The notes beneath the pieces are model-generated. The model ran no database searches. It was not told the origin of the DNA and saw nothing but the letters and a program-made list of their open reading frames with translations. The translations under genes were made by a program, and so were the position numbers. Positions 1-52,621 of a stretch of 52,621 nt of DNA are shown piece by piece. Source of the DNA: Candidatus Omnitrophota bacterium (GTDB lineage Bacteria > Omnitrophota > Omnitrophia > Omnitrophales > Aquincolibacteriaceae); the NCBI GenBank assembly GCA_035352955.1, contig DAOPYQ010000012.1, forward strand, positions 1 through 52,621, given 5' to 3'. How positions within the stretch are numbered: position 1 is the stretch's first letter; the number at the start of each line of letters is the position of its first letter.

Positions 1-1
1 G

Positions 2-139
2 CGGGTGGCCTACCCCGAAGGGGAGCCAATTCCTGTCACCCCGACTCTTATAAAACAACGAAGGTTGTCGGGGCTGCCGGCAGAACGCGCCGGCTGTCTT
101 GAAAATTTTCAGACGATTTCAAATCTATCGGGAGCATGA
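2..139 (+). CDS. Possible 3' end of an upstream gene entering from the left edge (5'-truncated), product unknown
   Basis: The frame starting at nt 2 is open from the window edge to TGA 137-139. That stop overlaps the maf ATG (136) as an ATGA junction, the coupling seen repeatedly in this window. It is only 45 codons, so it may be chance. Confidence 0.3.
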   Translation, partial: RVAYPEGEPIPVTPTLIKQRRLSGLPAERAGCLENFQTISNLSGA

Positions 140-738
140 ACGTGCCCAAACGCTGTGTTCTGATTTATCTGGCGTCCCAGTCCGCGCGCCGCCAGGAGAT
201 CCTTCGGAACATGGGGATTTCTTTTAAAGTCGTTCCCAGCACTTATCGCGAGCGCTGGTGCCGCAAGTCCTCTCCTGAAGATCTTTCCCTCCGTCATGCC
301 TTCCACAAAGCCCAAAAAGCCGTTTTGCCGGTCAGGGCTAGGTTTGTTCTCGGCGGAGATACCATTGTTTGGCACGCGAGGCACGGACTTGGGAAGCCGG
401 GGTCGCGTGCCGAAGCTATAAGGATGGTCAAACGGTTGTCGGGAAAAAAGCACGAGGTTTACACCGGGTTGGTTCTGTGGGACCGGAAGACCGGGCGCGT
501 TCTGAAGGGATGCGCTAAAACCGAGGTCTGGATGAAATCCCTGTCGGAAGCGCGGATCCGGCATTATGTCGACCGCACCCACCCGTACGATAAAGCCGGC
601 AGCTACGCGATCCAGGAAAAACCCGCGATCGTCCGTCGTATCCTGGGTTCGTATTCTAATGTCGTCGGTTTCCCAAAAGAATTGTTTCGAAAGATGCTTT
701 CCCAAATGATCTCCGGTGCCGGAGGCGACAAGAAATGA
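136..738 (+). CDS. maf: Maf-like nucleoside triphosphate pyrophosphatase (septum formation protein Maf family)
   Basis: 200-aa ORF. N-terminus LASQSARRQEIL, GGDTIV, and YDKAGSYAIQE are typical of Maf/YhdE. Confidence 0.88.
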   Translation: MNVPKRCVLIYLASQSARRQEILRNMGISFKVVPSTYRERWCRKSSPEDLSLRHAFHKAQKAVLPVRARFVLGGDTIVWHARHGLGKPGSRAEAIRMVKRLSGKKHEVYTGLVLWDRKTGRVLKGCAKTEVWMKSLSEARIRHYVDRTHPYDKAGSYAIQEKPAIVRRILGSYSNVVGFPKELFRKMLSQMISGAGGDKK

Positions 739-1553
739 GCCGCGCGATGGGGTTATGGCTGGTTCTTTGGATCTCCCTTGCCGCTTTTTTCCCGTCTCTT
801 TCGTTCGCTTCTCCGTCGCGCCAGCAAGAAGAATCCGAGGACTATAAACTGCTTCGAGAGATCATTGTGACCGAATTTGCTTCGGAGACGCCGCACGAAT
901 GGGGCAAGGTCGTTTCCGGCGTCAAAACACGGCTGAAGACGGATGCGAAGGTCATCACCCTTGGGTTTGACATCTGCGCGCCGGCGATGAAAGCTTCGGA
1001 ACTGGAACTGATCCGTTTCCTGCAGACTGAAAATATTCCCGCCACATTCTTTGTTTCCGGGGACTGGATCGATGCGAATCGGGAGTTCCTTAAAAAACTC
1101 GCGGCCAATCCTCTGTTTGAGATCGCGAACCATGGGCTCGATCAGAAACCCTGCTCGATCAATGGCAAATCGGCGGGGGGACGTGCGGGGACAGGGAGCG
1201 TGGAGGAGGTTTTTTCCGAGATCGAAAAAAACGCCCGGAAGATCGAATCCGTTACCGGCGTTTTGCCGCAGTATTATCGCGCAGGGGCGGAATATTACGA
1301 CGAGGTCGCGGTCCGCATCATCCGGGCGCTGGGCTACGAGGCGGTGGGAACCGGCCTCCGTCTTCCCGAAGGGACGGACGTGACGAAGCGGCAGGTTCTT
1401 GAAGCGTTCGCGAATCCTGCCGCGGGGGCGATCGCCGTACTTCAACCGGCAACTTTGAACAAGACCGTTTCGGAAGGCGTGATCGAGGCGGTCCGTAAGC
1501 TTAAAACCAAGGGCTACCAGTTCGTCAAACTTTCGGAATATAACCTCGAATGA
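735..1553 (+). CDS. Secreted polysaccharide deacetylase family protein (NodB-like fold)
   Basis: N-terminal signal peptide (LWLVLWISLAAFFPSLSFA). ITLGFDICAP...IPATFFVSGDWI...FEIANHG pattern resembles divergent polysaccharide deacetylases. ATGA overlap with maf. Confidence 0.7.
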   Translation: MSRAMGLWLVLWISLAAFFPSLSFASPSRQQEESEDYKLLREIIVTEFASETPHEWGKVVSGVKTRLKTDAKVITLGFDICAPAMKASELELIRFLQTENIPATFFVSGDWIDANREFLKKLAANPLFEIANHGLDQKPCSINGKSAGGRAGTGSVEEVFSEIEKNARKIESVTGVLPQYYRAGAEYYDEVAVRIIRALGYEAVGTGLRLPEGTDVTKRQVLEAFANPAAGAIAVLQPATLNKTVSEGVIEAVRKLKTKGYQFVKLSEYNLE

Positions 1554-2443
1554 CCCTGCGCGTTTCTTCCTCCGATCAATATTCCTGTATTGAACTGGCG
1601 CTGTCCGGGAAAGGCCTCGGCTCCCCGGAAAAACGAGCAGCCCGTGAATTGTTCGACCATTGCAAGGTTCCCGCGGCTGAACGTGTCTGCACCGACTACA
1701 AGGGTTTGTTCCGCTTGAGTTATTACACCCGCTCGTCTGCCCAAGCGGCACGGATCGTCCGGTGCTTCAGAGAACGCCGCATCCGCCGGGTCCGTTTCAC
1801 GGCGAAGATCCTCGGCCGGCATGATTGGTTCGACAAGTGGAAGATCGATTATCACATTCGGCCGCTCGGCTCGAAGTTTATGATCGTGCCGGTCTGGGAG
1901 CGGAAGAAGTATAAGTCTTCCGGCCGGCTCCCGATCTTCCTTGAACCCGGCAGTGCCTTTGGCTCCGGGTATCATGAGACCACGCGGCTGATGGTCCGGC
2001 TTATGGAATCACTCGGACCGAAGATGAGAAGTTTTCTGGACATAGGAACGGGGACCGGGATCCTGGCCGTGGCCGCTTCCAAACTCGGAGCGGAGAAAGT
2101 CGATGCTTTTGACAATGATAAACCTTCGGTGATCGCGGCCCGCAAGAATTTCAAAATGAACGGTTGCTCGAACGGAAAATTCTTCGGTGCGAATCTGAAA
2201 CGCTTAGGATCGCGCGAAAAATTCGAAACGGTCGGGGCTAACCTTCTTTCGAAGACGCTTTTGGAATGCCGACGACCGATCGTGGCCCGTGTCCGCGTCG
2301 GGGGACATCTGCTGGTTTCGGGGATCGCACTCCAGAATCTTCCGGGATTTCGCCGGGGATTCCATAGTCCCGCTCTGAAATGTCTCCGGATCCTCCGGGG
2401 GAGAAAATGGGCGGCTCTTCTCTACCGGAAAATCGAGAGCTGA
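1550..2443 (+). CDS. prmA: Ribosomal protein L11 methyltransferase
   Basis: PGSAFGSGYHETTRL and the SAM-binding motif LDIGTGTGILAVAA. ATGA overlap with the upstream gene. Confidence 0.85.
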   Translation: MTLRVSSSDQYSCIELALSGKGLGSPEKRAARELFDHCKVPAAERVCTDYKGLFRLSYYTRSSAQAARIVRCFRERRIRRVRFTAKILGRHDWFDKWKIDYHIRPLGSKFMIVPVWERKKYKSSGRLPIFLEPGSAFGSGYHETTRLMVRLMESLGPKMRSFLDIGTGTGILAVAASKLGAEKVDAFDNDKPSVIAARKNFKMNGCSNGKFFGANLKRLGSREKFETVGANLLSKTLLECRRPIVARVRVGGHLLVSGIALQNLPGFRRGFHSPALKCLRILRGRKWAALLYRKIES

Positions 2444-2508
2444 AGAAACAGTATTCATTTTCGGGATCCTTTTGCTACAATGACTGCGTCATTTTTCAAA
2501 GGACTCTT

Positions 2509-3909
2509 ATGGAAAACCTTAAAACTGACATTGTTGTGATCGGGGGCGGGCCAGGAGGCTACACGGCCGCCTTTTACGCCGCGGCCCGCGGCAAGCGGGT
2601 AGTGCTGATCGAAAAAGACGCCAGCCTCGGTGGGGTTTGTCTGAACCGCGGGTGTATTCCTTCCAAAGCGTTGCTTCATATTGCCGGGCTTATTCACGAG
2701 ACACGCGATGCCGAAAAATGGGGCATCGAGTACGCTTCGCCAACGCTCCATCTTTCCAGGATCCGCGAATGGAAGACCTCCGTGGTCTCCAAGTTGACCC
2801 AGGGGCTTTCCGGCCTTGCCGCGCGCCGGAATGTCCAGATCCTCCGGGGTCAAGCTGAGTTCGAAAGCTCGGGGATCCTTCGGGTGGGGGAGCAGCGGGT
2901 GGAGTTCGCCAACGCGATCATCGCGACGGGTTCGGTTCCGGCGGTCCCCGGGATCTTTGACGTGAAAGACAAACGTGTGATGACTTCCACCGAAGCGTTG
3001 GAACTCGAAGAGATCCCCCCAAGCCTTTTGATCATCGGCGGCGGTTATATTGGGATGGAGCTTGGGACGGTTTACTCGGCGCTTGGAAGCAAAGTCGTGG
3101 TCGCGGAAGCGTTGGCGGGGATATTGACCGGTGCGGATGCCGATCTGGTGCGGTTTGTCCGGGAGCGCGCGGTGAAATTTTTCAGGGAGATCCGGGTTGG
3201 CGCCAAAGTGCTGGAAATGAAACCGGAGGCGAACGGTATCCGCGTTGTGATGGAATCCGGCGGCGAAAAAAAAGAAGAACTTTTTGACCGAGTACTGGTT
3301 TCGACCGGCCGGAGGCCTGTGACGCAGGGGTTGGGGTTCGAGAGGACCAAAGTTCAGGTGAATGAAAAAGGATTTATCCAGGTCGACACGGAGCAGCGCA
3401 CGGCAGATCCCAGGATCTATGCCGTTGGGGACGTAGCTGGAGGCATGCTTCTCGCCCATAAGGCTTCCCGGGATGCCCGTGTCGCTGTCGACGCGATCCT
3501 CGAGGAAAAAGAAGGGAAGATACCGGTGATGCCTGCGGTTGTTTTTACGGATCCCGAGATCGCCTGGTGCGGGTTGACCGAAAACGAGGCCAAGGACAGG
3601 AACATGGCGGTTCAGGTCGTGAAATTTCCATGGACCGCTTCCGGCAGGGCGACGACGCTGGATCGGACGGACGGTGTCACGAAGCTTATCCTTGATCCGA
3701 AAAGCGAGAAGGTTCTCGGGGTCGGTCTCTGCGGGGCCGGGGCCGGGGAGTTGATCGGCGAGGGCGTTCTGGCCATTGAAATGGGTGCGAAGGCCAAAGA
3801 TCTTGAAAACACCGTGCATCCGCATCCGACGCTCTCGGAAACTTTGAAGGAGTGCGCGGAGATGTTTTACGGGGTTTCGGCCAGCGCCTATTCCCGGAAA
3901 CGTGGGTAG
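2509..3909 (+). CDS. lpd: Dihydrolipoyl dehydrogenase (E3 / glycine-cleavage L protein)
   Basis: FAD motif VVIGGGPGGY, redox disulfide CLNRGCIPSK, NAD motif IIGGGYIGMELG, and C-terminal HPHPTLSE. I chose ATG 2509 (MENLKTD...) rather than the track start 2380, which overlaps prmA and adds non-homologous sequence. Confidence 0.92.
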   Translation: MENLKTDIVVIGGGPGGYTAAFYAAARGKRVVLIEKDASLGGVCLNRGCIPSKALLHIAGLIHETRDAEKWGIEYASPTLHLSRIREWKTSVVSKLTQGLSGLAARRNVQILRGQAEFESSGILRVGEQRVEFANAIIATGSVPAVPGIFDVKDKRVMTSTEALELEEIPPSLLIIGGGYIGMELGTVYSALGSKVVVAEALAGILTGADADLVRFVRERAVKFFREIRVGAKVLEMKPEANGIRVVMESGGEKKEELFDRVLVSTGRRPVTQGLGFERTKVQVNEKGFIQVDTEQRTADPRIYAVGDVAGGMLLAHKASRDARVAVDAILEEKEGKIPVMPAVVFTDPEIAWCGLTENEAKDRNMAVQVVKFPWTASGRATTLDRTDGVTKLILDPKSEKVLGVGLCGAGAGELIGEGVLAIEMGAKAKDLENTVHPHPTLSETLKECAEMFYGVSASAYSRKRG

Positions 3910-3945
3910 AATTTCCGTACCAAAAACTTCCCGAAGCGCCCTTTT

Positions 3946-3983
3946 TGAGTATAATACAACCTCTTGCGTCCCGGGCTGACGCA
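3946..3983 (+). promoter_or_regulatory. Candidate -10 element (TATAAT 3950-3955) followed by a 6-bp hairpin (TGCGTC/GACGCA, 3965-3983) upstream of the giant gene
   Basis: Perfect TATAAT hexamer in the AT-rich 166-nt gap between lpd and the 2307-aa ORF. The -35 is weak. This is a motif match only. Confidence 0.25.
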
Positions 3984-4075
3984 GCTCATGCCTTGATCGT
4001 TTTCATTTATAGAGTTACCTGGTACAAAAAAAATTTAAAAAGTTACTTCACCCATTAAAGAAAGGTTAAAGAAAG

Positions 4076-7000
4076 ATGCCGTTCTCTCCGATGTCCGTCC
4101 ATCCGTTCTCTTCAACCCTCTCGAAGTTTTTTCGCACGGAACGTCACAAAGCGGTCCTTGCCGTGCTTGGGATGTTTTTGATCTCGGCGGCTACGGCTTT
4201 TGCGGCGGCGTCCTCGTTCAATGTTTTGGACGCGCGAGAACGGGGTGTGACCGTTTCGGGTTCGGCGAAAGGAAAGCTTACCGCGACCTATGACGAGGCT
4301 GCGAAGAAAGACATCCTCGAACTCGACTATGCGGTGGCGCAGGGGGAAACGGTCAGCGTTTGGGCGAAGAACTTTCCCGCGGAATTTGCAACGGCGGGCA
4401 TGAATTCTTCCAAGGTCAGTCTCCGGGGCACGGCCGAAAAAGCGGCCCAGATCACGGTGCGGATGGACCTTAAAGGGGCCACGGGCGTTCAGAATATTCC
4501 GCTCAAGGTCAAGGGCGGCTGGATCTCCACGCAAGAGGCGATCGATCTTACGAAGACCGGAGCCGTTAGTGAAGTCGTTTTTGTGGTCAGTCCTGTTGCG
4601 GGGGTTGCCTCCGTAAAAGACACCCTGGGGTTTGCTCTCGAGTTTGTAAAACAGGTGCCTGCGCAGAAGTCTGTTGTTGTCGCGCCTTCGGCCGTTGCGG
4701 CAAAAGTAAAAACGGTTGCAGCTCCTGTAGCCAAGACCGTCCAATCAGCCGTGGCGCCGGTCCAGAAGAAAGCTCTTTCCGGAATGGATGCGCTCTCTGC
4801 TGAAGATGCTTTGGAACCTTCCGCGAAAAATTTGAAAACTAAGGTGGTTGCGGCAGCTGCGGTTGTTTCCAAGCCTACCGTTGCTGTCAGTCCCGTGAAA
4901 GTTCCCGCGGCACCTGCGCGGTCGTCTTTCGGGCTTCTGGATGCCGGCGAGAAGGGTGTTTCCCCGGCAGGAACGGCCAAAGGGACCGTGACGTTCTCGT
5001 TTGATGAAGAAGCCAAAAAGGATGTCTACGATCTCGGGTACACATTGCCCGCCGGATCGTCGCTGACCGTTTGGACGAAGAAATTTCCCGCGGATCTGGT
5101 CGCAACCCAGGTGAACACGATTGCATTCGGCCTTCGCGCACTTGATCCCGCGCAATTGAACCAGATCTCCCTGAAAGCGGAGATCAAAGGGACCGGAGCC
5201 ACGCAGGTCATGCCTCTCAGTCTCAAACCGGGATGGAACGCCGTCGAGAAGACGATCCCGTGGGCGAAGATCGGCCAACTTACCGAAGTGGATCTTGTCA
5301 TCACTCCGAAAGGGAATGCCGGTTCCGTCAACGGAACCCTTTATCTCGGATTTGATTTTTGCAACACGTCTTTCCTGAAAAAATATTTGTTCCTGATGAA
5401 ATTTGGTGCCGTCGTTCTCTTCAGTTTCCTTTTGGCGTTTTTGGCCGGGTTGCTCTGGAAAATGTCCGGTTCGAACAAAGGGGCCAGCCCGGAATCCCGG
5501 GTCGGAAAGACGCTGAGCATTCTTTCTCCAGAAAAAGTTTCGGTAATGGCCCGTTTGAGGCAGGACTTTTTTTACGGAATCGTGACTGTGCTGATCGCGG
5601 GACTGACGCTCTGGATCTATGCGTCCGGCATGTCTCTCGTGGGCGCACTTGTCGCGGCATTGCTCGGAGTCGTGATCGCGGAAATGCTGAAGCTCCGTTT
5701 CGCCGGGAAGCACCTTGATGCAGGGGAAGTCTTTCAAAATGCGTTATTGACGGGGCTTTTGGCGGCGGCTTCCACGAAAATGGAACTATTGCAGGCGCCG
5801 GTCGCATGGGCCAACCTTTTAATGATCAGCGGCGTGACGGCGGCGGTCACTTTCGTGATCTATCAGCTTTTTAACGCTTCTTCGCTCGGCGCTTCCGGCA
5901 AGCACTTGAAGATGTCCACCGGCGCTTTGATCGTCGCGACGCCGTTTCTTTTCGGCTGGCTCCTGCTTCTGGAAAATGTAACGTTGCTTCAAACCTTGGT
6001 TTTTTGCCTGACGGGCGGGATTCTAGCTGCGTGGCCCGCGATTCTCGAATTCTTCGGCCGACTGCTGGTCGTATTTGCTTTCAATGAGATCCTGATCAAT
6101 GCGCTCGGCTTCGCCATGAAGGGCAAGCTTCTCAAAACCCTCAAGGCTCATGCGTATCTTCTTTTGGTGTCTTTGTGCGTGGTGGTCGCGCCCTCGATCG
6201 CCAATCTCGGCTCGGCCGCGGTGGTCGTTAGCTGGCATCCGGTGATCCGTGCGGTCATTTCCATTCTTCTGACCATGTTTTCGTTTGCCGGTCTTTGGGG
6301 AGAGATCTATCTCCTGACCGGGATTTTGCTCGATAGCGGTAAGCGTATCGCCCCGTCCGAAGAAAGCCTTTGGAAACATACGGTGGGTGGTATGCGCAAG
6401 GGTTTTGCGTTCAGCGGGATTCTGATGGCGATTCTGTATTTGATCAACCTGATCTTTAATACGTCGGTCGCGCAGCGGGTCATGGGTTCATTCCCGATCC
6501 CGACCGGGCTCTTGCTCGGAGCTTTGGTCTTTCCGTTCGTGAAGACCATTATCGAGACTTTCGACGGCAGTCTGCCGTTCTTTGAGCGCATGCGTTACAG
6601 CTACCGCCACTGGACACTTTATCTCCGTGGCGCGCTCGTGGGTTACGGGATGGCGGTCATGATCACCCAGGGATTTTTCCAAAAGACGATCTCGGAACGC
6701 GTGGTGTTCGGATTGATCATCGGCCTCTTGGCTTCCGGTGGTGTGAGTCTCATCCGCGACATTGTGTACGCGATGAAAGGTCAGGGGAAGGTCCAGTCGT
6801 GGAGGATGTATCTGATCGATTCGTGTCTCGGGGTGTTCCTCGGAAGTGCGATCGCGTTCTATCTAGATACGCCGCAGGTTTCCACGATCGTGTACAAGTT
6901 CAAACTTTATATGATGTCCCGGTTCACCGGCGCGGAGTACTCGACGCATCCTTATTTCAACAATCTCGGCCATTATGTCCAGCCGGTACTGCTCAGCAAA

Positions 7001-10000
7001 TGGGGTCAGATGGACCTCGGCTTTTGCCCGGGCGGCGTAAAGCTGCTGTTCACCGAATCTCTCGACGGCGTCATCAAGTGGTCGGTTGCGACGTGGCTTT
7101 TCGCGATCAATAAGGTGTTCATGCAGGCGTTCTTTGACAAGGACAAGACGCCGATCAAGTTTTTCTTCTCCAAGGCGGGTCTCGCGCAGCTGACCGAGCT
7201 GATGATCTATGTGCTTCGGTGGGGTCTTTGGATGTCGCCGATCATTTTCACGTTCCTCCGCATGATGCCGACCCCGACCTGGTACAACCAGGACGGCGCG
7301 ATCCGCACGATCATCGCGACCTGGAACAATATTACGATGTCCGCGCCGGCGTTCCAGGCGTGGAGCCTCAAGATCTTTGTCTGGATCCTCGCGTTCGATT
7401 TCTTCCGCGTCCTTATCTGGATGGACCACATGGGGCTTCGCGTGGCGACGCTTGTGAACCTGAGCTTCCTCGGGATGGACAAGCTTGACGAGAAGGTCGC
7501 CAAGTTCATCGGGCCGGCCGTTGCGCAGCGCTACATCCCCGAAGGGGTGAAGCGCTTCACGACATGGGCGCCGCTTTTGATTCCGTTCTACTTGCCCCGC
7601 GGCGAACAGTGGGATTATGTCTGGAATACGGCGGAAGGCATTCAGAATGCGAACCGTGGGAAAGGGTTGATCCCGGCGTTGCAATCTTTGTCCTTGTGGC
7701 AGATGACGCTTTTAGCGGTCGCGGCGGTCGTGCTTTGTACGGCGTTTTCGGCCGTGATCCGCGCGCTGCACCGTCGTGCGGAGCAGAAGCGTGTCAAAAA
7801 TTACGAGCTTGGGAACCGCGAATACAAGGTCACCCTCAAGGAAAATGGTGAAGTCTACAGCGAAGTGATCGCCAAGGAATCCGACGTGAGCCGCCGCTCG
7901 TACGATCTCATCGATCCCTGCGGCCGTATCCTTTATCTCGTAGACACCGCGGAAAAGCCCGGCAGCGCCGTGCGCACCTGGCCGGTGGCCGGGAATTTCC
8001 CGCAGGAATATTTCGAGCTTTCCCGCGCCGAACGCGGGGAGGATTCGCTGAAGCTTTTCAATACCTCGAACGGTGTGAGGACCACGATCGATATCACGCT
8101 GCCGGACCAGGACAGTACGGCCGAGATCTGGAACGTGACGATTGAGAACCTGACGGATAAGACCCGCCAGCTCAAGGTCGTTCCTTATTTGGAGTGGGTC
8201 CTGAACGGCTGGATGCACGACCGGTTCCACACGCAGTACCAGCGTCTCTATCCCGAAATGGAATACGTGAGTGCTGCGAATACGATCCTTGCCGCGAACA
8301 AGAGCACGAAGTCTATGGGATTTCTTGCCTGCGACGTTGCTCCGGAAGGTTTTCTGACCGGCCGCGTGGATTTCATCGGCCGCGCGCGCAGCATCTGGAC
8401 GCCCCGGGCCCTCGAGACGATGGACTTTCTCGAAGCCAAAGATACGCCGGGCTGTCCGACATTCGATCCTATCGGAAGCATGCTCGTTGGGATGACGGTG
8501 AATCCGCGCGAAGCCAAAACGATGCGCTTCATGATCGGCTTTGCGAAGAAAAAAGACCAGGCGCTGGGCCTTGTGAAAAAATATCTGAACCCGCAGCCGG
8601 CGAAATCCGCCGCTCCGGCGCCGGCTAAAAAGCGGTCGCTTTTGATCGGCCACGGGGAGATCCCTCCGGGAACCCCGCAGCCTTACTATGAATACAAGGA
8701 CAACGGGAACAAACTTCTGGTGCGCACGCCGTATACGCCGCGGCCTTTTGACCACGGCATGGCGAACCCGGTTCATTCGGTGATGGTTACGAACCGCGGG
8801 CTGCACACGTCCTGCAACGGAAATTCCCAGCAGAACCGCGTGACGCCGGATTGGCCGGACACGGTCACCCGGGAAGTACCCTCGGAAGCGATCTATCTTT
8901 ATGATCCGGATCGCGACCAATGGTTTTCTCCGACGCATCATCCGATTAATGATCCGAACGCCCACAACGAGGCGGAGTTCGGGGTCGACGGGACCGCGGT
9001 CTTTCGTATGTCGAACGGAACTCTTTCGACCGAGATGACGGTGTTTGTGCCGACCGAAGACCCGATGGGGGTTTATCTCCTGACCGTCCGCAACCATGAC
9101 GATCAACCGCGCCGGATCCGTGTCGCGCCGTATTTCCAGATGGCGCTCGCGTTCCAGCCGGAACGTTCGGGACCGCTCGGGACGAAGTACGACAAAGCCC
9201 TGGACGCGCTTTTCTTCGAGAATCCGCGCAATATTTTCCGTAACGGCCCGGCGTTCGCGTCGATGTCGATCCCGGCGGATTGCTATGAGACCAAGCGCGG
9301 CAGGTTTTTTGGAAGCGGCCGCGGGCCGGCCCATCCGTTCTTCGTGGAGCGGGGACAGTCGGACGCAACGCAACTGACCGATAGCGCGCAGGTCGCGGCG
9401 TTTCTCGGCGTGCTGGAACTTCCGGCGGGCGGGGAGAAGACTGTCGCGATCATTCTGGGACAGACTGACAGCCGCAAGAATGCGATCGAGCTTGTTCAGA
9501 AGTATAAAAATCTCGAGACCGTTCGCAAGACGCTCGATGAGACCCGGAAATGGTGGCTCGGGCTTATGGGTACCGCCCAGATCAAGACCAACGATCCCGA
9601 CTTCAACCGGTATCAAAACTGGCTCAAGTATCAGGCGCTGGCCGAGCGGATCTGGGCACGCCGCGGTTTCTATCAGACGAGCGGCGCGTTCGGTTTTCGC
9701 GATCAGCTGCAGGATACCGTGAACTTGACCTGGGTGGATCCGGCGCTTGCGCGTAAGCAGATTCTGTTGCACGCCTCGCAGCAGTTCATCGAGGGGGACG
9801 TGTTCCACTGGTTCTTCACGCTGACCGACGGCCGGAGCGCGTTCTCCTGCCGGTCGCACGCTTCCGACAATCTTCTTTGGATCGCGTGGGGCGTGGGCGA
9901 GTATGTCCGGATCACGGGCGATGAAACGATCCTGGATGAGATGACTTCGTATGTGGCGTCGGAGTTTCCGTTTGCGCCGCTTCCGAAGAACAAGCACGGG

Positions 10001-10999
10001 TGGGGTTCGCTTTACCAGCGCTCGACCCGCGCGGATTCCGTTTATCGCCACTGCATGCGATCGATCGACACCGTGCTCAACCATCGCATGGGCCGGAACG
10101 GTCTTCCGCTCATGGGCGTGGGGGACTGGAACGACGGTCTCGACGAGATCGGGAGCGCCGGGAAGGGCGAGAGCGTGTGGCTCGGGTTCTTCCTTTATTA
10201 CATCTTGAAAGAAATGCTCGGTGTGATCGAAAAGAAGGACGGTGTTAAGCGCCGGGATCATTACCGGAACAAGATGCAGGCCCTGGAGGCCGCACTTGAA
10301 AAGACCTGGCGCGAGGACCGCTATTTGCGCGCGATCCACGATGACGGGACCGAGATCGGCGTCAAGGGCAGCGGCGTTTGGGAGATTGATGCCTTGACCG
10401 CGGCCTGGTCGGTGTACACCGGTATCAATTTTGACCGGTCGGTCACGATCTTCAATACGGCTTTGAGCGTCCTTGAAAGGGGTAGTGTTATCCTTCTCGG
10501 ATGGCCAGCTCTACGCGAAGACACTAAGCCGTATCTCGGAAGAAGTAGCAAATATCCCGAGGGTGTTCGCGAGAACGGGATGTATTGTCACGGCGTTCAA
10601 TGGCTAGTTCGCGCCGCGCGTCTTCTGGCCGAAGAGTTCGAGAAGCGAGGCGATCGCGCAAAGGCGGATGAATATCGCGCGACCGCGTACCGCTTGTGGC
10701 GCAAGATTTCGCCGCTGGCGCATTTGACGCCGCAGGAGATCGAGATCTACGGCGGGCAACCTAACAAGCAACCAGCGGACTTTTTGACCACGTTCGAATC
10801 CGGGCGCATGATCTGGAACGGCTATACCGGAGCCGCCGGGTGGATGCTCCGTCAGGCGTTCGAAGGGGTTGCCGGCGCTTTGGTGGTGAAGAACCAGCTC
10901 GTTCTTCCGAAGGATCTCGACAAATCCCGGGGCAATCTCAAGATCGAAGGGATTTTCCGCGACATTAGTAAGAGTCCGTTCGCGGGGTCTTCGCGCTGA
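4076..10999 (+). CDS. Giant (2307 aa) envelope protein: N-terminal signal/anchor, two tandem CBM-like beta-sandwich repeats, large polytopic membrane block, C-terminal GH94-type glycoside phosphorylase module (NdvB/Cgs C-terminal-like)
   Basis: Single uninterrupted ORF with an ATG start. The internal duplication is FNVLDARERGVTVSGSAKGKLTATYDEAAKKDILELDY... against FGLLDAGEKGVSPAGTAKGTVTFSFDEEAKKDVYDLGY.... There are roughly 15-20 hydrophobic segments by eye between aa ~430 and ~1275. GH94-like motifs are GFRDQLQD, GDWNDGLDE and RENGMYCHGVQW. A strong intrinsic terminator follows. Confidence 0.85.
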   Translation: MPFSPMSVHPFSSTLSKFFRTERHKAVLAVLGMFLISAATAFAAASSFNVLDARERGVTVSGSAKGKLTATYDEAAKKDILELDYAVAQGETVSVWAKNFPAEFATAGMNSSKVSLRGTAEKAAQITVRMDLKGATGVQNIPLKVKGGWISTQEAIDLTKTGAVSEVVFVVSPVAGVASVKDTLGFALEFVKQVPAQKSVVVAPSAVAAKVKTVAAPVAKTVQSAVAPVQKKALSGMDALSAEDALEPSAKNLKTKVVAAAAVVSKPTVAVSPVKVPAAPARSSFGLLDAGEKGVSPAGTAKGTVTFSFDEEAKKDVYDLGYTLPAGSSLTVWTKKFPADLVATQVNTIAFGLRALDPAQLNQISLKAEIKGTGATQVMPLSLKPGWNAVEKTIPWAKIGQLTEVDLVITPKGNAGSVNGTLYLGFDFCNTSFLKKYLFLMKFGAVVLFSFLLAFLAGLLWKMSGSNKGASPESRVGKTLSILSPEKVSVMARLRQDFFYGIVTVLIAGLTLWIYASGMSLVGALVAALLGVVIAEMLKLRFAGKHLDAGEVFQNALLTGLLAAASTKMELLQAPVAWANLLMISGVTAAVTFVIYQLFNASSLGASGKHLKMSTGALIVATPFLFGWLLLLENVTLLQTLVFCLTGGILAAWPAILEFFGRLLVVFAFNEILINALGFAMKGKLLKTLKAHAYLLLVSLCVVVAPSIANLGSAAVVVSWHPVIRAVISILLTMFSFAGLWGEIYLLTGILLDSGKRIAPSEESLWKHTVGGMRKGFAFSGILMAILYLINLIFNTSVAQRVMGSFPIPTGLLLGALVFPFVKTIIETFDGSLPFFERMRYSYRHWTLYLRGALVGYGMAVMITQGFFQKTISERVVFGLIIGLLASGGVSLIRDIVYAMKGQGKVQSWRMYLIDSCLGVFLGSAIAFYLDTPQVSTIVYKFKLYMMSRFTGAEYSTHPYFNNLGHYVQPVLLSKWGQMDLGFCPGGVKLLFTESLDGVIKWSVATWLFAINKVFMQAFFDKDKTPIKFFFSKAGLAQLTELMIYVLRWGLWMSPIIFTFLRMMPTPTWYNQDGAIRTIIATWNNITMSAPAFQAWSLKIFVWILAFDFFRVLIWMDHMGLRVATLVNLSFLGMDKLDEKVAKFIGPAVAQRYIPEGVKRFTTWAPLLIPFYLPRGEQWDYVWNTAEGIQNANRGKGLIPALQSLSLWQMTLLAVAAVVLCTAFSAVIRALHRRAEQKRVKNYELGNREYKVTLKENGEVYSEVIAKESDVSRRSYDLIDPCGRILYLVDTAEKPGSAVRTWPVAGNFPQEYFELSRAERGEDSLKLFNTSNGVRTTIDITLPDQDSTAEIWNVTIENLTDKTRQLKVVPYLEWVLNGWMHDRFHTQYQRLYPEMEYVSAANTILAANKSTKSMGFLACDVAPEGFLTGRVDFIGRARSIWTPRALETMDFLEAKDTPGCPTFDPIGSMLVGMTVNPREAKTMRFMIGFAKKKDQALGLVKKYLNPQPAKSAAPAPAKKRSLLIGHGEIPPGTPQPYYEYKDNGNKLLVRTPYTPRPFDHGMANPVHSVMVTNRGLHTSCNGNSQQNRVTPDWPDTVTREVPSEAIYLYDPDRDQWFSPTHHPINDPNAHNEAEFGVDGTAVFRMSNGTLSTEMTVFVPTEDPMGVYLLTVRNHDDQPRRIRVAPYFQMALAFQPERSGPLGTKYDKALDALFFENPRNIFRNGPAFASMSIPADCYETKRGRFFGSGRGPAHPFFVERGQSDATQLTDSAQVAAFLGVLELPAGGEKTVAIILGQTDSRKNAIELVQKYKNLETVRKTLDETRKWWLGLMGTAQIKTNDPDFNRYQNWLKYQALAERIWARRGFYQTSGAFGFRDQLQDTVNLTWVDPALARKQILLHASQQFIEGDVFHWFFTLTDGRSAFSCRSHASDNLLWIAWGVGEYVRITGDETILDEMTSYVASEFPFAPLPKNKHGWGSLYQRSTRADSVYRHCMRSIDTVLNHRMGRNGLPLMGVGDWNDGLDEIGSAGKGESVWLGFFLYYILKEMLGVIEKKDGVKRRDHYRNKMQALEAALEKTWREDRYLRAIHDDGTEIGVKGSGVWEIDALTAAWSVYTGINFDRSVTIFNTALSVLERGSVILLGWPALREDTKPYLGRSSKYPEGVRENGMYCHGVQWLVRAARLLAEEFEKRGDRAKADEYRATAYRLWRKISPLAHLTPQEIEIYGGQPNKQPADFLTTFESGRMIWNGYTGAAGWMLRQAFEGVAGALVVKNQLVLPKDLDKSRGNLKIEGIFRDISKSPFAGSSR
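4214..5366 (+). other. Two tandem CBM-like repeats (approx 4214-4661 and 4928-5366) separated by an Ala/Val/Lys/Pro-rich linker, within the giant protein
   Basis: Protein-level self-similarity read directly from the translation. There is no DNA-level identity between the two. Confidence 0.7.
7799..10996 (+). other. GH94-like phosphorylase module of the giant protein (N-terminal beta-sandwich region plus (alpha/alpha)6-type catalytic region)
   Basis: Motifs GFRDQLQD (about 9690-9715), GDWND (about 10122-10136) and ENG.Y.H (about 10570-10595) match my recollection of conserved GH94 catalytic and phosphate-site motifs. Confidence 0.65.
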
Positions 11000-11015
11000 G
11001 ATTTTTTGTTCAACC

Positions 11016-11054
11016 GGCCCTGCCTGCTTTCCCAGCTGGCAGGGCCTTTTTTTT
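11016..11054 (+). terminator. Rho-independent terminator of the giant gene
   Basis: Perfect 9-bp stem GGCCCTGCC (11016-11024) / GGCAGGGCC (11038-11046), a 13-nt loop, then T8 (11047-11054), 17 nt after the stop codon. Confidence 0.8.
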
Positions 11055-11313
11055 GAGGGCGAAGATCCATATCCGAAGGAGTTTCTTTTTTGAATTTTGG
11101 GATAGAATCTCCTATTCGGAACGGCATTCTTTTCCTATAATTGCCGATAATCCGGGTTGTGACGTTTCGGGAGGAATGCGTTGTCTGAGGCTGTGACTGG
11201 GAATGCATGCCCAATGTTCTTAGGATCCCGTTCCCAAGGATTGCTCGCGGTGGGGAGAGGTTGTTGACGCGTTCGTGTCAGGCTTGGTTCTTTTCTCGTG
11301 GTTAATGAGAGTT

Positions 11314-11387
<74 letters not shown>

Positions 11388-11466
11388 TGTTTTTATAAGT
11401 TGTTCTTTATGGAACGGGAAATTTTTTCCGGGGTTCCGGTCAAAGTCCGTTCCGGACAAATCAATT

Positions 11467-12495
11467 ATGAAAAATAGATTTCTGTGTGTTTTTCTGTTCG
11501 TTGTCTTTACCGCAACGGCTGTTTTCCCGCCGAGGGTGGCGGAAGCGGCGTCTTTGTCCCTGGCGGCTCCCTCCGTGGTTCTTTTGGACGGCGGCACCGT
11601 AGTCTATGCCAAGTTCCCTCATGCGAAGCGAGCGCCGGCGAGTACGACCAAGCTTGTGACCGTGATGGTCGCGCTGGATCATCTTCCTCTGGACCGGATC
11701 GTGACGATACCGCCCGGGCTTGAGTATATCCAGCCTTCCAAGATCGGTCTCTATGGCGGCGAACGTTTTTATGTCCGAGACCTTGTGAAGGCTGCGCTGG
11801 TTAAATCTGCCAACGATGCGGCCGAGGCTTTGGCGATCCTGACAGCAGGTTCGCGGCCGGCGTTCGCGAGGCTCATGAACCAGAAAGCGCAGAGCGTCGG
11901 AGCCTATAATTCGCGGTTCGTGAATCCCGCGGGTTTACCGGCGGAGGGACAGTATTCGACCGCCTTCGATCTTGCCAGGATCATCATGGCGGCATCCCGT
12001 TATCCTTATCTGGTCCAGGCCATGAAAGTCCGCGAGGCGGCGATCTCGACGTTGGACGGGCGCAGGATCTATCTCAGAAATTGCAACAAGATGCTTTGGC
12101 GTACGTCGAGCGTAATCGGTAAAACGGGCTGGACCCGCACGGCCAAGCATTGTTTCGCGGGACGCGTGCAGGCAGGGAACCGGGTGATCTACGTCGGGAT
12201 CATGGGGAGTGCGAGGCGGCAGTATCTTTGGTCGGATCTTGTCCGCATCTCAGCGTTCGCTTCCGGAGGAACGTTCACTCCGGTGAAGATCGAAGGCGGC
12301 GGACTCCCTTCGCGGAAAGATACGCGGAATATCCAGAAGGCTTTGCAACGGGCCGGTTACTTTAAGGGAAATCCCACCGGGTTTTTCGGGAAACGGACGA
12401 AATCAGCGGTCCGGAACTTTCAGAAGGCTAACGATCTTCCTGTGACGGGAACCGTTGGCCCCAGGACTTGGAAAAAACTCAAAAAGTTTATGTGA
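11467..12495 (+). CDS. D-alanyl-D-alanine carboxypeptidase (S11 low-MW PBP) with C-terminal peptidoglycan-binding domain
   Basis: Signal peptide. SxxK (ASTTK), SxN (SAND) and KTG (GKTGWT) motifs. C-terminal PG_binding_1-like segment IQKALQRAGYFKG...FQKANDLPVTGTVGPRTWKKL. Confidence 0.88.
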   Translation: MKNRFLCVFLFVVFTATAVFPPRVAEAASLSLAAPSVVLLDGGTVVYAKFPHAKRAPASTTKLVTVMVALDHLPLDRIVTIPPGLEYIQPSKIGLYGGERFYVRDLVKAALVKSANDAAEALAILTAGSRPAFARLMNQKAQSVGAYNSRFVNPAGLPAEGQYSTAFDLARIIMAASRYPYLVQAMKVREAAISTLDGRRIYLRNCNKMLWRTSSVIGKTGWTRTAKHCFAGRVQAGNRVIYVGIMGSARRQYLWSDLVRISAFASGGTFTPVKIEGGGLPSRKDTRNIQKALQRAGYFKGNPTGFFGKRTKSAVRNFQKANDLPVTGTVGPRTWKKLKKFM

Positions 12496-12543
12496 TGCCG
12501 GTTTCCGTGGCAGGTTTTTCCGGAAAATAAAGAGGGGAAGACG

Positions 12544-14733
12544 ATGCGAAAACAGACAGGATGGGCGAAAGATTTTGCGCTTCCGCTCTTGTTGTTGGGC
12601 GTCTGCCTTGCGGGCTGTTCCGTTCAAATGCCCCAGCCTCCGCCAAAAGAAATGCCGGCCGCGTCCGTTGCGGGATCTCCCAAAACCGTGTCCAAGGTTC
12701 CCGAAGTCCAAATGATCGCCGATTTTGAAACTTCGGATGGGAAGATCATCAATAACCTCGGCGGCGAAAGCGGCGACTGGAACCTCAATCCCTCGGATAT
12801 CAATAATTCCTTTACCGACCCGCGGATCGTGACGGCCCCCGGCAAGGACGGCAAGGAAAGCCGTATGTTGCAGCTGACCTACAGCGTGGACTCCAGTATC
12901 CCGGCCCAGAATGGTTTCTGGACAAAGCTTCGCGACCTCGACGGCAGGAAATATGACCATTTCGAGCTCGATATCAAAGGCGATGCTCAGAAAGGTTTTA
13001 CCGAAAAATTCCGGATCGAGATCAAAAAGTGTCTGGATGATAGCTGCGTCCAGAGCGTCAAAGGTTCGGCAGTTATTCCCGTGACGGGGGAATGGAAGAC
13101 CGTGAGTATTCCGCTTAATGCGTTGACGGGGCTGATCGACTTTGCAAACCCGGAATGCTGGAAAAATCCGCGCCTGAGCTACGATTCACTCGACGAACTG
13201 ATCATTATCTTCAACGACAAGTTCGTGACCAAGAAGTCCGGCCGGATATTTCTCGATAACCTCCGGTTTGTGAATACCGGCGTTCCCGGTCCGAGCGCGG
13301 TGGATTTTCCACCCCGCGAAACCCGGAAAACGACGATCCCTCACGGGACCGTGGAATTTGCGAAATTTCTCGCCAAACGTTTGAAAGGATTCCCCAAAAC
13401 GGTGGTAGTGAAAAAGGAGTTTCCGGCGGAGGAGAAGGCGTTCCTGACCGAGGTCGCGCGTGATACCTGGCGATTTTTCGACGAGATCGTCGATTCCGAA
13501 AATCATCTGCCATTGGACAATATTCTGCTGGGAGAAAAGGAGCCCTTCTCCGAAGGGGTGTGGATCGGGGATTACACGAATGTCACGAACGTCGGCGTTT
13601 ATATCATGTCGGTGGTGAGCGCGCTCGATATGGGGTTTATCACGCGGGAAGATGCCGTTGGACGTATCCGGAACAGTCTTTCGGTCGTCGAGAAGCTCAA
13701 ATGCCATTCGAGCGGTTTTCCTTACAATTATTACGACACGACCGTGCTGGATCCGACGAGCTACTTTATCTCTTTTGTCGATAGCGGCTGGCTCATGCTC
13801 GGTCTTTATGTCGCCAAGGGTGCTTTTCCCGCCGAACTTTCCGAACAGGCCTCCCGGATGCTCAACCGTGTGAATTTCAATTTCTTTTATGATCCTGTCG
13901 AGAACCAGATGTTCCACGGGTTCTACGATAACCTCGGGGTGTATTCGGATTACCATTACGGCGTTTTCTATTGTGAGCCGCGGGCGGCGGCTTATGTCGC
14001 GATCGCGCGAGGGGACATTCCGGAAAAACACTGGTTCGAGGGGATGGTCCGCACTTTTCCGGCGAATTACGGGTGGCAGTCGCAGACGCCGAAAGACCGC
14101 GTGGAAAAGACCGTTCTCGGTTATACCTATGCCGGCGGCTACTATGAATGGAAAGATCTGAAATATGTTCCAAGCTGGGGTGGTTCGGCTTTCGAGGCGT
14201 TGATGCCGCCGCTTATTTTAAAGGAAAAAGAGTTGGCGCCGGAGGGACTCGGGGCCAACAATGTCGCGCATGTCCGCGGTCAGATCCGTTATGCCATGGA
14301 GGAGTTGAAACAGCCGGCCTGGGGGATGAGTCCCGCGTCGGTTCCCGGAGGGACTTATTCGGAATACGGCGCGAAACCGTTCGGGATCAAAGGCTACAAG
14401 GCCGGGGTCGTGACGCCGCATGCGAGTGCCCTCGCGCTGGAGTACGCTCCTGCCGAAGCCGTGGCGAATCTCCGCAAGCTCATCCAGCTTTATGAGATCT
14501 ATGGCGAATACGGTTTTTATGACGCCGTGGATGTCGCGACCGGAAAGGTTGCGAGAAAATATCTCGCGCTTGACCAGGCGATGATCCTGATCGCGATCAA
14601 CAATTATCTTAATGACGGCGCGATCCGGAAGCGTTTCCACGCCGACCCTCAGATCCAGAAGGCCGAAAAGCTTCTCTCCGCCGAAAAGTTTTTTGAACCC
14701 TCCGGGAAAGCTCCGGAAGCGGCCCAATCGTGA
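12544..14733 (+). CDS. Lipoprotein with N-terminal CBM-like beta-sandwich and C-terminal GH144/DUF3131-type (putative glucoamylase fold, beta-1,2-glucanase-like) domain
   Basis: Lipobox LLLGVCLAGCS. CBM-like segment (FWTKLRDLDGRKYDHFELDIKGD...FRIEIKK...GEWKTVSIPL...IFLDNLRF). C-terminal alpha/alpha-toroid-like motifs (GFPYNYYDT, SWGGSAFEALMPPL, TPHASALAL, YGEYGFYDAVD, LALDQAMILIAINNYL). The CDS itself is very likely; the family assignment is from memory. Confidence 0.65.
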   Translation: MRKQTGWAKDFALPLLLLGVCLAGCSVQMPQPPPKEMPAASVAGSPKTVSKVPEVQMIADFETSDGKIINNLGGESGDWNLNPSDINNSFTDPRIVTAPGKDGKESRMLQLTYSVDSSIPAQNGFWTKLRDLDGRKYDHFELDIKGDAQKGFTEKFRIEIKKCLDDSCVQSVKGSAVIPVTGEWKTVSIPLNALTGLIDFANPECWKNPRLSYDSLDELIIIFNDKFVTKKSGRIFLDNLRFVNTGVPGPSAVDFPPRETRKTTIPHGTVEFAKFLAKRLKGFPKTVVVKKEFPAEEKAFLTEVARDTWRFFDEIVDSENHLPLDNILLGEKEPFSEGVWIGDYTNVTNVGVYIMSVVSALDMGFITREDAVGRIRNSLSVVEKLKCHSSGFPYNYYDTTVLDPTSYFISFVDSGWLMLGLYVAKGAFPAELSEQASRMLNRVNFNFFYDPVENQMFHGFYDNLGVYSDYHYGVFYCEPRAAAYVAIARGDIPEKHWFEGMVRTFPANYGWQSQTPKDRVEKTVLGYTYAGGYYEWKDLKYVPSWGGSAFEALMPPLILKEKELAPEGLGANNVAHVRGQIRYAMEELKQPAWGMSPASVPGGTYSEYGAKPFGIKGYKAGVVTPHASALALEYAPAEAVANLRKLIQLYEIYGEYGFYDAVDVATGKVARKYLALDQAMILIAINNYLNDGAIRKRFHADPQIQKAEKLLSAEKFFEPSGKAPEAAQS

Positions 14734-15428
14734 TCTTTCAGGAAAATCCGGCAGGCATTTTCCGCGTCGAGATACTGGGTCCCGGTGTCTGTGCCGCGTT
14801 CTCGTCCCGCACGTTTGATAATTCCAGACGCGAAGAATACCTCCGTCTGCTTTCGCTAGATCCCCGACAGCTCGTTATGGTCAAACAGGTGCATGGCAGC
14901 GGGGTCCTTGCAGTCAAAGGAACTGATCCGGGACTTTTAGAAGAGCCCGCGGACGGATTGATCACCGGAACGCCGGGGCTTGTTCTTGGGATCCGGACAG
15001 CAGACTGCGTGCCGGTTTTTTTCTGGGACGCTTCAAAGAGGGTTGCCGGGATCGCGCACGGCGGGTGGAAGGGCGTGAAGGCTGGGATCATTAGCCGCAT
15101 GCTGAACGGCTTTGAACGGGAGTTTGGGACGGACGTGAAAGATCTTAAGGTTGTTTTTGGTCCATCGATCCGCAAATGCTGTTATGAAGTCGGCAAGGAA
15201 TTCCTCGGCCATTTTCCGGGCTTTTATCGCAGGAAGGACGCCTCGAAAGGGTTGCTGGACCTTGTGGGCGTGATCCGGGACAGGCTGGTCAAACGGGGAG
15301 TTCCCGGCGCGCAGATCCATGACACGGGGCTTTGCACCGTCTGCCGGAACGAAACGTTTTTTTCCTATCGGAACGACAGCCAGACCCAAGAGCGCATTCT
15401 GAATATTATCAGCATTTTGCCCGCGTGA
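14730..15428 (+). CDS. pgeF: Peptidoglycan editing factor PgeF (YfiH/DUF152 family purine nucleoside phosphorylase/laccase-domain protein)
   Basis: VKQVHGSGV, ADGLIT, RTADCVPVFF, HGGWKG, CCYEVG and CTVC...FFSYR motifs. GTG start in a GTGA overlap with the upstream stop. Confidence 0.85.
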   Translation: MIFQENPAGIFRVEILGPGVCAAFSSRTFDNSRREEYLRLLSLDPRQLVMVKQVHGSGVLAVKGTDPGLLEEPADGLITGTPGLVLGIRTADCVPVFFWDASKRVAGIAHGGWKGVKAGIISRMLNGFEREFGTDVKDLKVVFGPSIRKCCYEVGKEFLGHFPGFYRRKDASKGLLDLVGVIRDRLVKRGVPGAQIHDTGLCTVCRNETFFSYRNDSQTQERILNIISILPA

Positions 15429-15472
15429 TTTTTTCGAAGAAATATCCCGGGAAGTTCGTCTGGTAAAGAAGG

Positions 15473-15501
15473 TTGCGGGTCGGAGCCTTCATTGCTATAA
15501 T
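15473..15501 (+). promoter_or_regulatory. Candidate sigma70-type promoter for efp: TTGCGG (15473-15478), 17-nt spacer, extended -10 TGCTATAAT (15493-15501)
   Basis: Perfect TATAAT with an upstream TG and correct spacing, 45 nt upstream of the efp ATG. Motif match only. Confidence 0.4.
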
Positions 15502-15545
15502 CCACTCTCTTCAAACCATTATTTATCCTACAGAGAGGAATTACC

Positions 15546-16100
15546 ATGCAAGCACGAGACATGAAGAAAGGCACTACGGTCATCTACCAGAACGAGATTC
15601 ACCTGGTCACCGAGGCGGTGCACCGTACCCCCGGTAATCTCCGGGCGTTTTTCCAGATCACACTCAAGAATCTTAAGAACGGGCGCATTATCCAGAGCCG
15701 TTTCGCTCCTGACGAGGATCTGCCGAGGGTGGTGCTGGATCCGAAACAGTGCCAGTTCCTCTACAAGGACGATAGCGGATACAACTTCATGGATATGGAA
15801 AGCTATCACTCGTTTGCGCTGAGCGAGACAGTCCTCGGCGATAAGCGGTTCTATCTGAAGGAAGGCGCGGAGATCAAAATTGATTTTCACGAGGACAAGC
15901 CGGTGTTTCCGGAGATTCCCTCCATGGTGACGCTCAAAGTGACGGAAGCTCCTCCGGGGGTCCGCGGCGATTCGGTTTCCAATACGACCAAGATCGCGGT
16001 TTGTGAGACGGGCCTTAAGATCAACGTTCCTCTCTTTGTGAATGAAGGGGACGAGGTCAAGATCAACACCGAGACCGGGGATTACGCCGGACGGGCGTAA
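15546..16100 (+). CDS. efp: Translation elongation factor P
   Basis: 184 aa. N-terminus MQARDMKKGTTVIYQNEIHLV..., and EF-P family similarity along the whole length. AGAGAGGA RBS upstream. Confidence 0.95.
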   Translation: MQARDMKKGTTVIYQNEIHLVTEAVHRTPGNLRAFFQITLKNLKNGRIIQSRFAPDEDLPRVVLDPKQCQFLYKDDSGYNFMDMESYHSFALSETVLGDKRFYLKEGAEIKIDFHEDKPVFPEIPSMVTLKVTEAPPGVRGDSVSNTTKIAVCETGLKINVPLFVNEGDEVKINTETGDYAGRA

Positions 16101-16127
16101 AAATGCTTCAATAGGAATTCCGTCGCT

Positions 16128-16201
16128 GGGCAATTAGCTCAGTTGGTTAGAGCACTTCCTTCACACGGAAGGGGTCAGAGGTTCGAATCCTCTATTGCCC
16201 A
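16128..16201 (+). tRNA. tRNA-Val (anticodon CAC)
   Basis: 74-nt cloverleaf: acceptor GGGCAAT/ATTGCCC, D arm GCTC-AGTTGGTTA-GAGC, anticodon arm CTTCC-TTCACAC-GGAAG, T arm AGAGG-TTCGAAT-CCTCT, discriminator A. Confidence 0.92.
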
Positions 16202-16284
16202 GCGGCGGTTTTTTTTGTTCGTTAAGCGAGAGGCAGATCCATCAGAAAGTGGACAGCATCGCTCAAGGGGAGTAATATACCCGC

Positions 16285-17646
16285 ATGAAGCTTCGCATTG
16301 AAAAACCAAAAGCGCGCAATTTCATAACCCCAGTGGTCGTGGTTCTGTTGATCGCCGGGCTTTTTTTTGTTTTGCCCCGTTTGGTTGCCCAAAAATCCCT
16401 TCCGACGCTTGCTTTCGAGATCATGAGTTTTGAAGGCGATTCCCAGATCTATGATCTGCAGACCCGCGCCTGGCGCACCCCGAAACGAGGGGAGGAGTTC
16501 CGTGCTTCCCAGAAATTGAGAACCGGGACCGACGGGATCATCAATTTCCAGGTCGAGAACGAGATCCGCCTTCGCCTGAAAGAAAATTCCCTGCTCGAGA
16601 ACCGCGAATGCGGTGTCCTGAAGCTTAAAGAGATCTACAAACTTTTCCTGGAGCGCGGCGTTCTTTTCGGTGCGACCACGAAGACGTTTGATCGCAAGGA
16701 AGCCGCCAAGAAAGCACTGTTCCAGATCCTTACGGGAGAGTTTCTGACGACGATCCACGGGGCTTTATTTAGGATCCAGAGCGGCTCCACGAAGGCCGAG
16801 GAGAATAAGGTGGGTGTTCTGCGTGGTTCCGTGGAGGCGTCGGTTCCTTCCTTCTTTTTTGGCAAGGCCGGGGTCCGGATTCGCGGGCTTGAAGAGGCTG
16901 CCTTGATCGACGGAGCGCTCCAGCCGGCCGCGAAGGTTTCCCAGCAGCAGTGGGGCGATATGAAAGAGGCCTATGAACTGCTTGAGCGCAGCGCCGTAAT
17001 GGAAGCCGAGCAGATCGATCTTTCGAAAAAGGCCGGAAGCTTTTTTGACCGTGTGTTCGATCACGGAACTTTTTACACGCCGAAAAGCGGCTTCGCGAAC
17101 CGTGAATTTTATAAAGATGCGGATACCGGCGAAACTTATCTCGAAACCGAATACGATGTGTTTCCCGTGGGCTCTTTTGCGGGGGTTTATATCAAGACCC
17201 GGGATCTTGACGCCGCGCAATATGAAGGCCTTTCGTTTGAGGTCCGGAGGAAGCCTGAAGAAGGGGTTCCCGACAGCTTTTATATCGAGCTGAAATCCAA
17301 GGGGAATGTTGTGCGCCGGTTCGCTCCGCGGGGTTTCGTCCGGGAATGGACGCCTATGCATTTTGATTTTCAGGCCAAGAAGACCACTCCGGTTAACGAA
17401 GTGACGTTTGTATTCACGAATGCGCGGGCGGGCGAGGCAAAAAAAGGATTTCTCGAGTTTCGGAACCTCAATTTAATTCCGAGGAAGACGCCGTTGCCTG
17501 CGCCAGTTACGGCTAAAGTTCCGTCTAAGGTTTCCGCGAAATCCGTGCAGGCGGTCGCTTCGAAGCCTTCTGTCGCGAAACCGGCCTCCCGTCCAGAACC
17601 GGCGCCCGAAAGGGTTCCTATCCCCAAGGAAATTCCGCTGCAGTAG
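16285..17646 (+). CDS. Membrane-anchored protein with FecR-like beta domain, C-terminal CBM-like beta-sandwich and Pro/Ala/Lys/Ser-rich tail
   Basis: N-terminal TM segment (ITPVVVVLLIAGLFFVLPRLV). FecR-like segment (LRTGTDGIINFQVENEIRLRLKENSLL). CBM-like segment (FAGVYIKTRDLDAAQYEGLSFEVRRK...FYIELKSKG...WTPMHFDF...VTFVFTN). Low-complexity tail. Confidence 0.7.
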   Translation: MKLRIEKPKARNFITPVVVVLLIAGLFFVLPRLVAQKSLPTLAFEIMSFEGDSQIYDLQTRAWRTPKRGEEFRASQKLRTGTDGIINFQVENEIRLRLKENSLLENRECGVLKLKEIYKLFLERGVLFGATTKTFDRKEAAKKALFQILTGEFLTTIHGALFRIQSGSTKAEENKVGVLRGSVEASVPSFFFGKAGVRIRGLEEAALIDGALQPAAKVSQQQWGDMKEAYELLERSAVMEAEQIDLSKKAGSFFDRVFDHGTFYTPKSGFANREFYKDADTGETYLETEYDVFPVGSFAGVYIKTRDLDAAQYEGLSFEVRRKPEEGVPDSFYIELKSKGNVVRRFAPRGFVREWTPMHFDFQAKKTTPVNEVTFVFTNARAGEAKKGFLEFRNLNLIPRKTPLPAPVTAKVPSKVSAKSVQAVASKPSVAKPASRPEPAPERVPIPKEIPLQ

Positions 17647-17745
17647 CCTCTTGTTTTTTTTTTCGGAAGGTCGTCCGACGGGGGATTCCTATATTCGGAG
17701 ATGTTTTTTTTTTCGACTTAAGGTATCATAGCGCCTTCCAATCAT

Positions 17746-17829
17746 GCTGGGATGGCGAAACTGGCAGACGCGCTAGCTTCAGGAGCTAGTGGCCGCAAGG
17801 CCTTGGGGGTTCAAGTCCCCCTCTCAGCA
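17746..17829 (+). tRNA. tRNA-Leu (anticodon CAG), class II with long variable arm
   Basis: 84 nt: acceptor GCTGGGA/TCTCAGC (one G-U pair), anticodon arm CTAGC-TTCAGGA-GCTAG, variable arm GGCC-GCAA-GGCC, T arm GGGGG-TTCAAGT-CCCCC, discriminator A. Confidence 0.9.
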
Positions 17830-17934
17830 CTTTTTCTCAATGAAAAAGTACGATGCCGTGAGGGGCTAACGAAAACCCTCTCCACACCGTACTTTTGTAC
17901 TGCAGTGAATGTTTTTTATGACCCACCGGCGGCT

Positions 17935-18441
17935 ATGACAAAGAAAAAAAAAGAAGACACTTCTCCCAAGCCGGTTAAAAACTCGTTCGAGGTCATTGCC
18001 GAGAACCGCAAGGCTCACTTCGACTATTTCATCCAAGACCGATATGAAGCCGGACTTTGTCTTCACGGGCATGAGGTCAAATCAATCCGCGAACGGCGGG
18101 TGAACCTCAAGGACAGTTTTGTCCGCGTCATGCGGAACGAAGCGTTTCTGATCAATTGCCACATCTCTCCCTATTCAAAGATCCAGGGGTATGTCGACAG
18201 CGAACCGACCCGGATGCGGAAACTTCTTCTTAATCGCAGTGAGATCAATAAATTGATGGGGCAGTCGGCGCGGAAGGGGTACGCGATCATTCCTCTGCGG
18301 CTTTATTTCAAGAAAGGTCATGTGAAGGTCGAAATCGCGCTCGGGCAGGGGAAAAAGCAGTATGACAAGCGCGCGGCCATCAAACAAAGGATCCATACGC
18401 GTGAAGCGGCGGTGGCCGTGAAAAAAGCGACGCGGTCGTGA
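17935..18441 (+). CDS. smpB: SsrA-binding protein SmpB
   Basis: IAENRKAHFDYFI, EAGLCLHGHEVKSIR and a basic C-terminal tail. The track ORF (17752) begins inside tRNA-Leu, so I chose ATG 17935 (MTKKKKED...), which gives a normal-length SmpB. Confidence 0.9.
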   Translation: MTKKKKEDTSPKPVKNSFEVIAENRKAHFDYFIQDRYEAGLCLHGHEVKSIRERRVNLKDSFVRVMRNEAFLINCHISPYSKIQGYVDSEPTRMRKLLLNRSEINKLMGQSARKGYAIIPLRLYFKKGHVKVEIALGQGKKQYDKRAAIKQRIHTREAAVAVKKATRS

Positions 18442-18682
18442 TTTTTTTAAAAAAAATCCCGCAAAGAAACAGTTTTTCCCGCTTGCTTTCTCTCCTGAAA
18501 AACGTAAGATAAAGCCGTGTTGTTTTCGCGGATTTTTGGAATATAAAATCTCGATCCCATTAGGGCGGCCGGCGGTTTTCAGGATCTGAAAATTTCGTTT
18601 TAATTCTTATTTTAATCTGTTCCTGAAACACCTGTTTTCCTTCCTTTTGGGTTTCGACCTCCTCAGAACGGGATTTGCAAAT

Positions 18683-20383
18683 ATGCCATTTCTGGTGCGA
18701 GAGGCCATTCAGTTGCGTTTGAACAAACGCGTCGTTGATGTCGAGAATGGCTATCGTCAAAACGTCGGAATCCTCGGCCCCTCGGGCGTCGGAAAAACCA
18801 AGCTTCTTTGCGAGTTTTTCCAGTCGATCTCCCGTAATCCGAAACTTATTCCCGTCTACGTCAAAGCCGAAACTATTGACGGCCGCCAGCTCATGCAGCA
18901 ATGGATGGGTTCGGTGTTGAGCGCGGTACTGCTTGACCGGACGCTCAATATTCCGAAGACGCTCAACGGGTTGCTCCGCGAAGCGGAATCCGTGATCCCG
19001 AAAACAGCGATCGCGGTTAAACATCTCCAGAGGTTGATTCGCCAAGACAAGAATGCTTCCGCGGTCCGCGAACTTTTTATGTTGAGCGGGACGTTGGCCC
19101 GCGAGACGGGGAAGAAGGTCATCCTGATGATCGACGAGTTTCAATCTCTTGAAAAACTTCCGACACCCGATCCTTTTCTGCTTCTCGGAAAACAAATGAT
19201 GCTTGATAAGGAAGTCCTTTACCTTGTCACCAGTTCTGCGACGGATCGTGCGCGCGAGATCTTCCGCGAGAAACTGTCGCTCCTTTTCGGGAATTTCGAA
19301 GTCCTTGAGCTTGCACCTTTCGGTTTTATGGAGATGGAGCAGTATCTTGCGACCCGGATGCCGGCTCACCGTTGGCCGGTGGAGCTTAAAAAATTCCTCT
19401 TTCACATGACGGACGGGGAGCCGATCTATCTGGATCTTCTGATCGATCGCCTCGAGACCTATGAGGTCCGCGAGTTCCCGCAGGACGTAAGTCCGGCGGT
19501 TCTGCTGGATGTTTTTTGCCAGGAGCTATTCGACCGGAGAGGCCGGATTGCGCTTCTTTTTGAGAAAAGAATCGATCAGTGCGCGCATCTTGCCAAGCAG
19601 AGTGGGCCTTATATCCGCGCGATGTTGGCCTTGAGCCATAACCGCCATAAGTTGATCCCGATTGCCGCGTTCATCGAAGAGACCGTTGCGGAGACGCAGA
19701 AGGTTTTGAAGCGACTGGTCCAGGAAGGGCTGATTGTTAAAAGCGGTTCCTTCCATTGCATTCCGGATTTTCTTTTTCGGTTTTGGGTTCGCGAAGTCTT
19801 CCAGAAACGGCACGACCTTTTCCTTCCGGAGGAGCGGATCCTGAGGAAACGCCTTTTTGATGAACTGAATCGGGTCCTGGATCTTTGCGCGCGCATGACC
19901 GATGAGGACCTTGGACTGCGTTTTGAAGCCCTCCTGAAGGAGTTTCGCAACGATGTCCTTGAGATCGACCAAAAGAAGATCCAGTGCCCGCAGTTTTCGG
20001 AGACGGTTCTGTTACGGCACATGCCACATTCGATGTTTTCACTTGCAGCCCGCGGGGCGCGGGGGCGTTGGGCTTTTTACCTGAGTTCGGAATGGATCGG
20101 AGAGTCCGAGATCGAGATGGTCGTGGCCGATGCCAAGCGCCTTCGGAACGTCCAACGGAAGGTTCTGATCTCACTCGACGGAATGGACCCCAACGCCCGC
20201 TTGATCGCCCAGGAAGCCAAGATGCAGTTATGGGACCTTCGTTACCTGAACGCGCTCCTGGATCTTTACGATCTTCCCAAAGTTATTTTGTCGCCGAATC
20301 GAGGAATCCATGAGCCTGAAGAGATCCATGAGCCTTCTGTGGGCTCCGTGGCGCAAGACTTATCTGCGCTCGAGTCCCGTTAA
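18683..20383 (+). CDS. AAA-type ATPase (archaeal-ATPase/ORC-Cdc6-like P-loop with winged-helix and DUF234-like C-terminal region)
   Basis: Walker A GPSGVGKT and Walker B VILMIDEF. C-terminal ...ISLDGMDPNARLIAQEAKMQLWDLRYLNALL resembles DUF234 tails. The track start 18647 is a TTG; the first ATG is 18683. Confidence 0.7.
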   Translation: MPFLVREAIQLRLNKRVVDVENGYRQNVGILGPSGVGKTKLLCEFFQSISRNPKLIPVYVKAETIDGRQLMQQWMGSVLSAVLLDRTLNIPKTLNGLLREAESVIPKTAIAVKHLQRLIRQDKNASAVRELFMLSGTLARETGKKVILMIDEFQSLEKLPTPDPFLLLGKQMMLDKEVLYLVTSSATDRAREIFREKLSLLFGNFEVLELAPFGFMEMEQYLATRMPAHRWPVELKKFLFHMTDGEPIYLDLLIDRLETYEVREFPQDVSPAVLLDVFCQELFDRRGRIALLFEKRIDQCAHLAKQSGPYIRAMLALSHNRHKLIPIAAFIEETVAETQKVLKRLVQEGLIVKSGSFHCIPDFLFRFWVREVFQKRHDLFLPEERILRKRLFDELNRVLDLCARMTDEDLGLRFEALLKEFRNDVLEIDQKKIQCPQFSETVLLRHMPHSMFSLAARGARGRWAFYLSSEWIGESEIEMVVADAKRLRNVQRKVLISLDGMDPNARLIAQEAKMQLWDLRYLNALLDLYDLPKVILSPNRGIHEPEEIHEPSVGSVAQDLSALESR

Positions 20384-20837
20384 ACGTTCCGGTTGCCTTT
20401 TTTGTTCGCTTCTGAGGGACAAGAAAGACAAGAAAAACCTTATTCTCTTCCGCACCGCTCACCACGCCGTTATCCTGAACCGCTACCCCTATAACAATGG
20501 GCATCTTATGATCGTGCCGAAACGGCATATCGCATGTTTGACCTGTTTGAACGCTGCCGAGAAGACGGATTTTTTTGAAGTCATGAGTCGGGTCCAGACG
20601 GCATTGCAAGTGGCGATGAACCCGCAAGGGTTCAACATCGGCATGAACATTTCGGATGTTGCCGGAGCCGGCGTGCCGGACCATTTGCATTGGCATATCG
20701 TTCCGCGGTGGAAAGGGGACGTTAATTTTATGCCGGTGGTTGCCGGGATCAAAGTGATCTCGGAGTCCCTGGAGTCGGCGTATGAAGTTTTGACGAAAGC
20801 ACTTGCCGGGAAAAAAGTTTGCCGGAGGAGACCATGA
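20310..20837 (+). CDS. HIT-family nucleotide hydrolase/transferase (Ap4A phosphorylase-like branch)
   Basis: LWAPWRKTYL N-terminus, NRYPYNNGHLMIVPKRH, and histidine triad HLHWHIVPR. The alternative start is ATG 20328. Either start overlaps the 3' end of the ATPase gene, by 74 or 56 nt. Confidence 0.82.
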   Translation: MSLKRSMSLLWAPWRKTYLRSSPVKRSGCLFCSLLRDKKDKKNLILFRTAHHAVILNRYPYNNGHLMIVPKRHIACLTCLNAAEKTDFFEVMSRVQTALQVAMNPQGFNIGMNISDVAGAGVPDHLHWHIVPRWKGDVNFMPVVAGIKVISESLESAYEVLTKALAGKKVCRRRP

Positions 20838-22405
20838 CGTCCGTTCCGGTGACCGAAGAAATGAAAGGACCCAAGATGCCGAAGCGGGCGCTGACGCCGC
20901 TTGAAAGGTTTCTTTTGCCCAATCCCCAGTGGCAGGAAGGTTACGAGTCCTTTTGCGAGATTTTTGGAAAGCCGGTCGGCTGGCTGGTGCTCACGGAGGA
21001 ACATGGTAAACAGCGCCTGATCCGGATGGATCGGAGGCAGAATTGCCCGCTTTTTTCGAAATCCACGGATACTCAGCGGGAATGCGAAACCTTTATCACC
21101 AAATTTGCCGATCAGTTGGTCCACAACGAAGAGACCGCGGAGAAATTGCCGCTTCTCTACCGGTGTGCTTTCGGGAAAAGTTGCGCGGTGTTTCCGCTGC
21201 GTTACCTCGGGGCCCTGAAGGGGTTCCTTATTTTTTGTTGTATCAAACGTCCCGAAAAAGAGGTCCGGCCGTTGATTGCCCCGTTCAATTATTTTCTTGC
21301 GAGCCAGGTCGAGCTTGCTTTTAAAAATTTCGAGCTGAATAATTTTTATGAAACCGTTCATCCTCGGGCGCTTGCGCTTTCCACCATGCATTCCGTTCAT
21401 CGGGTTATCAATTCGTCGCTCCGGCTCAAAGAGCTTTTACCGAGGATCGGCCGGCTGAGCGCCCAGATCTTGAAGGCACAAGGGTGCGCGATCATGCTGA
21501 CGGATCCCGATCGCCAGTTTCTCACACCGTTTTTCTCATTTGGCCATCATCCGAAATTCATCCATCGGCAAAGGCTGCGCATCAGCCGCGGACTCGAAGG
21601 CAGGATCGCGGAAACGGGGGAATTCTGTTTGCAGAAGCGCTACATTGCCGTTCCGTTCATCGAGGATGACGTGGTCGGCGTTATGACGCTTTGGAACAAG
21701 GCAGACAGGCAGAATTTTACCCGGACGGACCTTGAGATCCTGAAATCCCTTTCCGAACAGGCGGTCGTTGCGATCAAGAATGCCCAGCTGTTCGAGCAGA
21801 CCGAAGAGCTGACGTTAGGCAGTATCAAGACGATTAATGAACTTTTGGAACGTCATTTTGAAGGCAAACGGAGCCACCTCGAAGTTGTCGGCGAAATTGC
21901 GGTTGAGGTCGGTAAGGCGGTCGGTCTTTCGGGACAGGAACTGGTGCATATCGAGCGAGCGATCCTTCTTTTGGACACGGGACGACTTGCTCTTCCGGAA
22001 AAAACCTGGAAGAAAAAGGAAAAACTTACGCAGCGGGAGCTGGAAGAGGTTCGCAGTATTCCGATCCGCGGGGCGAATCTTCTCCGTTCGATTTCGCCGC
22101 TCAAGCCTGTCATACCGATCATTATGCATCATCATGAGCGTTTTGACGGGAAGGGTTATCCTCAGGGGTTAAAAGGAGACGAGATCCCCATCGGGGCGCG
22201 TATCGTGACCGTAGTCGATGCGTTCATGGCGATGGTGTCCAAACGGCATTACCGCGAGCGTTTGTCGATTAAAGATTCCCTGGAAGAGATCAATAAACAC
22301 ACGGGGACACAATTTGATCCCCATGTGGTGGAATGTTTCATGAGAGTGATGAAAGACCGGAATATCGCGGAGAAAGTCCAGCGTTGTATCGAGATCGACC
22401 GGTGA
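20834..22405 (+). CDS. Sensor HD-GYP phosphodiesterase (PocR-like N-terminal domain, GAF, HD-GYP)
   Basis: HHHERFDGKGYPQGL (HD-GYP) and a GAF-like block (LLPRIGRLSAQILKAQGCAIML...VVGVMTLWNK). The Cys-containing N-terminal domain resembles PocR. ATG 20834 has a GGAGGAG RBS and an ATGA overlap with the HIT stop; the track start 20819 is a TTG. Confidence 0.85.
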   Translation: MTSVPVTEEMKGPKMPKRALTPLERFLLPNPQWQEGYESFCEIFGKPVGWLVLTEEHGKQRLIRMDRRQNCPLFSKSTDTQRECETFITKFADQLVHNEETAEKLPLLYRCAFGKSCAVFPLRYLGALKGFLIFCCIKRPEKEVRPLIAPFNYFLASQVELAFKNFELNNFYETVHPRALALSTMHSVHRVINSSLRLKELLPRIGRLSAQILKAQGCAIMLTDPDRQFLTPFFSFGHHPKFIHRQRLRISRGLEGRIAETGEFCLQKRYIAVPFIEDDVVGVMTLWNKADRQNFTRTDLEILKSLSEQAVVAIKNAQLFEQTEELTLGSIKTINELLERHFEGKRSHLEVVGEIAVEVGKAVGLSGQELVHIERAILLLDTGRLALPEKTWKKKEKLTQRELEEVRSIPIRGANLLRSISPLKPVIPIIMHHHERFDGKGYPQGLKGDEIPIGARIVTVVDAFMAMVSKRHYRERLSIKDSLEEINKHTGTQFDPHVVECFMRVMKDRNIAEKVQRCIEIDR

Positions 22406-22440
22406 CTTTCCGGGATCTTTGACGGAGGGAGGAAGAAAAA

Positions 22441-22629
22441 ATGGGTAAAATGAAAATAGAGTTGAGAAGACCCCAGTATGTTGTGACGCGGGATCCGATG
22501 GCAAGAGAAGAACCCGAGGCGTCCGGGGAAAAGATGCCGTTGTTTTTCCGTTTTTTGATGGTGGTGTCTTACGTGCTTTCGGCGTTAGCCTTCTGGTTCG
22601 TTTATCAAAGATTTTCCATCCGGTTTTGA
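22441..22629 (+). CDS. Small membrane protein (62 aa), function unknown
   Basis: Strong GGAGGGAGG RBS a few nt upstream of the ATG. C-terminal hydrophobic helix FFRFLMVVSYVLSALAFWFVY. No homology recognised. Confidence 0.45.
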   Translation: MGKMKIELRRPQYVVTRDPMAREEPEASGEKMPLFFRFLMVVSYVLSALAFWFVYQRFSIRF

Positions 22630-22664
22630 TCGGCCCCTCAAAACGGGGCGAGGAGTGTTCAGGA

Positions 22665-23318
22665 ATGTTGTACTCACGAAAAAATGTTTTTATGGTGCTC
22701 CTTATGCTGGTGCTTGCGGGGTGTGCTTCCGCGGACAGAGATTGCCGCCAGTTGAACCAACAGCAAATGGCCACGATCGGGAGTCTTAATGCGGAAGTGC
22801 TTCGGCTGAATCAGGAACTGGAAGACCGGGTCGCCTCGCGGGACCTTTTGGAGTCGGTGGTGCCCGAGCTGAAAAAGGGGCTTGCTGGCGAAGTTTCTTC
22901 AGGCGATGTGGCGGTCCTGAGTGAACCGCGCGGACTTGTACTCCGGCTTTCGGGAAACGCCCTTTTTGAGGAAGGAACGACGCAACTTCGTTCGTCTTCA
23001 GAAGAGATCCTTGACCGGATTGCCGCCATTCTGGCTCAGGATCTTCCGAAGAATCGCGTGACCGTGGAAGGGCATACGGATGATCGTCAGGTGGAAGGGG
23101 CCGAAGGTGTGACTAACTGGGAATTTTCGATCGGGATGGGGACCGCGGTGCTTCATTATTTGATCGATGCGAAGAACCTTGCTCCGGAACGTTTTGAGAT
23201 CTCGGGGAATGCCGAGTATCGGCCGGTGACTTCGAACAAGACCGAAGCGGGCCGCAACCGGAATCAGCGTGTCGACATCGTGATCTCTCCGGAAAAAATA
23301 ATCGGCGTTACGCGCTGA
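22665..23318 (+). CDS. OmpA/MotB-family peptidoglycan-associated lipoprotein
   Basis: Lipobox LVLAGCAS, a coiled-coil segment, and a C-terminal OmpA-like domain (VEGHTDD...NWEFS...RNRNQRVDIVI). ATG 22665 has an AGGAG RBS; the track start 22626 is a TTG. Confidence 0.82.
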   Translation: MLYSRKNVFMVLLMLVLAGCASADRDCRQLNQQQMATIGSLNAEVLRLNQELEDRVASRDLLESVVPELKKGLAGEVSSGDVAVLSEPRGLVLRLSGNALFEEGTTQLRSSSEEILDRIAAILAQDLPKNRVTVEGHTDDRQVEGAEGVTNWEFSIGMGTAVLHYLIDAKNLAPERFEISGNAEYRPVTSNKTEAGRNRNQRVDIVISPEKIIGVTR

Positions 23319-23336
23319 TTTCAAGTTAAAGGACGC

Positions 23337-23816
23337 ATGCTCAGGAAAGTAGCTGTTTGGATCATTGCCGGGATTCTCTTGGGACTTGTCTCGGCGGGCC
23401 TTAATTACGTGGTTTATCTCGAGATCCAGAAGCGGCTCGAGATCCGGATGGCGGGGATCTGTATCCCTGCTGTTTTTGTTCCTTCTTTTGAAGTGCGGAA
23501 GGGAAGTTTCTCGTGGGAAGACAAGGTGCAGCTTCTTGACGGCGATTTCAAAGTCACCTTTGATCCGCTTTCTCTCGTCTCGCAGCGCGGCATCCGGATC
23601 CTTGTGACCGGCAGAAAAAGCAGGATCAAATTTCTCGGAAGCTGGGCGTTGCAGGAAGGCATCGAGAACGCGACGGTCGATTCAATGAACGCGGATATCG
23701 TGCTCGGACGTCGCGGTTTGGCCGGCATTAACGAGATCGAAGTTCTCTCCCAGAGTTTTCAGTTTTCGCTGAAAAACGCCGATAAAAAAAGAAGTAAAAA
23801 AACCGGAGCTGCCTGA
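23337..23816 (+). CDS. Hypothetical N-terminally anchored protein (159 aa) immediately upstream of murE
   Basis: Single N-terminal TM segment (VAVWIIAGILLGLVSAGLNYVVY), a beta-rich remainder, and a Lys-rich C-terminus. No family recognised. Confidence 0.55.
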   Translation: MLRKVAVWIIAGILLGLVSAGLNYVVYLEIQKRLEIRMAGICIPAVFVPSFEVRKGSFSWEDKVQLLDGDFKVTFDPLSLVSQRGIRILVTGRKSRIKFLGSWALQEGIENATVDSMNADIVLGRRGLAGINEIEVLSQSFQFSLKNADKKRSKKTGAA

Positions 23817-23820
23817 ATCC

Positions 23821-25311
23821 ATGCGCAAACGTCTTGAAGATCTGTTCCAGGGGATTGCGGTCCTCGAGAAACAACACTGGGATCCCAAGCGCATCATTCA
23901 CAAGATCACTTCCGATTCCCGCGCCGTCGAATCCGGGGATATTTTTGTCGCCTGCCGAGGCAATCGCATGGACGGGCATGATTTCCTCAGCCAGGCGATC
24001 TACGCCAAGGCCGCCGTCGTGGTTTTCGAAAAAGAACCCGACATCATGATCCCGCCTCACGTGACGGGCGTTCGTGTCCGGGATTCGCGGGTTGCTTTGG
24101 CCGTACTGCTGAACCGTTTTTATGACTGCCCGGACCAGAAAGTGAAACTGATCGGCGTGACTGGAACGAACGGGAAGACCACCACGAGCTATCTTCTGCA
24201 TCGCTTGTTGCGGGAAAAAGGTCCCACGGCGTATTTGGGCACGCTCTGGTATGAACTTCCGACGGGCAAGGTGACTTCGGTCAACACGACGCCGGGGCCC
24301 GAGGTTCTTATCCCGATGTTCCACCAGATGGAGGAAGAAGGGGTGAAACATTGTCTGATGGAAGTTTCCTCCCACGCCATTGACCAGAAGCGTGTGTATG
24401 GTCTCGAATTCGAGCTTGGCATTTTTACCCAGCTGACGCAAGACCATCTGGATTACCACCACAGCATGGAACACTATTTTCAGACGAAGCGCGATTTTTT
24501 TGCGTCTGTCACGCCGCCGAGAAAGATGCTTTTCAACAAGGATTGCCCGTACGGAAGACGGTTGATCGAGGAATGGCCTGAAGCAAAGACCTACAGCGTG
24601 TTGGGTGAGGCGGATTATTGCATCAAAGACCTCAAAATGAGTTTTCAGGGAAGCCGGTTTCTCCTTTGTTGCAACGGCCAGGAAATATCGTTCCAGATTC
24701 GGTTGCCGATGCGCTACAACGTTTCCAACGCCCTGACGATTCTTGCGGCGATCGATCTTCTCGGTTTTGATCTTCAGGATTTCCGGGGAGCCCTGGAAGA
24801 GATCCCTGCGATTCCGGGTCGCATGGAACGGGTCGGGACGGGTACGGACTTTACGGTATTCGTGGATTATGCCCATACACCGGACGCGTTTGAACAGGTT
24901 CTTCATGATGCCAAGCAGATGGAATCCAAGCGGATCATCACGGTTTTCGGTTGCGGCGGCGACCGCGATAAGGGAAAACGTCCGCTGATGACGCGAGCCG
25001 CCTGCGCCTATTCCGATATTGTGATCATGACCACCGATAATCCGCGGTCTGAGGATCCCGAAGAGATCTTTCGCGATATGCGGAAAGGGCTTCCGCATCC
25101 GGTGCCTGCTGAGGGGCGTATCAAGGAGATCCAGGATAGGGAAGAGGCGATCCAGCAGGCGATCGCCATCGCCAAAGCGGGGGATGTCATCTTTGTTCTC
25201 GGCAAAGGGCATGAGGAATACCAGATTCTGGCCGACGGAAAAGTTCCTTTCAGTGACCGCGAGGTCGTCGAGGCCGCTCTTAAACGAAAAAGCCGTGTTT
25301 TCCTATCCTGA
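23821..25311 (+). CDS. murE: UDP-N-acetylmuramoyl-L-alanyl-D-glutamate--2,6-diaminopimelate ligase
   Basis: GVTGTNGKTTT P-loop and the DNPR motif (TTDNPRSEDP) typical of meso-DAP-adding MurE. Confidence 0.95.
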   Translation: MRKRLEDLFQGIAVLEKQHWDPKRIIHKITSDSRAVESGDIFVACRGNRMDGHDFLSQAIYAKAAVVVFEKEPDIMIPPHVTGVRVRDSRVALAVLLNRFYDCPDQKVKLIGVTGTNGKTTTSYLLHRLLREKGPTAYLGTLWYELPTGKVTSVNTTPGPEVLIPMFHQMEEEGVKHCLMEVSSHAIDQKRVYGLEFELGIFTQLTQDHLDYHHSMEHYFQTKRDFFASVTPPRKMLFNKDCPYGRRLIEEWPEAKTYSVLGEADYCIKDLKMSFQGSRFLLCCNGQEISFQIRLPMRYNVSNALTILAAIDLLGFDLQDFRGALEEIPAIPGRMERVGTGTDFTVFVDYAHTPDAFEQVLHDAKQMESKRIITVFGCGGDRDKGKRPLMTRAACAYSDIVIMTTDNPRSEDPEEIFRDMRKGLPHPVPAEGRIKEIQDREEAIQQAIAIAKAGDVIFVLGKGHEEYQILADGKVPFSDREVVEAALKRKSRVFLS

Positions 25312-26701
25312 CGCCAGCCGACTGCTCGGCATGGCTCCTCAATTTCCGGAGCCTTCGTTAGCACTTCGTAGCTTTTCCATCGATACCCGTACCCTGAAGC
25401 CGCAAGATCTTTTCATTGCCTTCAAGGGCGAGAACAGTGACGGGCATGAATTCGTGGCCGCCGCTTTCGAGAAGGGGGCCTCGGGCGCCCTGATCGATGA
25501 AAAACAGACGGGGACCGTGATGGCTGCCGTCCGGAAGGCGAATGGGACGCTCCGGAATATTTTTCCGGTCCGAGACCCGCAGGCAGCCATGACTTTGCTC
25601 GCGAAAGAATATCGGAAGACCCTTCCTGTCCGGATCGCCGGCATCACTGGGAGTGTCGGTAAGACCACGACCAAGGAATTCCTTTATTATCTTTTGCGGC
25701 AAAAATATCCGGTGCTTGCGACTTCCGGGAATCTTAACAATCATCTCGGAGTTCCGATCATGTTGTCGCGACTTGAGAAAGAACACCGCTTCTGTGTGTT
25801 GGAAATGGGCGCGAGCCATCCCGGGGAGATCGGGTATCTTGCCGATCTTGCGAAGCCTTCGGCCGGAATCCTGACGCCGATCGGACCGGCGCATCTTGAG
25901 GGGTTCGGATCACTTGAGAATGTGTATGAGACGAAACTGGAACTCGCGGATGCGTTAGCGGCGGGTGACCCGCTGGCCGTTCCCGATCATAACGAACGCT
26001 TGCTGGAAAAACTCCGCAAGAGATCCCGGAAATTTTTTACCGTAGGGCCTTCCGTCCAGGCGGATTACCGGACCGGAGACATTCAGGTCCGGAACGGCGA
26101 GGTTTCGTTTACCGTGAACGGGAAATGGCGTTATTCGTTTCCGGGACAGGCGGCCTTTTTGGTGCTGAATGCCGGGCTTGCGATTGCGATGGCGCGAAGT
26201 CTCGGGGTCGAAGGGGAAGAAATACCGGAAAAATGGCAGGATGTGGGCTTTGCATCGGGGCGGTTTCGTGAGACAATACTGCCTAACGGGGTGCATGTGA
26301 TCGACGACAGTTACAACGCAAATCCCGTTTCTTTTGAGAATGCCCTGAAAGCCTTTCAAACGACTCCCGTGGCCGGAAAAAGGGTCGTTGTGTTTGCGGA
26401 TATGCGGGAACTCGGGACGGACGAAGAACGTTTCCACCGGGAATTGGGAGAAAAGATTGCGGTTTCGGGGATCGATCATGCGCTGGGTTATGGTCGGCTG
26501 GCCCGCGCGAGCGTTGAGGCTATTTCAGGTTCCGGGACTTCCTGCGTCGCGGGGCATTTTAAAGGGGCGGCGGAGGTGGTTGCGGTTTTGAAGGAGATTC
26601 TCCGGCCAGGCGATACCGTGCTTTTTAAAGGGTCGCGAAGCATGCATGTAGAGAAGGTCCTCGAGGGTGTCCGGGAGATTTCTTTTTTTGCACAAAAATA
26701 A
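25295..26701 (+). CDS. murF: UDP-N-acetylmuramoyl-tripeptide--D-alanyl-D-alanine ligase
   Basis: SIDTRTLKPQDLFIAFKGENSDGHEF and GITGSVGKTTTKE. GTG 25295 places IDTR at about the same distance from the N-terminus as in characterised MurF. ATG 25331 is the alternative, and the track start 25184 is an over-extension into murE. Confidence 0.88.
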   Translation: MFSYPDASRLLGMAPQFPEPSLALRSFSIDTRTLKPQDLFIAFKGENSDGHEFVAAAFEKGASGALIDEKQTGTVMAAVRKANGTLRNIFPVRDPQAAMTLLAKEYRKTLPVRIAGITGSVGKTTTKEFLYYLLRQKYPVLATSGNLNNHLGVPIMLSRLEKEHRFCVLEMGASHPGEIGYLADLAKPSAGILTPIGPAHLEGFGSLENVYETKLELADALAAGDPLAVPDHNERLLEKLRKRSRKFFTVGPSVQADYRTGDIQVRNGEVSFTVNGKWRYSFPGQAAFLVLNAGLAIAMARSLGVEGEEIPEKWQDVGFASGRFRETILPNGVHVIDDSYNANPVSFENALKAFQTTPVAGKRVVVFADMRELGTDEERFHRELGEKIAVSGIDHALGYGRLARASVEAISGSGTSCVAGHFKGAAEVVAVLKEILRPGDTVLFKGSRSMHVEKVLEGVREISFFAQK

Positions 26702-26721
26702 TTTTTAACACGCGCTGAGCC

Positions 26722-27807
26722 ATGTTTTATTTCCTCCATAACCTAAAAGACGTTTCGATCCTTTTTAACATCTTCCGCTACATCACGTTCCGCTCCGCCG
26801 CGGCCAGCGTTACCGCTTTTTTTCTCTGCCTCTGGTTCGGTCCCGTCTGCATCGCGTGGTTGAAACGGCTCCGTGCCGTGACCGATCAGGAACGGGATTT
26901 TATCGAGTCGATCCACGATCAGTTCAAACACAAAAAGGACGTCCCGATGATGGGAGGCGTTCTGATCGTGGGGAGCGTGGTCGTTTCCGTGCTGCTCTGG
27001 GGGAATCTTCTGAACCGGTTCGTCTGGATGATGATCCTTGTGACGCTCTGGTTCGGCTTCGTGGGCTTCCTGGACGACTGGCTCAAGATGCGGACCAAAA
27101 GCTCGGATGGCCTTAGTTCGCTCACAAAACTTCTCGGGCAGGTCCTGATGGGGCTCGCGATCGGGATTTATCTTTATCTCGACCCGAATTTTGACAAGAC
27201 GCTGTATGTGCCGCTGCTCAAGAAGGGGCTTTTCGATCTCGGGATTTATTTCGTTCCTTTTGTGATCCTTGTGCTCGCGGGGGCCTCGAACGCGCTCAAT
27301 TTGACGGATGGGCTGGACGGGCTTGCGATCGGATGCACGATGTTCGCGACTACGACCTTTGCGCTTATCATTTACGTGACTGGACACGCGGATTTTGCGG
27401 CTTATCTGGCGATCCCGTTCGTGCCCGAGGCTGCGGAGGTGACAGTTTTTTGCGCGGCGTTGGCCGGAGCGAGCGCCGGGTTCCTGTGGTTCAATTCTTA
27501 TCCGGCCGAGGTTTTTATGGGAGACACGGGGTCGCTTTCGCTGGGCGGTGCCCTTGGGACGATGGCCGTTCTCACTAAAAAAGAGATCGTCCTGGTTATC
27601 GTCGGCGGGATCTTTGTATGGGAAGCGATCTCAGTGATCCTCCAGGTGGCGAGTTTTAAACTTACCAAGAGAAGGATCTTTTTGATGTCACCGTTCCACC
27701 ATCATCTCCAGCGCAAGGGCTGGCCGGAATCCAAGATCACGACCCGGCTCTGGATCATCGCGTTCATCCTGGCCATCGTTGGCCTCAGCACTTTAAAGGT
27801 TCGCTGA
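26722..27807 (+). CDS. mraY: Phospho-N-acetylmuramoyl-pentapeptide transferase
   Basis: NLTDGLDGLA and FMGDTGSLSLGG motifs in a polytopic membrane protein. Confidence 0.95.
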   Translation: MFYFLHNLKDVSILFNIFRYITFRSAAASVTAFFLCLWFGPVCIAWLKRLRAVTDQERDFIESIHDQFKHKKDVPMMGGVLIVGSVVVSVLLWGNLLNRFVWMMILVTLWFGFVGFLDDWLKMRTKSSDGLSSLTKLLGQVLMGLAIGIYLYLDPNFDKTLYVPLLKKGLFDLGIYFVPFVILVLAGASNALNLTDGLDGLAIGCTMFATTTFALIIYVTGHADFAAYLAIPFVPEAAEVTVFCAALAGASAGFLWFNSYPAEVFMGDTGSLSLGGALGTMAVLTKKEIVLVIVGGIFVWEAISVILQVASFKLTKRRIFLMSPFHHHLQRKGWPESKITTRLWIIAFILAIVGLSTLKVR

Positions 27808-27808
27808 T

Positions 27809-29077
27809 ATGGCGCCGGAACACGGGAAAAAGGTCGTTGTTCTAGGGTTGCGGGATACCGGGACCTTGAGCGCGCTTTACCTCCATGAAAAGGGATACCG
27901 GGTTTTCGCGTCCGATCTTTCCGATACGGAGGATGTGCGAGCCAATTTTTTGAAACTTCAGGCGGCCGGGATCGAAAGCGAATGCGGCCGGCATTCCTTC
28001 GAAAAGATCCTAGAAGCCGATTGGGCCCTGATCTCGCCGGGGATCCCTCCTACGGCAGGGGTTTATCAGAAATTGCACGCGATGGGAAAACCGATCTACA
28101 GCGAGATCGAAGTCGCGAGCTGGTTTTCGGCTGCGAAAACCGTGGTGGCGATCACGGGTTCCTGCGGTAAGACGACGACCGCGACCCTTATCGCGCAGAT
28201 GCTTGAGGCCAGCGGCCGGAAAACCGTTTTGTGCGGGAATATCGGGAACCCCTGGATCGGGGAACTTTCAAGGATCACTCCAGAAACGACGGTCGTGCTT
28301 GAACTCAGCTCCTTCCAGTTGATGCATTGCACCAGCTTCGCGCCGTCCGTCGGGCTGCTTTTGAATGTTTACCCCAATCACATGGATTGGCATGTGGATA
28401 TGCGCGAATATGCCGGTGCCAAGCTTAACCTGTTCCGGGCGATGAAAAGTTCCGGGGTGATGATCTGTCGCCAGACGGATGAAAAACAGCTGTTCCCCGA
28501 TTTTAAGACGGCGGCGCGGCGCGTTTATTTCGATCAAAGACAGGCGTCGGATCCCAACGAGGCGGCGCTTCTGTGTGCGGCCGATGCGCTCGGGTGTGTT
28601 CCGGAAGTGGCGCAAAAAGTATTCCGGGATTTTTGCGGGATCGAGCACCGTCTGGAAAAATTTGCGGAGTGGAACGGTATCAGTTTTATCAACGATTCGA
28701 AGTCCACGACGCCGGCGTCGCTTTTGTGGGCGCTGCGGAAATATCCGGGCGGGCGGGTTGTTTTGATCGCGGGCGGTCATGCTAAGAGCAAGGATTTCGG
28801 AGATCTCGTTCCGGAGGTTCGACAGAAGGTGAAATGTGCCGTCTTGATGGGGGAAGCGACGGAGATGATCCGGGAGTCGTGGGCGGGAGCTGCCCGAATC
28901 GTTGAAGCGGGAAGCTTGGACGAAGCTTGCGCGGCGGCGATCGGAGAGGCGGCTCCGGGCGATACGGTGCTTTTGTCGACCGGTTGTGCCAGCTTTGATA
29001 TGTTTAAAAATTACCAGGAACGCGGAAGACTTTTTAAGGAAAAGATCAAGGAGCGGCTCGGTTCGCGGGTCGGATAA
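27809..29077 (+). CDS. murD: UDP-N-acetylmuramoylalanine--D-glutamate ligase
   Basis: AITGSCGKTTT P-loop, Mur ligase central and C-terminal domains, and position within the dcw order. Confidence 0.93.
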   Translation: MAPEHGKKVVVLGLRDTGTLSALYLHEKGYRVFASDLSDTEDVRANFLKLQAAGIESECGRHSFEKILEADWALISPGIPPTAGVYQKLHAMGKPIYSEIEVASWFSAAKTVVAITGSCGKTTTATLIAQMLEASGRKTVLCGNIGNPWIGELSRITPETTVVLELSSFQLMHCTSFAPSVGLLLNVYPNHMDWHVDMREYAGAKLNLFRAMKSSGVMICRQTDEKQLFPDFKTAARRVYFDQRQASDPNEAALLCAADALGCVPEVAQKVFRDFCGIEHRLEKFAEWNGISFINDSKSTTPASLLWALRKYPGGRVVLIAGGHAKSKDFGDLVPEVRQKVKCAVLMGEATEMIRESWAGAARIVEAGSLDEACAAAIGEAAPGDTVLLSTGCASFDMFKNYQERGRLFKEKIKERLGSRVG

Positions 29078-29080
29078 ACT

Positions 29081-30178
29081 ATGTCGAAAGAAGCGCGCCT
29101 GTTATTCATTGTGACGTTTCTGCTGGTCGGGCTCGGGATCGTGATGATCTACAGCTCGAGCGGGGTGCTTGCGCATGAGAAGTACGGGAATCCCCAGTAT
29201 TATCTGGTCCGCCAGCTTTTCTACGTTTTTCTTGGATCGGTCGGTTTTTTTATCGCGGCGGCGCTCCCGCTCAAATTTTACAAGGACAACGCCCGCGCGT
29301 TCATGCTGCTTGCCATTCTTCTTCTGATGACCGTTTACCTTCCCGTGATCGGACATTCCGCCGGCGGCGCGCGCCGCTGGATCCATCTGGGAGCGTTCCA
29401 GTTTCAGCCCGTTGAATTTGCAAAGCTCGCCTGTTGTATCTATTTGGCCGATTATATTTCGAGAAAGATCGCCTGGATCCAGAAAGGGGACATGCTCGTT
29501 TTTCTTCCACCCCTCATCCTGATCGGGATGGTTTGTGTCCTGACGATCCTCGAGCCGGACCTCGGGTCCGTGGCTTTCATCGTCATGATGACTTCGGTCG
29601 TCTTTTTTGTTTCCGGTCTCCAACTGCGTTATGTGGCCGGAGCGCTTGCGGTGTTGATCCCCGCGCTTTATTTTCTGATCATCCGCGTGCCGTACCGCCT
29701 GAGCCGTCTTGAAGCCTACCTCAATCCGTGGGAAGACCCCCAAGGGTCCGGTTTCCAGATCATCCAGTCCTTTCTGGCTTTCGCGTCGGGAGGGTGGCAC
29801 GGGGTCGGCCTGGGGCAGAGTACGCAGAAGCTTTTCTATCTTCCGTCAAGTCACAATGACTTCATTCTGGCAGTTATCGGGGAGGAACTGGGGATTGCCG
29901 GGGTCTTGGGGGTCATTGCACTCTATGTGATCTTTTTTTTGTGTACGATCCGAATGGCGCGGAAAACCGACCAGCCGTTCGAAAAGATCCTGATCACTTC
30001 GATCACGCTTTTGATCATTCTTCAGACTGTGATCCACATGATGGTTGCCACAGGCCTTGTGCCGACCAAAGGATTGCCGCTGCCTTTTATCAGTTACGGG
30101 GGAAGCTCGATCGTGGCCAATCTGATCGCGGTGGGGATCCTGATGGCCTTGGGCCGCCGGCGAACACGTAGCGTTTGA
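29081..30178 (+). CDS. ftsW: SEDS-family peptidoglycan glycosyltransferase FtsW
   Basis: Polytopic protein with the SEDS C-terminal motif GLPLPFISYGGSS. Lies between murD and murG. Confidence 0.9.
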   Translation: MSKEARLLFIVTFLLVGLGIVMIYSSSGVLAHEKYGNPQYYLVRQLFYVFLGSVGFFIAAALPLKFYKDNARAFMLLAILLLMTVYLPVIGHSAGGARRWIHLGAFQFQPVEFAKLACCIYLADYISRKIAWIQKGDMLVFLPPLILIGMVCVLTILEPDLGSVAFIVMMTSVVFFVSGLQLRYVAGALAVLIPALYFLIIRVPYRLSRLEAYLNPWEDPQGSGFQIIQSFLAFASGGWHGVGLGQSTQKLFYLPSSHNDFILAVIGEELGIAGVLGVIALYVIFFLCTIRMARKTDQPFEKILITSITLLIILQTVIHMMVATGLVPTKGLPLPFISYGGSSIVANLIAVGILMALGRRRTRSV

Positions 30179-30179
30179 T

Positions 30180-31331
30180 ATGACACCCTGTTGCGCCGCT
30201 CCGAAAACTCTTTCACAGGACGTTCCGCCGTCACGCCGTCGCCTGATCGTTTATGCGGGGCCTACAGGAGGGCATCTTTTCCCGGCGCAGTCGTTTGCGG
30301 AAGGGTTCCGTCAAAGTTTTCCGGAATTCCGGATCGAACTGGTCACCAGCCGGCGCGCGGAAGCTCTGACGCTAAAGATGCCCGCTGGCACGTTCGACGC
30401 GGTGCGGTTTCTCCCGGATTTTGGCTTCCCGGTGAGGCTCTCGTGGGGGACGTTCAAACCTTTTTTCCTCGCGCCGTATCTTTTTGTCCGTTCTTTCCTG
30501 GAGCTGGTCCGTGATCGGCCCGTGCTTTGTGTCGGGTTTGCGAGTTTTGTTTCGTATCCCGGCATGATGACGGCCCACTGGCTGGGGATTCCGACGATGG
30601 TGCATGAACAGAATGTGGTTCCCGGAAAAGCGACGCAGTGGCTTGTGCCGTACATGGACGTTGTCGTTGAAAGTTTTGCCGGAACAAAATTCAGGCCGGG
30701 GATCCGGGAGCTTCACACGGCCGGATTGCCGCTTCGTTCCATGATGTCCCGTGCTTTAAACGAGCCGCTCCCGAAGAAGGGGCCGCAGCGTTTGACGCTT
30801 CTTGTGGTCGGGGGATCTCAGGGAGCAAAAGGTTTGAATGAGGCCGTGGTGGGCGCGATGGAAGAGTTGTCGCGTGAAGAAAGAGATAAAATTGCCGTTA
30901 TTCATATTACGGGAAAACAGGACCAGGCCTGGGTGAGCGGGCGCTATAAAGTTCTGGAGCTTCGTGCGGAAGTTCATCCGTTTTGCGGCGATATGGACCG
31001 GATTTTTCGGCGGGCGGATCTGGCCGTGACCCGTGCCGGGGCCAACACGTTGTTTGAACTGGCGTTTTTCGGCGTGCCCGCGCTGGTGATCCCTTACCCG
31101 CATGCGGGAGGACACCAGAAATATAACGCCGAGGCTTTTGCGGAGCGCGGCGGTTTGTTCTATCATGAGGAAGGACCTACAGCAAAAGAATGGTTACTTC
31201 GACAGTTACAGAAATTTCTGAAAGATCCCGGACAGCTGATCCCGATGGCGGACGCCATGAGATCGCTGGCAAAGCCCCGGGCGACGGAAACGCTCGTGAA
31301 GTTAGCGGGAAAATGGATCTCCCGGCCATGA
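30180..31331 (+). CDS. murG: UDP-N-acetylglucosamine--N-acetylmuramyl-(pentapeptide) pyrophosphoryl-undecaprenol N-acetylglucosamine transferase
   Basis: GGHLFPA and GGSQGA motifs, with a GT28 C-terminal domain. Confidence 0.9.
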   Translation: MTPCCAAPKTLSQDVPPSRRRLIVYAGPTGGHLFPAQSFAEGFRQSFPEFRIELVTSRRAEALTLKMPAGTFDAVRFLPDFGFPVRLSWGTFKPFFLAPYLFVRSFLELVRDRPVLCVGFASFVSYPGMMTAHWLGIPTMVHEQNVVPGKATQWLVPYMDVVVESFAGTKFRPGIRELHTAGLPLRSMMSRALNEPLPKKGPQRLTLLVVGGSQGAKGLNEAVVGAMEELSREERDKIAVIHITGKQDQAWVSGRYKVLELRAEVHPFCGDMDRIFRRADLAVTRAGANTLFELAFFGVPALVIPYPHAGGHQKYNAEAFAERGGLFYHEEGPTAKEWLLRQLQKFLKDPGQLIPMADAMRSLAKPRATETLVKLAGKWISRP

Positions 31332-32731
31332 AGATCGTCCATGAGAACCTGATCCGAAACAGCCGTGAAGTCTACCTGATCGGGATTGGCGGAGCGGGGA
31401 TGAGCGGCCTGGCACGAATCCTGAAGCACCTCGGTCTTTCTGTGTCCGGTTCCGATTCTAAAGAATCCTACGCAACGCGGGCGCTCCGGCGCTCCGGGAT
31501 CCCGGTCAATCTCGGGCAGAAAGACGTCGGTTTTGGCTCTTCAGATCTCATCATTTATTCTTCTGCGATCAAGAAAGACCATCTCGAGCTTCAAACGGCG
31601 CGGCGCCTCGGCCGCAAGGTCCACCATCGCGCCGAAGTGCTCGCATCGCTCCTGAATCATGCCGCGACCTCGATCGGGGTGCTCGGCACGCACGGAAAGA
31701 CGACGACGTCTGCAATGATCTCCTATGTTCTTTCGAAACTCGGCGCGAACCCCACATGTTTTGTCGGGAGCGAGATGCTGAACTTTGACACGAATGTTGT
31801 CGCGGGCGGCCGGGATTACTGGGTTTGCGAAGTAGATGAAAGCGACAGTTCCCATGAATATTACGCCCCGAACTATTCGGTGATCACGAACCTGGAACCG
31901 GAACATCTCGATCACTACCAGAATTGGGAGAACCTGACGCAGTCGTTCCGGCGGTTCCTGTCGCAGGTCCGCGATCCGGGCCTGGTGGCTTACTGGGGGG
32001 ACGATCCGGCGCTCAATGCTCTTGTCACGGAGAGCGGGCGTCCGCACGTGAGCTTTGGTTTTTCCGAGGCCTGCGTCTATTCGGCTCAAAATATCCGTCT
32101 CCAACCGTTCGGTTCCGAGTTCGACCTTTTTGAATCCGGCTTTTTCAGCTTGCCGATGCGGCTTTCCGTTCCGGGCCGGCACAATATCGCGAACGCGCTC
32201 GCAACGCTGTCGATTTTGCTTCACCTGGGTTTTGATCTTGAAGAGGTTCGAGATGCGCTGGCGACGTTCAAGGGGACGCGTCGCCGTATGGAGATCAAAT
32301 ACCAAAATCCGCAGTTCCTCGTTCTTGACGATTACGCGCACCATCCTACCGAGGTTAAAGCGGTCCTGCGCGCGTTACATGAAGCCGGGAAGTACGTTCG
32401 AGTGATCTTTCAGCCGCATCGGTTTTCGCGTACCAAAAACCTTTGTTTTGAATTTGCCCGTGCGTTTGATGATGCCGAAGAAGTTGTGCTGACGGACATT
32501 TACGGTGCCGGGGAAGCGAATCCGACGGGCGTGGACGTTGAAGTGATCTATCGCGAAGTCCGGAACTCCGGGCATCCACATGTTTCGGTGATACACAAGG
32601 AGCAGATCATCCCGTACCTTCTGGAGCATCCCTTGCGCGAAGGCGGTGTGATGGTTTTCATGGGGGCGGGGGATATCGGGGAGGTCGCGAATGAATTCGT
32701 CCGGAATATCGGCGCCTGCACTCCTGCGTAA
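31328..32731 (+). CDS. murC: UDP-N-acetylmuramate--L-alanine ligase
   Basis: IGIGGAGMSGLA and GTHGKTTT. ATG 31328 forms an ATGA overlap with the murG stop; the track start 31190 is an over-extension. Confidence 0.94.
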   Translation: MKIVHENLIRNSREVYLIGIGGAGMSGLARILKHLGLSVSGSDSKESYATRALRRSGIPVNLGQKDVGFGSSDLIIYSSAIKKDHLELQTARRLGRKVHHRAEVLASLLNHAATSIGVLGTHGKTTTSAMISYVLSKLGANPTCFVGSEMLNFDTNVVAGGRDYWVCEVDESDSSHEYYAPNYSVITNLEPEHLDHYQNWENLTQSFRRFLSQVRDPGLVAYWGDDPALNALVTESGRPHVSFGFSEACVYSAQNIRLQPFGSEFDLFESGFFSLPMRLSVPGRHNIANALATLSILLHLGFDLEEVRDALATFKGTRRRMEIKYQNPQFLVLDDYAHHPTEVKAVLRALHEAGKYVRVIFQPHRFSRTKNLCFEFARAFDDAEEVVLTDIYGAGEANPTGVDVEVIYREVRNSGHPHVSVIHKEQIIPYLLEHPLREGGVMVFMGAGDIGEVANEFVRNIGACTPA

Positions 32732-33605
32732 CGTCCCGCTCGCGCCCCTGACCACGATGCGGGTCGGCGGTCATGCGGCTTATTTTGCAGAGCCGGAGGG
32801 AGAGGAACAACTCACAAAGCTTCTGGTCTGGGCCCGACAGGAACGTCGGCCCTGTTTCGTGCTTGGAAACGGTTCTAATCTCGTTTTTGATGATGGCGGG
32901 TACGAAGGTCTGGTGATCTCCATGCGGCGTTTCCGGAACGATCTGATCAAGGTCGATCTGGACGCATCGCGGGTAACGGTGTCGGCCGGAGTGAGCCTTG
33001 CACGGCTCGTCAGGTTTTGCCAGGAGTCGGGGCTTGCGGGCACGGAGTTCTTGGCGCAGATCCCGGGCACGGTCGGAGGCGCTCTGGTGATGAACGCAGG
33101 CTTTAGCCGTCACGCGGGACAGCAAAATCAGATAGGCGATCTTGTGGAAGACGTCCGCGTTCTGCAACCGGACGGAACGGCGGTTCATCTCGGGCGAGGC
33201 GAACTGAAATTCTCCTACCGGCACTCGAACCTTGACGGTTTGATCGTGCTGGAGGCAACGCTGACGCTTTGGCGAAGGTCGAAGGACCAGATCCAGCAGG
33301 AAATGCGGGCGAACCTGGAATTCCGGAAGTCCCGGCAGGCGATCCGGGAGCCGAACGCAGGTTCCGTGTTCAAGAATCCCGGTGCGCCGCACCCGAGCGC
33401 GGGGGCGTTGATCGAAAAGGCAGGGCTGAAGGGGAAACAGATCGGAGGCATCCGGGTTTCCGAACAACATGCGAACTATTTTGTTAATCAGGGCGGGGCT
33501 TCCTGTGCGGATGTCACCCGCTTGCTCGAAGAAGTCCAGAAGGCAGTCTTTCATGCAACCGGCATTACTCTGCAACCCGAAATACGCATCGTTCCGAAAA
33601 ATTAA
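32691..33605 (+). CDS. murB: UDP-N-acetylenolpyruvoylglucosamine reductase
   Basis: FAD-binding N-terminus (PLAPLTTMRVGG...) and NAGSVFKNP. GGAGG RBS upstream. Overlaps the murC 3' end by 41 nt. Confidence 0.9.
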   Translation: MNSSGISAPALLRNVPLAPLTTMRVGGHAAYFAEPEGEEQLTKLLVWARQERRPCFVLGNGSNLVFDDGGYEGLVISMRRFRNDLIKVDLDASRVTVSAGVSLARLVRFCQESGLAGTEFLAQIPGTVGGALVMNAGFSRHAGQQNQIGDLVEDVRVLQPDGTAVHLGRGELKFSYRHSNLDGLIVLEATLTLWRRSKDQIQQEMRANLEFRKSRQAIREPNAGSVFKNPGAPHPSAGALIEKAGLKGKQIGGIRVSEQHANYFVNQGGASCADVTRLLEEVQKAVFHATGITLQPEIRIVPKN

Positions 33606-34506
33606 AGTGGGCGTGGTGCGCGGCGGTCTTTCGGCCGAACGCCGCATTTCGCTTCGCTCCGGCCGTGCCGTTACCCGGGCGCTTCGGCGGATCGGTGTTC
33701 CTGTGGTTCCTATCGATCCCGCAGACCGTACGGTGTTCTCAAGGAAAGTCCGCGAAGCGGACCTGCTTTTTATCGCGCTACACGGAAGCGGGGGAGAGGA
33801 CGGTTCCATTCAGGCAAAACTCGAACGGCAAAGGATCCTTTTCACGGGTTCCCCCTCGGTGGCGTGCCGGAGGAGTTTCGACAAGCTGATCAGCAAACGG
33901 CATTTTGAACGTCTCGGGATCCCGACGCCGGAGTACAAGGTGATCGACCGGAAGAATTGGCGCACGGTGGCTGCGCGTTTTCCGGTGCCTTATTTTGTAA
34001 AGCCTCTTGATGGGGGCTCAAGCCAGGGCGTTTTCCTGGTTGAAGATTTCCGGAATTCCGCCGAAAAACTAAGACGGTCTATTTTGCGGTTCGGAAGGCT
34101 GCTGATCGAGAAACGGATCGTCGGGCGGGAGCTTACGGCGGGCCTTCTTGGCGACTTGAAGCTTCCGGTGGTCGAGGTCCGGCCTTCGCGGCCCTTCTAC
34201 GATTACAAAGCCAAATATACGGCGGGGATGACGGTCTACGAAGTTCCCGCAAAGATCCCGGCGATGGTGGCCCGGAAGATCCAGAACATTGCGTGGCGTG
34301 TCTACCGAGGCCTCGGGCTCCGCGGATTTTCAAGGGTGGATGTCATGTTGGACCGGAAGAATCGTCCTTATGTCCTCGAGGTCAATAGTATCCCGGGGTT
34401 GACGGAATTCAGTCTGCTGCCGAAGGCGGCCCGTTCGATCGGGATCGGTTTCGAAGAACTTTGTTTGCGTGTTTTGCAGGACGCCTGGAAACGGCGAAAA
34501 AAATAA
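33553..34506 (+). CDS. ddl: D-alanine--D-alanine ligase
   Basis: KVGVVRGGLSAERRISLRSG N-terminus and ATP-grasp motifs (VKPLDGGSSQGV, EVNSIPGLT). The start is uncertain: ATG 33553 overlaps murB by 53 nt, and the alternative GTG 33607 lies 2 nt after the murB stop. Confidence 0.88.
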   Translation: MQPALLCNPKYASFRKIKVGVVRGGLSAERRISLRSGRAVTRALRRIGVPVVPIDPADRTVFSRKVREADLLFIALHGSGGEDGSIQAKLERQRILFTGSPSVACRRSFDKLISKRHFERLGIPTPEYKVIDRKNWRTVAARFPVPYFVKPLDGGSSQGVFLVEDFRNSAEKLRRSILRFGRLLIEKRIVGRELTAGLLGDLKLPVVEVRPSRPFYDYKAKYTAGMTVYEVPAKIPAMVARKIQNIAWRVYRGLGLRGFSRVDVMLDRKNRPYVLEVNSIPGLTEFSLLPKAARSIGIGFEELCLRVLQDAWKRRKK

Positions 34507-34515
34507 AAGGGAACC

Positions 34516-35331
34516 ATGAGCAAAAAGAGATTTAAAAAAGGGAAGAAAGGCGGATTTTTTTCAGCCATCGGTGGATTATTCCGCGGGATCGGGTGGTTGC
34601 TCTGGAAAGCGTTGCCGCTCGCTCTGATCGTAGGCCTTATCGTGTTCGCGGGTTTCGAGGTGCGGCGGGCCCTGTATGCCGACCGGTTCCTTCGGGTCCA
34701 GGAACTCAAGATCGTTCCTCCCGATGTGCTGTCCCCGCAGAGCATCCGTACCCTGGAAGAAAAGATCCTCAATAAGAATATCCTGCTGCTCGATCTCCGG
34801 AAGATCGCCGCCCAGATTGAGCTCGGGCCCGGCGCGCAGAATGTGCGCGTGGTACGTGAAATGCCCGCGACCGTTCGCGTTGAGATCCAGAAACGCAAGC
34901 CTATCGCCAACGTTCAACTGAAGGAAGGCGGCGCCTACGCGATCGTGGCGGAGGATGGTGTCATCATCGACGCCAAGAAGGAATCCGATCCTGCCTGGAT
35001 CCTGATCGAAGACCGCAGCGAGCCCGTCAAGGAACCGAAGATCGGGTTGCGGATCCAGAATAAGGGATTCCCGGAAGCCCTTCGTTTTATGAAGGTCTAC
35101 CGGAAGCATGAGCTTGCCCGTCGTGAGACCGTGACCCGTATCAGCCTCGACCCGTATGGGAACGTGACCGTACGTCTCGGGGAGGGCCCGGATTTCCAAC
35201 TCGGCCGGAAACCTTCGGAGCGACTTTCGTATCTTGTTAAAGCCCTTTATCTTTTTGAAACGGAACCCCGCGAGAATATTGAATATATGGACCTCCAATA
35301 TGACCGCATTGCAGTCAAAAGGAAACAATGA
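34516..35331 (+). CDS. ftsQ: Cell division protein FtsQ (POTRA-containing)
   Basis: Basic N-terminus, a single TM segment (LLWKALPLALIVGLIVFAGF) and a POTRA-like beta domain. Lies between ddl and ftsA. Confidence 0.8.
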   Translation: MSKKRFKKGKKGGFFSAIGGLFRGIGWLLWKALPLALIVGLIVFAGFEVRRALYADRFLRVQELKIVPPDVLSPQSIRTLEEKILNKNILLLDLRKIAAQIELGPGAQNVRVVREMPATVRVEIQKRKPIANVQLKEGGAYAIVAEDGVIIDAKKESDPAWILIEDRSEPVKEPKIGLRIQNKGFPEALRFMKVYRKHELARRETVTRISLDPYGNVTVRLGEGPDFQLGRKPSERLSYLVKALYLFETEPRENIEYMDLQYDRIAVKRKQ

Positions 35332-36581
35332 CCCCTATCGCAAACGATCTGAAGAACCAGTGCGTTGTCATCTATATCGGTACCCGCAAGGTTGTCGCGG
35401 TCCTGGGGGAGACGGGCGGAAGTCACCCGAGGGTCCTCAAGATAGAGGAAGTCTTTTCGCCCGAAGGCTTTGAAAGGGGGCTCGTTTGCAATCTCCAAGG
35501 CGCGAGCACTTCCCTCGAGAAACTTTTGAACGCGTTGTTGCCGCCCGAAGCCTGGGAACAGGTCCCGGTCTATGTGGTGCTCGGGAGCAGTGGGTTCCGG
35601 ATGTACCGGTTCGCGAGTTGCGAATATTATTCACCCGAACGGCGCACGATCAGTTCCCATGAAGTCCAGTCCGTGGTCCAGCAGACGCGCAATGTCGCGA
35701 CCTTGCCTCTCACGGAATCGATTTTGCAGGCGATCCCGGAATCTTTCCTCGTCAACGACATGCCGGCTGTGCACAATCCCGTGGGGCTTGAGGCCGAACG
35801 GTTGGGCGTAACGCTCCAGATCTATACGATGGAGTTCCAGAACTTTCGCAATATCGCAAAGGTCTTCGAAACGCTCGACCTGGAAGTCGAGGGATATTTT
35901 CCGAAGACCCTTCCTCTTTCGGAAGCCGTCCTGAGCGACGCGGAAAAGCAGGAAGGCGTGATGATTATTGATATTGCTGATGATGCGACCCAACTGGTGC
36001 TTTGGAAGAACGGTCTGCTGGCGGGTGTGCGGACCCTCCCGGTGGGGGGGCATGAACTGACCCGGTGTCTTGCCCAGGACTGGAATATCGAGGACCGGGA
36101 CGCGGAGAAGGTGAAGGAAAATTTTGCGACGCTGGATGTCCGGGAGCTTCAGAGCGACGGGCTTGTCCCGCTCGTTCTACGCAACGAGAAGGTCCAGCAG
36201 TCGATCCCCCGCAGGGAATTTCTCGAAAAATTCTTCAAGCATGCCCACGGGTGGATGGCGAAGATCCTTCAGGAATCCGACACCTTCATGCAGGAGCAGA
36301 AGATCCGTCACCCGCACGTGCTTTTCACCGGCGGGGCGGTCATGACCGAAGGGTTTTTGGAATGGGTCCAGAAGGAATTTTCGCGTGACGGGAAGATCGG
36401 GCTTACGCATTTCGTCGATGCTCCGCAGGAGACCGTCCGGGATGCTTCGATGGCGCCGGCGCTCGGAATGTTCCGTTGGGTCATGGTCCGCGAACGCGCC
36501 CACGAAGCCCTTTTCACCCCGCGCGGTCTGGTCGCGAAGACCGTTGCCGCTGCGCGTGCTTGGTTCGCAAACTACTTCTAA
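35328..36581 (+). CDS. ftsA: Cell division protein FtsA (actin-like ATPase)
   Basis: Actin-fold similarity along the whole length. C-terminal amphipathic membrane-targeting helix (AAARAWFANYF). ATGA overlap with ftsQ. Confidence 0.9.
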   Translation: MTPIANDLKNQCVVIYIGTRKVVAVLGETGGSHPRVLKIEEVFSPEGFERGLVCNLQGASTSLEKLLNALLPPEAWEQVPVYVVLGSSGFRMYRFASCEYYSPERRTISSHEVQSVVQQTRNVATLPLTESILQAIPESFLVNDMPAVHNPVGLEAERLGVTLQIYTMEFQNFRNIAKVFETLDLEVEGYFPKTLPLSEAVLSDAEKQEGVMIIDIADDATQLVLWKNGLLAGVRTLPVGGHELTRCLAQDWNIEDRDAEKVKENFATLDVRELQSDGLVPLVLRNEKVQQSIPRREFLEKFFKHAHGWMAKILQESDTFMQEQKIRHPHVLFTGGAVMTEGFLEWVQKEFSRDGKIGLTHFVDAPQETVRDASMAPALGMFRWVMVRERAHEALFTPRGLVAKTVAAARAWFANYF

Positions 36582-36584
36582 AAT

Positions 36585-36617
36585 CGGAAGACCGCCTCCG
36601 GAAGATTCCGTTTTTTT
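36585..36617 (+). terminator. Candidate intrinsic terminator after ftsA
   Basis: Outer stem CGGAA (36585-36589) / TTCCG (36606-36610) encloses an inner CCG/CGG stem, followed by T7 (36611-36617). Confidence 0.5.
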
Positions 36618-36631
36618 CCTTTCATAAAAAA

Positions 36632-36660
36632 GTAGCAAGCCGCGTTTTTTGGAGTATAAT
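36632..36660 (+). promoter_or_regulatory. Candidate promoter of the gcv operon (-10 TATAAT at 36655-36660; weak -35 GTAGCA)
   Basis: Perfect -10 hexamer 36 nt upstream of the gcvT ATG. Motif match only. Confidence 0.3.
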
Positions 36661-36695
36661 CCTCTCTCCTTTTTCAAATCCGGCATTTCTTATTT

Positions 36696-37793
36696 ATGAC
36701 CATGACTTTAGATACAGAACCGCGTAAACTCTCGCTCCACGAAGAACACCTCCGTAAGGGCGCCCGTATGGGCGATTTCGGGGGGTGGCTTGTCCCCCTT
36801 TTTTACACCAGCATCATGGAAGAACACGCCGCCGTTCGTACCAAGGCGGGCCTCTTCGACATTTCTCATATGGGGGAGATCCTTGTTGAAGGCCCGGGCG
36901 CGCTGGATTTCCTCGAGAAGAACTTGCCCCGCCGCATCGCTCCCGTGAAGCAGGATCAGGCCATCTACATGCCGCTTGTGAACGATCAGGGCGGAATGGT
37001 GGACGATATTATCGTTTACCGGCGCGGGGACGACCGTTTTATGATCATTGTGAACGCCGGGAACATTGAAAAGGATTTCAACTGGTTTAAAGCACGTGCG
37101 CCGAAGCACGTGACGGTTACCGATCTCAGCGAATCGATGGGACTTCTGGCGCTTCAGGGGCCGCTTGCAATGCAGATCCTTTGCGAGGGGTTCGGGGCCT
37201 ATTACCGGGATCTCAAACGGTTCCATTGCCGGAGTTTCGAGGAGGGCATGATCGGCCGGACGGGTTACACGGGGGAAGACGGTTACGAGATCATGGTTCC
37301 CAAGACGAAGCTCAAGGCGGTCTGGGACGTCATCTTTCGCGTCGGGGAAAAACATGGGCTTTTGCCGATCGGGTTCGGTGCGCGCGACACGCTCCGGCTT
37401 GAAGCGGCCATGCCGCTTTACGGCCACGAATTGAACGATGAGATCACGCCGCTTGAGGCGGATCTCGGGTGGGCGATCGACTTGACCAAAGAGTCTTTCC
37501 CCGGGAGTGATGTCCTTAAAAAACAGAAGCAGACCGGTATCACGAAAAAAAGGATCGGTTTTGAGATGGTCGACCGCGGAATCCCCCGTAACGGGTTTGA
37601 GGTCCAGAAGAACGGACAGGGGATCGGGACGGTCGCGAGCGGTAGTTTCATCCCGACCACCGGCAAGAACATCGGGATGGCGTTCGTGACGGCGTCTGAG
37701 GCCTCGCCCGGCAATGCGATTGACATCATGATCCGAGGCAAAGCGGTCAAAGCCGTCGTGGTTTCTCTACCGTTTTACAGAAGGAAAGGATAA
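36696..37793 (+). CDS. gcvT: Glycine cleavage system aminomethyltransferase (T protein)
   Basis: LFDISHMGEI and GRTGYTGEDGYEI, with GcvT similarity along the whole length. Confidence 0.95.
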   Translation: MTMTLDTEPRKLSLHEEHLRKGARMGDFGGWLVPLFYTSIMEEHAAVRTKAGLFDISHMGEILVEGPGALDFLEKNLPRRIAPVKQDQAIYMPLVNDQGGMVDDIIVYRRGDDRFMIIVNAGNIEKDFNWFKARAPKHVTVTDLSESMGLLALQGPLAMQILCEGFGAYYRDLKRFHCRSFEEGMIGRTGYTGEDGYEIMVPKTKLKAVWDVIFRVGEKHGLLPIGFGARDTLRLEAAMPLYGHELNDEITPLEADLGWAIDLTKESFPGSDVLKKQKQTGITKKRIGFEMVDRGIPRNGFEVQKNGQGIGTVASGSFIPTTGKNIGMAFVTASEASPGNAIDIMIRGKAVKAVVVSLPFYRRKG

Positions 37794-37844
37794 AATGCGC
37801 ACCGTCCATCCCGTTATTTTTATCATAGCTCACCGGAGGCAAAA

Positions 37845-38237
37845 ATGAATTTTCCAGAGAATCTTCGCTATACGAAAACCCATGAATGGATCGTCGCCCA
37901 GGGCGTCAAGGTCAAGGTGGGTGTGACCGAGTACGCTCAAAAAGAGATCTCGGACGTCGTGTTCGTTGAGCTGCCCAAGAAGGGACTCGTTGTCCAGCAG
38001 GGCAAGACCGCGGCGGTCGTAGAATCCGTCAAGGCCGCTTTCGATATTTACGCGCCGGCCTCCGGAAAAGTCACGGATGCCAATACGACGTTGGAAGGCA
38101 ATCCCGGTCTCGTCAATCAGAGCCCGTACGGTGATGGTTGGATGTTCGAACTCGAGCTGAGCAATCCCGCGGAACTGAACACCCTTATGACCGCGCAGCA
38201 GTACGGCGAGTTCATCCACCAAAGCGCCAAGCATTAA
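37845..38237 (+). CDS. gcvH: Glycine cleavage system H protein
   Basis: 130 aa. YTKTHEW and the lipoyl-lysine motif VESVKAAFDIYAP. GGAGG RBS upstream. Confidence 0.95.
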   Translation: MNFPENLRYTKTHEWIVAQGVKVKVGVTEYAQKEISDVVFVELPKKGLVVQQGKTAAVVESVKAAFDIYAPASGKVTDANTTLEGNPGLVNQSPYGDGWMFELELSNPAELNTLMTAQQYGEFIHQSAKH

Positions 38238-38251
38238 GCGAAACCGCCCGC

Positions 38252-39589
38252 ATGCCGTATCTGTCCCTCACCGAAGAAGATAAAAAAGCATTCCTGCACC
38301 AGATCGGTGTCCGCTCGTTCAGCGAGCTGATCGCGTCGATCCCGCAGTCGCTTCGGGACCCCAAAGTCTCGATTCCCGAGGCGCTCAGCGAACCGGAAGT
38401 CCAGGGCCTGATCACCCGGCTCGGCGGGAAGAATACCACCACAAAGGATTTTCTTTCTTTCCTTGGCGCCGGGAGCTATGAACATTTCATCCCGGCCGCC
38501 CTTGTAGAGATTATCAGCCGCCAGGAATTTCTCACGGCTTACACGCCGTACCAGCCCGAGGCCTCGCAGGGGACCCTGCAGGCCATCTACGAATACCAGA
38601 GTTTGATGACCGAACTGACCGGGCTTGCCGTCTCGAATGCGTCCCATTATGACGGGGCGACGAGCCTTGCAGAAGCGGCGCTTGTAGCCCTGAAGCATAC
38701 GGACCGCTCCCGTGTTCTGGTCGCGCGTTCCGTGCATCCGCACTACCGCGAAACGATCCGGACGTATCTCGCCGGGACGCCTTACGTCCTCGAGGAATTC
38801 GGTTTTGACGCGGGCGGCAGCTTCAACCGTCAGGAATTCCTGGAAAAACTGGACGGGAATGTTGCCGGGGTGATCTTCCAGACGCCCAATTTTTTCGGGG
38901 TCGTGGAAGACCTCGAAGGAATGAGCGAGAAGATCCGTGCAAACGGTTCCGTGATGATCCTGACGGGCGACCCGTTATCGTTCGCCATTTTTCGGACGCC
39001 GGGGGAATGGGGCGCCGACATCGCGGCGGGCGAAGGCCAGCCGCTCGGTCTCCCGATGTCGTTTGGCGGTCCTTATCTCGGATACTTTGTGACCTCGCAG
39101 GCTCTGATGCGGCGCATCCCGGGACGGCTTGCGGGATTGACTCAGGATGCCGACGGGAAGCGCGCTTTCTGTTTGACGCTTCAGGCGCGCGAGCAGCACA
39201 TCCGCCGTGAACGTGCCGGATCGAACATCTGCTCGAACCAGGCGCTTTGTGCTCTCGCGGCATGTTCTTACATGACGCTCCTGGGCAAACAGGGTATTCG
39301 CGAAGTCGCGGAGATCAACTGTGACCGGGCGAGTTATCTCAGATCTCAAATTTCAAAGCTTAAAAACTTTGAAGTAGAGACCTCTCAAACGATCTTCAAT
39401 GAATTCCGGGTCAAATCCAAGAAGCCTTTTGCAAAAGTCGAGGAAAAGATGAAGGCCTGGAAGATTTTCCCCGGCGTCGCGCTGCAGCCGTTCTACCCTG
39501 AACTCAAGGACCAGTTCCTGGTGTGCGCGACCGAAACGAAATCCAAAGAGGACCTGGACCGGTTTGTGGAGGCTCTCGAAAAATGCTGA
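38252..39589 (+). CDS. gcvPA: Glycine dehydrogenase (decarboxylating) subunit 1
   Basis: MPYLSLTEEDKKAFL... N-terminus typical of split P protein subunit 1. The track start 38138 overlaps gcvH. Confidence 0.94.
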   Translation: MPYLSLTEEDKKAFLHQIGVRSFSELIASIPQSLRDPKVSIPEALSEPEVQGLITRLGGKNTTTKDFLSFLGAGSYEHFIPAALVEIISRQEFLTAYTPYQPEASQGTLQAIYEYQSLMTELTGLAVSNASHYDGATSLAEAALVALKHTDRSRVLVARSVHPHYRETIRTYLAGTPYVLEEFGFDAGGSFNRQEFLEKLDGNVAGVIFQTPNFFGVVEDLEGMSEKIRANGSVMILTGDPLSFAIFRTPGEWGADIAAGEGQPLGLPMSFGGPYLGYFVTSQALMRRIPGRLAGLTQDADGKRAFCLTLQAREQHIRRERAGSNICSNQALCALAACSYMTLLGKQGIREVAEINCDRASYLRSQISKLKNFEVETSQTIFNEFRVKSKKPFAKVEEKMKAWKIFPGVALQPFYPELKDQFLVCATETKSKEDLDRFVEALEKC

Positions 39590-41082
39590 TCTCTTCCGAT
39601 GACCGTCTCAGCTTCGAAAAAAGCAGGCCCGGACGCAGGGGCGTTGATCTTCCGAAGGAACGTTTTTGTGCCGCTGATCCGCTTGGGAATGTCCCGCAGA
39701 ATTTGAAGCGTCAAGGCCCCGCGCTTTTTCCGGAAATGAGCGAGCCGGAGGTCGTTCGCCATTTCATCAACCTGTCGCGCAAGAATTTTTCCGTCGATAC
39801 GCATTTTTATCCGCTCGGCAGCTGCACGATGAAGTACAACCCGAAGGTTAACGAATGGGCGGCCCGTCAGGAAAAGTTTACGGCGCTCCATCCGTTACAG
39901 TCCCAGGAGACGACCCAGGGGATGCTGGAGATCCTTTGGGGCCTCGAAGAAAGCTTGAAAGAGATCTCGGGTATGGATCGTTTTACGATGCAACCCGCGG
40001 CCGGCGCGCATGGGGAGCTTACCGGGATGATGCTCGTCCGTGCGTATCACGCCTCACGCGGGGACGCCCACCGGACCAAGGTGCTTGTGCCGGACTCGAG
40101 TCACGGGACCAACCCGGCGAGTGCCGCGCTTTTGGGTTACCATGTTGTCGAGGTCAAATCCAATAGTCACGGGTGCGTGGACCTCGAGGACCTGAAGCGC
40201 CACCTTGACGAGCATGTGGCCTGTCTCATGCTCACGAACCCTAACACGCTCGGCCTTTTTGAAAAAAACATCCTCGAGATCACTCGCCTGGTCCATGAAA
40301 AGGGCGGGCTGCTTTACTATGACGGCGCTAATCTGAACCCGCTGCTCGGCATTGCCCGGCCGGGGGATATGGGCTTTGACATCATCCATATCAATCTGCA
40401 CAAAACCTTTTCGACGCCGCACGGCGGCGGCGGGCCGGGTTCCGGTCCGGTCGGGGTCAAAAAGCATCTTGTCCCGTTTTTGCCGTCCCCACTGGTCGGG
40501 AAAACAAAAGACGGTTACGTCTGGGAGAAGCGGAGCCCCCAGTCGGTCGGGCGCGTCAAATCATTCCACGGGAACATCGGTGTGATCATCCGCGCCTACG
40601 CTTATCTGAGGTCGATCGGGCGGGAAGGCCTCCGCCAGGTGAGCGAGGCCGCGATCCTGAACGCCAATTATCTGCGGGTCAAGCTTAAGGACACTTTTTG
40701 CGTGGCCGTGAACGATCCGTGCCTGCACGAGTTTGTCCTGAATCTCAGCGCCTTTGGGGCCCAGGGTGTTCACGCGGGCGATATCGGCAAGCGTCTTCTG
40801 GACCTCGGGTTCCATGCGCCGACGGTCCACTTTCCTCTGGTGGTCGCGGAGGCCTTGATGATCGAACCGACCGAAACGGAAACGCAGGAAACCCTCGATC
40901 AGTTTGTTTCGGCCATGAAGCAGATCGCCCGTGAAATCGAGACGGATCCCGCGATCGTGAAAAATGCCCCGCACACGCTGCCCGTTCGCCGCCCGAACGA
41001 TGTTCTCGCGGCCCGCAAGCCGATCCTTTCCTATCGCGATATGGTGCGTGAGAAGGTTCTCGCGGCAGAAGTCGCTGCATGA
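39583..41082 (+). CDS. gcvPB: Glycine dehydrogenase (decarboxylating) subunit 2
   Basis: PLP-lysine region NLHKTFSTPHGGGGPG. ATG 39583 overlaps the gcvPA stop (ATGCTGA). Confidence 0.94.
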   Translation: MLISSDDRLSFEKSRPGRRGVDLPKERFCAADPLGNVPQNLKRQGPALFPEMSEPEVVRHFINLSRKNFSVDTHFYPLGSCTMKYNPKVNEWAARQEKFTALHPLQSQETTQGMLEILWGLEESLKEISGMDRFTMQPAAGAHGELTGMMLVRAYHASRGDAHRTKVLVPDSSHGTNPASAALLGYHVVEVKSNSHGCVDLEDLKRHLDEHVACLMLTNPNTLGLFEKNILEITRLVHEKGGLLYYDGANLNPLLGIARPGDMGFDIIHINLHKTFSTPHGGGGPGSGPVGVKKHLVPFLPSPLVGKTKDGYVWEKRSPQSVGRVKSFHGNIGVIIRAYAYLRSIGREGLRQVSEAAILNANYLRVKLKDTFCVAVNDPCLHEFVLNLSAFGAQGVHAGDIGKRLLDLGFHAPTVHFPLVVAEALMIEPTETETQETLDQFVSAMKQIAREIETDPAIVKNAPHTLPVRRPNDVLAARKPILSYRDMVREKVLAAEVAA

Positions 41083-41762
41083 TCTGGAGGTCGTTGCCCG
41101 TCATCAGTGCTCCGATGACGTTCCAGATGGCGCTGGACGAGCGCCTCTTTGAATCCCAGAAGAAGAACAAGCAGGAGCCCTTTCTCCGTTTTTATCATTC
41201 CTCCGGGCCGTGGATCAGCGTGGGATGTTCTTTCCGCCGTCCTGAAGATCTGCAGGCTTCCGGGCTTTTGCGGAACAATTCCAAGGTTCCGTTCTGCCGC
41301 CGGATTACCGGAGGCGGCTGTGTGCTTCACGGCGAGGATCTGATCTTTTCTCTGTTTATCCGGACTGAGAGTGACCCCGGGAAACTCGGGGCGGTCCGGA
41401 CGAGCTATGCCATGATCCATGAGGCTGTCCGCCGGGGGTTCCTGAAATTTGGCGGCGAGCCGGTTTTTTATGAGGCGCAGGACGATCTGGAAAAGGGGGC
41501 CGATTGCTTTGACTTTCCGGTCCAGAGCGATCTCCGGATGGATGGCAAGAAAGTCGCCGGGGGGGCGCAGAAGCGTTCGGTCGGCGTTCTGCTTCACCAT
41601 GAATCGGTCCGCATTCCCGAAGGCGTCGCGTGGAGCGATCTTGCCCAGGCGATCCGGGAAGGGTTTGAAGAGGTTTTTAGTGTCACGGTCCGGGATGCCG
41701 ATCTTGACCCGGAGATCTATTTTCAGGCTGAACGGTTGGCTGCGGACAGAGCTTTGAGCTGA
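41079..41762 (+). CDS. Lipoate-protein ligase / octanoyltransferase family protein (BPL_LplA_LipB catalytic domain only)
   Basis: RRITGGGCVLHG and DGKKVAGGAQKR motifs. ATGA overlap with gcvPB, so it is presumably co-translated with the H-protein system it would lipoylate. Confidence 0.78.
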   Translation: MIWRSLPVISAPMTFQMALDERLFESQKKNKQEPFLRFYHSSGPWISVGCSFRRPEDLQASGLLRNNSKVPFCRRITGGGCVLHGEDLIFSLFIRTESDPGKLGAVRTSYAMIHEAVRRGFLKFGGEPVFYEAQDDLEKGADCFDFPVQSDLRMDGKKVAGGAQKRSVGVLLHHESVRIPEGVAWSDLAQAIREGFEEVFSVTVRDADLDPEIYFQAERLAADRALS

Positions 41763-41797
41763 GATCTAATCATTAAAATTGTGAACCGGCGGAGCTT

Positions 41798-42172
41798 ATG
41801 GAAGAATTCGGGACTTACCTGACCAAGATCGAAGCGATCCTCGAAAAGGACGCGGCCTTTAAATTTGAGGCCTACACCTTTGTTCTGGCCGCGCTCCACG
41901 ATACCGTGACCAAGCTCAAGAAGCCGCGGCATATTTCGGGACAGGAGCTTGCGGAAGGGATCCGGAAGTACGCGCTCCAGCAGTTCGGGCCGATGGCCAA
42001 GACGGTCCTGAAATACTGGGGCGTCCACACGACGCTCGATTTCGGGAAGATTGTTTTCGCTCTGATCGAGGTCAAACTTCTTTCGAAACAGCCCGAGGAC
42101 AGGCTCGAAGATTTTGATAATGTCTACGATTTTGACGAAGCATTCGGAAAATATAAAATCCAGGACGATTAA
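41798..42172 (+). CDS. Small conserved hypothetical protein (124 aa; resembles the PVC-associated Minf_1886/TIGR04138-type family)
   Basis: GGAG RBS. Soluble helical protein (FEAYTFVLAALHDTV...GQELAEGIRKYALQQFGPMAKTVLKYWGV...FGKIVFALIE). The family call is from memory only. Confidence 0.55.
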   Translation: MEEFGTYLTKIEAILEKDAAFKFEAYTFVLAALHDTVTKLKKPRHISGQELAEGIRKYALQQFGPMAKTVLKYWGVHTTLDFGKIVFALIEVKLLSKQPEDRLEDFDNVYDFDEAFGKYKIQDD

Positions 42173-42184
42173 AAAAGCCCGCTT

Positions 42185-44314
42185 ATGACTTCCGAATTAT
42201 CCCTCACCGCCGGATTGAATCCCACGCAGAAAGAGGCCGTCACCTGGCCTCCGCAACGGCCGCTTTTGATCCTGGCCGGAGCGGGGAGCGGGAAGACGCG
42301 CATCCTCACGCACCGCATCGCCTACCTGATCTCGTGCGGCGTGCCGGCGTTCCATATCCTCGGCGTGACATTTACCAATAAGGCTGCCGCGGAAATGCGC
42401 CTCCGTATCGAGAAGCTCGTTTCCCAGCAGGTCTGGATCAGTACGTTCCACTCGACCTGCCTGCGCATTCTCCGGATGGACGGGGCGGCGATCGAGATCG
42501 ACCGCAGTTTTATCATCTACGACGAATACGACCAGCTGGTGATCATCAAGGAATGTATCGCGGAGCTCGGGCTGAACGAAAAACAGGTCCATCCGAAAGG
42601 CGTGCGCGAAGAGATCTCCCGCGCGAAGGATTATCTCGTGACGGCGTTCCAGTATGCGGGGAAGGCGACGGATCTTTATGCGCAGCAGGTGGCGCGCGTT
42701 TATCAGCTTTATGAGCAGAAAATGAAAAAGCTCAAGGCCTGTGATTTTGGCGACCTGATCATGAAGACGGTCATTCTTTTCGATCTCTGCCCCGAAGTGC
42801 TCAAGACCTGGCAGGACCGGTTCCAGCATATCCTGATCGACGAATACCAGGACACGAATCACGCGCAGTACCGGCTTGTGAAACTCCTGGCATCGGCGCG
42901 GCGTCAGATCACCGTTGTGGGCGATCCGGACCAGTCCATTTATGGCTGGCGCGGGGCGGACATCAAGAACATCCTGAACTTCGAGACCGATTATCCCGAT
43001 TCCGGCAGTATCCGGATGGAGCAGAATTACCGTTCCACGTCCGTGATCCTTGACGCGGCGAACCATTTGATCAAGAACAACGCGATGCGCAAACCCAAGG
43101 CGCTTTGGACCGAGAAGAAGGGCGGTGAGAAGATCGAGCTTTTCAACGCCTCCGATGAGATCGAAGAAGCCCGGTATGCGGTGCGGAACGTCCTGAAATA
43201 TAAAATGCAGGGCCGGACGTTTGCCGAGCAGGTCATTTTTTACCGTGTGCATGCGCAGTCGCGCGTCCTTGAAGATGAGCTGATGCGGGCGAACATTCCC
43301 TACAAGATCGTCGGCGGCACGCGCTTCTACGACCGCCGGGAGATCAAGGACGTGATCGCGTACTTGCGCCTTGTGGCATACCCGCACGATGAGATCAGTC
43401 TGAAGCGCATCATCAATGTCCCGCCGCGCGGGATCGGGAAAAAGGCGATGGAAGCGCTTGAGAGCGCAACGCACACCCCACGGGGGCTGGGTACAAATCG
43501 CCCTGACACTCAACGCACAACGGAAAAGCAAGATTCGTTGCCCGTTGAGCGTAGTACGTTGAGCGCCCCGGAGGCGACATGGGATTCCGTTCTGGCCAAT
43601 GTTCAGTCCGTTGACGGTCTGACGCCCAAAGTCAAAAAAACGCTCGCGGATTTTCACGCTTGGCTGACGAAGCTTCGGAAATCCCAGCGCGGGATGAAAA
43701 TCCGGGACATTCTCGAGAAGATCCTCGAAGATACCGGTTATGTGGCGGCGCTTGAAGCCGAGCGGACGACGGAGGCGCAGGCGAGGCTCGAGAATATCGA
43801 GGAATTTTTCAGCGTGATCGAAGATCATGAGGAGCGGTTCGTAGAAGTGCCGGACGGCAAAGAGACCGGCCAGTCCCGGCTCGAGCATTTTCTCGAATCA
43901 ATCGAACTTGTGACCGACCTTGACGCGTGGGACCAGGGCACGAACGTTCTCACACTTATGACGCTTCATACCGCAAAGGGCCTGGAATTCCCGATCGTGT
44001 TTATGGTCGGGTTGGAGGAGGGGATCTTTCCTCACGTGAATTCCTACGCCGGATCTTCCGAAGAGATCGAAGAGGAACGGCGGCTTTGCTACGTCGGTGT
44101 CACGCGCGCCCGCGAAAAACTGCACCTGTCTTACACCATCCAGCGCCGGCTTTACGGTGCGGTCCATCACAACCTGCCGTCCCGGTTCCTCAACGAAGTC
44201 CCATCCCATTTGTACGACGCCCGGACCCTTTCCGGGTACGGCGGCGGGAGTGATGACGATTTCCCCGACGACGATCCTTCCTCCATCCACGACCCCGCCA
44301 TCGAGTTCGATTAG
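42185..44314 (+). CDS. uvrD: ATP-dependent DNA helicase UvrD/PcrA (SF1)
   Basis: Motif I AGAGSGKT, motif II ILIDEYQDTN, VGDPDQSIYGWRGA, QNYRS, TLHTAKGLEF and YVGVTRAR. Acidic C-terminal tail. Confidence 0.95.
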   Translation: MTSELSLTAGLNPTQKEAVTWPPQRPLLILAGAGSGKTRILTHRIAYLISCGVPAFHILGVTFTNKAAAEMRLRIEKLVSQQVWISTFHSTCLRILRMDGAAIEIDRSFIIYDEYDQLVIIKECIAELGLNEKQVHPKGVREEISRAKDYLVTAFQYAGKATDLYAQQVARVYQLYEQKMKKLKACDFGDLIMKTVILFDLCPEVLKTWQDRFQHILIDEYQDTNHAQYRLVKLLASARRQITVVGDPDQSIYGWRGADIKNILNFETDYPDSGSIRMEQNYRSTSVILDAANHLIKNNAMRKPKALWTEKKGGEKIELFNASDEIEEARYAVRNVLKYKMQGRTFAEQVIFYRVHAQSRVLEDELMRANIPYKIVGGTRFYDRREIKDVIAYLRLVAYPHDEISLKRIINVPPRGIGKKAMEALESATHTPRGLGTNRPDTQRTTEKQDSLPVERSTLSAPEATWDSVLANVQSVDGLTPKVKKTLADFHAWLTKLRKSQRGMKIRDILEKILEDTGYVAALEAERTTEAQARLENIEEFFSVIEDHEERFVEVPDGKETGQSRLEHFLESIELVTDLDAWDQGTNVLTLMTLHTAKGLEFPIVFMVGLEEGIFPHVNSYAGSSEEIEEERRLCYVGVTRAREKLHLSYTIQRRLYGAVHHNLPSRFLNEVPSHLYDARTLSGYGGGSDDDFPDDDPSSIHDPAIEFD

Positions 44315-44410
44315 GCTCGCCTGGTCTTTTTGCTCTCCTTCTTCTTCGTTTGAGGTGCCCAAGATGCGCATCTCATCTCCGGGGTTGCTCGGCGCTATTT
44401 TCGGATACCT

Positions 44411-44589
44411 CCATTTGAACATCTGAAAATAGTTTAAAATCCATCTAGATTAATCCTATCTTGTTTGATATCAACAGGTTAAGATTGCTATATATTGCTA
44501 TAAATATTTGATATTCTATAGAGTATGAGCTATCTTTATTAGTGGATAGATAAAATAAACATACTAAAGATGTTAAACAATATCAAATT
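44411..44589 (+). promoter_or_regulatory. AT-rich leader/promoter region of the second giant gene, with three copies of a TTGATAT/ATATCAA motif and a candidate promoter TTGCTA-N16-TATAGA (44495-44522)
   Basis: There is a sharp drop in GC relative to the flanks. A 10-bp palindrome TTGATATCAA sits at 44465-44474. TTTGATATT (44507-44515) and its exact reverse complement AATATCAAA (44579-44587) are also present, the latter abutting the ATG. TTGCTATA occurs as a direct repeat. Confidence 0.4.
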
Positions 44590-47500
44590 ATGACAAACTC
44601 TGCTAAAAAAATCATAAGTCTAGTCACGATTTTTTGCTTTGCGATGACGCAAAGCGTGACAGCTTATCCCGGTGCCGGAATTGATATTGTCCGCCCCGCG
44701 GAAGTTCCGTCATTTCTTCAGATCGATATCCCGTCCGAACTTGCGACACTCGACGGACTTTTCGAAGCGCCGGTGAGCCCGGACCCGCGGTTGATCCTTC
44801 ACATCCAGAATGCGCACGCGAATTACGGGGCCCAGGAAAAGATCAAACAGCTCTTGCAGTACCTTGAACGGACTTATGCCATCAGGACCATTTTTGTCGA
44901 AGGCGCGTCCGAAGACCTCAATCCCGACTACTTGAAAATGTTCCCGGACCGCGAACGCAATCTCAAGCTTGCGGATTTCCTCGCCAAACAGGGGGAGCTG
45001 ACGGGAGCGGAACTTTTCATTCTCGAGGAGAATGAAAAGCGGGATGGAGGAGGGAGGATGGAGGAGGGAGTAAAAACAGGTTCGTCGCCATCCGCCATCC
45101 GCCATCCGATATCCAGAGTTACGCCGAAGGCGCACGGTATCGAGAACGCCGCGCTGTACCGCCAGAATTACGAAGCGCTCAAAAAAGTTTTCGGCAATGA
45201 AGCCACGGTGAACCGTTATCTCCTAGGCTTCGAGGCGCGGCTTGACGGTTTGGCGTCCAAGGTCTTTGGTGCGGATCTTCGCAAACTTCTCGGGGAGTGG
45301 AAAAAATTCGAAAAAGGGAACCGCGAGTTTATGCCGTACATCCGCGCCCTTGCCACGGAGGCGAAGCGTATCCTCGGGTCGGACTTGGAGAGCCTGCTTT
45401 CGCAGATCGAATGGCCGCAGATCACGCGGATCCTCGTGCTTCAGACCATGGAAAAAGACCTGAACGTCGAAAAGGGACTTGCCGAGAAAGGCGAGCTCAT
45501 CCGATTCCTCAAGGAGAAGAAGGCCTCCCCCCGGCTTATTGCCGCGATCGAGAACTTTCAGGACCAGCGCATGAATGTCCCGCGTGGGGAAACGGGACAG
45601 AACGCCGGCCCTATTCAACCGCGCGACCTCATGGAACAGCTCGTGAACGAAGCCGGCCCCAAGGGGTTCTATTTTTACAATTATCCGAACTTCAGCCTCT
45701 ATGCCGGGTACATCATCCTGAAAAGCGAACTCGATCCCAAAGGCCTTTTCGACGAGATCCGGCTCCTGTTCACGCGGATCATGGACAAACTGGCGGTGAG
45801 CGAGCGGCAGAAGACCCTGCTCGGGCTTTACCGCGATGAGGAACTTGTCCGCAAGCTCCTCAACCTCGAGTTGACCCGTAAGAACTGGCAGGACGTCCTC
45901 AGCAGGGGGACGCTCCTGTCGATGGATTCCCTGGTGACGCGTCTCAAGGACATTGGGACTGCCGTCGCCACGGAATCCAATCTTCCGCTTACGAATTTCG
46001 AGACGAAGAAGGTGAACCCCAAGTTCCGCAGTGAGGTGATGGACGTTCAGGCCGCCGCGTACGATTTTTACGAGGCCGCGCGCAAACGCGAAGAGGTCTT
46101 TTACGAAAAGATCGATTCCGTGATGCGGGGCGGCGCGCTCACGAAAGCGGTCCTGATCACCGGCGGTTTTCACACCGACGGCATCACCGAGCTTCTCCGC
46201 GAGCACGAGATCAGTTACGGCATCCTTACTCCGCGACTTTCCGAAAAGGGTGATGAACATCTTTACCGCGCGGTCATGTTGCAGAACACCGACCGTCCTT
46301 TCAGCATTTCATATCTCGAACAATCGGTAAAAGAAGGTCCGGTGGTGAACCAGCCCAATCCTGCCGGAGCGCTTGGGACTTTGGTTAATGCCATCGCGGC
46401 GACCGACCGCAAAGAGATCCGCCAGGCGGTGGAGATTTTTAATGCTTCGACCTCGGCCCAATTGAACAATCTCCGCCTTGAACGCCGGTCCGAGGATTCC
46501 CGTGGCCGTCCGACTTACCAAGTGGTATCTCGCACTGGAGAGCGCATGACCTCTGACAGACCGGGGGGAGGGATAGATCAGCCCTCGAATGTTTTGATCT
46601 CTCAGGATGTATTGACCGATGTGCTTGCCGATGCGGCTCGCGGTGCGACGCCGGTAATAGCCACTCCGGCGGTGACAACCGCCGTTGGTCGCATAGAACG
46701 ATTGGTAACGCCGGCCAGTCCTGAAGCTGTATCTCCCAGTGCCGCCAGCGACGTGGTTCGACAAGCGCTTATTAACGAAGCTCAAACGGCAGGTGTCACG
46801 CCGGCACAGCTTGCTGCTGCGGTTGTATCCGTCATGCCCGCTGTGTCTACCTCTGGGACCGATTTGGGTCCTGTGGATGTTTCACCCCAGGCCACTTCAA
46901 CCTCCGGTGTTTCGGCAGAACCGGCCTTTTTAAGGGAGGAAAACGGATTGCCGGAGGGTATCGAAGTCCCGATCGTCATGATTCCGCTTAAACGTTTTGT
47001 GGTGACGCTGGACGGACCGCCCGCGGCTGGGAAGACCACGACAAGCCGCATGGTTGTCAGGCGGTTGCATGAACAGGGGATCCCGATGGCGTATGTGGAC
47101 AGCGGGTTCGTGTACCGCGCCATGGCGGCGAGTTTGATGAAGACCTTCGGCGATGTTTCAACGATCTCTGCGGTTCTTAATGATTCCGGGCGTCTGACCG
47201 CATTTCTCAAAGAAGCGAATATCCGGCTGCAGCTCGATGAGTGGGCGGATCCGGATGAATCGATGCGCGTCTTTATGGGGGACAGCCAGGCACCGGTTCC
47301 TTTGGAAGCTTTGAGAAACGAAGGCCTCAATCCGGTCCTCAAACTATTACGCCGCCGGGAGGTCCATCAATATGTCTTTCAAAGAATCCGCAACGCGGGA
47401 GAGGACAAAAACCTGATGGCGGTCGGACGAAACATGGGGACGCTTGTTTTTCCGGATGCTACAGGGCCCAAGATCTATCTGACCGTGTCGCAAGAGGAAC

Positions 47501-50500
47501 GGGCGAAGCGGCGGAAAGTCGGTCTTGAGGCTATCCAGCGCCGCGATGCCTCCAATCTGGAAGACCCGGTGGCGCCGTTGATCATTCCCCGTGGCGCTGT
47601 GGAGATCGATACGACGGGCGGGTATGACGGCGTATTGGAAAAATCACGGGACGCGACCGTCGAGAAGATATTCGGACTCATGAGTTCCGCCGCCAGCGCG
47701 GCTGCTACGGAAACGGCCGGGTCGTCCCGCCAGGAAGCCCGCGCCGAGAATCGTGCAACTCCCGCCCGCTCTGAAAACCACGAAACTCCTCCGGCCGCGT
47801 CGCCGGTATCTGGACGCGCGCCCGCCGCAGACGAAGCCGGCCGCACGGAAGCGCGACAAAATGACGACGGACAAGCCCGGGCGAAGGACGGAGATGATTT
47901 AGAAAGACGTGTTGCGGCAATGACCGATATGCGGGGTAAATTAGAGCTTCTCATTCGGCATTTGTTCATTGGTGATAAATATTTCCGAGACTTTTTGCCC
48001 GGTGAGATTGCATTTTTGAAAGAGGCTAAAAAATTTTACAAAGTTGATCCCGGGCAACTTAACGCGGCATATCGGGCCGCGGATATTCTGTTCGATCTAA
48101 TACAAAATCATCCCGACGAAGCAGAATCAGCAAAATCGCTGATGTTACAAATCGCAGCCCACATGGGGGGGGGACAGGAGGGTAATGTCAAACAGCTTTT
48201 GGAAGAGTTTGTTTTTAATGAAGGCCGTCGATTCATGTCCGTGGATGAGTTGGAGAATATAGCCCGCTACCACGCTATGTATAACGTACCGAATTATTCG
48301 ATGTTTATTCTCGTCGGGGATCCCGGCGAAATTACGGATGAAATTCGCATCAGCCAAATTCTTGCGGGAATACCGCAATACGGCGCAGAGGTCCTGCTTA
48401 TTTTTCGGTATCCGCAATATCGAACAGGACTGGGGGGCGGTGGCGGCGCCGCTTTGCCTGATGAAGGATTGGTGCTGTTGCCCGAGGGGTATCCTTCGGA
48501 AAAGACTGTCTATAAAACCAGGATACAAGGAGTGGGGCGGATGGGTGCGGAATTTATTGACGTTCCGGCAACGCGCGCCGTTGTCCGTGCGCGTCTTGCA
48601 GCCGGAAAAATCAGTATGAGGTTCGATCTTGCGCATCAGAAAGCGATTGCGGACCGGACGGAAAAAGCTTTGGACGCGATCGAGGCATGGCAGAATGAAT
48701 CGAAGCCGAAAGACGCTCCTGCTGCCGCCATGGCGCCGGCTCAAGACCGCGCGGAACGCCGCACGGCTGGGGAGGAGGAAACGGTTGGGCCGGATTTTGA
48801 TCCGGTCGTTCAGAACTATTGGCTGGAGAACAATCTTGGGGATGATGCCGCGCGCCGCGCTGCCGCGAAATTCTATTATGAGGACGGCAGAGACAAAGTG
48901 ATGCAAAAAAACGGCGTTACGGCCGCGATGTTCTCCGTGTTCATGAAGGTCATGAATTTCCGGGGACCGGATGCTGCGGTCAAAACTTTTACGGCCATAG
49001 ACGTGCTCCGGTCGTTTCGGATCTCTTATCCGGGGATGAGAGTATCGGTCATGATCGAAATTCTTTCCCGGAATCATTTTGTTTTTGAAAAGCTCGGGAA
49101 TATCCCGGGGGCTATGCCGGAAAGTGTGTGGCAGGAGATCCAGGGTATTTTTGCGCGCGAAGGGTTTAAGGCCGGGGTTTTGCCGTCGGTCCGTCCGGAG
49201 GCTGCGGCTTCTGCGGAAAAATGGGATGGGAGTTCGGTCGAGGTTCATGGCCTGATCCCAGAGCCTGCGGCTCCTGCCGACGCGACACTGACGCAGGCAT
49301 CCCCCTCGGAAAATTGGGATAATAGTTCGGTCGAGGAAATATTGCAGCAGATCCTGCGTTCTCCGGATCCAGCGACGGTCATCAACGCCGGAGAATCTTT
49401 TTATCAGAGACTGGATCGCGGAGGCGTGGCGGTCAAAAGCGGTCCTCATACTTTCCTGATCTGGCGGCAGCCGCGTTCCGCCTTCGTGGATGGTTCCGGG
49501 GAGCTTGAAGCCGGTAAGGTCTATATGACACGCATGCGAAGCAACGGTCAGCACTCGAAAATCCGTAAGATCGAGCCGGACGTAAAAATGAAGGTCGGGA
49601 TTAACGGTCAGGAGATTGGATACGGTGACCTCAAGGGGTTCTACCCGACCGGTGGCTTTTCGTTCACGGTCCAGTCGCGGGAGCGGGAAAACCGTCCTCC
49701 CCGGATCGAAGTGGACGGTGTGTTCGGGGATCAGCGGGTCGAGTTTAATGGCCTGATCCTAGAGCCTGCGGCTTCTGCCGCCGCGACACCGATGCAGGAA
49801 TCCACCCCGGAAAATCGGGATGGGAGTCCGGTCGAGGTTAATGGCCTGATCTCAGAGCCTGCGGCTCCTGCCGACGCGACACTGACGCAGGCATCCCCCT
49901 CGGAAAATTGGGATAATAGTTCGGTCGAGGAAATATTGCAGCAGATCCTGCGTTCTCCGGATCCAGCGACGGTCATCAACGCCGGAGAATCTTTTTATCA
50001 GAGACTGGATCGCGGAGGCGTGGCGGTCAAAAGCGGTCCTCATACTTTCCTGATCTGGCGGCAGCCGCGCGTGGATAGTTTTCGGAAGCTTGAAGCCGGT
50101 AAGGTCTATATGGCACGCATGAAAAGCGACGGTCAGCCCTCGAGAATCCGTGAGATCAAGCCGGACGTGGAAATGAAGGTCGGGATTAACGGTGCGGAGG
50201 TTGTATACGGAGACCACGACGATACGTTCAACCCGACCAGTGGCTTTTCGTTCACGGTCCAGTCGCCGCCGCGGCAAGGCCGTCCTTCCCGGATCGTAGT
50301 GGGCGGTGTGGTCGAGGGTCAGCCGGTCAAGGTTCAAGGTCTGATCCCGGCGGCTCAAGACCGTGCTGAAAGACGTTCCGCAATTCCGGCATCACCCACT
50401 TCGGACACCGGGTCTCCGAAGTTGGTTGGAGCGAGTGCGGCCAAGCCGCGGTCGAAACTTGACCAGGCGTTCGATACTTTTTTTGCCGCTGCCGGAGCGT

Positions 50501-52620
50501 TTGACCCGATCCTGAGCCAGACGGTCGCCGCGGGAGATCCTAGGACCCTCGGAAAAACGGTGCGTATCTATCCTAATACGTTGGAAATGTCCGGAAACGA
50601 ATTGCAAGGGGTGACGGTGAAATCGGGCTCAACCCTTTTCCGCATTTTGTACACGGGGGGAATTTACGGAACGGTTTATTACCGTATGTCGACATTAGAT
50701 GTGGCCGGTAACGAAGTCATCGATCCGAAGATCCACTCGGCGGAAAGACAGGAGGGCAGCGACGCCTTGATCGTGAGGGATCTTTCCCAGGCCGTTGGCC
50801 TGCCGGACCCCAGGATGGCTCCGACCGTTGTTTCCGTAAAAACAGGAGGAGATCAGGAAGGCAGAACTTATTTTGAGATCAAAGACCGGAGCCCGAAGGG
50901 CGTCGAACTCCAGTGGTCGCGACGGCTAGGGACCGACCTCGAAGAAGTTAAAGAAAAGGTCAAGGTTCAGGCGGAAGCTTTGACGGGAAAACATGATCAA
51001 CTGCAAGCTGGGTTTCACTATTTTGGCGGTCCGGCTGCTGAGAATCCCGGGGCGGAAGCGGAAACAGTCACGGAATCTCCCGCAGCCCCTCCTGCCGTGT
51101 CGGCTATTAACCTTGAAGGCATTAACCCATTTCTTCTTGGGAGAAAGTCGTTGAAGGATGAAGGATCGGCCGAGGAAAACCTGCCGAATAATGGCTGGGA
51201 CGACCAAGAGGTGATAGGTTCTCAGACAGCTCAGACGGCTCCGACCGCTGTCACTGCCGGCCGGATGGAAAAACGCGCGGATGCGTACAGCGGGATGAGG
51301 GGGAAAGAAATTGCCGGCTATGCTGTGGTTTTATCGTTTTTCAATCCGGTCCTGTTCGTCGTGTTTTACTGGAATCTTCTGATGGCCGTCGGCGATAGAG
51401 TATCGCCCGCGACGGGGATTACCTTGTTGCTTGCGCCGCTTGCTGTTGTTGCCGTGGGCGCTTTGGTGGCTGGAGTGGCATTCCTGCCGATTCTTTTCAA
51501 GGAATCTCTTGCTGCGTTTTCCGGGGAGAAGACGAGTCTTGCCGGGTATCAGCAGATGGCGGAGAAGAAATTCTCAAATCTCCAAAGCGATGTGAAGGGC
51601 GATGCTCTCCTAGCCGGTGAATGGGCGACAGGGCGCTACCGGGTCCAGGTGGAGGATGATTCCGGGGCGGCCTACTATGATGTTAAACAGCGCAAGGTGG
51701 ATCTGGCGGGGCGAGAGATCCGGCCGCTTAAGATCTCTTCTTTCTACATGCAGATGACCTCGGTTTTTCGGTATACACTGATCCGGCGCACGCTCGGCTA
51801 TCATTACCAGGACCTCGCGGATCGCATGGAAACTGCTATAGGTCCTTCGCCTCTTCTCACGAGCCTGTTCTATCCGGTGTGGCTGATCTATAGCACATTT
51901 GAGACCCTGAGGTGCATGCGTTTCTATCTGCATCCTGTCACGCTCGGGTATGTCGGTATCGTGGGTGTTCTTTCTGTTTTTATCGGTCTCTTCGTGATCC
52001 CTGCGACTGTCGTTTATGAAATGGCAACCCGGGGTATCGGAAAAACGTCCCGGGACCTCAGCCATATCGTCCAATATGTTTTGAAAGGCCGGACGGTGCC
52101 GGAGGGAGAGCGGACGAGGCATGCAGGAGCTCTGTTGCCACGGAACCCGGTTCTTTACAATCTCGTGATGGCGACCCTGTGGAGCGTGGTCGGTATTCTG
52201 ACCGTCAATTTCATTTATGCAGCGCTCGGTGTCGGGAGCGCGGTCCTCTTTCCCGTGGCAGGGCGGGCGGTGGTTGCGGGGATGGCCTGGTTGTTCGGGT
52301 ACGTAATGAGCAAAGGCCGGCTGATGGAACAGATGAAAGATCACGAGTTTCGGAAAGGCCGTTTAGAAAGCCCCTCCTATGCAGCACCGGACACTAAGTC
52401 CGCCCGTCAGTCGGCACCTGCTAGGGGCGAGCGCGCGGAAAAGCGGGGAGGGGAGCGGTTGCTTGGCCGGGCGATGCTTCCTGCGATGGTCGCGTCTCTC
52501 TCTCTCTTCGCCATGGTGGCCAATGCCGCGGAGGAAAGTTTTTTTGGAAAGATCTTTTCGGTGGGTAAAGACGTTTCTGTGGGGGTGGTGGGCAGGCAGG
52601 GTGAAGATCGCGGTGACATG
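44590..52620 (+). CDS. Second giant protein, 3'-truncated by the window edge (at least 2677 aa): signal peptide, ChaN/Tiki-like N-terminal domain, low-complexity linkers, embedded cytidylate kinase-like domain, unknown helical region, tandem ~198-aa modules, C-terminal polytopic membrane region
   Basis: It is absent from the ORF track, which lists only start-to-stop ORFs. Hand translation of the frame with codon starts equal to 1 mod 3 found no stop from ATG 44590 to nt 52620. In-frame TAA at 44551 lies upstream, and 44590 is the first start after it. No track ORF in this interval is in this frame. The N-terminus MTNSAKKIISLVTIFCFAMTQSVTA is signal-like, and recognisable Cmk motifs lie in frame. 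The large antisense ORFs here are Arg/Pro-rich shadows. Confidence 0.85.
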   Translation, partial: MTNSAKKIISLVTIFCFAMTQSVTAYPGAGIDIVRPAEVPSFLQIDIPSELATLDGLFEAPVSPDPRLILHIQNAHANYGAQEKIKQLLQYLERTYAIRTIFVEGASEDLNPDYLKMFPDRERNLKLADFLAKQGELTGAELFILEENEKRDGGGRMEEGVKTGSSPSAIRHPISRVTPKAHGIENAALYRQNYEALKKVFGNEATVNRYLLGFEARLDGLASKVFGADLRKLLGEWKKFEKGNREFMPYIRALATEAKRILGSDLESLLSQIEWPQITRILVLQTMEKDLNVEKGLAEKGELIRFLKEKKASPRLIAAIENFQDQRMNVPRGETGQNAGPIQPRDLMEQLVNEAGPKGFYFYNYPNFSLYAGYIILKSELDPKGLFDEIRLLFTRIMDKLAVSERQKTLLGLYRDEELVRKLLNLELTRKNWQDVLSRGTLLSMDSLVTRLKDIGTAVATESNLPLTNFETKKVNPKFRSEVMDVQAAAYDFYEAARKREEVFYEKIDSVMRGGALTKAVLITGGFHTDGITELLREHEISYGILTPRLSEKGDEHLYRAVMLQNTDRPFSISYLEQSVKEGPVVNQPNPAGALGTLVNAIAATDRKEIRQAVEIFNASTSAQLNNLRLERRSEDSRGRPTYQVVSRTGERMTSDRPGGGIDQPSNVLISQDVLTDVLADAARGATPVIATPAVTTAVGRIERLVTPASPEAVSPSAASDVVRQALINEAQTAGVTPAQLAAAVVSVMPAVSTSGTDLGPVDVSPQATSTSGVSAEPAFLREENGLPEGIEVPIVMIPLKRFVVTLDGPPAAGKTTTSRMVVRRLHEQGIPMAYVDSGFVYRAMAASLMKTFGDVSTISAVLNDSGRLTAFLKEANIRLQLDEWADPDESMRVFMGDSQAPVPLEALRNEGLNPVLKLLRRREVHQYVFQRIRNAGEDKNLMAVGRNMGTLVFPDATGPKIYLTVSQEERAKRRKVGLEAIQRRDASNLEDPVAPLIIPRGAVEIDTTGGYDGVLEKSRDATVEKIFGLMSSAASAAATETAGSSRQEARAENRATPARSENHETPPAASPVSGRAPAADEAGRTEARQNDDGQARAKDGDDLERRVAAMTDMRGKLELLIRHLFIGDKYFRDFLPGEIAFLKEAKKFYKVDPGQLNAAYRAADILFDLIQNHPDEAESAKSLMLQIAAHMGGGQEGNVKQLLEEFVFNEGRRFMSVDELENIARYHAMYNVPNYSMFILVGDPGEITDEIRISQILAGIPQYGAEVLLIFRYPQYRTGLGGGGGAALPDEGLVLLPEGYPSEKTVYKTRIQGVGRMGAEFIDVPATRAVVRARLAAGKISMRFDLAHQKAIADRTEKALDAIEAWQNESKPKDAPAAAMAPAQDRAERRTAGEEETVGPDFDPVVQNYWLENNLGDDAARRAAAKFYYEDGRDKVMQKNGVTAAMFSVFMKVMNFRGPDAAVKTFTAIDVLRSFRISYPGMRVSVMIEILSRNHFVFEKLGNIPGAMPESVWQEIQGIFAREGFKAGVLPSVRPEAAASAEKWDGSSVEVHGLIPEPAAPADATLTQASPSENWDNSSVEEILQQILRSPDPATVINAGESFYQRLDRGGVAVKSGPHTFLIWRQPRSAFVDGSGELEAGKVYMTRMRSNGQHSKIRKIEPDVKMKVGINGQEIGYGDLKGFYPTGGFSFTVQSRERENRPPRIEVDGVFGDQRVEFNGLILEPAASAAATPMQESTPENRDGSPVEVNGLISEPAAPADATLTQASPSENWDNSSVEEILQQILRSPDPATVINAGESFYQRLDRGGVAVKSGPHTFLIWRQPRVDSFRKLEAGKVYMARMKSDGQPSRIREIKPDVEMKVGINGAEVVYGDHDDTFNPTSGFSFTVQSPPRQGRPSRIVVGGVVEGQPVKVQGLIPAAQDRAERRSAIPASPTSDTGSPKLVGASAAKPRSKLDQAFDTFFAAAGAFDPILSQTVAAGDPRTLGKTVRIYPNTLEMSGNELQGVTVKSGSTLFRILYTGGIYGTVYYRMSTLDVAGNEVIDPKIHSAERQEGSDALIVRDLSQAVGLPDPRMAPTVVSVKTGGDQEGRTYFEIKDRSPKGVELQWSRRLGTDLEEVKEKVKVQAEALTGKHDQLQAGFHYFGGPAAENPGAEAETVTESPAAPPAVSAINLEGINPFLLGRKSLKDEGSAEENLPNNGWDDQEVIGSQTAQTAPTAVTAGRMEKRADAYSGMRGKEIAGYAVVLSFFNPVLFVVFYWNLLMAVGDRVSPATGITLLLAPLAVVAVGALVAGVAFLPILFKESLAAFSGEKTSLAGYQQMAEKKFSNLQSDVKGDALLAGEWATGRYRVQVEDDSGAAYYDVKQRKVDLAGREIRPLKISSFYMQMTSVFRYTLIRRTLGYHYQDLADRMETAIGPSPLLTSLFYPVWLIYSTFETLRCMRFYLHPVTLGYVGIVGVLSVFIGLFVIPATVVYEMATRGIGKTSRDLSHIVQYVLKGRTVPEGERTRHAGALLPRNPVLYNLVMATLWSVVGILTVNFIYAALGVGSAVLFPVAGRAVVAGMAWLFGYVMSKGRLMEQMKDHEFRKGRLESPSYAAPDTKSARQSAPARGERAEKRGGERLLGRAMLPAMVASLSLFAMVANAAEESFFGKIFSVGKDVSVGVVGRQGEDRGDM
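45042..45107 (+). repeat. Short tandem repeats inside the giant ORF: GGATGGAGGAGGGA x2 (45042-45069), a 17-nt spacer, then GCCATCC x3 (45087-45107)
   Basis: Exact tandem copies read directly. The two arrays are partly complementary (GGATGG against CCATCC). The unit lengths, 14 and 7, are not multiples of 3. Confidence 0.85.
46987..47679 (+). other. Cytidylate kinase (Cmk)-like P-loop domain embedded in the giant ORF
   Basis: In-frame VVTLDGPPAAGKTTTSRMV, YVDSGFVYRAMA and AVGRNMGTLVFPDATGPKIYLTVSQEERAKRR match the Cmk signature pattern (DGPxGxGK[ST], DSGxxYR, GRDxGTVVFPDAxxKxxLxAxxExRAxRR). Confidence 0.75.
48165..48173 (+). repeat. Poly-G tract (G9) within the giant ORF
   Basis: catGGGGGGGGGac, read directly; it encodes M-G-G-G. 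Confidence 0.9.
49261..49475 (+). repeat. Copy A of a 215-bp perfectly identical intragenic direct repeat (part of a 594-bp tandem module)
   Basis: Identical base for base to 49855-50069. Near-identity (3-4 mismatches) extends upstream to about 49213. Flanking parts of the module are clearly diverged and include a 9-nt indel. Confidence 0.92.
49855..50069 (+). repeat. Copy B of the 215-bp perfectly identical intragenic direct repeat
   Basis: The offset of exactly 594 bp (198 codons) from copy A preserves the reading frame. The repeat is also visible in the track as the identical peptide string shared by antisense ORFs 48145..49554 and 49852..50358. Confidence 0.92.
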
Positions 52621-52621
52621 A

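Follow-up and report, generated by a model that had tools for sequence, protein, structure and literature searches.

A conserved Omnitrophota protein family combining a novel polytopic membrane domain with a Cgs-type GH94 phosphorylase

The window (the whole 52,621-nucleotide stretch analyzed, from a "Candidatus Omnitrophota" genome) carries a gene for a very large protein, here called BIG, followed by a tRNA gene and two genes for exported proteins. The features, with the evidence for each, are as follows.

4076..10999, plus strand: BIG (whole gene), 2307 aa, one uninterrupted ORF (ORF list and translation)
4076..4207, plus strand: BIG signal peptide or signal anchor, aa 1-44 (read from the sequence)
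4208..4675, plus strand: CBM-like β-jelly-roll repeat 1, aa 45-200 (AlphaFold2, Foldseek)
4676..4900, plus strand: flexible linker rich in Ala, Val, Lys, and Pro, aa 201-275 (composition)
4901..5380, plus strand: CBM-like β-jelly-roll repeat 2, aa 276-435 (common family alignment with repeat 1)
5381..7795, plus strand: polytopic membrane block, aa 436-1240, ~805 aa (hydropathy, AlphaFold helices)
7796..8695, plus strand: GP1-equivalent, first GH94 supersandwich, aa 1241-1540 (PF06165, E 1.2e-30)
8696..9550, plus strand: GP2-equivalent, second GH94 supersandwich, aa 1541-1825 (PF06165, best stretch aa 1555-1795)
9551..10876, plus strand: GH94 catalytic (α/α)6 domain, aa 1826-2267 (PF17167 and conserved Asp residues)
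11313..11388, plus strand: tRNA-Arg(TCT), between BIG and the downstream genes (ARAGORN, Rfam)
11467..12495, plus strand: exported S11 D-Ala-D-Ala carboxypeptidase with a peptidoglycan-binding domain (Pfam, signal peptide)
12544..14733, plus strand: exported lipoprotein with a CBM11-like and a GH189-like (Cgs cyclase-type) domain (LAGC lipobox; Pfam Glycoamylase and DUF3131)

The C-terminal region of BIG is a GH94 phosphorylase, as the first-pass annotation had proposed from sequence motifs. Both Pfam families score far above their cut-offs: PF17167 (Glyco_hydro_94) reaches 196.7 bits (cut-off, 27) and PF06165 (GH94_b-supersand) 237.6 bits (cut-off, 23) over two stretches, the first at aa ~1245-1488. 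The motifs lie at aa 1873 (GFRDQLQD), 2016 (GDWNDGLD), and 2165 (RENGMYCHGVQW), and the β-sandwich region reported to precede them resolves into two supersandwich domains collinear with those of Cgs. Both active-site aspartates of Cgs are retained, as D1876 (nt 9701-9703, in GFRDQLQD) aligns with D2393 and D2020 (nt 10133-10135, in GDWNDG), the predicted general acid, aligns with D2528, the active-site roles of which were taken from PMC10901819. D1876 and D2020 are invariant in 62 BIG relatives, as are R1875, H2172, T2251-G2252, and the four scored motifs with catalytic or presumed phosphate-site functions. Going by known structures of cellobiose and chitobiose phosphorylases, the RD-motif Arg, the ..Y.H.. 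His, and the YTGAAGW Thr-Gly would form the phosphate site. The predicted phosphorylase appears competent for catalysis.

The nearest solved relative of this module is the phosphorylase half of Cgs (E 1e-108 to 1e-109), in line with the earlier comparison to the C-terminal domain of Cgs. Cellobiose phosphorylase (E 2e-37) falls well behind, and LpSOGP (5h3z) scores only 17.8 bits (E 0.004) where Cgs scores 370, a marginal likeness that places BIG in the Cgs branch rather than the SOGP branch of GH94. In profile alignment, GP1 of BIG matches Cgs residues 1537-1819, and Cgs aligns to BIG only from residue 1537 onward.

The synthase part of Cgs has no counterpart in BIG. Pfam detected no GT domain, even at E≤10 for aa 1-1320, and no Glycoamylase or DUF3131 (cyclase) match within the protein; no GT family matched any of 57 membrane blocks at E≤1, and no cytoplasmic segment between the helices of the block is large enough for a GT2-sized domain. 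Searched as a deep profile, the block gave 0 matches at E≤10 to PDB sequences, a set that included full-length Cgs. Together, the Pfam, 57-block, and PDB searches rule out a divergent GT84 domain hidden in the block and agree with the first-pass observation that GT84 is missing. Since both the GT84 synthase and the cyclase domains are lacking, BIG is not a cyclic glucan synthase.

The membrane block contains ~17-19 hydrophobic or helical segments by hydropathy and AlphaFold, close to the 15-20 segments in ~850 residues first estimated. Mean column identity across 57 sequences is 62%, with 14 invariant or nearly invariant Trp residues and many invariant Arg, Asp, and His residues, and conserved motifs include ETFDGSLPFFER, RWGLWMSP, WYNQDG, and WMDHMGLR; this pattern of conservation suggests that the block is under strong constraint. 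Pfam returned no match for it and no recognizable signature of a sensor, acyltransferase, or other enzyme family among the 57 blocks, and hhalign found no internal repeats. A word-indexed protein search gave 18 matches with the single sequence and 14 with the 57-sequence profile, all of ≤1540 aa and mostly partial. The structural model, built from a 16-sequence alignment (mean pLDDT, 64), is good for aa ~440-930 and poor for aa ~950-1200, where conservation is highest. When this model was compared with the PDB by Foldseek, as proposed at first pass, no transporter or synthase was matched significantly (best E, 0.45; TM-scores, ≤0.24). MurJ, Wzx, and MATE-type flippases made up 12 of the 50 top matches and were taken as noise because E was ~1 and TM was <0.16. 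Across Pfam, PDB sequences, and Foldseek with the pLDDT 64 model, the block thus resembled none of the MFS, MOP, ABC, GT-C, or BcsA-type folds. A basic stretch, RALHRRAEQKRVK, follows the last helix and precedes GP1; being strongly basic, it would make the GH94 side cytoplasmic under the positive-inside rule. The basic loops of the block alternate as fits an N-out/C-in topology, which we predict for BIG.

At the opposite end, the N terminus has a Lys/Arg-rich n-region followed by a hydrophobic core (aa 26-44) and an AFA/AA site, a possible cleavage site, in agreement with the signal or anchor noted earlier. The first-pass annotation also described two tandem CBM-like domains with AKV/P-rich linkers; both domains and the linker are present in BIG. 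Within the family the domains are accessory, their copy number ranging from 0 to 5, and in some genomes they form a separate ORF. Repeat 1 was modeled by AlphaFold2 with high confidence (pLDDT, 94.8; pTM, 0.88), and its top Foldseek matches were CBM11 structures 6r3m and 1v0a (E 6e-7; probability, 1.00; TM, 0.54 to 0.60), followed by CIA30, CBM22, and CBM4. Repeats 1 and 2 are 35% identical and are separated by a 75-residue linker (A19, V16, K10, S7, P6). None of 42 repeat units matches PF03425 (CBM_11) at E≤1, the repeat profile gave 0 matches at E≤10 to PDB sequences, and neither HMM nor BLAST comparison linked the BIG repeats to neighboring CBM11-like proteins. The modeled likeness to CBM11 is at the level of the fold only.

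Relatives of BIG are encoded in 164 candidate stretches of species-representative genomes, mostly of Omnitrophota but also in MAGs labeled Elusimicrobiota, Planctomycetota, Auribacterota, and others; 80 of these loci were read. An exhaustive HMMER search yielded 634 cluster representatives at E≤1e-3, and the best 150 matches listed were all clear BIG family members. Forms of ~1650-1870 aa that lack the repeats still join the membrane block to GH94, and the block, GP1, and GP2/3 occur together in 56 of 59 complete genes, so that the architecture singled out as unusual at first pass is conserved across the family. The 2307-aa product itself is recorded identically on at least 6 contigs of different metagenome assemblies. 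A misassembled or frameshifted fusion is ruled out by this identity in independent assemblies and by the recurrence of the architecture. No NCBIfam model matches BIG, and the literature yielded no paper describing a membrane block combined with GH94 and CBM-like repeats, as the first-pass annotation had stated. It is well supported that BIG belongs to a conserved, uncharacterized family in which a novel polytopic domain of ~800 aa is followed by a Cgs-type GH94 phosphorylase.

The exported lipoprotein encoded downstream of BIG matches, among PDB sequences, the cyclization domain of TiCGS (8wy1, E 8.5e-43) and the CY domain of Cgs (E 8e-41) and, more weakly, GH144 enzymes (E 1e-10 to 1e-14) and CBM11 1v0a (E 0.01). 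It is the conserved partner of BIG and the orthologue of the protein encoded directly 3' of BIG in operons of the L033 type, to which it shows 51% identity from end to end. The S11 carboxypeptidase gene keeps its order in two close-relative loci (L001 and L022), and its functional link to BIG is uncertain.

GH144/GH189-like genes are the sole widely recurrent neighbors of BIG in the 80 loci, lying within ~8 kb in 18 of them (40 copies in total). The conserved operon has the order SBP - (soluble GH94) - response regulator - histidine kinase - CBM11-like - GH144 - TPR - BIG and continues 3' of BIG with GH189-like - two ABC permeases - ROK. Its upstream enzyme is a true relative of GH144 endo-β-1,2-glucanases (XcSGL, 5e-65; CpSGL, 5e-44), and the best match of a GH35 protein at locus L076 is an Ignavibacterium β-1,2-glucosyltransferase (1e-109). 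All accessory proteins of BIG loci carry export signals, and genuine CBM11-like domains, which unlike the BIG repeats are detectable by Pfam, are carried by the partner lipoprotein as well as by further proteins of the operons. The operon SBP ranks Lin1841, a sophoro-oligosaccharide binder, 17th (E 2.5e-16) and is a generic CUT1-family binder. A TPR protein is encoded directly upstream of BIG in 11 loci; no β-barrel region is evident in it, and a BcsC/PgaA-like outer membrane secretin was accordingly rejected. No recurrent glycosyltransferase family was found among 107 further neighbors, and no partner glycosyltransferase was found among the window genes scanned.

The window and many close relatives have cell envelope or housekeeping neighbors and no sugar-uptake operon, and at many BIG loci neither an ABC transporter nor a two-component system is encoded close by. 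Envelope neighbors in the window clade include the DD-carboxypeptidase, a polysaccharide deacetylase, and a Cu-oxidase_4-family gene, presumably of the PgeF family, with the dcw cluster ~12 kb downstream. Overall, gene context would tie BIG specifically to β-1,2-glucan and, of the two roles suggested at first pass, favors capture and translocation coupled to phosphorolysis over synthesis and length control.

The reading that we prefer, tentatively and with somewhat less than even confidence, is that BIG is an inner membrane phosphorylase of β-1,2-glucan, with the block delivering chains from the periplasm to a cytoplasmic active site. The analysis shows the domain identities, their conservation, the lack of a GT domain, and the gene context; topology, β-1,2 specificity, translocation, and direction are what we infer. 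BIG would then be the inner membrane component of a system for β-1,2-glucan utilization or turnover. Exported GH189-like and GH144 enzymes, each with its own CBM11-like domain, would open or cleave β-1,2-glucan in the periplasm or outside the cell, including cyclic glucans, which have no free ends. The tethered CBM-like modules may keep chains near the membrane, and the Trp-rich membrane block would pass a linear chain, non-reducing end leading, to the GH94 site at the cytoplasmic face. Processive phosphorolysis there would yield α-glucose-1-phosphate, saving the bond energy without ATP, and could ratchet the chain inward. At physiological Pi/Glc1P ratios, phosphorylases run degradatively.

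Several observations sit uneasily with import. Translocation by the block is pure conjecture, its fold matching no transporter, channel, or synthase in a model that is poor at aa ~950-1200, and with an SBP-dependent ABC importer already encoded in the conserved operons, there is no obvious need for another way in. The closest counterparts of the GH94 module and of the partner enzyme are modules of the biosynthetic Cgs. The association with GH144/GH189-like genes is confined to the 18 of 80 loci, and the operon SBP is not specifically Lin1841-like. At the window itself, where a sugar-uptake operon is lacking, a tRNA gene separates BIG from the GH189-like gene.

The likeness to Cgs modules would suit a phosphorylase-driven synthase and exporter, an explanation that we consider unlikely. 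GH94 would act in reverse, adding glucose from Glc-1-P at the non-reducing end in the cytoplasm, and the block would extrude the chain reducing end first, like BcsA, with the CBM-like modules as guides, by analogy with BcsB. The exported GH189-like transglycosylase would then cyclize or trim the chain to periplasmic or envelope β-1,2-glucans, making the system a nucleotide-sugar-independent functional analogue of Cgs with its cyclase step outside the cell. If these bacteria do synthesize β-1,2-glucan, no candidate other than BIG was seen, as neither BIG nor its neighborhoods yielded a GT. The position of the window clade among envelope genes near the dcw cluster is also consistent with synthesis, as is the upstream TPR protein, since synthase-dependent exopolysaccharide operons typically include a periplasmic hydrolase and a TPR protein; here, however, the TPR protein has no outer membrane β-barrel. 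Export of the product could pull the reversible reaction toward synthesis, but cellular Pi greatly exceeds Glc1P, which disfavors net synthesis by a phosphorylase, and we know of no established instance in which a GH94 enzyme makes a glucan in living bacteria. Moreover, the operon partners (SBP, ABC permeases, ROK, two-component system, GH144, and soluble GH94) look catabolic, and a primer or initiation function is not evident.

A further alternative, which we also regard as unlikely, is an anchored phosphorylase that translocates nothing. GH94 would degrade oligosaccharides imported by the ABC system encoded alongside in the best-conserved operons, or it would trim or recycle the glucan of an unlinked synthase; the block might be a transporter scaffold, might sense glucan through the CBM-like modules to gate GH94 (a histidine kinase and response regulator are encoded adjacently), or might carry out a separate enzymatic modification. 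The C-terminal phosphorylase half of Cgs acts as a scaffold independently of catalysis (PMC10901819), and no channel-like fold was recognized in the block model. Nevertheless, an anchor would call for far less than a block of 800 aa in which column identity is 62%, polar and aromatic residues are invariant, and the pairing with GH94 is obligatory across phyla; the block bears no sensor, acyltransferase, or other enzyme family signature, and the many loci with no ABC transporter or two-component system nearby fit poorly with such a role. By contrast, an ordinary Cgs with a hidden GT84 domain, or the joining of a membrane protein to a soluble GH94 by misassembly or frameshift, is so improbable as to be negligible, given the GT and PDB profile searches, the identical ORF in independent assemblies, and an architecture kept across phyla.

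To our knowledge, glycoside phosphorylases are soluble catabolic enzymes, with the exception of the GH94 domain inside Cgs, and the word "membrane" does not occur in a 2022 review of them. The BIG family presents a new setting: its Cgs-type phosphorylase is obligatorily joined with a highly conserved membrane domain of large size and without known relatives. A bolder proposal, which we consider doubtful, is that the ~800-aa block represents a new polysaccharide-conducting class and that BIG is a glucan translocase powered by its phosphorylase rather than by ATP or nucleotide sugars. In one version, BIG would synthesize and export β-1,2-glucan independently of a GT, giving Omnitrophota a Cgs-like pathway divided by the membrane; in a milder one, phosphorolysis would ratchet the import of polymeric glucan. 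If the block does conduct glucan, phosphorolysis or its reverse would be coupled to the movement of a polymer, possibly a new transport principle. The occurrence of two of the three Cgs modules as a membrane-split pair offers a handle on Cgs evolution, and the family would widen the catalogue of β-1,2-glucan systems. It also suggests that ultra-small, possibly host-dependent Omnitrophota harvest or make β-1,2-glucans and corrects database labels such as "cyclic β-1,2-glucan synthetase" for proteins without any synthase domain.

Among known systems, Cgs/ChvB/NdvB (8rf0, 8rf9; PMC10901819) is closest. Its phosphorylase half is collinear with the C-terminal ~1065 aa of BIG, in which GP2-3 aligns with Cgs chain residues 2036-2790, and it is likewise an inner membrane protein with a cytoplasmic GH94 (the predicted side in BIG). 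Cgs, however, holds N-terminal, GT84, and cyclase domains in one polypeptide, all three of which BIG lacks, and has a 165-aa Rossmann-like insert (Cgs 1847-2012) between GP1 and GP2, whereas only ~65 low-complexity residues (aa ~1489-1554) separate the supersandwich matches of BIG and leave no room for it. The 6 transmembrane helices of Cgs are unrelated to the ~17-19 of BIG, and the CBM-like modules, predicted to be periplasmic, set BIG apart. The Cgs cyclase is cytoplasmic and part of the same chain, whereas the cyclase-type GH189-like domain at the BIG locus belongs to a separate exported lipoprotein and would thus act across the membrane from the Cgs cyclase side.

SOGP (Listeria innocua Lin1839 and Lachnoclostridium phytofermentans LpSOGP, 5h3z) is a GH94 enzyme of ~1100 aa that, like the BIG module, has an extra N-terminal β-sandwich domain, and its gene clusters resemble the conserved BIG operon in that an SBP-dependent importer of the ABC type for sugars is encoded together with enzymes that degrade β-1,2-glucan. 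Its role, cytoplasmic phosphorolysis of β-1,2 chains, is the one proposed for BIG; unlike the membrane-embedded BIG, SOGP is soluble and has neither a membrane domain nor CBM-like modules. CBM11 of Clostridium thermocellum Lic26A-Cel5E (1v0a, 6r3m) and CIA30 share the jelly-roll fold modeled for the BIG repeats, with no relation between these repeats and CBM11 at the sequence level.

With BcsA-BcsB, BIG would share a functional analogy only, there being no sequence or detectable fold likeness, and in the operons of both, genes for a TPR protein and for a glycoside hydrolase of the periplasm are present; the TPR protein near BIG lacks a β-barrel. The BcsA-BcsB cellulose synthase has a cytoplasmic catalytic domain under a glucan channel, with periplasmic jelly-roll carbohydrate-binding domains above. 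BcsA is a GT2 enzyme that uses UDP-glucose, whereas the catalytic domain of BIG is a phosphorylase.

As judged from its sequence, BIG, the membrane-embedded protein encoded by the big gene, is a Cgs-type (cyclic β-1,2-glucan synthase) GH94 phosphorylase, apparently active, joined to a novel, conserved membrane domain. Only two Pfam families are called on it, both far above threshold, and no NCBIfam model matches it. The GH94 motifs named in the first-pass annotation are borne out at aa 1873, 2016, and 2165.

4076..10999, + strand: BIG ORF, single and uninterrupted, 2307 codons
N-terminus: basic n-region, hydrophobic core at aa 26-44, AFA/AA site
aa 45-200 and aa 276-435: CBM-like repeat units
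aa 436-1240: membrane block
aa ~1245-1488: first supersandwich (Pfam), one of two stretches of GH94_b-supersand (PF06165), 237.6 bits
aa 1555-1795: second supersandwich (Pfam), the other PF06165 stretch
aa 1826-2267: Glyco_hydro_94 (PF17167), 196.7 bits (Pfam)

Among solved structures, the GH94 module is most closely related to the phosphorylase half of Agrobacterium Cgs (E value of 1e-108 to 1e-109). Residues 1542-2305 of BIG align with Cgs chain residues 2036-2790, and the first supersandwich aligns with Cgs 1537-1819, the GP1 subdomain (domain boundaries from PMC10901819); a 165-aa Rossmann-like insert of Cgs is missing. Cellobiose phosphorylase is a far weaker match (2e-37), and the soluble β-1,2-oligoglucan phosphorylase LpSOGP reaches an E value of only 0.004. 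D1876 and D2020 of BIG correspond in the alignment to Cgs D2393 and D2528, whose mutation was used to abolish phosphorylase activity in Cgs (PMC10901819). Neither these two aspartates nor the motifs RENGMYCH and GYTGAAGW vary among 62 family members, which argues for an enzyme that is catalytically active throughout the family. Some operons of relatives also encode a soluble 790-aa GH94 protein (locus L069:2915-5287 and the starts of loci L026 and L054). Its best solved relative is the Cgs phosphorylase domain (2e-159), with cellobiose phosphorylase slightly behind (1e-145), and it is only 29% identical to the GH94 module of BIG.

The two N-terminal repeat units share 35% identity and are joined by an Ala/Val/Lys/Pro-rich linker. 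They have no relative at the sequence level, and an HMM of the repeats fails to pick up the CBM11-like proteins encoded close by. The predicted fold is a β-jelly-roll (pLDDT of 94.8) with CBM11 as best structural match (E value of 6e-7, TM ~0.6), followed by CIA30, CBM22, and CBM4, which supports, at the level of the modeled fold, the CBM-like label that the repeats had received at first pass. Hydropathy, alignment-averaged hydropathy, and AlphaFold helices indicate that aa 436-1240 contain ~17-19 membrane helices. RALHRRAEQKRVK directly follows the last of these, and the alternating basic loops form a pattern that fits N-out/C-in. By the positive-inside rule, this pattern and RALHRRAEQKRVK predict a cytoplasmic GH94 module and repeats that face outward.

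No Pfam family matches aa 1-1320 of BIG beyond noise at E≤10. Scanned singly, 57 membrane blocks contain no glycosyltransferase, transporter, or acyltransferase family at E≤1, and a profile of the 57 sequences gives 0 matches at E≤10 against PDB sequences, a set that includes full-length Cgs. The absence of a GT84 or synthase domain, already claimed by the first-pass annotation, therefore stands, and a hidden Cgs is rejected. The AlphaFold model of the block (mean pLDDT of 64) is good at aa ~440-930 and poor at aa ~950-1200. Foldseek with this model finds nothing significant in the PDB (best E value of 0.45, all TM-scores ≤0.24); MOP-type flippases recur among the matches at noise level only. 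No internal duplication is detectable in the block. Mean column identity is 62%, 14 tryptophans are invariant or nearly so, and conserved motifs include ETFDGSLPFFER, RWGLWMSPIIFTFLRMMP, WYNQDGAIR, WMDHMGLRVATLVNLSF, and KRFTTWAPLLIPFYLPRG. Such strong constraint would be expected of an active or substrate-contacting domain rather than an anchor. The domain could realistically be a polysaccharide conduit of a new class.

An identical 2307-aa product with the same neighbors occurs on at least six contigs of different metagenome assemblies, and, with one genome scanned per species, 164 stretches turned out to encode a relative. Loci were fetched for 80 of these 164 stretches; by record title, 47 are Omnitrophota, 14 unclassified, 10 Planctomycetota, 4 Elusimicrobiota, and 5 others, and some of these MAG labels may be wrong. 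The membrane block, GP1, and GP2/3 (the remaining subdomains of the phosphorylase half) are present together in 56 of 59 complete main ORFs, most of which encode 2040-2716 aa. A fusion artefact, which the earlier annotation had allowed for, and an assembly artefact are both rejected by this retained architecture and by the identity of BIG across independent assemblies. An exhaustive HMMER search with the membrane-block profile returned 634 cluster representatives at E≤1e-3; among the matches listed are relatives of ~1650-1870 aa without the repeats and first helices, in which the block is still paired with a full GH94 module. Repeat copy number ranges from 0 to 5 across relatives. Since the repeats vary or are absent while the block and GH94 stay paired, the block and GH94 form the core unit, to which the CBM-like modules are accessories. 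In three genomes, one of them a complete 1.43-Mb Omnitrophota chromosome (CP070780.1), a CBM-like repeat is encoded separately by a small ORF just upstream of a repeat-less big gene, which could reflect a genuine split or a frameshift.

L069:9243-9983: separate repeat ORF
L066:4618-5613: separate repeat ORF
L079:9370-9828: separate repeat ORF

The homologue in Candidatus Kaelpia imicola (P0006 locus, L081:10001-16197) consists of two ORFs of 1512 and 567 aa overlapping by 46 nt; a frameshift or an error in sequencing is the probable cause. Downstream of the second ORF, at a distance of ~3 kb, is a gene of the Glycoamylase family. A word-indexed protein collection yielded no family member above 1540 aa, and most were flagged partial, whereas genomes encode proteins of 2000-2700 aa. 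The collection apparently lacks very long proteins, which biases architecture surveys based on it.

In the window, BIG is followed by a tRNA-Arg gene, an exported S11 DD-carboxypeptidase, and a 729-aa lipoprotein.

11313-11388: tRNA-Arg(TCT), within the 467 bp that separate the big gene from the DD-carboxypeptidase gene
12544-14733: lipoprotein, 729 aa, LAGC lipobox, CBM11-like domain and GH189-like catalytic domain
14730-15428: Cu-oxidase_4 family gene, 4-nt overlap with the stop codon of the lipoprotein gene
34516-35331: ORF without Pfam match in the dcw-type cluster

Because of the intervening tRNA-Arg, the big gene and the GH189-like lipoprotein gene are probably not co-transcribed in the window. 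The catalytic domain of the lipoprotein most resembles the cyclisation (GH189) domain found in cyclic glucan synthases (TiCGS 8wy1, E value of 8.5e-43; Cgs CY domain, 8e-41), and GH144 enzymes match it at only 1e-10 to 1e-14. The 4-nt overlap suggests that the lipoprotein gene is co-transcribed with the Cu-oxidase_4 gene, which we take to be a member of the PgeF/YfiH family. The window genes scanned include no glycosyltransferase and are otherwise housekeeping genes and a dcw cluster. This dcw-type cluster (23821-37793) comprises murE, murF, mraY, murD, ftsW, murG, murC, murB, ddl, the ORF without Pfam match, and an ftsA-like gene; gcvT follows directly, and no ftsZ is seen in its usual place after ftsA. 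The mechanically called SmpB ORF (17752-18441) shares its 5' end with a tRNA-Leu(CAG) gene (17746-17830). The SmpB domain of this ORF does not begin until residue 82, which makes a true start codon downstream of the called start probable.

Over its entire length, the window lipoprotein shares 51% identity with the product of the gene directly downstream of BIG in an operon conserved in ~ten loci, with the order SBP, (soluble GH94), response regulator, histidine kinase, CBM11-like protein, GH144, TPR protein, BIG, GH189-like, two ABC permeases, membrane-anchored unknown, ROK, and M48 peptidase. Matches to XcSGL (5e-65) and CpSGL (5e-44) mark the upstream enzyme as a genuine relative of GH144; all accessory proteins carry export signals, and the SBP is not diagnostic. 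Across the 80 loci, GH144/GH189-like genes are the only widely recurrent neighbors of BIG (18 loci, 40 copies), and no glycosyltransferase family recurs among 107 further neighbors. In an Elusimicrobia locus, a GH35 gene two genes upstream has an Ignavibacterium β-1,2-glucosyltransferase as its best match (1e-109). BIG is genetically associated with exported, predicted β-1,2-glucan-active enzymes, and this context points to β-1,2-glucan. A conserved ~250-aa protein after the ABC permeases (L033:19454-20224, cluster c27; also in L039, L040, L054, L056, L069, and L077) has one transmembrane anchor and no Pfam match; by eye, the C-terminal part resembles a further β-sandwich or CBM-like domain, with no BLAST similarity to the CBM11-like protein.

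Cyclic glucans have no free ends. In the reading that we tentatively prefer, the BIG system is catabolic or serves turnover, and a glucan chain is imported to GH94. Exported GH189-like and GH144 enzymes would linearise or cut β-1,2-glucan, cyclic glucans included, tethered CBM-like modules would keep the chains at the membrane, and the membrane block would hand a chain to the cytoplasmic GH94, whose processive release of Glc-1-P would save ATP and ratchet the chain inward. The partners (ABC importer, ROK, two-component system, and hydrolases) fit catabolism, as does the usual cellular direction of phosphorylases. Linkage specificity, topology, the direction in which the enzyme works, and transport of any kind are all inferred. 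Weighing against import, translocation is only hypothetical, the operons already have an ABC importer, and uptake genes are absent from many loci, including the window. The main rival, in which the direction is reversed and Glc-1-P-driven polymerisation and export precede periplasmic cyclisation or trimming by the GH189-like enzyme, would amount to a Cgs pathway split across the membrane. It draws on the Cgs affinity of both modules (GH94 and GH189-like), the lack of a glycosyltransferase in BIG or recurrent among its neighbors, and the envelope-gene context in the window clade, but is unlikely given thermodynamics and operons that look catabolic. It is likewise doubtful that GH94 acts without translocation, with the block serving sensing, scaffolding, or another enzymatic role.

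The literature yielded no description of a GH94 module joined to a membrane domain of this kind; membrane context goes unmentioned in a broad review of glycoside phosphorylases, as do glucans in the main Omnitrophota survey. GH94 membership tests place BIG in that family. Unlike Cgs, BIG lacks GT84, an in-chain cyclase, and the Rossmann-like insert, and its membrane helices are unrelated. It departs from SOGP (1,2-β-oligoglucan phosphorylase) in both sequence affinity and solubility, and its repeats share the fold of CBM11 but not the sequence family. In BIG, a catalytic module of known type sits in an architecture that is new and conserved and whose membrane domain has an unrecognized fold.

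Follow-up and report, generated by a model that had tools for sequence, protein, structure and literature searches.

A giant modular gene of a Candidatus Omnitrophota bacterium with a large, unannotated N-terminal head family and a recurring junction motif

The open reading frame at the end of the DNA stretch that we analysed (the window; 52,621 nucleotides) covers the 5′ half of a chromosomal gene that is intact, has 5158 codons and belongs to a Candidatus Omnitrophota bacterium. Its product starts with a head domain that belongs to a very large and unannotated family of more than 10,000 protein clusters, which the initial annotation of the window had overlooked, and the recurrence of a five-residue motif at the domain junctions suggests that giants of this family may be cut into separate proteins. 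Our preferred reading, to which we assign a probability of about 0.5, is that the gene is a polyprotein-like 'gene train' of autonomous modules, running from the conserved exported head onward.

Machine translation from ATG 44590 gave 2677 codons without a single stop, as had been claimed before, and the probability of such a frame, computed from the base composition, is ∼10^-48. The gene had rightly been called real and missing from the ORF track, which cannot show it because it holds stop-bounded ORFs only. There is no competing ORF on either strand, the listed ones being short or antisense shadows. GC contents at the three codon positions were 0.62/0.44/0.62, with the minimum at position 2 and a coding-like pattern in each 1-kb slice; GC3 was 0.62, as compared to 0.66–0.74 in neighbouring housekeeping genes. 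The proposed start at ATG 44590 agrees with the nearest upstream in-frame stop, and the homologs likewise start with M-x-x-x-K-K-hydrophobic. No obvious Shine-Dalgarno sequence precedes this ATG, and two promoter-like sites were found in the intergenic region where 1.0 was expected. Upstream, the gene is flanked by housekeeping functions, namely the dcw cluster, glycine cleavage and uvrD. Segment by segment, the domain walk of the initial annotation was accurate, as was its arithmetic that two large genes occupy 28% of the window; the second of these (4076-10999) encodes a GH94-type protein that is unrelated to the giant gene.

Beyond the window, the gene could be followed on two longer public contigs with the same locus (JGI Ga0116247_10000007, 448 kb; NCBI GCA_964411105.1, 129 kb), which call it at 5158 aa. 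Their DNA spans the entire window ORF, in frame all through, and is identical to it except for a ∼35-nt in-frame patch (49368-49398) and two SNPs. The patch sits inside a tandem repeat, where copy 1 of the window reads like copy 2, and both versions are in frame. The G9 tract at 48165-48173, which had been named as a possible error site, encodes a Gly run in orphan module A and is identical in both contigs. Throughout its length, the full protein (P0349) carries recognisable domains in frame, and it continues past the window end with coiled coils, an NDUFAF7-type methyltransferase and a peptidoglycan (PG)-binding domain. The features within the window are listed in Table 1.

Table 1. Features of the giant gene and its upstream region, in window coordinates.
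Feature	Position	Strand	Basis or remark
Terminator-like hairpin, 5′ edge of intergenic region	44309-44326	.	consensus match only
AT-rich intergenic region (34.5% GC), uvrD to giant gene	44315-44589	.	sequence
Promoter-like site	44508-44536	.	consensus match only
Giant gene, first 2677 of 5158 codons	44590-52621	+	truncated by window end
Probable cleavable Sec signal peptide, MTNSAKKIISLVTIFCFAMTQSVTA/YPG	44590-44664	+	heuristic call
Conserved head domain, aa 44-566	44719-46287	+	homolog comparison, AF2 model
H76, candidate catalytic residue of head	44815-44817	+	conservation
E104, candidate catalytic residue of head	44899-44901	+	conservation
R500, candidate catalytic residue of head	46087-46089	+	conservation
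H528, candidate catalytic residue of head	46171-46173	+	conservation
Ala/Thr/Ser/Pro/Val-rich linker, aa 567-804	46288-47001	+	composition, hydropathy
Cytidylate-kinase-like P-loop NMP kinase domain, aa 805-1009	47002-47616	+	Pfam, PDB matches
Junction motif RAENR, aa 1051, in charged linker 3′ of kinase domain	47740-47754	+	
Orphan module A, mostly helical, aa 1091-1386	47860-48747	+	no Pfam match or homolog
Junction motif RAERR, aa 1387	48748-48762	+	
Orphan module B, aa 1392-1515	48763-49134	+	relative in P0002
Two tandem ∼198-aa beta-rich modules, aa 1516-1703 and 1707-1899	49135-50286	+	self-comparison
Junction motif RAERR, aa 1925	50362-50376	+	
Third beta-rich orphan module, aa 1930-2224	50377-51261	+	no Pfam match
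Variant junction motif RMEKR, aa 2225	51262-51276	+	11 residues N-terminal to first TM helix
Membrane region, five or six hydrophobic helices	51310-52296	+	hydropathy
Junction motif RAEKR, aa 2615	52432-52446	+	
RAEKR plus internal signal-peptide-like segment, GGERLLGRAMLPAMVASLSLFAMVANA/AEE	52432-52527	+	layout recurs in family

The signal-like N-terminus and the ∼530-aa domain behind it, both described in the initial annotation, were borne out. A basic n-region and a ∼15-aa hydrophobic core are followed by V-T-A ahead of the predicted cut, a layout that is repeated in nearly all Met-starting homologs. In the head, a helical insertion of ∼290 aa interrupts a small alpha/beta core (AF2 pLDDT 82.8). 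Residues 1 to ∼600 are the only region common to the query and 119 homologs, and this region is always their own N-terminus; the head was N-terminal in 150 of 150 proteins among the matches listed and in all 119 mapped homologs. A profile search with the head retrieved 10,268 representative clusters (50% identity) at E ≤ 1e-3 and 7,287 at E ≤ 1e-30. In GTDB species representatives 521 loci were confirmed, and among the best 80 of these all phylum-naming records say Omnitrophota, several genomes carrying three copies. Sequence searches of Pfam, NCBIfam and PDB gave no match to the head. H76, R500, G525, G526 and H528 are invariant in 198 of 198 sequences, and E104 is found in 197. This His/Glu/Arg/His constellation resembles the signature of the TIKI superfamily (TraB/PrgY/GumN PF01963, ChaN PF04187, erythromycin esterase PF05139 and the RRSP of MARTX toxins), many members of which are extracytoplasmic, and makes the head, which is probably an exported hydrolase, a candidate relative. 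In particular, E104 lies 28 residues beyond (D/N)-x-H76, which is the His-to-Glu spacing of Bcr135 (H85/E113) and RRSP (H3902/E3930; PMC6254334); R500 precedes G-G-F-H528 by ∼28 residues, reminiscent of the R...GxxH motif of TraB/ChaN; and every candidate residue comes after a predicted core beta-strand in the model. The head differs in the helical insertion that splits its core, and neither profiles, with matches below threshold, nor folds (best Foldseek E = 0.5) gave a significant match.

When families were searched per segment, as the initial annotation had suggested, Pfam recognised the kinase, whereas the head and most of the body were left without a model. The in-frame cytidylate-kinase domain reported previously matches PF02224 (E = 2.4e-22, 80 bits) and Cmk chains in PDB (E as low as 7e-13), with which its P-loop GPPAAGKT and the motifs DSGfvYR, GRnMGTlVFPDA and ERAkRR align; its score is below the TIGR00017 equivalog cut-off. 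Beyond the head, this kinase is the only recognisable domain in the window, with the methyltransferase and PG-binding domain lying beyond it. The linker ahead of the kinase includes a weakly hydrophobic stretch (aa 734-752). A word-indexed search with residues 1090-3241 returned zero homologs, and the sole body segment with a relative is module B (P0002 residues 2110-2260, 47% identity). The two tandem modules named before were seen as a 594-nt (198-aa) period, with 66–73% amino-acid identity and a 262-nt stretch that is 98% identical at a spacing of 594 nt. The related third module proved to be a weaker copy (aa 1897-1987 versus 1701-1795, 30% identity, E = 1.6e-4), the relation being limited to its start. 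At least six hydrophobic helices had been expected, and six or seven were found at aa 2241-2646, including aa 2241-2259, 2284-2302, 2457-2475, 2521-2539 and ∼2544-2569 (Kyte-Doolittle 19-aa windows, scores 1.6–2.6). Under simple topology rules, our interpretation of the hydrophobic segments would place the SAM-dependent methyltransferase extracellularly and leave the PG-binding domain within the cell, and West-Roberts 2023 (bioRxiv 10.1101/2023.11.21.568195) likewise remark on such implausible localisations.

What the initial annotation had missed is the motif that punctuates the body. Across the bodies of 175 proteins (470,707 residues), R-[SA]-E-x-R occurred at 1003 sites, versus 24.9 ± 5.4 in shuffles, and permuted or conservatively substituted variants gave 13–40 sites each, except for the overlapping R.E[SA]R pattern. 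The median spacing of 233 aa amounts to about one site per domain. The window's 31 other genes (13,934 residues) and ordinary neighbour genes had no site, while the query protein has 11 sites versus 0.37 expected, mostly RAE[KR]R. Within family bodies, an HD domain (3680-3817) is flanked by sites at 3660/3841 and a PGI domain (3389-3896) by sites at 3331/3946; the query's methyltransferase is flanked at 3244/3697, and the TM plus PG-binding module at 3883/4031. Against the gene-train reading, two sites in P0074 fall on the margin of a match to a TIM domain. Since 38 family members have the head and no motif, the two are not strictly coupled. At the last Arg all six codons occur, and at Glu both, at about background ratios, and codons differ among the query's own sites, a freedom that would speak for selection at the peptide level. 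The first two codons show an unexplained CGY-TCN bias, which leaves room for a nucleotide-level role. To our knowledge, R[SA]ExR matches no known cleavage specificity.

Signal-peptide-like segments follow 89 of 956 motif sites, only ∼9%, as compared to 359 of 10,500 random positions (p = 4e-15), and Tat-like signals follow 12 of 1023 sites versus 23 of 17,500 random positions (p = 2e-7). Pfam TAT_signal matched two of ten Tat-like modules at E ∼ 1e-3, under the model's cut-off. TM-like segments are commoner after the motif and rarer before it. In the gene train that we favour, the hypervariable string behind the head (Cmk-like kinase, orphan helical and beta modules, TM bundle) would consist of autonomous units that proteolysis, or some event equivalent to it, parts at or near the motif. 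Export would await those modules that start with a Sec, Tat or lipoprotein-type signal of their own, such as the head, the PG-binding module and the part that follows aa 2615, and signal-less enzyme modules, like the methyltransferase and presumably the kinase, would remain cytoplasmic. The gap in this model is the interval between the exported head and the kinase, which has no strict junction site, the near-miss RSEDSR near aa 650 being all that was found there.

The default in the literature is one uncleaved, membrane-threaded giant polypeptide, an account that we hold to be possible but doubtful. The motif would then play a structural or interaction role where domains join, such as that of a charged cap between domains or of a docking site, and the internal signal-like segments would be signal-anchor or stop-transfer helices in co-translational insertion. 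Published topology work indeed handles these proteins as single signal-peptide-plus-TM chains, 91% of the sites have no following signal, and no dedicated protease partner for the junctions was identified. Moreover, the hydrophobic fraction falls only within ∼10 residues of the motif, which therefore marks a brief junction rather than an extended, exposed linker. However, Tat signals work at the free N-terminus of a folded substrate, so that canonical twin-arginine signals thousands of residues into the ORF fit an uncleaved chain poorly, and the topology rules would misplace both the methyltransferase and the PG-binding domain.

In our view, a delivery protein that works like polymorphic effectors or toxins is unlikely. 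In such a protein, the constant head would direct export or attachment, the hydrophobic bundle would insert into the membrane of prey or host, and the enzyme modules, which vary, would act in the target cell, with ATP and SAM supplied by that cell. MARTX and other polymorphic toxins are comparable in that they too are secreted and very large, and join a constant part for delivery to a variable array of enzyme modules; MARTX modules are set free by autoprocessing. The hypervariable body behind a constant head, the several paralogs per genome, the cytoplasm-type enzymes behind a signal peptide, and the predatory or episymbiotic lifestyle proposed for the phylum would suit this idea. Yet domain searches detected no RTX repeats, cysteine protease domain (CPD), toxin or immunity domains, the constant part is a single N-terminal globular domain, module release is something we infer, and the upstream neighbours are housekeeping genes. 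We strongly disfavour an artefact, be it a chimeric assembly, a decaying pseudogene or several genes fused through sequencing errors in the repeats or the G9 tract: the patch could be assembler cross-talk and GC3 is lower than in the housekeeping neighbours, but the frame is intact on both longer contigs, G9 tract included, runs on through recognisable domains, would hardly arise by chance, and has thousands of homologs with the identical head-first layout.

The favoured gene train shares with viral polyproteins, eukaryotic pro-proteins and 2A 'stop-go' systems the encoding of several proteins per ORF with a short recurrent peptide at domain boundaries, and with flavivirus polyproteins the internal signal sequences after some junctions. 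It differs in being a chromosomal gene family of a bacterium, in which cleavage is putative. The gene had been proposed as an undescribed system, and it is true that no protein of this architecture has been characterised experimentally. However, giant signal-peptide-plus-TM multi-enzyme proteins are already a hallmark of the Omnitrophota (Seymour 2023, PMC10066038; West-Roberts 2023; Nielsen & Lui 2026, bioRxiv 10.64898/2026.06.07.730766), so this kind of gene is known, and ours is a smaller member. With the 'Archaeovorin'-type proteins (West-Roberts 2023) and the 'multi-enzyme metabolic cluster' class (Nielsen & Lui 2026) of the same phylum it shares the N-terminal signal peptide, scattered TM helices at about one per several hundred residues, cytoplasm-type enzymes (kinase, methyltransferase) beside envelope (PG-binding) domains, and a mostly unannotated, poorly conserved sequence. 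It differs in its 5158 aa, below their thresholds (≥10 kaa, ≥30 kaa, >20 kb), and no SecA-DEAD, C39 or S8 domains were detected in it. West-Roberts 2023 describe N-terminal regions generally without identifiable domains, and cleavage points as unknown; term searches of that study and of Nielsen & Lui 2026 found neither the head domain nor the R[SA]ExR motif. What goes beyond the known kind is the very large unannotated head family together with the recurring junction motif. By analogy with what the literature proposes for the giant proteins of this phylum, the gene probably functions in the envelope of the cell or in interaction with a host or prey.

Translation of the plus strand from 44590 to 52621 gave 2677 codons with zero stops, in line with the giant open frame claimed by the initial annotation, and a lister that requires a stop returned only short or antisense frames across this stretch, reproducing the absence of the gene from the ORF track. 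From base composition, the chance of a stop-free run of this length was estimated at ~10^-48, and the codon-position GC (0.62/0.44/0.62) was coding-like across each 1-kb slice. The proposed start at ATG 44590, signal peptide included, was backed by full-length calls and by homologs; the public call for the window's own cut-off copy (P0001, 2655 aa) begins at GTG 44656, 22 codons downstream. Peptide-pattern scans of genome and metagenome contigs for the rest of the gene gave no match. The locus was reached on longer contigs by look-up of the uvrD product, and the full-length protein (P0349) was found among the members of the 90% cluster that contains the window protein. The giant gene comprises 15.5 kb and encodes 5158 aa, and it is called so on both a 448-kb JGI contig (L001, Ga0116247_10000007) and a 129-kb contig of an NCBI MAG (L002, GCA_964411105.1). 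Over the entire ORF in the window the DNA of both contigs was the same, save for one in-frame patch of ~35 nt (49368-49398) and two SNPs, and the G9 tract at 48165, named in the initial annotation as a spot where a correction might reveal a stop, lies inside a stretch identical to the other assemblies. That the giant frame is an artefact is thus essentially excluded.

Apart from this patch (17184-17220 in L001), the window and the other assemblies do not differ substantively. It falls in tandem module 1, where the window encodes ...SPDPATVINAGESFYQ..., the same as tandem module 2; L001 and L002 encode ...SPDPPRDINDGGGGRFYQ..., which is 6 nt longer. Since the window version reads like the second module, it points to gene conversion between the tandem copies or to assembler cross-talk. 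Beyond the patch, residue numbers of P0349 equal those of the window plus 2. The third-position GC of the giant gene was 0.62, falling to 0.52 in some 1-kb slices, as compared to 0.71-0.74 in uvrD, ftsA and the GH94 gene described below, and this suggests a different codon usage or faster evolution.

The giant gene is separated from uvrD by 275 bp of 34.5% GC with a terminator-like hairpin and a promoter-like site, both judged from weak consensus evidence. The 10 kb upstream hold murC, murB, ddl, ftsA, the gcvT/H/P glycine cleavage system, a lipoate ligase gene and uvrD. As these are housekeeping genes, the giant gene lies in the core chromosome with no obvious mobile island. The second large gene (4076-10999, plus strand, 2307 aa) matched the GH94 supersandwich (E = 2e-70) and GH94 catalytic (E = 7e-58) domains, and by these profile matches its product is a GH94-type protein, cyclic beta-1,2-glucan synthase- or phosphorylase-like. 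A head domain in this gene was considered and rejected; the GH94-type protein carries neither the conserved N-terminal domain of the giant protein (the head) nor its junction motif. L008, a related MAG, has a head-family gene two genes downstream of a GH94 gene of 2311 aa, and the two genes may be loosely syntenic.

Features of the window and of the giant protein (aa, giant-protein numbering)
Feature	Position	Evidence
tRNA Arg-TCT	window 11313-11388	
tRNA Val-CAC	window 16127-16203	
tRNA Leu-CAG	window 17746-17830	
Signal-peptide-like segment	aa 1-25	
Conserved head	aa 44-566	
A/T/S/P/V-rich linker	aa 567-804	
Cmk-like kinase, then charged linker	aa 805-1009	Pfam E = 2e-22, motifs intact
Two orphan modules	aa 1091-1515	
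Two tandem 198-aa modules and a weaker third	downstream of the orphan modules	
Six or seven hydrophobic helices	aa 2241-2646	hydropathy
Coiled-coil-like and low-complexity stretches	P0349, beyond the window	by eye
Methyltransf_28, NDUFAF7-type	~aa 3311-3511 of P0349, beyond the window	E = 1e-29
Hydrophobic, signal-like segment	aa 3902-3920 of P0349, beyond the window	
PG_binding_1	~aa 3948-4002 of P0349, beyond the window	

When aa 1090-3241 were searched against 5.8 billion proteins by a word-indexed method, which very remote kin could escape, the protein itself was the sole match. Around aa 4370 of P0349, a stretch reading 'YWVHGDIKLSNLVY...IDYAG' resembles by eye the catalytic loop of protein kinases and aminoglycoside phosphotransferases and is followed by a DFG-like motif; it gave no Pfam match at E <= 0.1. 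The cytidylate kinase domain matched PF02224 with 80.1 bits (gathering cut-off 26), and its P-loop and CMP-binding motifs are present and line up with Cmk structures of the E. coli and Staphylococcus types. At the equivalog level (TIGR00017), it scored 69.8 bits against a cut-off of 135.55. Stand-alone Cmk is a cytoplasmic protein of ~220 aa; the domain here is embedded in a chain of 5158 aa behind a signal peptide, which cautions against taking it for a housekeeping Cmk.

The head proved to define a large family. All 119 homologs from the first search aligned only to the first ~560-770 residues of the query, each at its own N-terminus, while downstream they carry TPR, HD, NUDIX, PRTase, HATPase, receiver, HPr, PGI/TIM/aldolase, glycogen synthase, SecA, adenylate kinase and methyltransferase domains. 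A profile built from 24 heads and searched against 1.84 billion representatives recovered 10,268 clusters at E <= 1e-3, 7,287 of them at E <= 1e-30; all 150 matches listed had the head at the N-terminus, the longest of these proteins measuring 7,498 aa. Among the GTDB species representatives, one strict pattern confirmed 521 head loci. For the best 80 of these, each record that names a phylum is Omnitrophota, and several genomes hold three copies. Likewise, almost all source-named homologs were from Candidatus Omnitrophota, the exceptions being a few (two) from Elusimicrobia/Elusimicrobiota. No model in Pfam (2025 copy) or NCBIfam covers the head.

An AF2 model of the head (pLDDT 82.8) showed a six-strand alpha/beta core split by a helical insertion of ~290 aa. 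Across 198 sequences H76, R500, G525, G526, H528 and P548 were invariant and E104 nearly so, which suggests that the head is an active enzyme. Essentially invariant in the same sequences are (D/N)74-x-H76, E104 28 residues on, and GGF-H528, in the order and spacing canonical for the TIKI 2His/2Glu signature (a catalytic His-Glu pair and a second His). The pattern of the head, in which (D/N)-x-H is followed by E at +28 and R lies ~28 residues before G-x-x-H, is like that signature as described for RRSP and Bcr135 (PMC6254334). Profile comparisons pointed repeatedly to the same place, always below threshold. PF04187 (ChaN/Tiki) matched 3 of 24 full heads and 6 of 24 core-only constructs, invariably with the C-terminal R...GxxH part of the profile (best E = 0.004, 16 bits against a 27.7-bit cut-off), and in five of ten remote members this part fell on R500...H528. 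PF05139 (erythromycin esterase) gave a single match there (E = 0.07), and hhalign against E. coli YbaP (TraB family) also picked this motif. None of the likenesses to PF01963, PF04187 or PF05139 was significant, nor were the hhalign comparisons with YbaP and its family (E = 0.08-0.34), for which the family profile was low in diversity, comprising only the best 120 close relatives. Foldseek searches of the PDB with confident models of the full head and its compact N-terminal half (pLDDT 82.8 and 87.0) had a best E of 0.49 and no TIKI entry among the top 50, the TIKI fold being known from the parallel beta-sheet cores of ChaN (2G5G) and Bcr135 (3B55), and sequence-profile searches of the PDB gave nothing significant. 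Because every TIKI match was sub-threshold, we do not call the head a TIKI member; it is probably an exported hydrolase with TIKI-like features. The SLOG-family model STALD gave short, weak head matches as frequently as PF04187. A SLOG/LOG-like head, to which these matches and 'GGFHT' might point, is less likely, since the matches span only ~40 profile positions, the position of the LOG catalytic Glu is unconserved and His528 is invariant.

The regions downstream of the head (the bodies) share a short peptide. The giant protein contains seven copies of RAE[KR]R, where the expectation is 0.03, and each of its ten xE[KR]R sites falls at a boundary between modules. An unbiased count of 5-mers in the bodies of 175 family proteins was headed by RSEVR, RSEAR, RSEMR, RSELR, RSETR and RAEVR, and the resulting motif, R-[SA]-E-x-R, occurred at 1003 sites in these bodies compared with 24.9 +/- 5.4 in shuffles. 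Altered versions, with K for R, D for E, T/G for S/A or a reordered sequence, numbered only 13-40 each. The density was 2.13 sites per 1000 aa in bodies and 0.33 in heads, with a median spacing of 233 aa and the first post-head site at a median of aa 668. The 31 other genes of the window (13,934 residues, the 2307-aa GH94 protein included) contained zero sites, as did the ordinary neighbour genes of two related loci, where the giant ORFs hold 6-10 each. Thirty-eight family members, mostly with remote heads, lack a body site. Just past the head of the query, at window aa ~650 (about nt 46540), 'RRSEDSRG' is a near-miss, one residue longer than the motif and close to the usual first true site of the family.

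Motif sites flank domains on both sides, as seen for HD in the public protein P0004 and PGI in P0074, and in the query they flank the methyltransferase and the module combining TM segments with PG-binding; an exception is a pair of sites at the edge of a TIM match. As codons vary from site to site in the giant protein, the motif was rejected as a DNA repeat or recombination scar. An internal ribosome-binding site with start codon was likewise rejected, given the lack of a purine-rich pattern and the K or R at position x here. At 179 sites from loci L008-L089, the first Arg was CGC or CGT in 78% (36% background) and Ser was TCN in 94% (66% background), while Glu and the last Arg followed background usage. 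Codon usage at these sites indicates mainly peptide-level selection; an additional RNA-level constraint might underlie the CGY-TCN bias at the first two codons. In L008 (13380-13470), the head-family gene P0003 (1816 aa) overlaps the next ORF (2201 aa, HD domain) by 10 nt, and RSEVR lies in the downstream frame upstream of the called start of that ORF. The two are probably one gene of ~4000 aa split by a frameshift, through sequencing error or a programmed shift. In the literature searched, no relevant paper contained R[SA]ExR.

Targeting signals follow the motif more often than expected. Sec-like signal peptides were found after 89 of 956 sites and 359 of 10,500 random positions (p = 4e-15), and twin-arginine signals, such as SRRSFLKLLGAAAG and TRRGFLKVMGAAGL, after 12 of 1023 and 23 of 17,500 (p = 2e-7). 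A few lipobox-like signals were also seen after motif sites. Two of ten such modules match Pfam TAT_signal just below the cut-off, one of them a NAGPA-type glycosidase, and TM-like segments are commoner after the motif and rarer before it. Of the RAEKR sites of the giant protein, one at aa 2615, inside the window, leads into GGERLLGRAMLPAMVASLSLFAMVANA|AEE, and another at aa 3883, beyond it, leads into a signal-like segment with the PG-binding domain behind it. The methyltransferase module lacks a signal. For proteins that they had chunked, Nielsen & Lui (bioRxiv 10.64898/2026.06.07.730766) regarded internal signal-peptide calls on the later chunks as artefacts and suppressed them.

We propose that the giant ORFs of this family are polyproteins or 'gene trains', pre-proteins joined by R-[SA]-E-x-R and separated there by a protease or by a ribosomal stop-go-like event, with each product routed by a Sec, Tat or lipoprotein signal or left in the cytoplasm; we give this reading roughly one chance in three. 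The modules would be autonomous and split apart at the junctions, and every product would follow its own signal. Simple topology rules put the SAM-dependent enzyme outside the cell and the PG-binding domain inside, which is implausible, and separate routing would resolve this paradox of cytoplasmic-type enzymes behind signal peptides. The chief rival reading is that the chain stays uncleaved and threads the membrane in one piece, the motif being structural. What the data show is a real gene and family, a conserved head, the specificity and placement of the motif, and its link to internal signals. In presenting a recurrent short peptide at module boundaries, the giant protein is analogous to polyproteins. 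A MARTX-like effector is possible, with no specific support. MARTX toxins carry RTX-type glycine-rich repeats and a cysteine protease autoprocessing domain, and neither was matched here with Pfam or NCBIfam.

Giant ORFs are a described trait of the phylum, with ORFs >20 kb in most Omnitrophota classes (Seymour et al. 2023, PMC10066038). West-Roberts et al. (2023, bioRxiv 10.1101/2023.11.21.568195) defined the 'Archaeovorins', giants associated with the membrane in which glycosyltransferase, methyltransferase, NUDIX and similar domains abound, and their catalogue holds 46 proteins. Nielsen & Lui (2026) reported 916 proteins of at least 10 kaa; one of their classes is the 'multi-enzyme metabolic cluster', and 39% have SP+TM topology. 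The present protein shares this architecture. Its cluster mates are named 'Candidatus Omnitrophota bacterium', including two C-terminal fragments in the 90% cluster of P0349 with the NCBI name 'SAM-dependent methyltransferase [Candidatus Omnitrophota bacterium]'; by hydropathy, the N-terminus is signal-like and the 5158 aa include seven or eight hydrophobic helices; and Cytidylate_kin, Methyltransf_28 and PG_binding_1 occur in single copy each, sparse compared with the largest known examples. A SecA-DEAD-like domain (PF07517, PF01043), which is found in 'most', not all, giants of this kind (West-Roberts et al.), had no match in aa 1-2677 or aa 2711-5158; some head-family members, such as P0094, do have it. 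At 5158 aa and 15.5 kb the gene is smaller than the published thresholds of >20 kb (Seymour et al.), at least 10 kaa (Nielsen & Lui) and at least 30 kaa (West-Roberts et al.), and we therefore regard it as a sub-threshold member of a kind already described. The observation behind the suggested 'undescribed system' held, and the suggestion itself found only partial support, giant ORFs of such architecture being already described in Omnitrophota. As a mid-sized addition to a known class, the existence of the gene alone is unsurprising.

The head and the motif, in contrast, are two family-wide features without a match in the literature searched, where the N-termini of Omnitrophota giants are called domain-less and the cleavage points are unknown (both bioRxiv 10.1101/2023.11.21.568195), and they make the cleavage question testable. 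Present in >10,000 clusters, the head offers a means of classifying Omnitrophota giant proteins. Together, the motif and the internal Sec/Tat signals predict positions of neo-N-termini, cut points for structure prediction and exported modules. If the polyprotein reading is true, it would supply cleavage points for the whole class, including the giants of >30,000 aa should they share the motif, and, if the processing is real, the family would represent a rare case of chromosomally encoded polyprotein expression in bacteria.

Follow-up and report, generated by a model that had tools for sequence, protein, structure and literature searches.

A cytidylate kinase-like domain as a cargo unit of a giant modular protein in Omnitrophota

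A contig of Candidatus Omnitrophota (DAOPYQ010000012.1) ends in a giant reading frame which encloses a domain similar to cytidylate kinase (Cmk). The questions are whether this domain is a working enzyme, for which substrate, and what it does in a protein beginning with a signal-peptide-like segment. The stretch analysed, 52,621 nt long, is called the window; its features are listed in Table 1.

Giant gene and its protein family

The frame is open on the forward strand from 44554 to 52620 (last complete codon in the window), giving 2689 codons without a stop, and its codon-position GC is of the coding type along the entire length. As stated in the preliminary description, the Cmk-like domain lies in this uninterrupted frame without start or stop of its own. 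The gene probably starts at ATG 44590; in the public gene call, P0001 (2655 aa), the start is GTG 44656, which would drop the conserved N-terminal hydrophobic segment. The contig end truncates the gene, and the C-module and remaining cargo are therefore outside the sequence seen.

Hydrophobic segments of the protein are at residues 8-26 and in a cluster at residues 2241-2569. The hydrophobic core of the N-terminal one has 12 residues (12-13 in the family), is preceded by KK and ends in V-T-A. Across the family, Lys/Arg residues average 3.0 ahead of the core vs 0.34 behind it, and the small-x-small end site is conserved. In the predicted structure, residues 3-22 form a helix and a disordered stretch comes next. 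Judged from sequence, the N-terminus looks like a cleavable Sec signal peptide in N-in orientation. It was previously suggested that an uncleaved anchor keeps the kinase cytoplasmic, but the short core, the charge bias and the small-x-small site fit a cleavable signal peptide; a cytoplasmic kinase could result by another route, processing into units. The export signal and the downstream transmembrane (TM) cluster described earlier are both present, but the cluster is not at the true C-terminus, as the contig end cuts the gene.

The N-module has an alpha/beta core with a helical insertion of about 330 residues (model pLDDT 81.8), and no match to it was found in Pfam, PDB or BFVD. About 65 Omnitrophota proteins match it with 40-66% identity, and it can be detected in over 110, at the N-terminus in every case. 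Residues Q73, H76, E104, G105, E389, R500, G525, G526, and H528 are invariant in alignment A2.

The common signal peptide and the N-terminal module of about 600 aa occur in more than 150 proteins of Omnitrophota, 1000-5100 aa in length; complete members share a C-module with an -SA or -AA terminus, and unrelated enzyme domains lie between the two modules. Cargo-free members of about 1000 residues exist. In 120 matches, similarity to the query covers only the N-terminal 21-29%, and their Pfam content differs. All loci in GTDB representative genomes belong to Omnitrophota, as do nearly all source-named matches; a few of the latter are from Elusimicrobia or Verrucomicrobiae. With high confidence, the family is built of a Sec-type signal peptide, an N-module of about 600 residues, none to many unrelated domain-sized units, and, in complete members, a conserved C-module.

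Gene order at locus L002 is that of the window, gcvT-gcvH-gcvP1-gcvP2-lipB-(124 aa)-uvrD-giant gene, with uvrD likewise directly followed by the giant gene. Its giant protein P0002, the syntenic ortholog, carries Fic and ART-PolyVal domains and no Cmk, and shares with the window protein only the N-module and residues 1378-1531. Protein P0008 carries NUDIX and Fic; cargo of other members includes response-regulator receivers, HPr, HATPase_c, GlnE, and glycolytic enzymes. The Cmk domain is thus one exchangeable enzyme unit among the many that serve as cargo in this large Omnitrophota family, and not the one-off fusion assumed at first: three further members (P0241, P0249, and P0254) have embedded Cmk-like domains.

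Table 1. Features of the giant gene and its surroundings in the window
Feature	Position (nt)	Strand	Remarks
uvrD/pcrA	42185-44314		upstream neighbour of giant gene; Pfam assignment
AT-rich intergenic, presumed promoter region	44315..44589	+	upstream of giant gene; sequence reading
Giant ORF	44590..52620	+	at least 2677 codons without stop, ended by contig end
Signal-peptide-like N-terminus, MTNSAKKIISLVTIFCFAMTQSVTA followed by YPGAG	44590..44667	+	conserved in homologs
Conserved N-module	44668..46530	+	residues ~27-647; family-defining
Ala/Thr/Ser/Val/Pro-rich low-complexity linker	46531..46971	+	residues ~648-794, from translation
Cmk-like domain	46972..47709	+	residues ~795-1040; Pfam match proper 47002-47616
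Arg/Glu/Ala-rich linker with three R-x-E-x-R sites (RQEAR, RAENR, RTEAR)	47728..47856	+	downstream boundary of Cmk unit
Residues 1378-1531	48721..49182	+	sole cargo segment common with syntenic ortholog P0002, 47% identity
In-frame tandem duplication	49214..50347	+	period 585-594 nt (~198 codons); repeat families D1-D4; parts 98% identical, remainder 84-86%
Hydrophobic TM-like helix cluster	51310..52296	+	residues ~2241-2569; RMEKR at residue 2225 just before
RAEKR, then internal signal-peptide-like stretch GGERLLGRAMLPAMVASLSLFAMVANA followed by AEE	52432..52530	+	residues 2615-2647

Cmk-like domain and its active site

The Cmk signature is present in the order reported before, VVTLDGPPAAGKTTT, YVDSGFVYRAMA, and AVGRNMGTLVFPDA..KIYLTVSQEERAKRR. 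The profile check proposed with it gave a clear match: Pfam Cytidylate_kin (PF02224) covers residues 805-1009 with profile positions 1-194 of 211, scoring 80.1 bits (E 2.4e-22) when the whole protein is searched and 87.2 bits (E 1.7e-24) when only the excised stretch is, the cut-off being 26 bits. CMP kinases were the top matches in a PDB sequence search (E 6e-13 to 1e-9). An AlphaFold2 model of 46960-47700 has pLDDT 90.3 and pTM 0.87, and its best PDB fold matches, 21 out of 21, are CMP kinases with TM-scores of 0.67-0.85 (target-length normalised), although the input alignment consisted of canonical Cmks and biases the model towards that fold. The Cmk unit, approximately residues 630-1047, lacks its own sorting signal. 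Low-complexity flanks in the same frame are present, but with about 145 codons on the upstream side and about 80 on the downstream side they are shorter than the hundreds per side first described. We are highly confident that 47002-47616 encodes a genuine, well-folded domain of the bacterial CMP kinase fold, which serves as an interchangeable cargo unit of a long modular Omnitrophota protein.

Active-site residues are numbered as in Escherichia coli Cmk, and their roles, described in PMC3603445, were transferred from the E. coli and Yersinia enzymes by alignment at about 30% identity. The P-loop GPPAAGKT is intact in the window copy, and K18, S36, R41, R92, R131, R157, R181, and D182 are kept. 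Not all nucleotide-binding residues are lost, as K18 and the phosphate-binding arginines remain. Five CMP contacts are altered: S101L, R110H, D132N, D185N, and R188D. The Asp-to-Asn change in the GRD motif noticed earlier is real (D132N), and the five changes together lend more weight to the earlier idea that substrate handling is altered. All these positions, kept or altered, are conserved in eight out of eight stand-alone Cmks aligned and in E. coli Cmk. In Yersinia Cmk, the R110A, R131A, and R188A mutants lose activity, with R110A and R188A abolishing it (PMC3603445). S101, R110, and D132 are lost in all four embedded copies, with replacements from a limited set (N or Q at 132; H, Q, or L at 110), and the window copy additionally lacks D185 and R188.

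The domain thus keeps the ATP-binding P-loop and every alignable phosphate-binding or catalytic residue, while the residues which presumably read cytosine and pentose are replaced. From this pattern, it is predicted to be an active ATP-dependent phosphotransferase that no longer uses CMP as its acceptor, and we give this prediction an even chance. Asn or Gln at D132 combined with His or Gln at R110 would swap hydrogen-bond donors and acceptors in the sense that uracil-type bases require; with D185N and R188D in addition, the true acceptor is uncertain.

The closest relative of the window domain, that of P0241, is itself embedded in a giant protein. Its P-loop is damaged (G17R) and R157 is lost, and this copy may be decaying. 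The Cytidylate_kin domain of P0249 (186 bits) has a PRK/uridine kinase domain behind it, which is a nucleotide-metabolism context.

Punctuation motif and possible processing

Units of the family proteins are separated by a short motif, R-S-E-x-R, which occurs 2-19 times per protein vs 0.0-0.3 expected from shuffles. The 504 sites are spaced 253 residues apart in the median, and their flanks are not conserved. The codons of the motif vary synonymously, and selection is therefore on the peptide. In the window the motif is degenerate, R-x-E-x-R without Ser; there are nine in the giant ORF vs none in the remaining proteins of the window (13,625 residues). Variants at residues 607 and 629 stand just upstream of the linker 46531..46971. 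In P0074, the PGI domain (3389-3896, 572 bits) is flanked by RSEVR at 3331 and 3946; RSEAR at residue 2479 lies at the edge of a TIM match (2474-2701), and the motif is thus not always outside Pfam domains. Where hydrophobic segments cluster, the motif stands ahead of the first one in 22% of cases vs 9.5% at random positions (p = 6e-5), and hydrophobic segments come after only about 7% of motifs. Textbook internal signal peptides are found directly behind it, such as that after RAEKR at window residues 2615-2647, a pattern seen across the family. Some units open right behind the motif with signal, lipoprotein-like or twin-arginine-like peptides of their own; other motif-delimited units are typical cytoplasmic enzymes.

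The motif and the internal signal peptides suggest a polyprotein. The units look like autonomous proteins, with their own signals or as cytoplasmic enzymes, and a polyprotein model is therefore preferred. The giant polypeptide would be cut at or near the R-S-E-x-R motifs as candidate cleavage sites, the signals carried by each released unit would decide its destination, and the Cmk unit, which has none, would act in the cytoplasm, where ATP is available. Such processing is put forward tentatively, at somewhat below even chances. The combined statement that excludes the processing step, a modular cargo unit carrying an active kinase of changed specificity, stands evenly balanced. If the polypeptide stays uncut, the signal peptide would export the N-module and the Cmk unit to the ATP-free side, and a dead domain or a prey-directed role becomes more likely.

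Alternative explanations and known systems

An uncut polypeptide is the basis of one alternative, in which the Sec signal exports the N-module and signal-less cargo including Cmk as a prey- or host-directed enzyme platform, whose enzymes work at the cell surface or inside a host cell that has been lysed or penetrated. The cleavable-type signal peptide conserved across the family agrees with this, as do the absence of internal TM segments in 61 of 123 members, cargo differing even at the syntenic locus, and the conflict-type domains of P0002 (ART-PolyVal and Fic) and P0008 (NUDIX and Fic). Published interpretations of giant proteins from Omnitrophota favour effectors acting outside the cell, and in the literature these bacteria are thought to be host-dependent or predatory. 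However, there is no ATP outside the cell; receivers, HPr, HATPase_c, GlnE, and glycolytic enzymes make sense only in the producer cytoplasm, and internal signal or twin-arginine-like peptides behind the motif would be pointless if everything was already outside. In the first internal TM segments, the flank richer in Lys/Arg is more often that on the N side (40 vs 18, p = 0.004), a difference confounded by the motif itself, and neither an immunity gene nor a dedicated secretion locus adjoins the window gene, upstream of which lie uvrD and gcv genes. We hold this export rather unlikely. The domain could instead be a pseudo-enzyme or spacer, meaning a non-catalytic nucleotide-binding, regulatory or structural module or decaying cargo. 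Five CMP contacts are replaced, two of them at positions with inactive alanine mutants, the score is just 80-87 bits vs 186 bits in P0249, the closest relative P0241 also lacks P-loop G17 and R157, and the syntenic ortholog dispenses with the domain. Survival of Walker A with K18, R41, R92, R131, R157, R181, and D182 at about 30-35% identity is, on the other hand, unexpected in neutral decay, the model is confidently folded, and the limited replacements at S101, R110, and D132 in all four copies look like a directed change of specificity, not random loss. A pseudo-enzyme is accordingly regarded as unlikely.

The domain is unlikely to be the housekeeping Cmk of the cell, and its being the sole (d)CMP kinase of the organism, fused to a membrane protein, is very improbable. 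Curated NCBIfam families of Cmk fusions exist and match it partially, and Omnitrophota genomes are reduced according to the literature. No second cmk-like sequence was found in the 52.6-kb window, which says little, as 52 kb is a small fraction of a genome. The scores are far under the equivalog cut-offs, with 70-77 bits vs 135.55 for TIGR00017 and 44-79 bits vs 524-953 for the fusion families; moreover, the cytosine and pentose contacts are lost and the domain is absent from the positional ortholog of a related genome. Least probable, to the point of being nearly dismissed, is an assembly chimera or indel error joining a stand-alone cmk to its neighbours. The contig is metagenomic with the gene running past its end, and an SD-like GGGAGG with TTG (codon 787) stands 18 codons ahead of the P-loop strand, but SD-plus-start sites are at chance level (10 in the ORF vs 7.7 +/- 3.0 in codon shuffles). 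The unbroken 8-kb frame with its coding-type GC, the recurrence of this architecture across well over 100 independent assemblies, and the three other giant proteins with embedded Cmk-like domains, the closest relative among them, also speak against an artefact.

In the literature consulted, neither the family layout nor the R-S-E-x-R motif was found described; giant multi-enzyme proteins of these bacteria as such have already been described. Among known systems, a housekeeping fusion would be comparable to the bifunctional PanC-Cmk, AroA-Cmk, and Cmk-Der proteins, and an exported enzyme platform to polymorphic toxins, MARTX toxins, and polyvalent proteins.

Identity and residue changes of the embedded Cmk-like domain

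The preliminary description had placed a cytidylate kinase (Cmk) signature inside the giant ORF, and this is borne out. The strings that it quoted are present, the Pfam profile Cytidylate_kin (PF02224) matches with 80.1 bits in the whole protein and 87.2 bits in the excised stretch against a cut-off of 26, and the structural model resembles CMP kinases. The signature and its embedding are thus real and not an artefact. When PDB sequences were searched with the domain, the best matches were CMP kinases (E 6e-13 and weaker). The AlphaFold2 model has a pLDDT of 90.3, and CMP kinases make up all of its 21 best PDB matches, with TM-scores of 0.67–0.85 by target; the input alignment consisted of canonical Cmks, so the model leans to the Cmk fold. 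The NCBIfam equivalog TIGR00017 scored 69.8 and 76.9 bits, below its cut-off of 135.55, in agreement with a domain that is not a standard Cmk. Its identity to any stand-alone Cmk found is 36% or less. A word-index search returned stand-alone Cmks only, with 28–35% identity, and an exhaustive HMMER search of 1.84 billion representatives revealed three further giant proteins with embedded Cmk-like domains, namely P0241 (the best match overall), P0249, and P0254, all with the N-module of the protein family described below. No other cmk-like stretch was found within the window by tblastn with nine Cmks as queries. Independent translation of the Cmk unit was considered as well, and the SD-like site and TTG at codon 787 are explained by chance.

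The four embedded copies were aligned with E. coli Cmk, whose numbering is used here, and with eight stand-alone Cmks. The E. coli sequence used agrees with the fragments obtained in the PDB search. In the window copy, the P-loop (Walker A, GPPAAGKT) is intact, and the phosphate-binding and catalytic residues K18, R41, R131, R157, R181, and D182 are all conserved. The cytosine-recognition set of S36, R110, D132, and R188 is reduced to S36, with R110H, D132N, and R188D substitutions; the change of GRD to GRN had already been noticed and is present. Both pentose contacts are changed (S101L and D185N), S101 being such a contact in E. coli Cmk structures. S101 (replaced by L, G, A, and A), R110 (H, L, Q, and H), and D132 (N, N, Q, and N) are lost in four out of four embedded copies, and D185 (replaced by N) and R188 (D or S) also in the window copy and P0241, while all five residues are present in every stand-alone Cmk aligned. 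K18, R41, R92, R131, R181, and D182 are kept in all four copies, and R157 in all except P0241. The P-loop of P0241 is damaged (G17R), and some embedded copies may therefore be dying.

In Cmk, the cytosine is hydrogen-bonded by R110, D132, and S36, while R188 and D185 contact CDP, and R41 and R131 are phosphate binders; R110A, R131A, and R188A proteins are folded but inactive (Walker et al. 2012, PMC3603445). Since the phosphoryl-transfer residues have been retained at about 30% identity, and since a small choice of replacements has arisen in parallel at the base-reading positions, a changed acceptor is favoured over simple decay, and the domain most likely represents a putative phosphotransferase with altered acceptor. 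Replacement of D132 by Asn or Gln and of R110 by His or Gln would reverse the donor/acceptor pattern toward the need of uracil-type bases. A housekeeping CMP kinase is very unlikely. In P0249, a Cytidylate_kin domain (186 bits) is followed immediately by a PRK/uridine-kinase domain, a pairing that fits a role in nucleotide metabolism. In such a pair, one chain would cover two successive steps of pyrimidine salvage, although S101, R110, and D132 are missing from the Cmk copy of P0249 as well. Four independent embedded copies with the same base-reading residues changed and the catalytic ones kept amount to a natural experiment on the specificity of NMP kinases. Should the domain be inactive, the finding shrinks to a further divergent cargo domain of a protein class that has been described before.

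Positions of the features in the window, in the homologous proteins, and at the two compared loci
Feature	Nucleotides	Strand	Residues	Remark
Open giant frame	44554 to last full codon of window	+		2689 codons, 0 stops
First ATG of giant frame	44590	+		
Start of public gene call P0001	44656	+		GTG; 2655 aa
N-module	44668–46530	+		
Stretch modelled with AlphaFold2	46960–47700	+		Cmk-like domain
Cytidylate_kin match	47002–47616	+	805–1009	profile positions 1–194 of 211
R-x-E-x-R sites	46408, 46474, 47728, 47740, 47842, 48748, 50362, 51262, 52432	+	607, 629, 1047, 1051, 1085, 1387, 1925, 2225, 2615	RKEIR, RLERR, RQEAR, RAENR, RTEAR, RAERR (twice), RMEKR, RAEKR
In-frame tandem duplication	49214–50347	+		about 594 nt (198 codons)
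Possible third repeat copy		+	about 1960–2130	
Motif followed by signal peptide	52432–52530	+	2615–2647	
GH94 gene	4076–10999	+		2307 aa
tRNA-Leu(CAG)	17746–17830			
Longest smpB ORF	17752–18441	+		
Cell-wall/division cluster	23821–36581	+		murE-murF-mraY-murD-ftsW-murG-murC-ddl-ftsQ-ftsA
Cmk-like domain of P0241			4271–4512	protein of 5075 aa
Cmk-like domain of P0249			4060–4242	protein of 4775 aa
Cytidylate_kin and PRK pair of P0249			4070–4505	
Cmk-like domain of P0254			950–1127	protein of 5080 aa
PGI domain of P0074			3389–3896	572 bits
RSEVR sites of P0074			3331, 3946	
First family gene of L001	531–13193			4220 aa
Second family gene of L001	13520–21193			recorded product 5636 aa, extends past locus end
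Giant gene of L002 (P0002)	8001–15749			complete, 2582 residues

A modular protein family and its chromosomal setting

The search with the whole product of the giant ORF yielded 120 proteins of 1500–4700 residues, which matched only the first 21–29% of the query; the closer homologs are 40–66% identical over the matched part. Those with a named source are nearly all from Omnitrophota, with a few from Elusimicrobia; when the members from the profile search described below are included, the few named exceptions are Elusimicrobia or Verrucomicrobiae. The common part is always N-terminal and consists of a signal-peptide-like segment and an N-module of about 600 residues, while the Pfam domains of the cargo differ among the homologs and include HD, NUDIX, Fic, PRTase, HATPase_c, APH, GlnE, response-regulator receivers, HPr, PfkB, adenylate kinase, SecA, methyltransferases, aldolase with TIM and PGI, glycogen synthase, PPDK, and GDH. 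Invariant residues of the N-module are Q73, H76, E104, G105, E389, R500, G525, G526, and H528. The window protein begins accordingly with a signal peptide, followed by an N-module with Q73, H76, E104-G105, and G525-G526-x-H528. The AlphaFold model of this module has a pLDDT of 81.8, and no significant match to it was found in Pfam, in a profile search of PDB sequences, or with Foldseek against PDB and BFVD. When 25 members were checked in Pfam, one weak ChaN/Tiki match (PF04187, E 0.005) and eight weak STALD matches were obtained. The pattern of a strand-His, a strand-Glu, and GGxH, together with the weak ChaN/Tiki match, hints at a Tiki/ChaN/EreA-like hydrolase.

Most complete members end in a conserved C-terminal pattern closing with -SA or -AA; the window protein is cut by the contig end ahead of its C-terminus. 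A profile search added members of about 1000 residues (P0390–P0417), whose contigs reach 539 kb. These have no cargo and are made up of the N-module and a C-terminal part with -SA or -AA; P0411, with 1035 aa on a 539-kb contig, is an example. The giant forms look like this cargo-free core with units inserted between its two ends. Among GTDB species representatives, eight out of eight family loci are in Omnitrophota MAGs, and one genome has at least three family genes, two of them in tandem. The genome of the window is outside these representatives, and its assignment to Omnitrophota is based on synteny and on N-modules with 60–69% identity. At L001, a locus of one Omnitrophota MAG, two tandem family genes both begin with signal peptide and N-module, and the first of them encodes aldolase, TIM, and PGI domains. 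The PGI domain of L001 scores 572 bits and is as conserved as a working housekeeping enzyme.

Exchange of cargo is seen at L002 (GCA_964508905.1), where the gene order gcvT-gcvH-gcvP1-gcvP2-lipB-(124 aa)-uvrD-giant gene is that of the window. The N-module of its giant protein P0002 is 62% identical to that of the window protein, and beyond this module only residues 1378–1531 are in common. In P0002, the place of the Cmk-like domain is taken by a weak Fic match and an ART-PolyVal domain, and the Cmk-like domain is therefore dispensable cargo at this locus. Downstream of the L002 giant gene are genes for an acyltransferase, an Exo_endo_phos protein, an M48/M56 peptidase, and a Peptidase_MA_2/TPR protein. 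Within this modular family of Omnitrophota proteins, the Cmk-like domain is divergent cargo.

The window itself is ordinary chromosome. Its assigned genes, all on the plus strand, are maf, a polysaccharide deacetylase gene, prmA, lpd, the gene for a GH94 protein, a D-Ala-D-Ala carboxypeptidase gene, efp, smpB, the cell-wall/division cluster, gcvT, gcvP1, gcvP2, lipB, and uvrD/pcrA. All Pfam-assigned genes share this strand and the cumulative GC skew climbs monotonically across 52 kb, which is consistent with one replichore having strong gene co-orientation. The cluster is closed by ftsA with gcvT directly next; ftsZ is absent at its usual place and from all window ORFs scanned. The GH94 gene is a second very long gene, with supersandwich and catalytic domains within the final 750 residues of its product and about 1550 N-terminal residues without Pfam match. 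The tRNA-Leu(CAG) gene overlaps the 5' part of the longest smpB ORF. As the SmpB Pfam match begins only at residue 82 of this ORF, the true smpB start is probably downstream of the tRNA gene.

The giant gene is separated from uvrD by an AT-rich spacer of 275 nt, and codon-position GC is gene-like over its entire frame. The N-terminus read from the first ATG is MTNSAKKIISLVTIFCFAMTQSVTAYPGAG, a segment that the public gene call P0001 on the same contig would drop. Because homologs conserve this segment, the ATG is the better start. There is no other record of the exact product. Within the tandem duplication in the giant ORF, 262 nt are 98% identical and the remainder 84–86%, a pattern suggesting that the copies of an uncharacterised domain were either homogenised in part or duplicated not long ago. 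After these two there may be a third copy, less similar to them.

Candidate boundary motif, internal signal peptides, and topology

The motif R-S-E-x-R occurs 2–19 times per protein in the homologs, compared with 0.0–0.3 times in composition-preserving shuffles, and is 50–100 times commoner in family proteins than in shuffles. The 504 sites surveyed have a median spacing of 253 residues and their flanks are not conserved. The codons of the motif vary synonymously (CGN/AGR, TCN, GAR), from which it follows that the signal is at the level of the peptide; a DNA-level element such as a ribosome-binding or recombination site is ruled out by this variation and by the lack of AGGAG. Exact RSExR is absent from the visible 2677 residues of the window protein, which has nine sites of the degenerate form R-x-E-x-R with unit-like spacing, while none were found in 13,625 residues of 30 other window proteins. 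The sites at residues 629 and 1047 bound the unit that holds the Cmk-like domain. In the homolog P0074, the PGI domain is flanked by RSEVR on both sides. A position strictly between Pfam domains holds for this PGI domain and not cleanly for TIM, where a site is at the edge of the match. R-S-E-x-R may be regarded as a candidate unit boundary or processing site.

The motif precedes the first hydrophobic segment of a cluster by 40 residues or fewer in 26 out of 120 cases, compared with 9.5% at random positions (p = 6e-5). Textbook signal peptides beginning immediately behind the motif account for many of these segments, as in RSEVRGKTAAFLLAIGLALANAVA followed by D. The same arrangement of motif and signal is near the visible end of the window protein (RAEKRGGERLLGRAMLPAMVASLSLFAMVANA followed by AEE), and P0007 has a twin-arginine-like SRRSFLKLLGAAAGVAV after NRSEMR. 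Signal peptides in mid-polypeptide directly after the motif were observed in the window protein, P0007, P0022, P0025, P0027, P0034, and P0035, and that of P0025 may be lipoprotein-like. Such internal signal peptides would make sense only as a new N-terminus or as internal start-transfer sequences. The Cmk unit has no internal signal peptide of its own.

The N-terminal segment had been considered a possible uncleaved anchor. Throughout the family, it has a hydrophobic core of 12–13 residues and a conserved small-x-small end, with a mean of 3.0 Lys/Arg before the core and 0.34 after it. This pattern does not fit such an anchor, and the segment behaves, as judged by its sequence, as a cleavable Sec signal. 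Half of the family is without any other TM-like segment; the window protein has, in its visible part, the signal peptide, at least four TM-like segments, and Cytidylate_kin as the one recognised Pfam family. The more basic flank of first internal TM segments is on the N side in 40 cases and on the C side in 18 (p = 0.004), a count confounded by the Arg-rich motif. As a test of topology the positive-inside analysis was set aside, as the N-terminus and the first internal TM segment disagree and the motif confounds the result.

An uncut chain would carry the Cmk unit across to the ATP-free side of the membrane. Against an intact exported chain stand the nature of much of the cargo, which is obligately cytoplasmic in kind (receivers, HPr, HATPase_c, GlnE, glycolysis), the internal signal peptides, which would be redundant in it, and the N-side basic flank of the first internal TM segments, motif-confounded as it is. 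The giant ORF could alternatively encode a polyprotein, in effect an operon fused into one frame, which would be cut at R-S-E-x-R (R-x-E-x-R in the window protein). The destination of each freed unit would depend on the signal that it carries itself, with export of the N-module and of units that have an internal signal peptide, and cytoplasmic retention of signal-less ones, the Cmk-fold domain among them. In the cytoplasm, this domain could serve as an NMP kinase whose base specificity has been shifted from cytosine to a different base by the coordinated R110H/Q and D132N/Q changes. The polyprotein model would reconcile the export signal, the cytoplasmic-type cargo, and the internal signal peptides, and is put forward as an unproven proposal. 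All of its parts taken together, from cutting at the motif and sorting by own signals to a cytoplasmic re-specified NMP kinase, form a possible but rather doubtful reading. If the polyprotein reading is true, Omnitrophota giant proteins would have their first candidate cleavage points in the motif sites, and the genes would represent a new mode of bacterial gene organisation.

Comparison with known systems

The bacterial (d)CMP kinase Cmk (PF02224, TIGR00017; E. coli structures 1CKE, 2CMK, and 1KDO) is free-standing and about 220 residues long, whereas the window domain is embedded downstream of a signal peptide. The predicted fold is the same, including the bacterial insert of the NMP-binding region. 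Walker A, D35-S36-G37, Y40-R41, R92, G130-R131, the LID motif EERAxRR, and R181-D182 are kept, while S101, R110, D132, D185, and R188 are replaced and the score is below the equivalog cut-off. An in-frame fusion of Cmk is shared with the bifunctional PanC-Cmk (NF010004), AroA-Cmk (NF008816), and Cmk-Der (NF007071), which are two-domain cytoplasmic enzymes with canonical Cmk. To these families the window protein matches by its Cmk part alone, with 44–79 bits against cut-offs of 524–953, and its Cmk partners are, unlike PanC, AroA, and Der, an uncharacterised N-module, linkers, repeats, and TM helices.

Omnitrophota, which are ultra-small, uncultured bacteria of wide distribution and probable host dependence, have very long multi-enzyme proteins whose cutting, membrane side, and evolution are recognised as puzzling. 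The family shares phylum, very long ORFs, and signal peptide and/or TM helices with the "Archaeovorins" (West-Roberts et al. 2023, bioRxiv 10.1101/2023.11.21.568195) and the "multi-enzyme metabolic clusters" (Nielsen & Lui 2026, bioRxiv 10.64898/2026.06.07.730766). Divergent cytoplasmic-type enzymes in one chain (glycolysis, kinases, NUDIX, HATPase_c, methyltransferases, response regulators) are likewise common to both, as is the puzzle of the membrane side, and cleavage into products was proposed for the published proteins. In West-Roberts et al. 2023, glycolytic domains are predicted to be extracellular with suspected mis-localisation, cleavage is proposed, and the cleavage points are stated as unknown. 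The published size classes start at 10,000 residues (Nielsen & Lui) or 30,000 residues (West-Roberts), compared with about 1000–5100 for this family among the matches listed. The window protein is probably outside this length class, the complete syntenic ortholog having 2582 residues and the window gene being cut at 2677 codons. The family has the class feature of signal peptide or TM helices combined with several enzyme families (PGI, TIM, PRTase, HATPase_c, NUDIX, Fic, and others). SecA-DEAD, C39 or S8 peptidase, HEAT, and dockerin domains are absent from the visible 2677 residues of the window protein, and no type II secretion or pilus locus is upstream of the giant gene, where gcvT/P, lipB, and uvrD are located.

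Enzyme domains inside Omnitrophota giant proteins are thus already published. In the giant-protein accounts consulted, no description was found of a scaffold of N- and C-module with a cargo-free form, of cargo exchange at a syntenic locus, of four embedded Cmk-like domains that lost base-reading residues in parallel, or of R-S-E-x-R with internal signal peptides after it; term searches of West-Roberts et al. 2023 and Nielsen & Lui 2026 gave no mention of cytidylate kinase, a common N- or C-module, or R-S-E-x-R. The window offers a tractable mid-sized example of the giant-protein phenomenon. With defined end modules, a cargo-free form of about 1000 residues, syntenic cargo exchange, and a five-residue boundary motif often followed by internal signals, processing is directly testable.

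Polymorphic toxins, MARTX toxins, and polyvalent proteins of phages and conjugative elements are built of conserved end modules and of enzymatic domains that vary strongly and are located between these modules or behind them, and their cargo is exchanged among close relatives. The family resembles them in its conserved ends, in variable cargo at one locus, and in the ART-PolyVal and Fic domains of the syntenic ortholog, ART-PolyVal (PF18760) being named after polyvalent proteins. Unlike in polymorphic toxins, much of the family cargo is of housekeeping type, and the location 3' of uvrD is in the chromosomal core genome. No toxin Pfam domain was found in the visible window protein, nor an immunity gene or dedicated secretion system among the upstream neighbours of the giant gene, which are housekeeping genes. 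Flavivirus polyproteins have internal signal sequences and are cut by host signal peptidase and a viral protease. The family genes, unlike those of viral polyproteins, are cellular and chromosomal, with unit content varying from gene to gene and cleavage that is hypothetical. As an analogy of mechanism only, the two are alike in one ORF with a string of unrelated units and a short conserved site between them, and in internal signal peptides that would send some units across the membrane and leave others in the cytoplasm.
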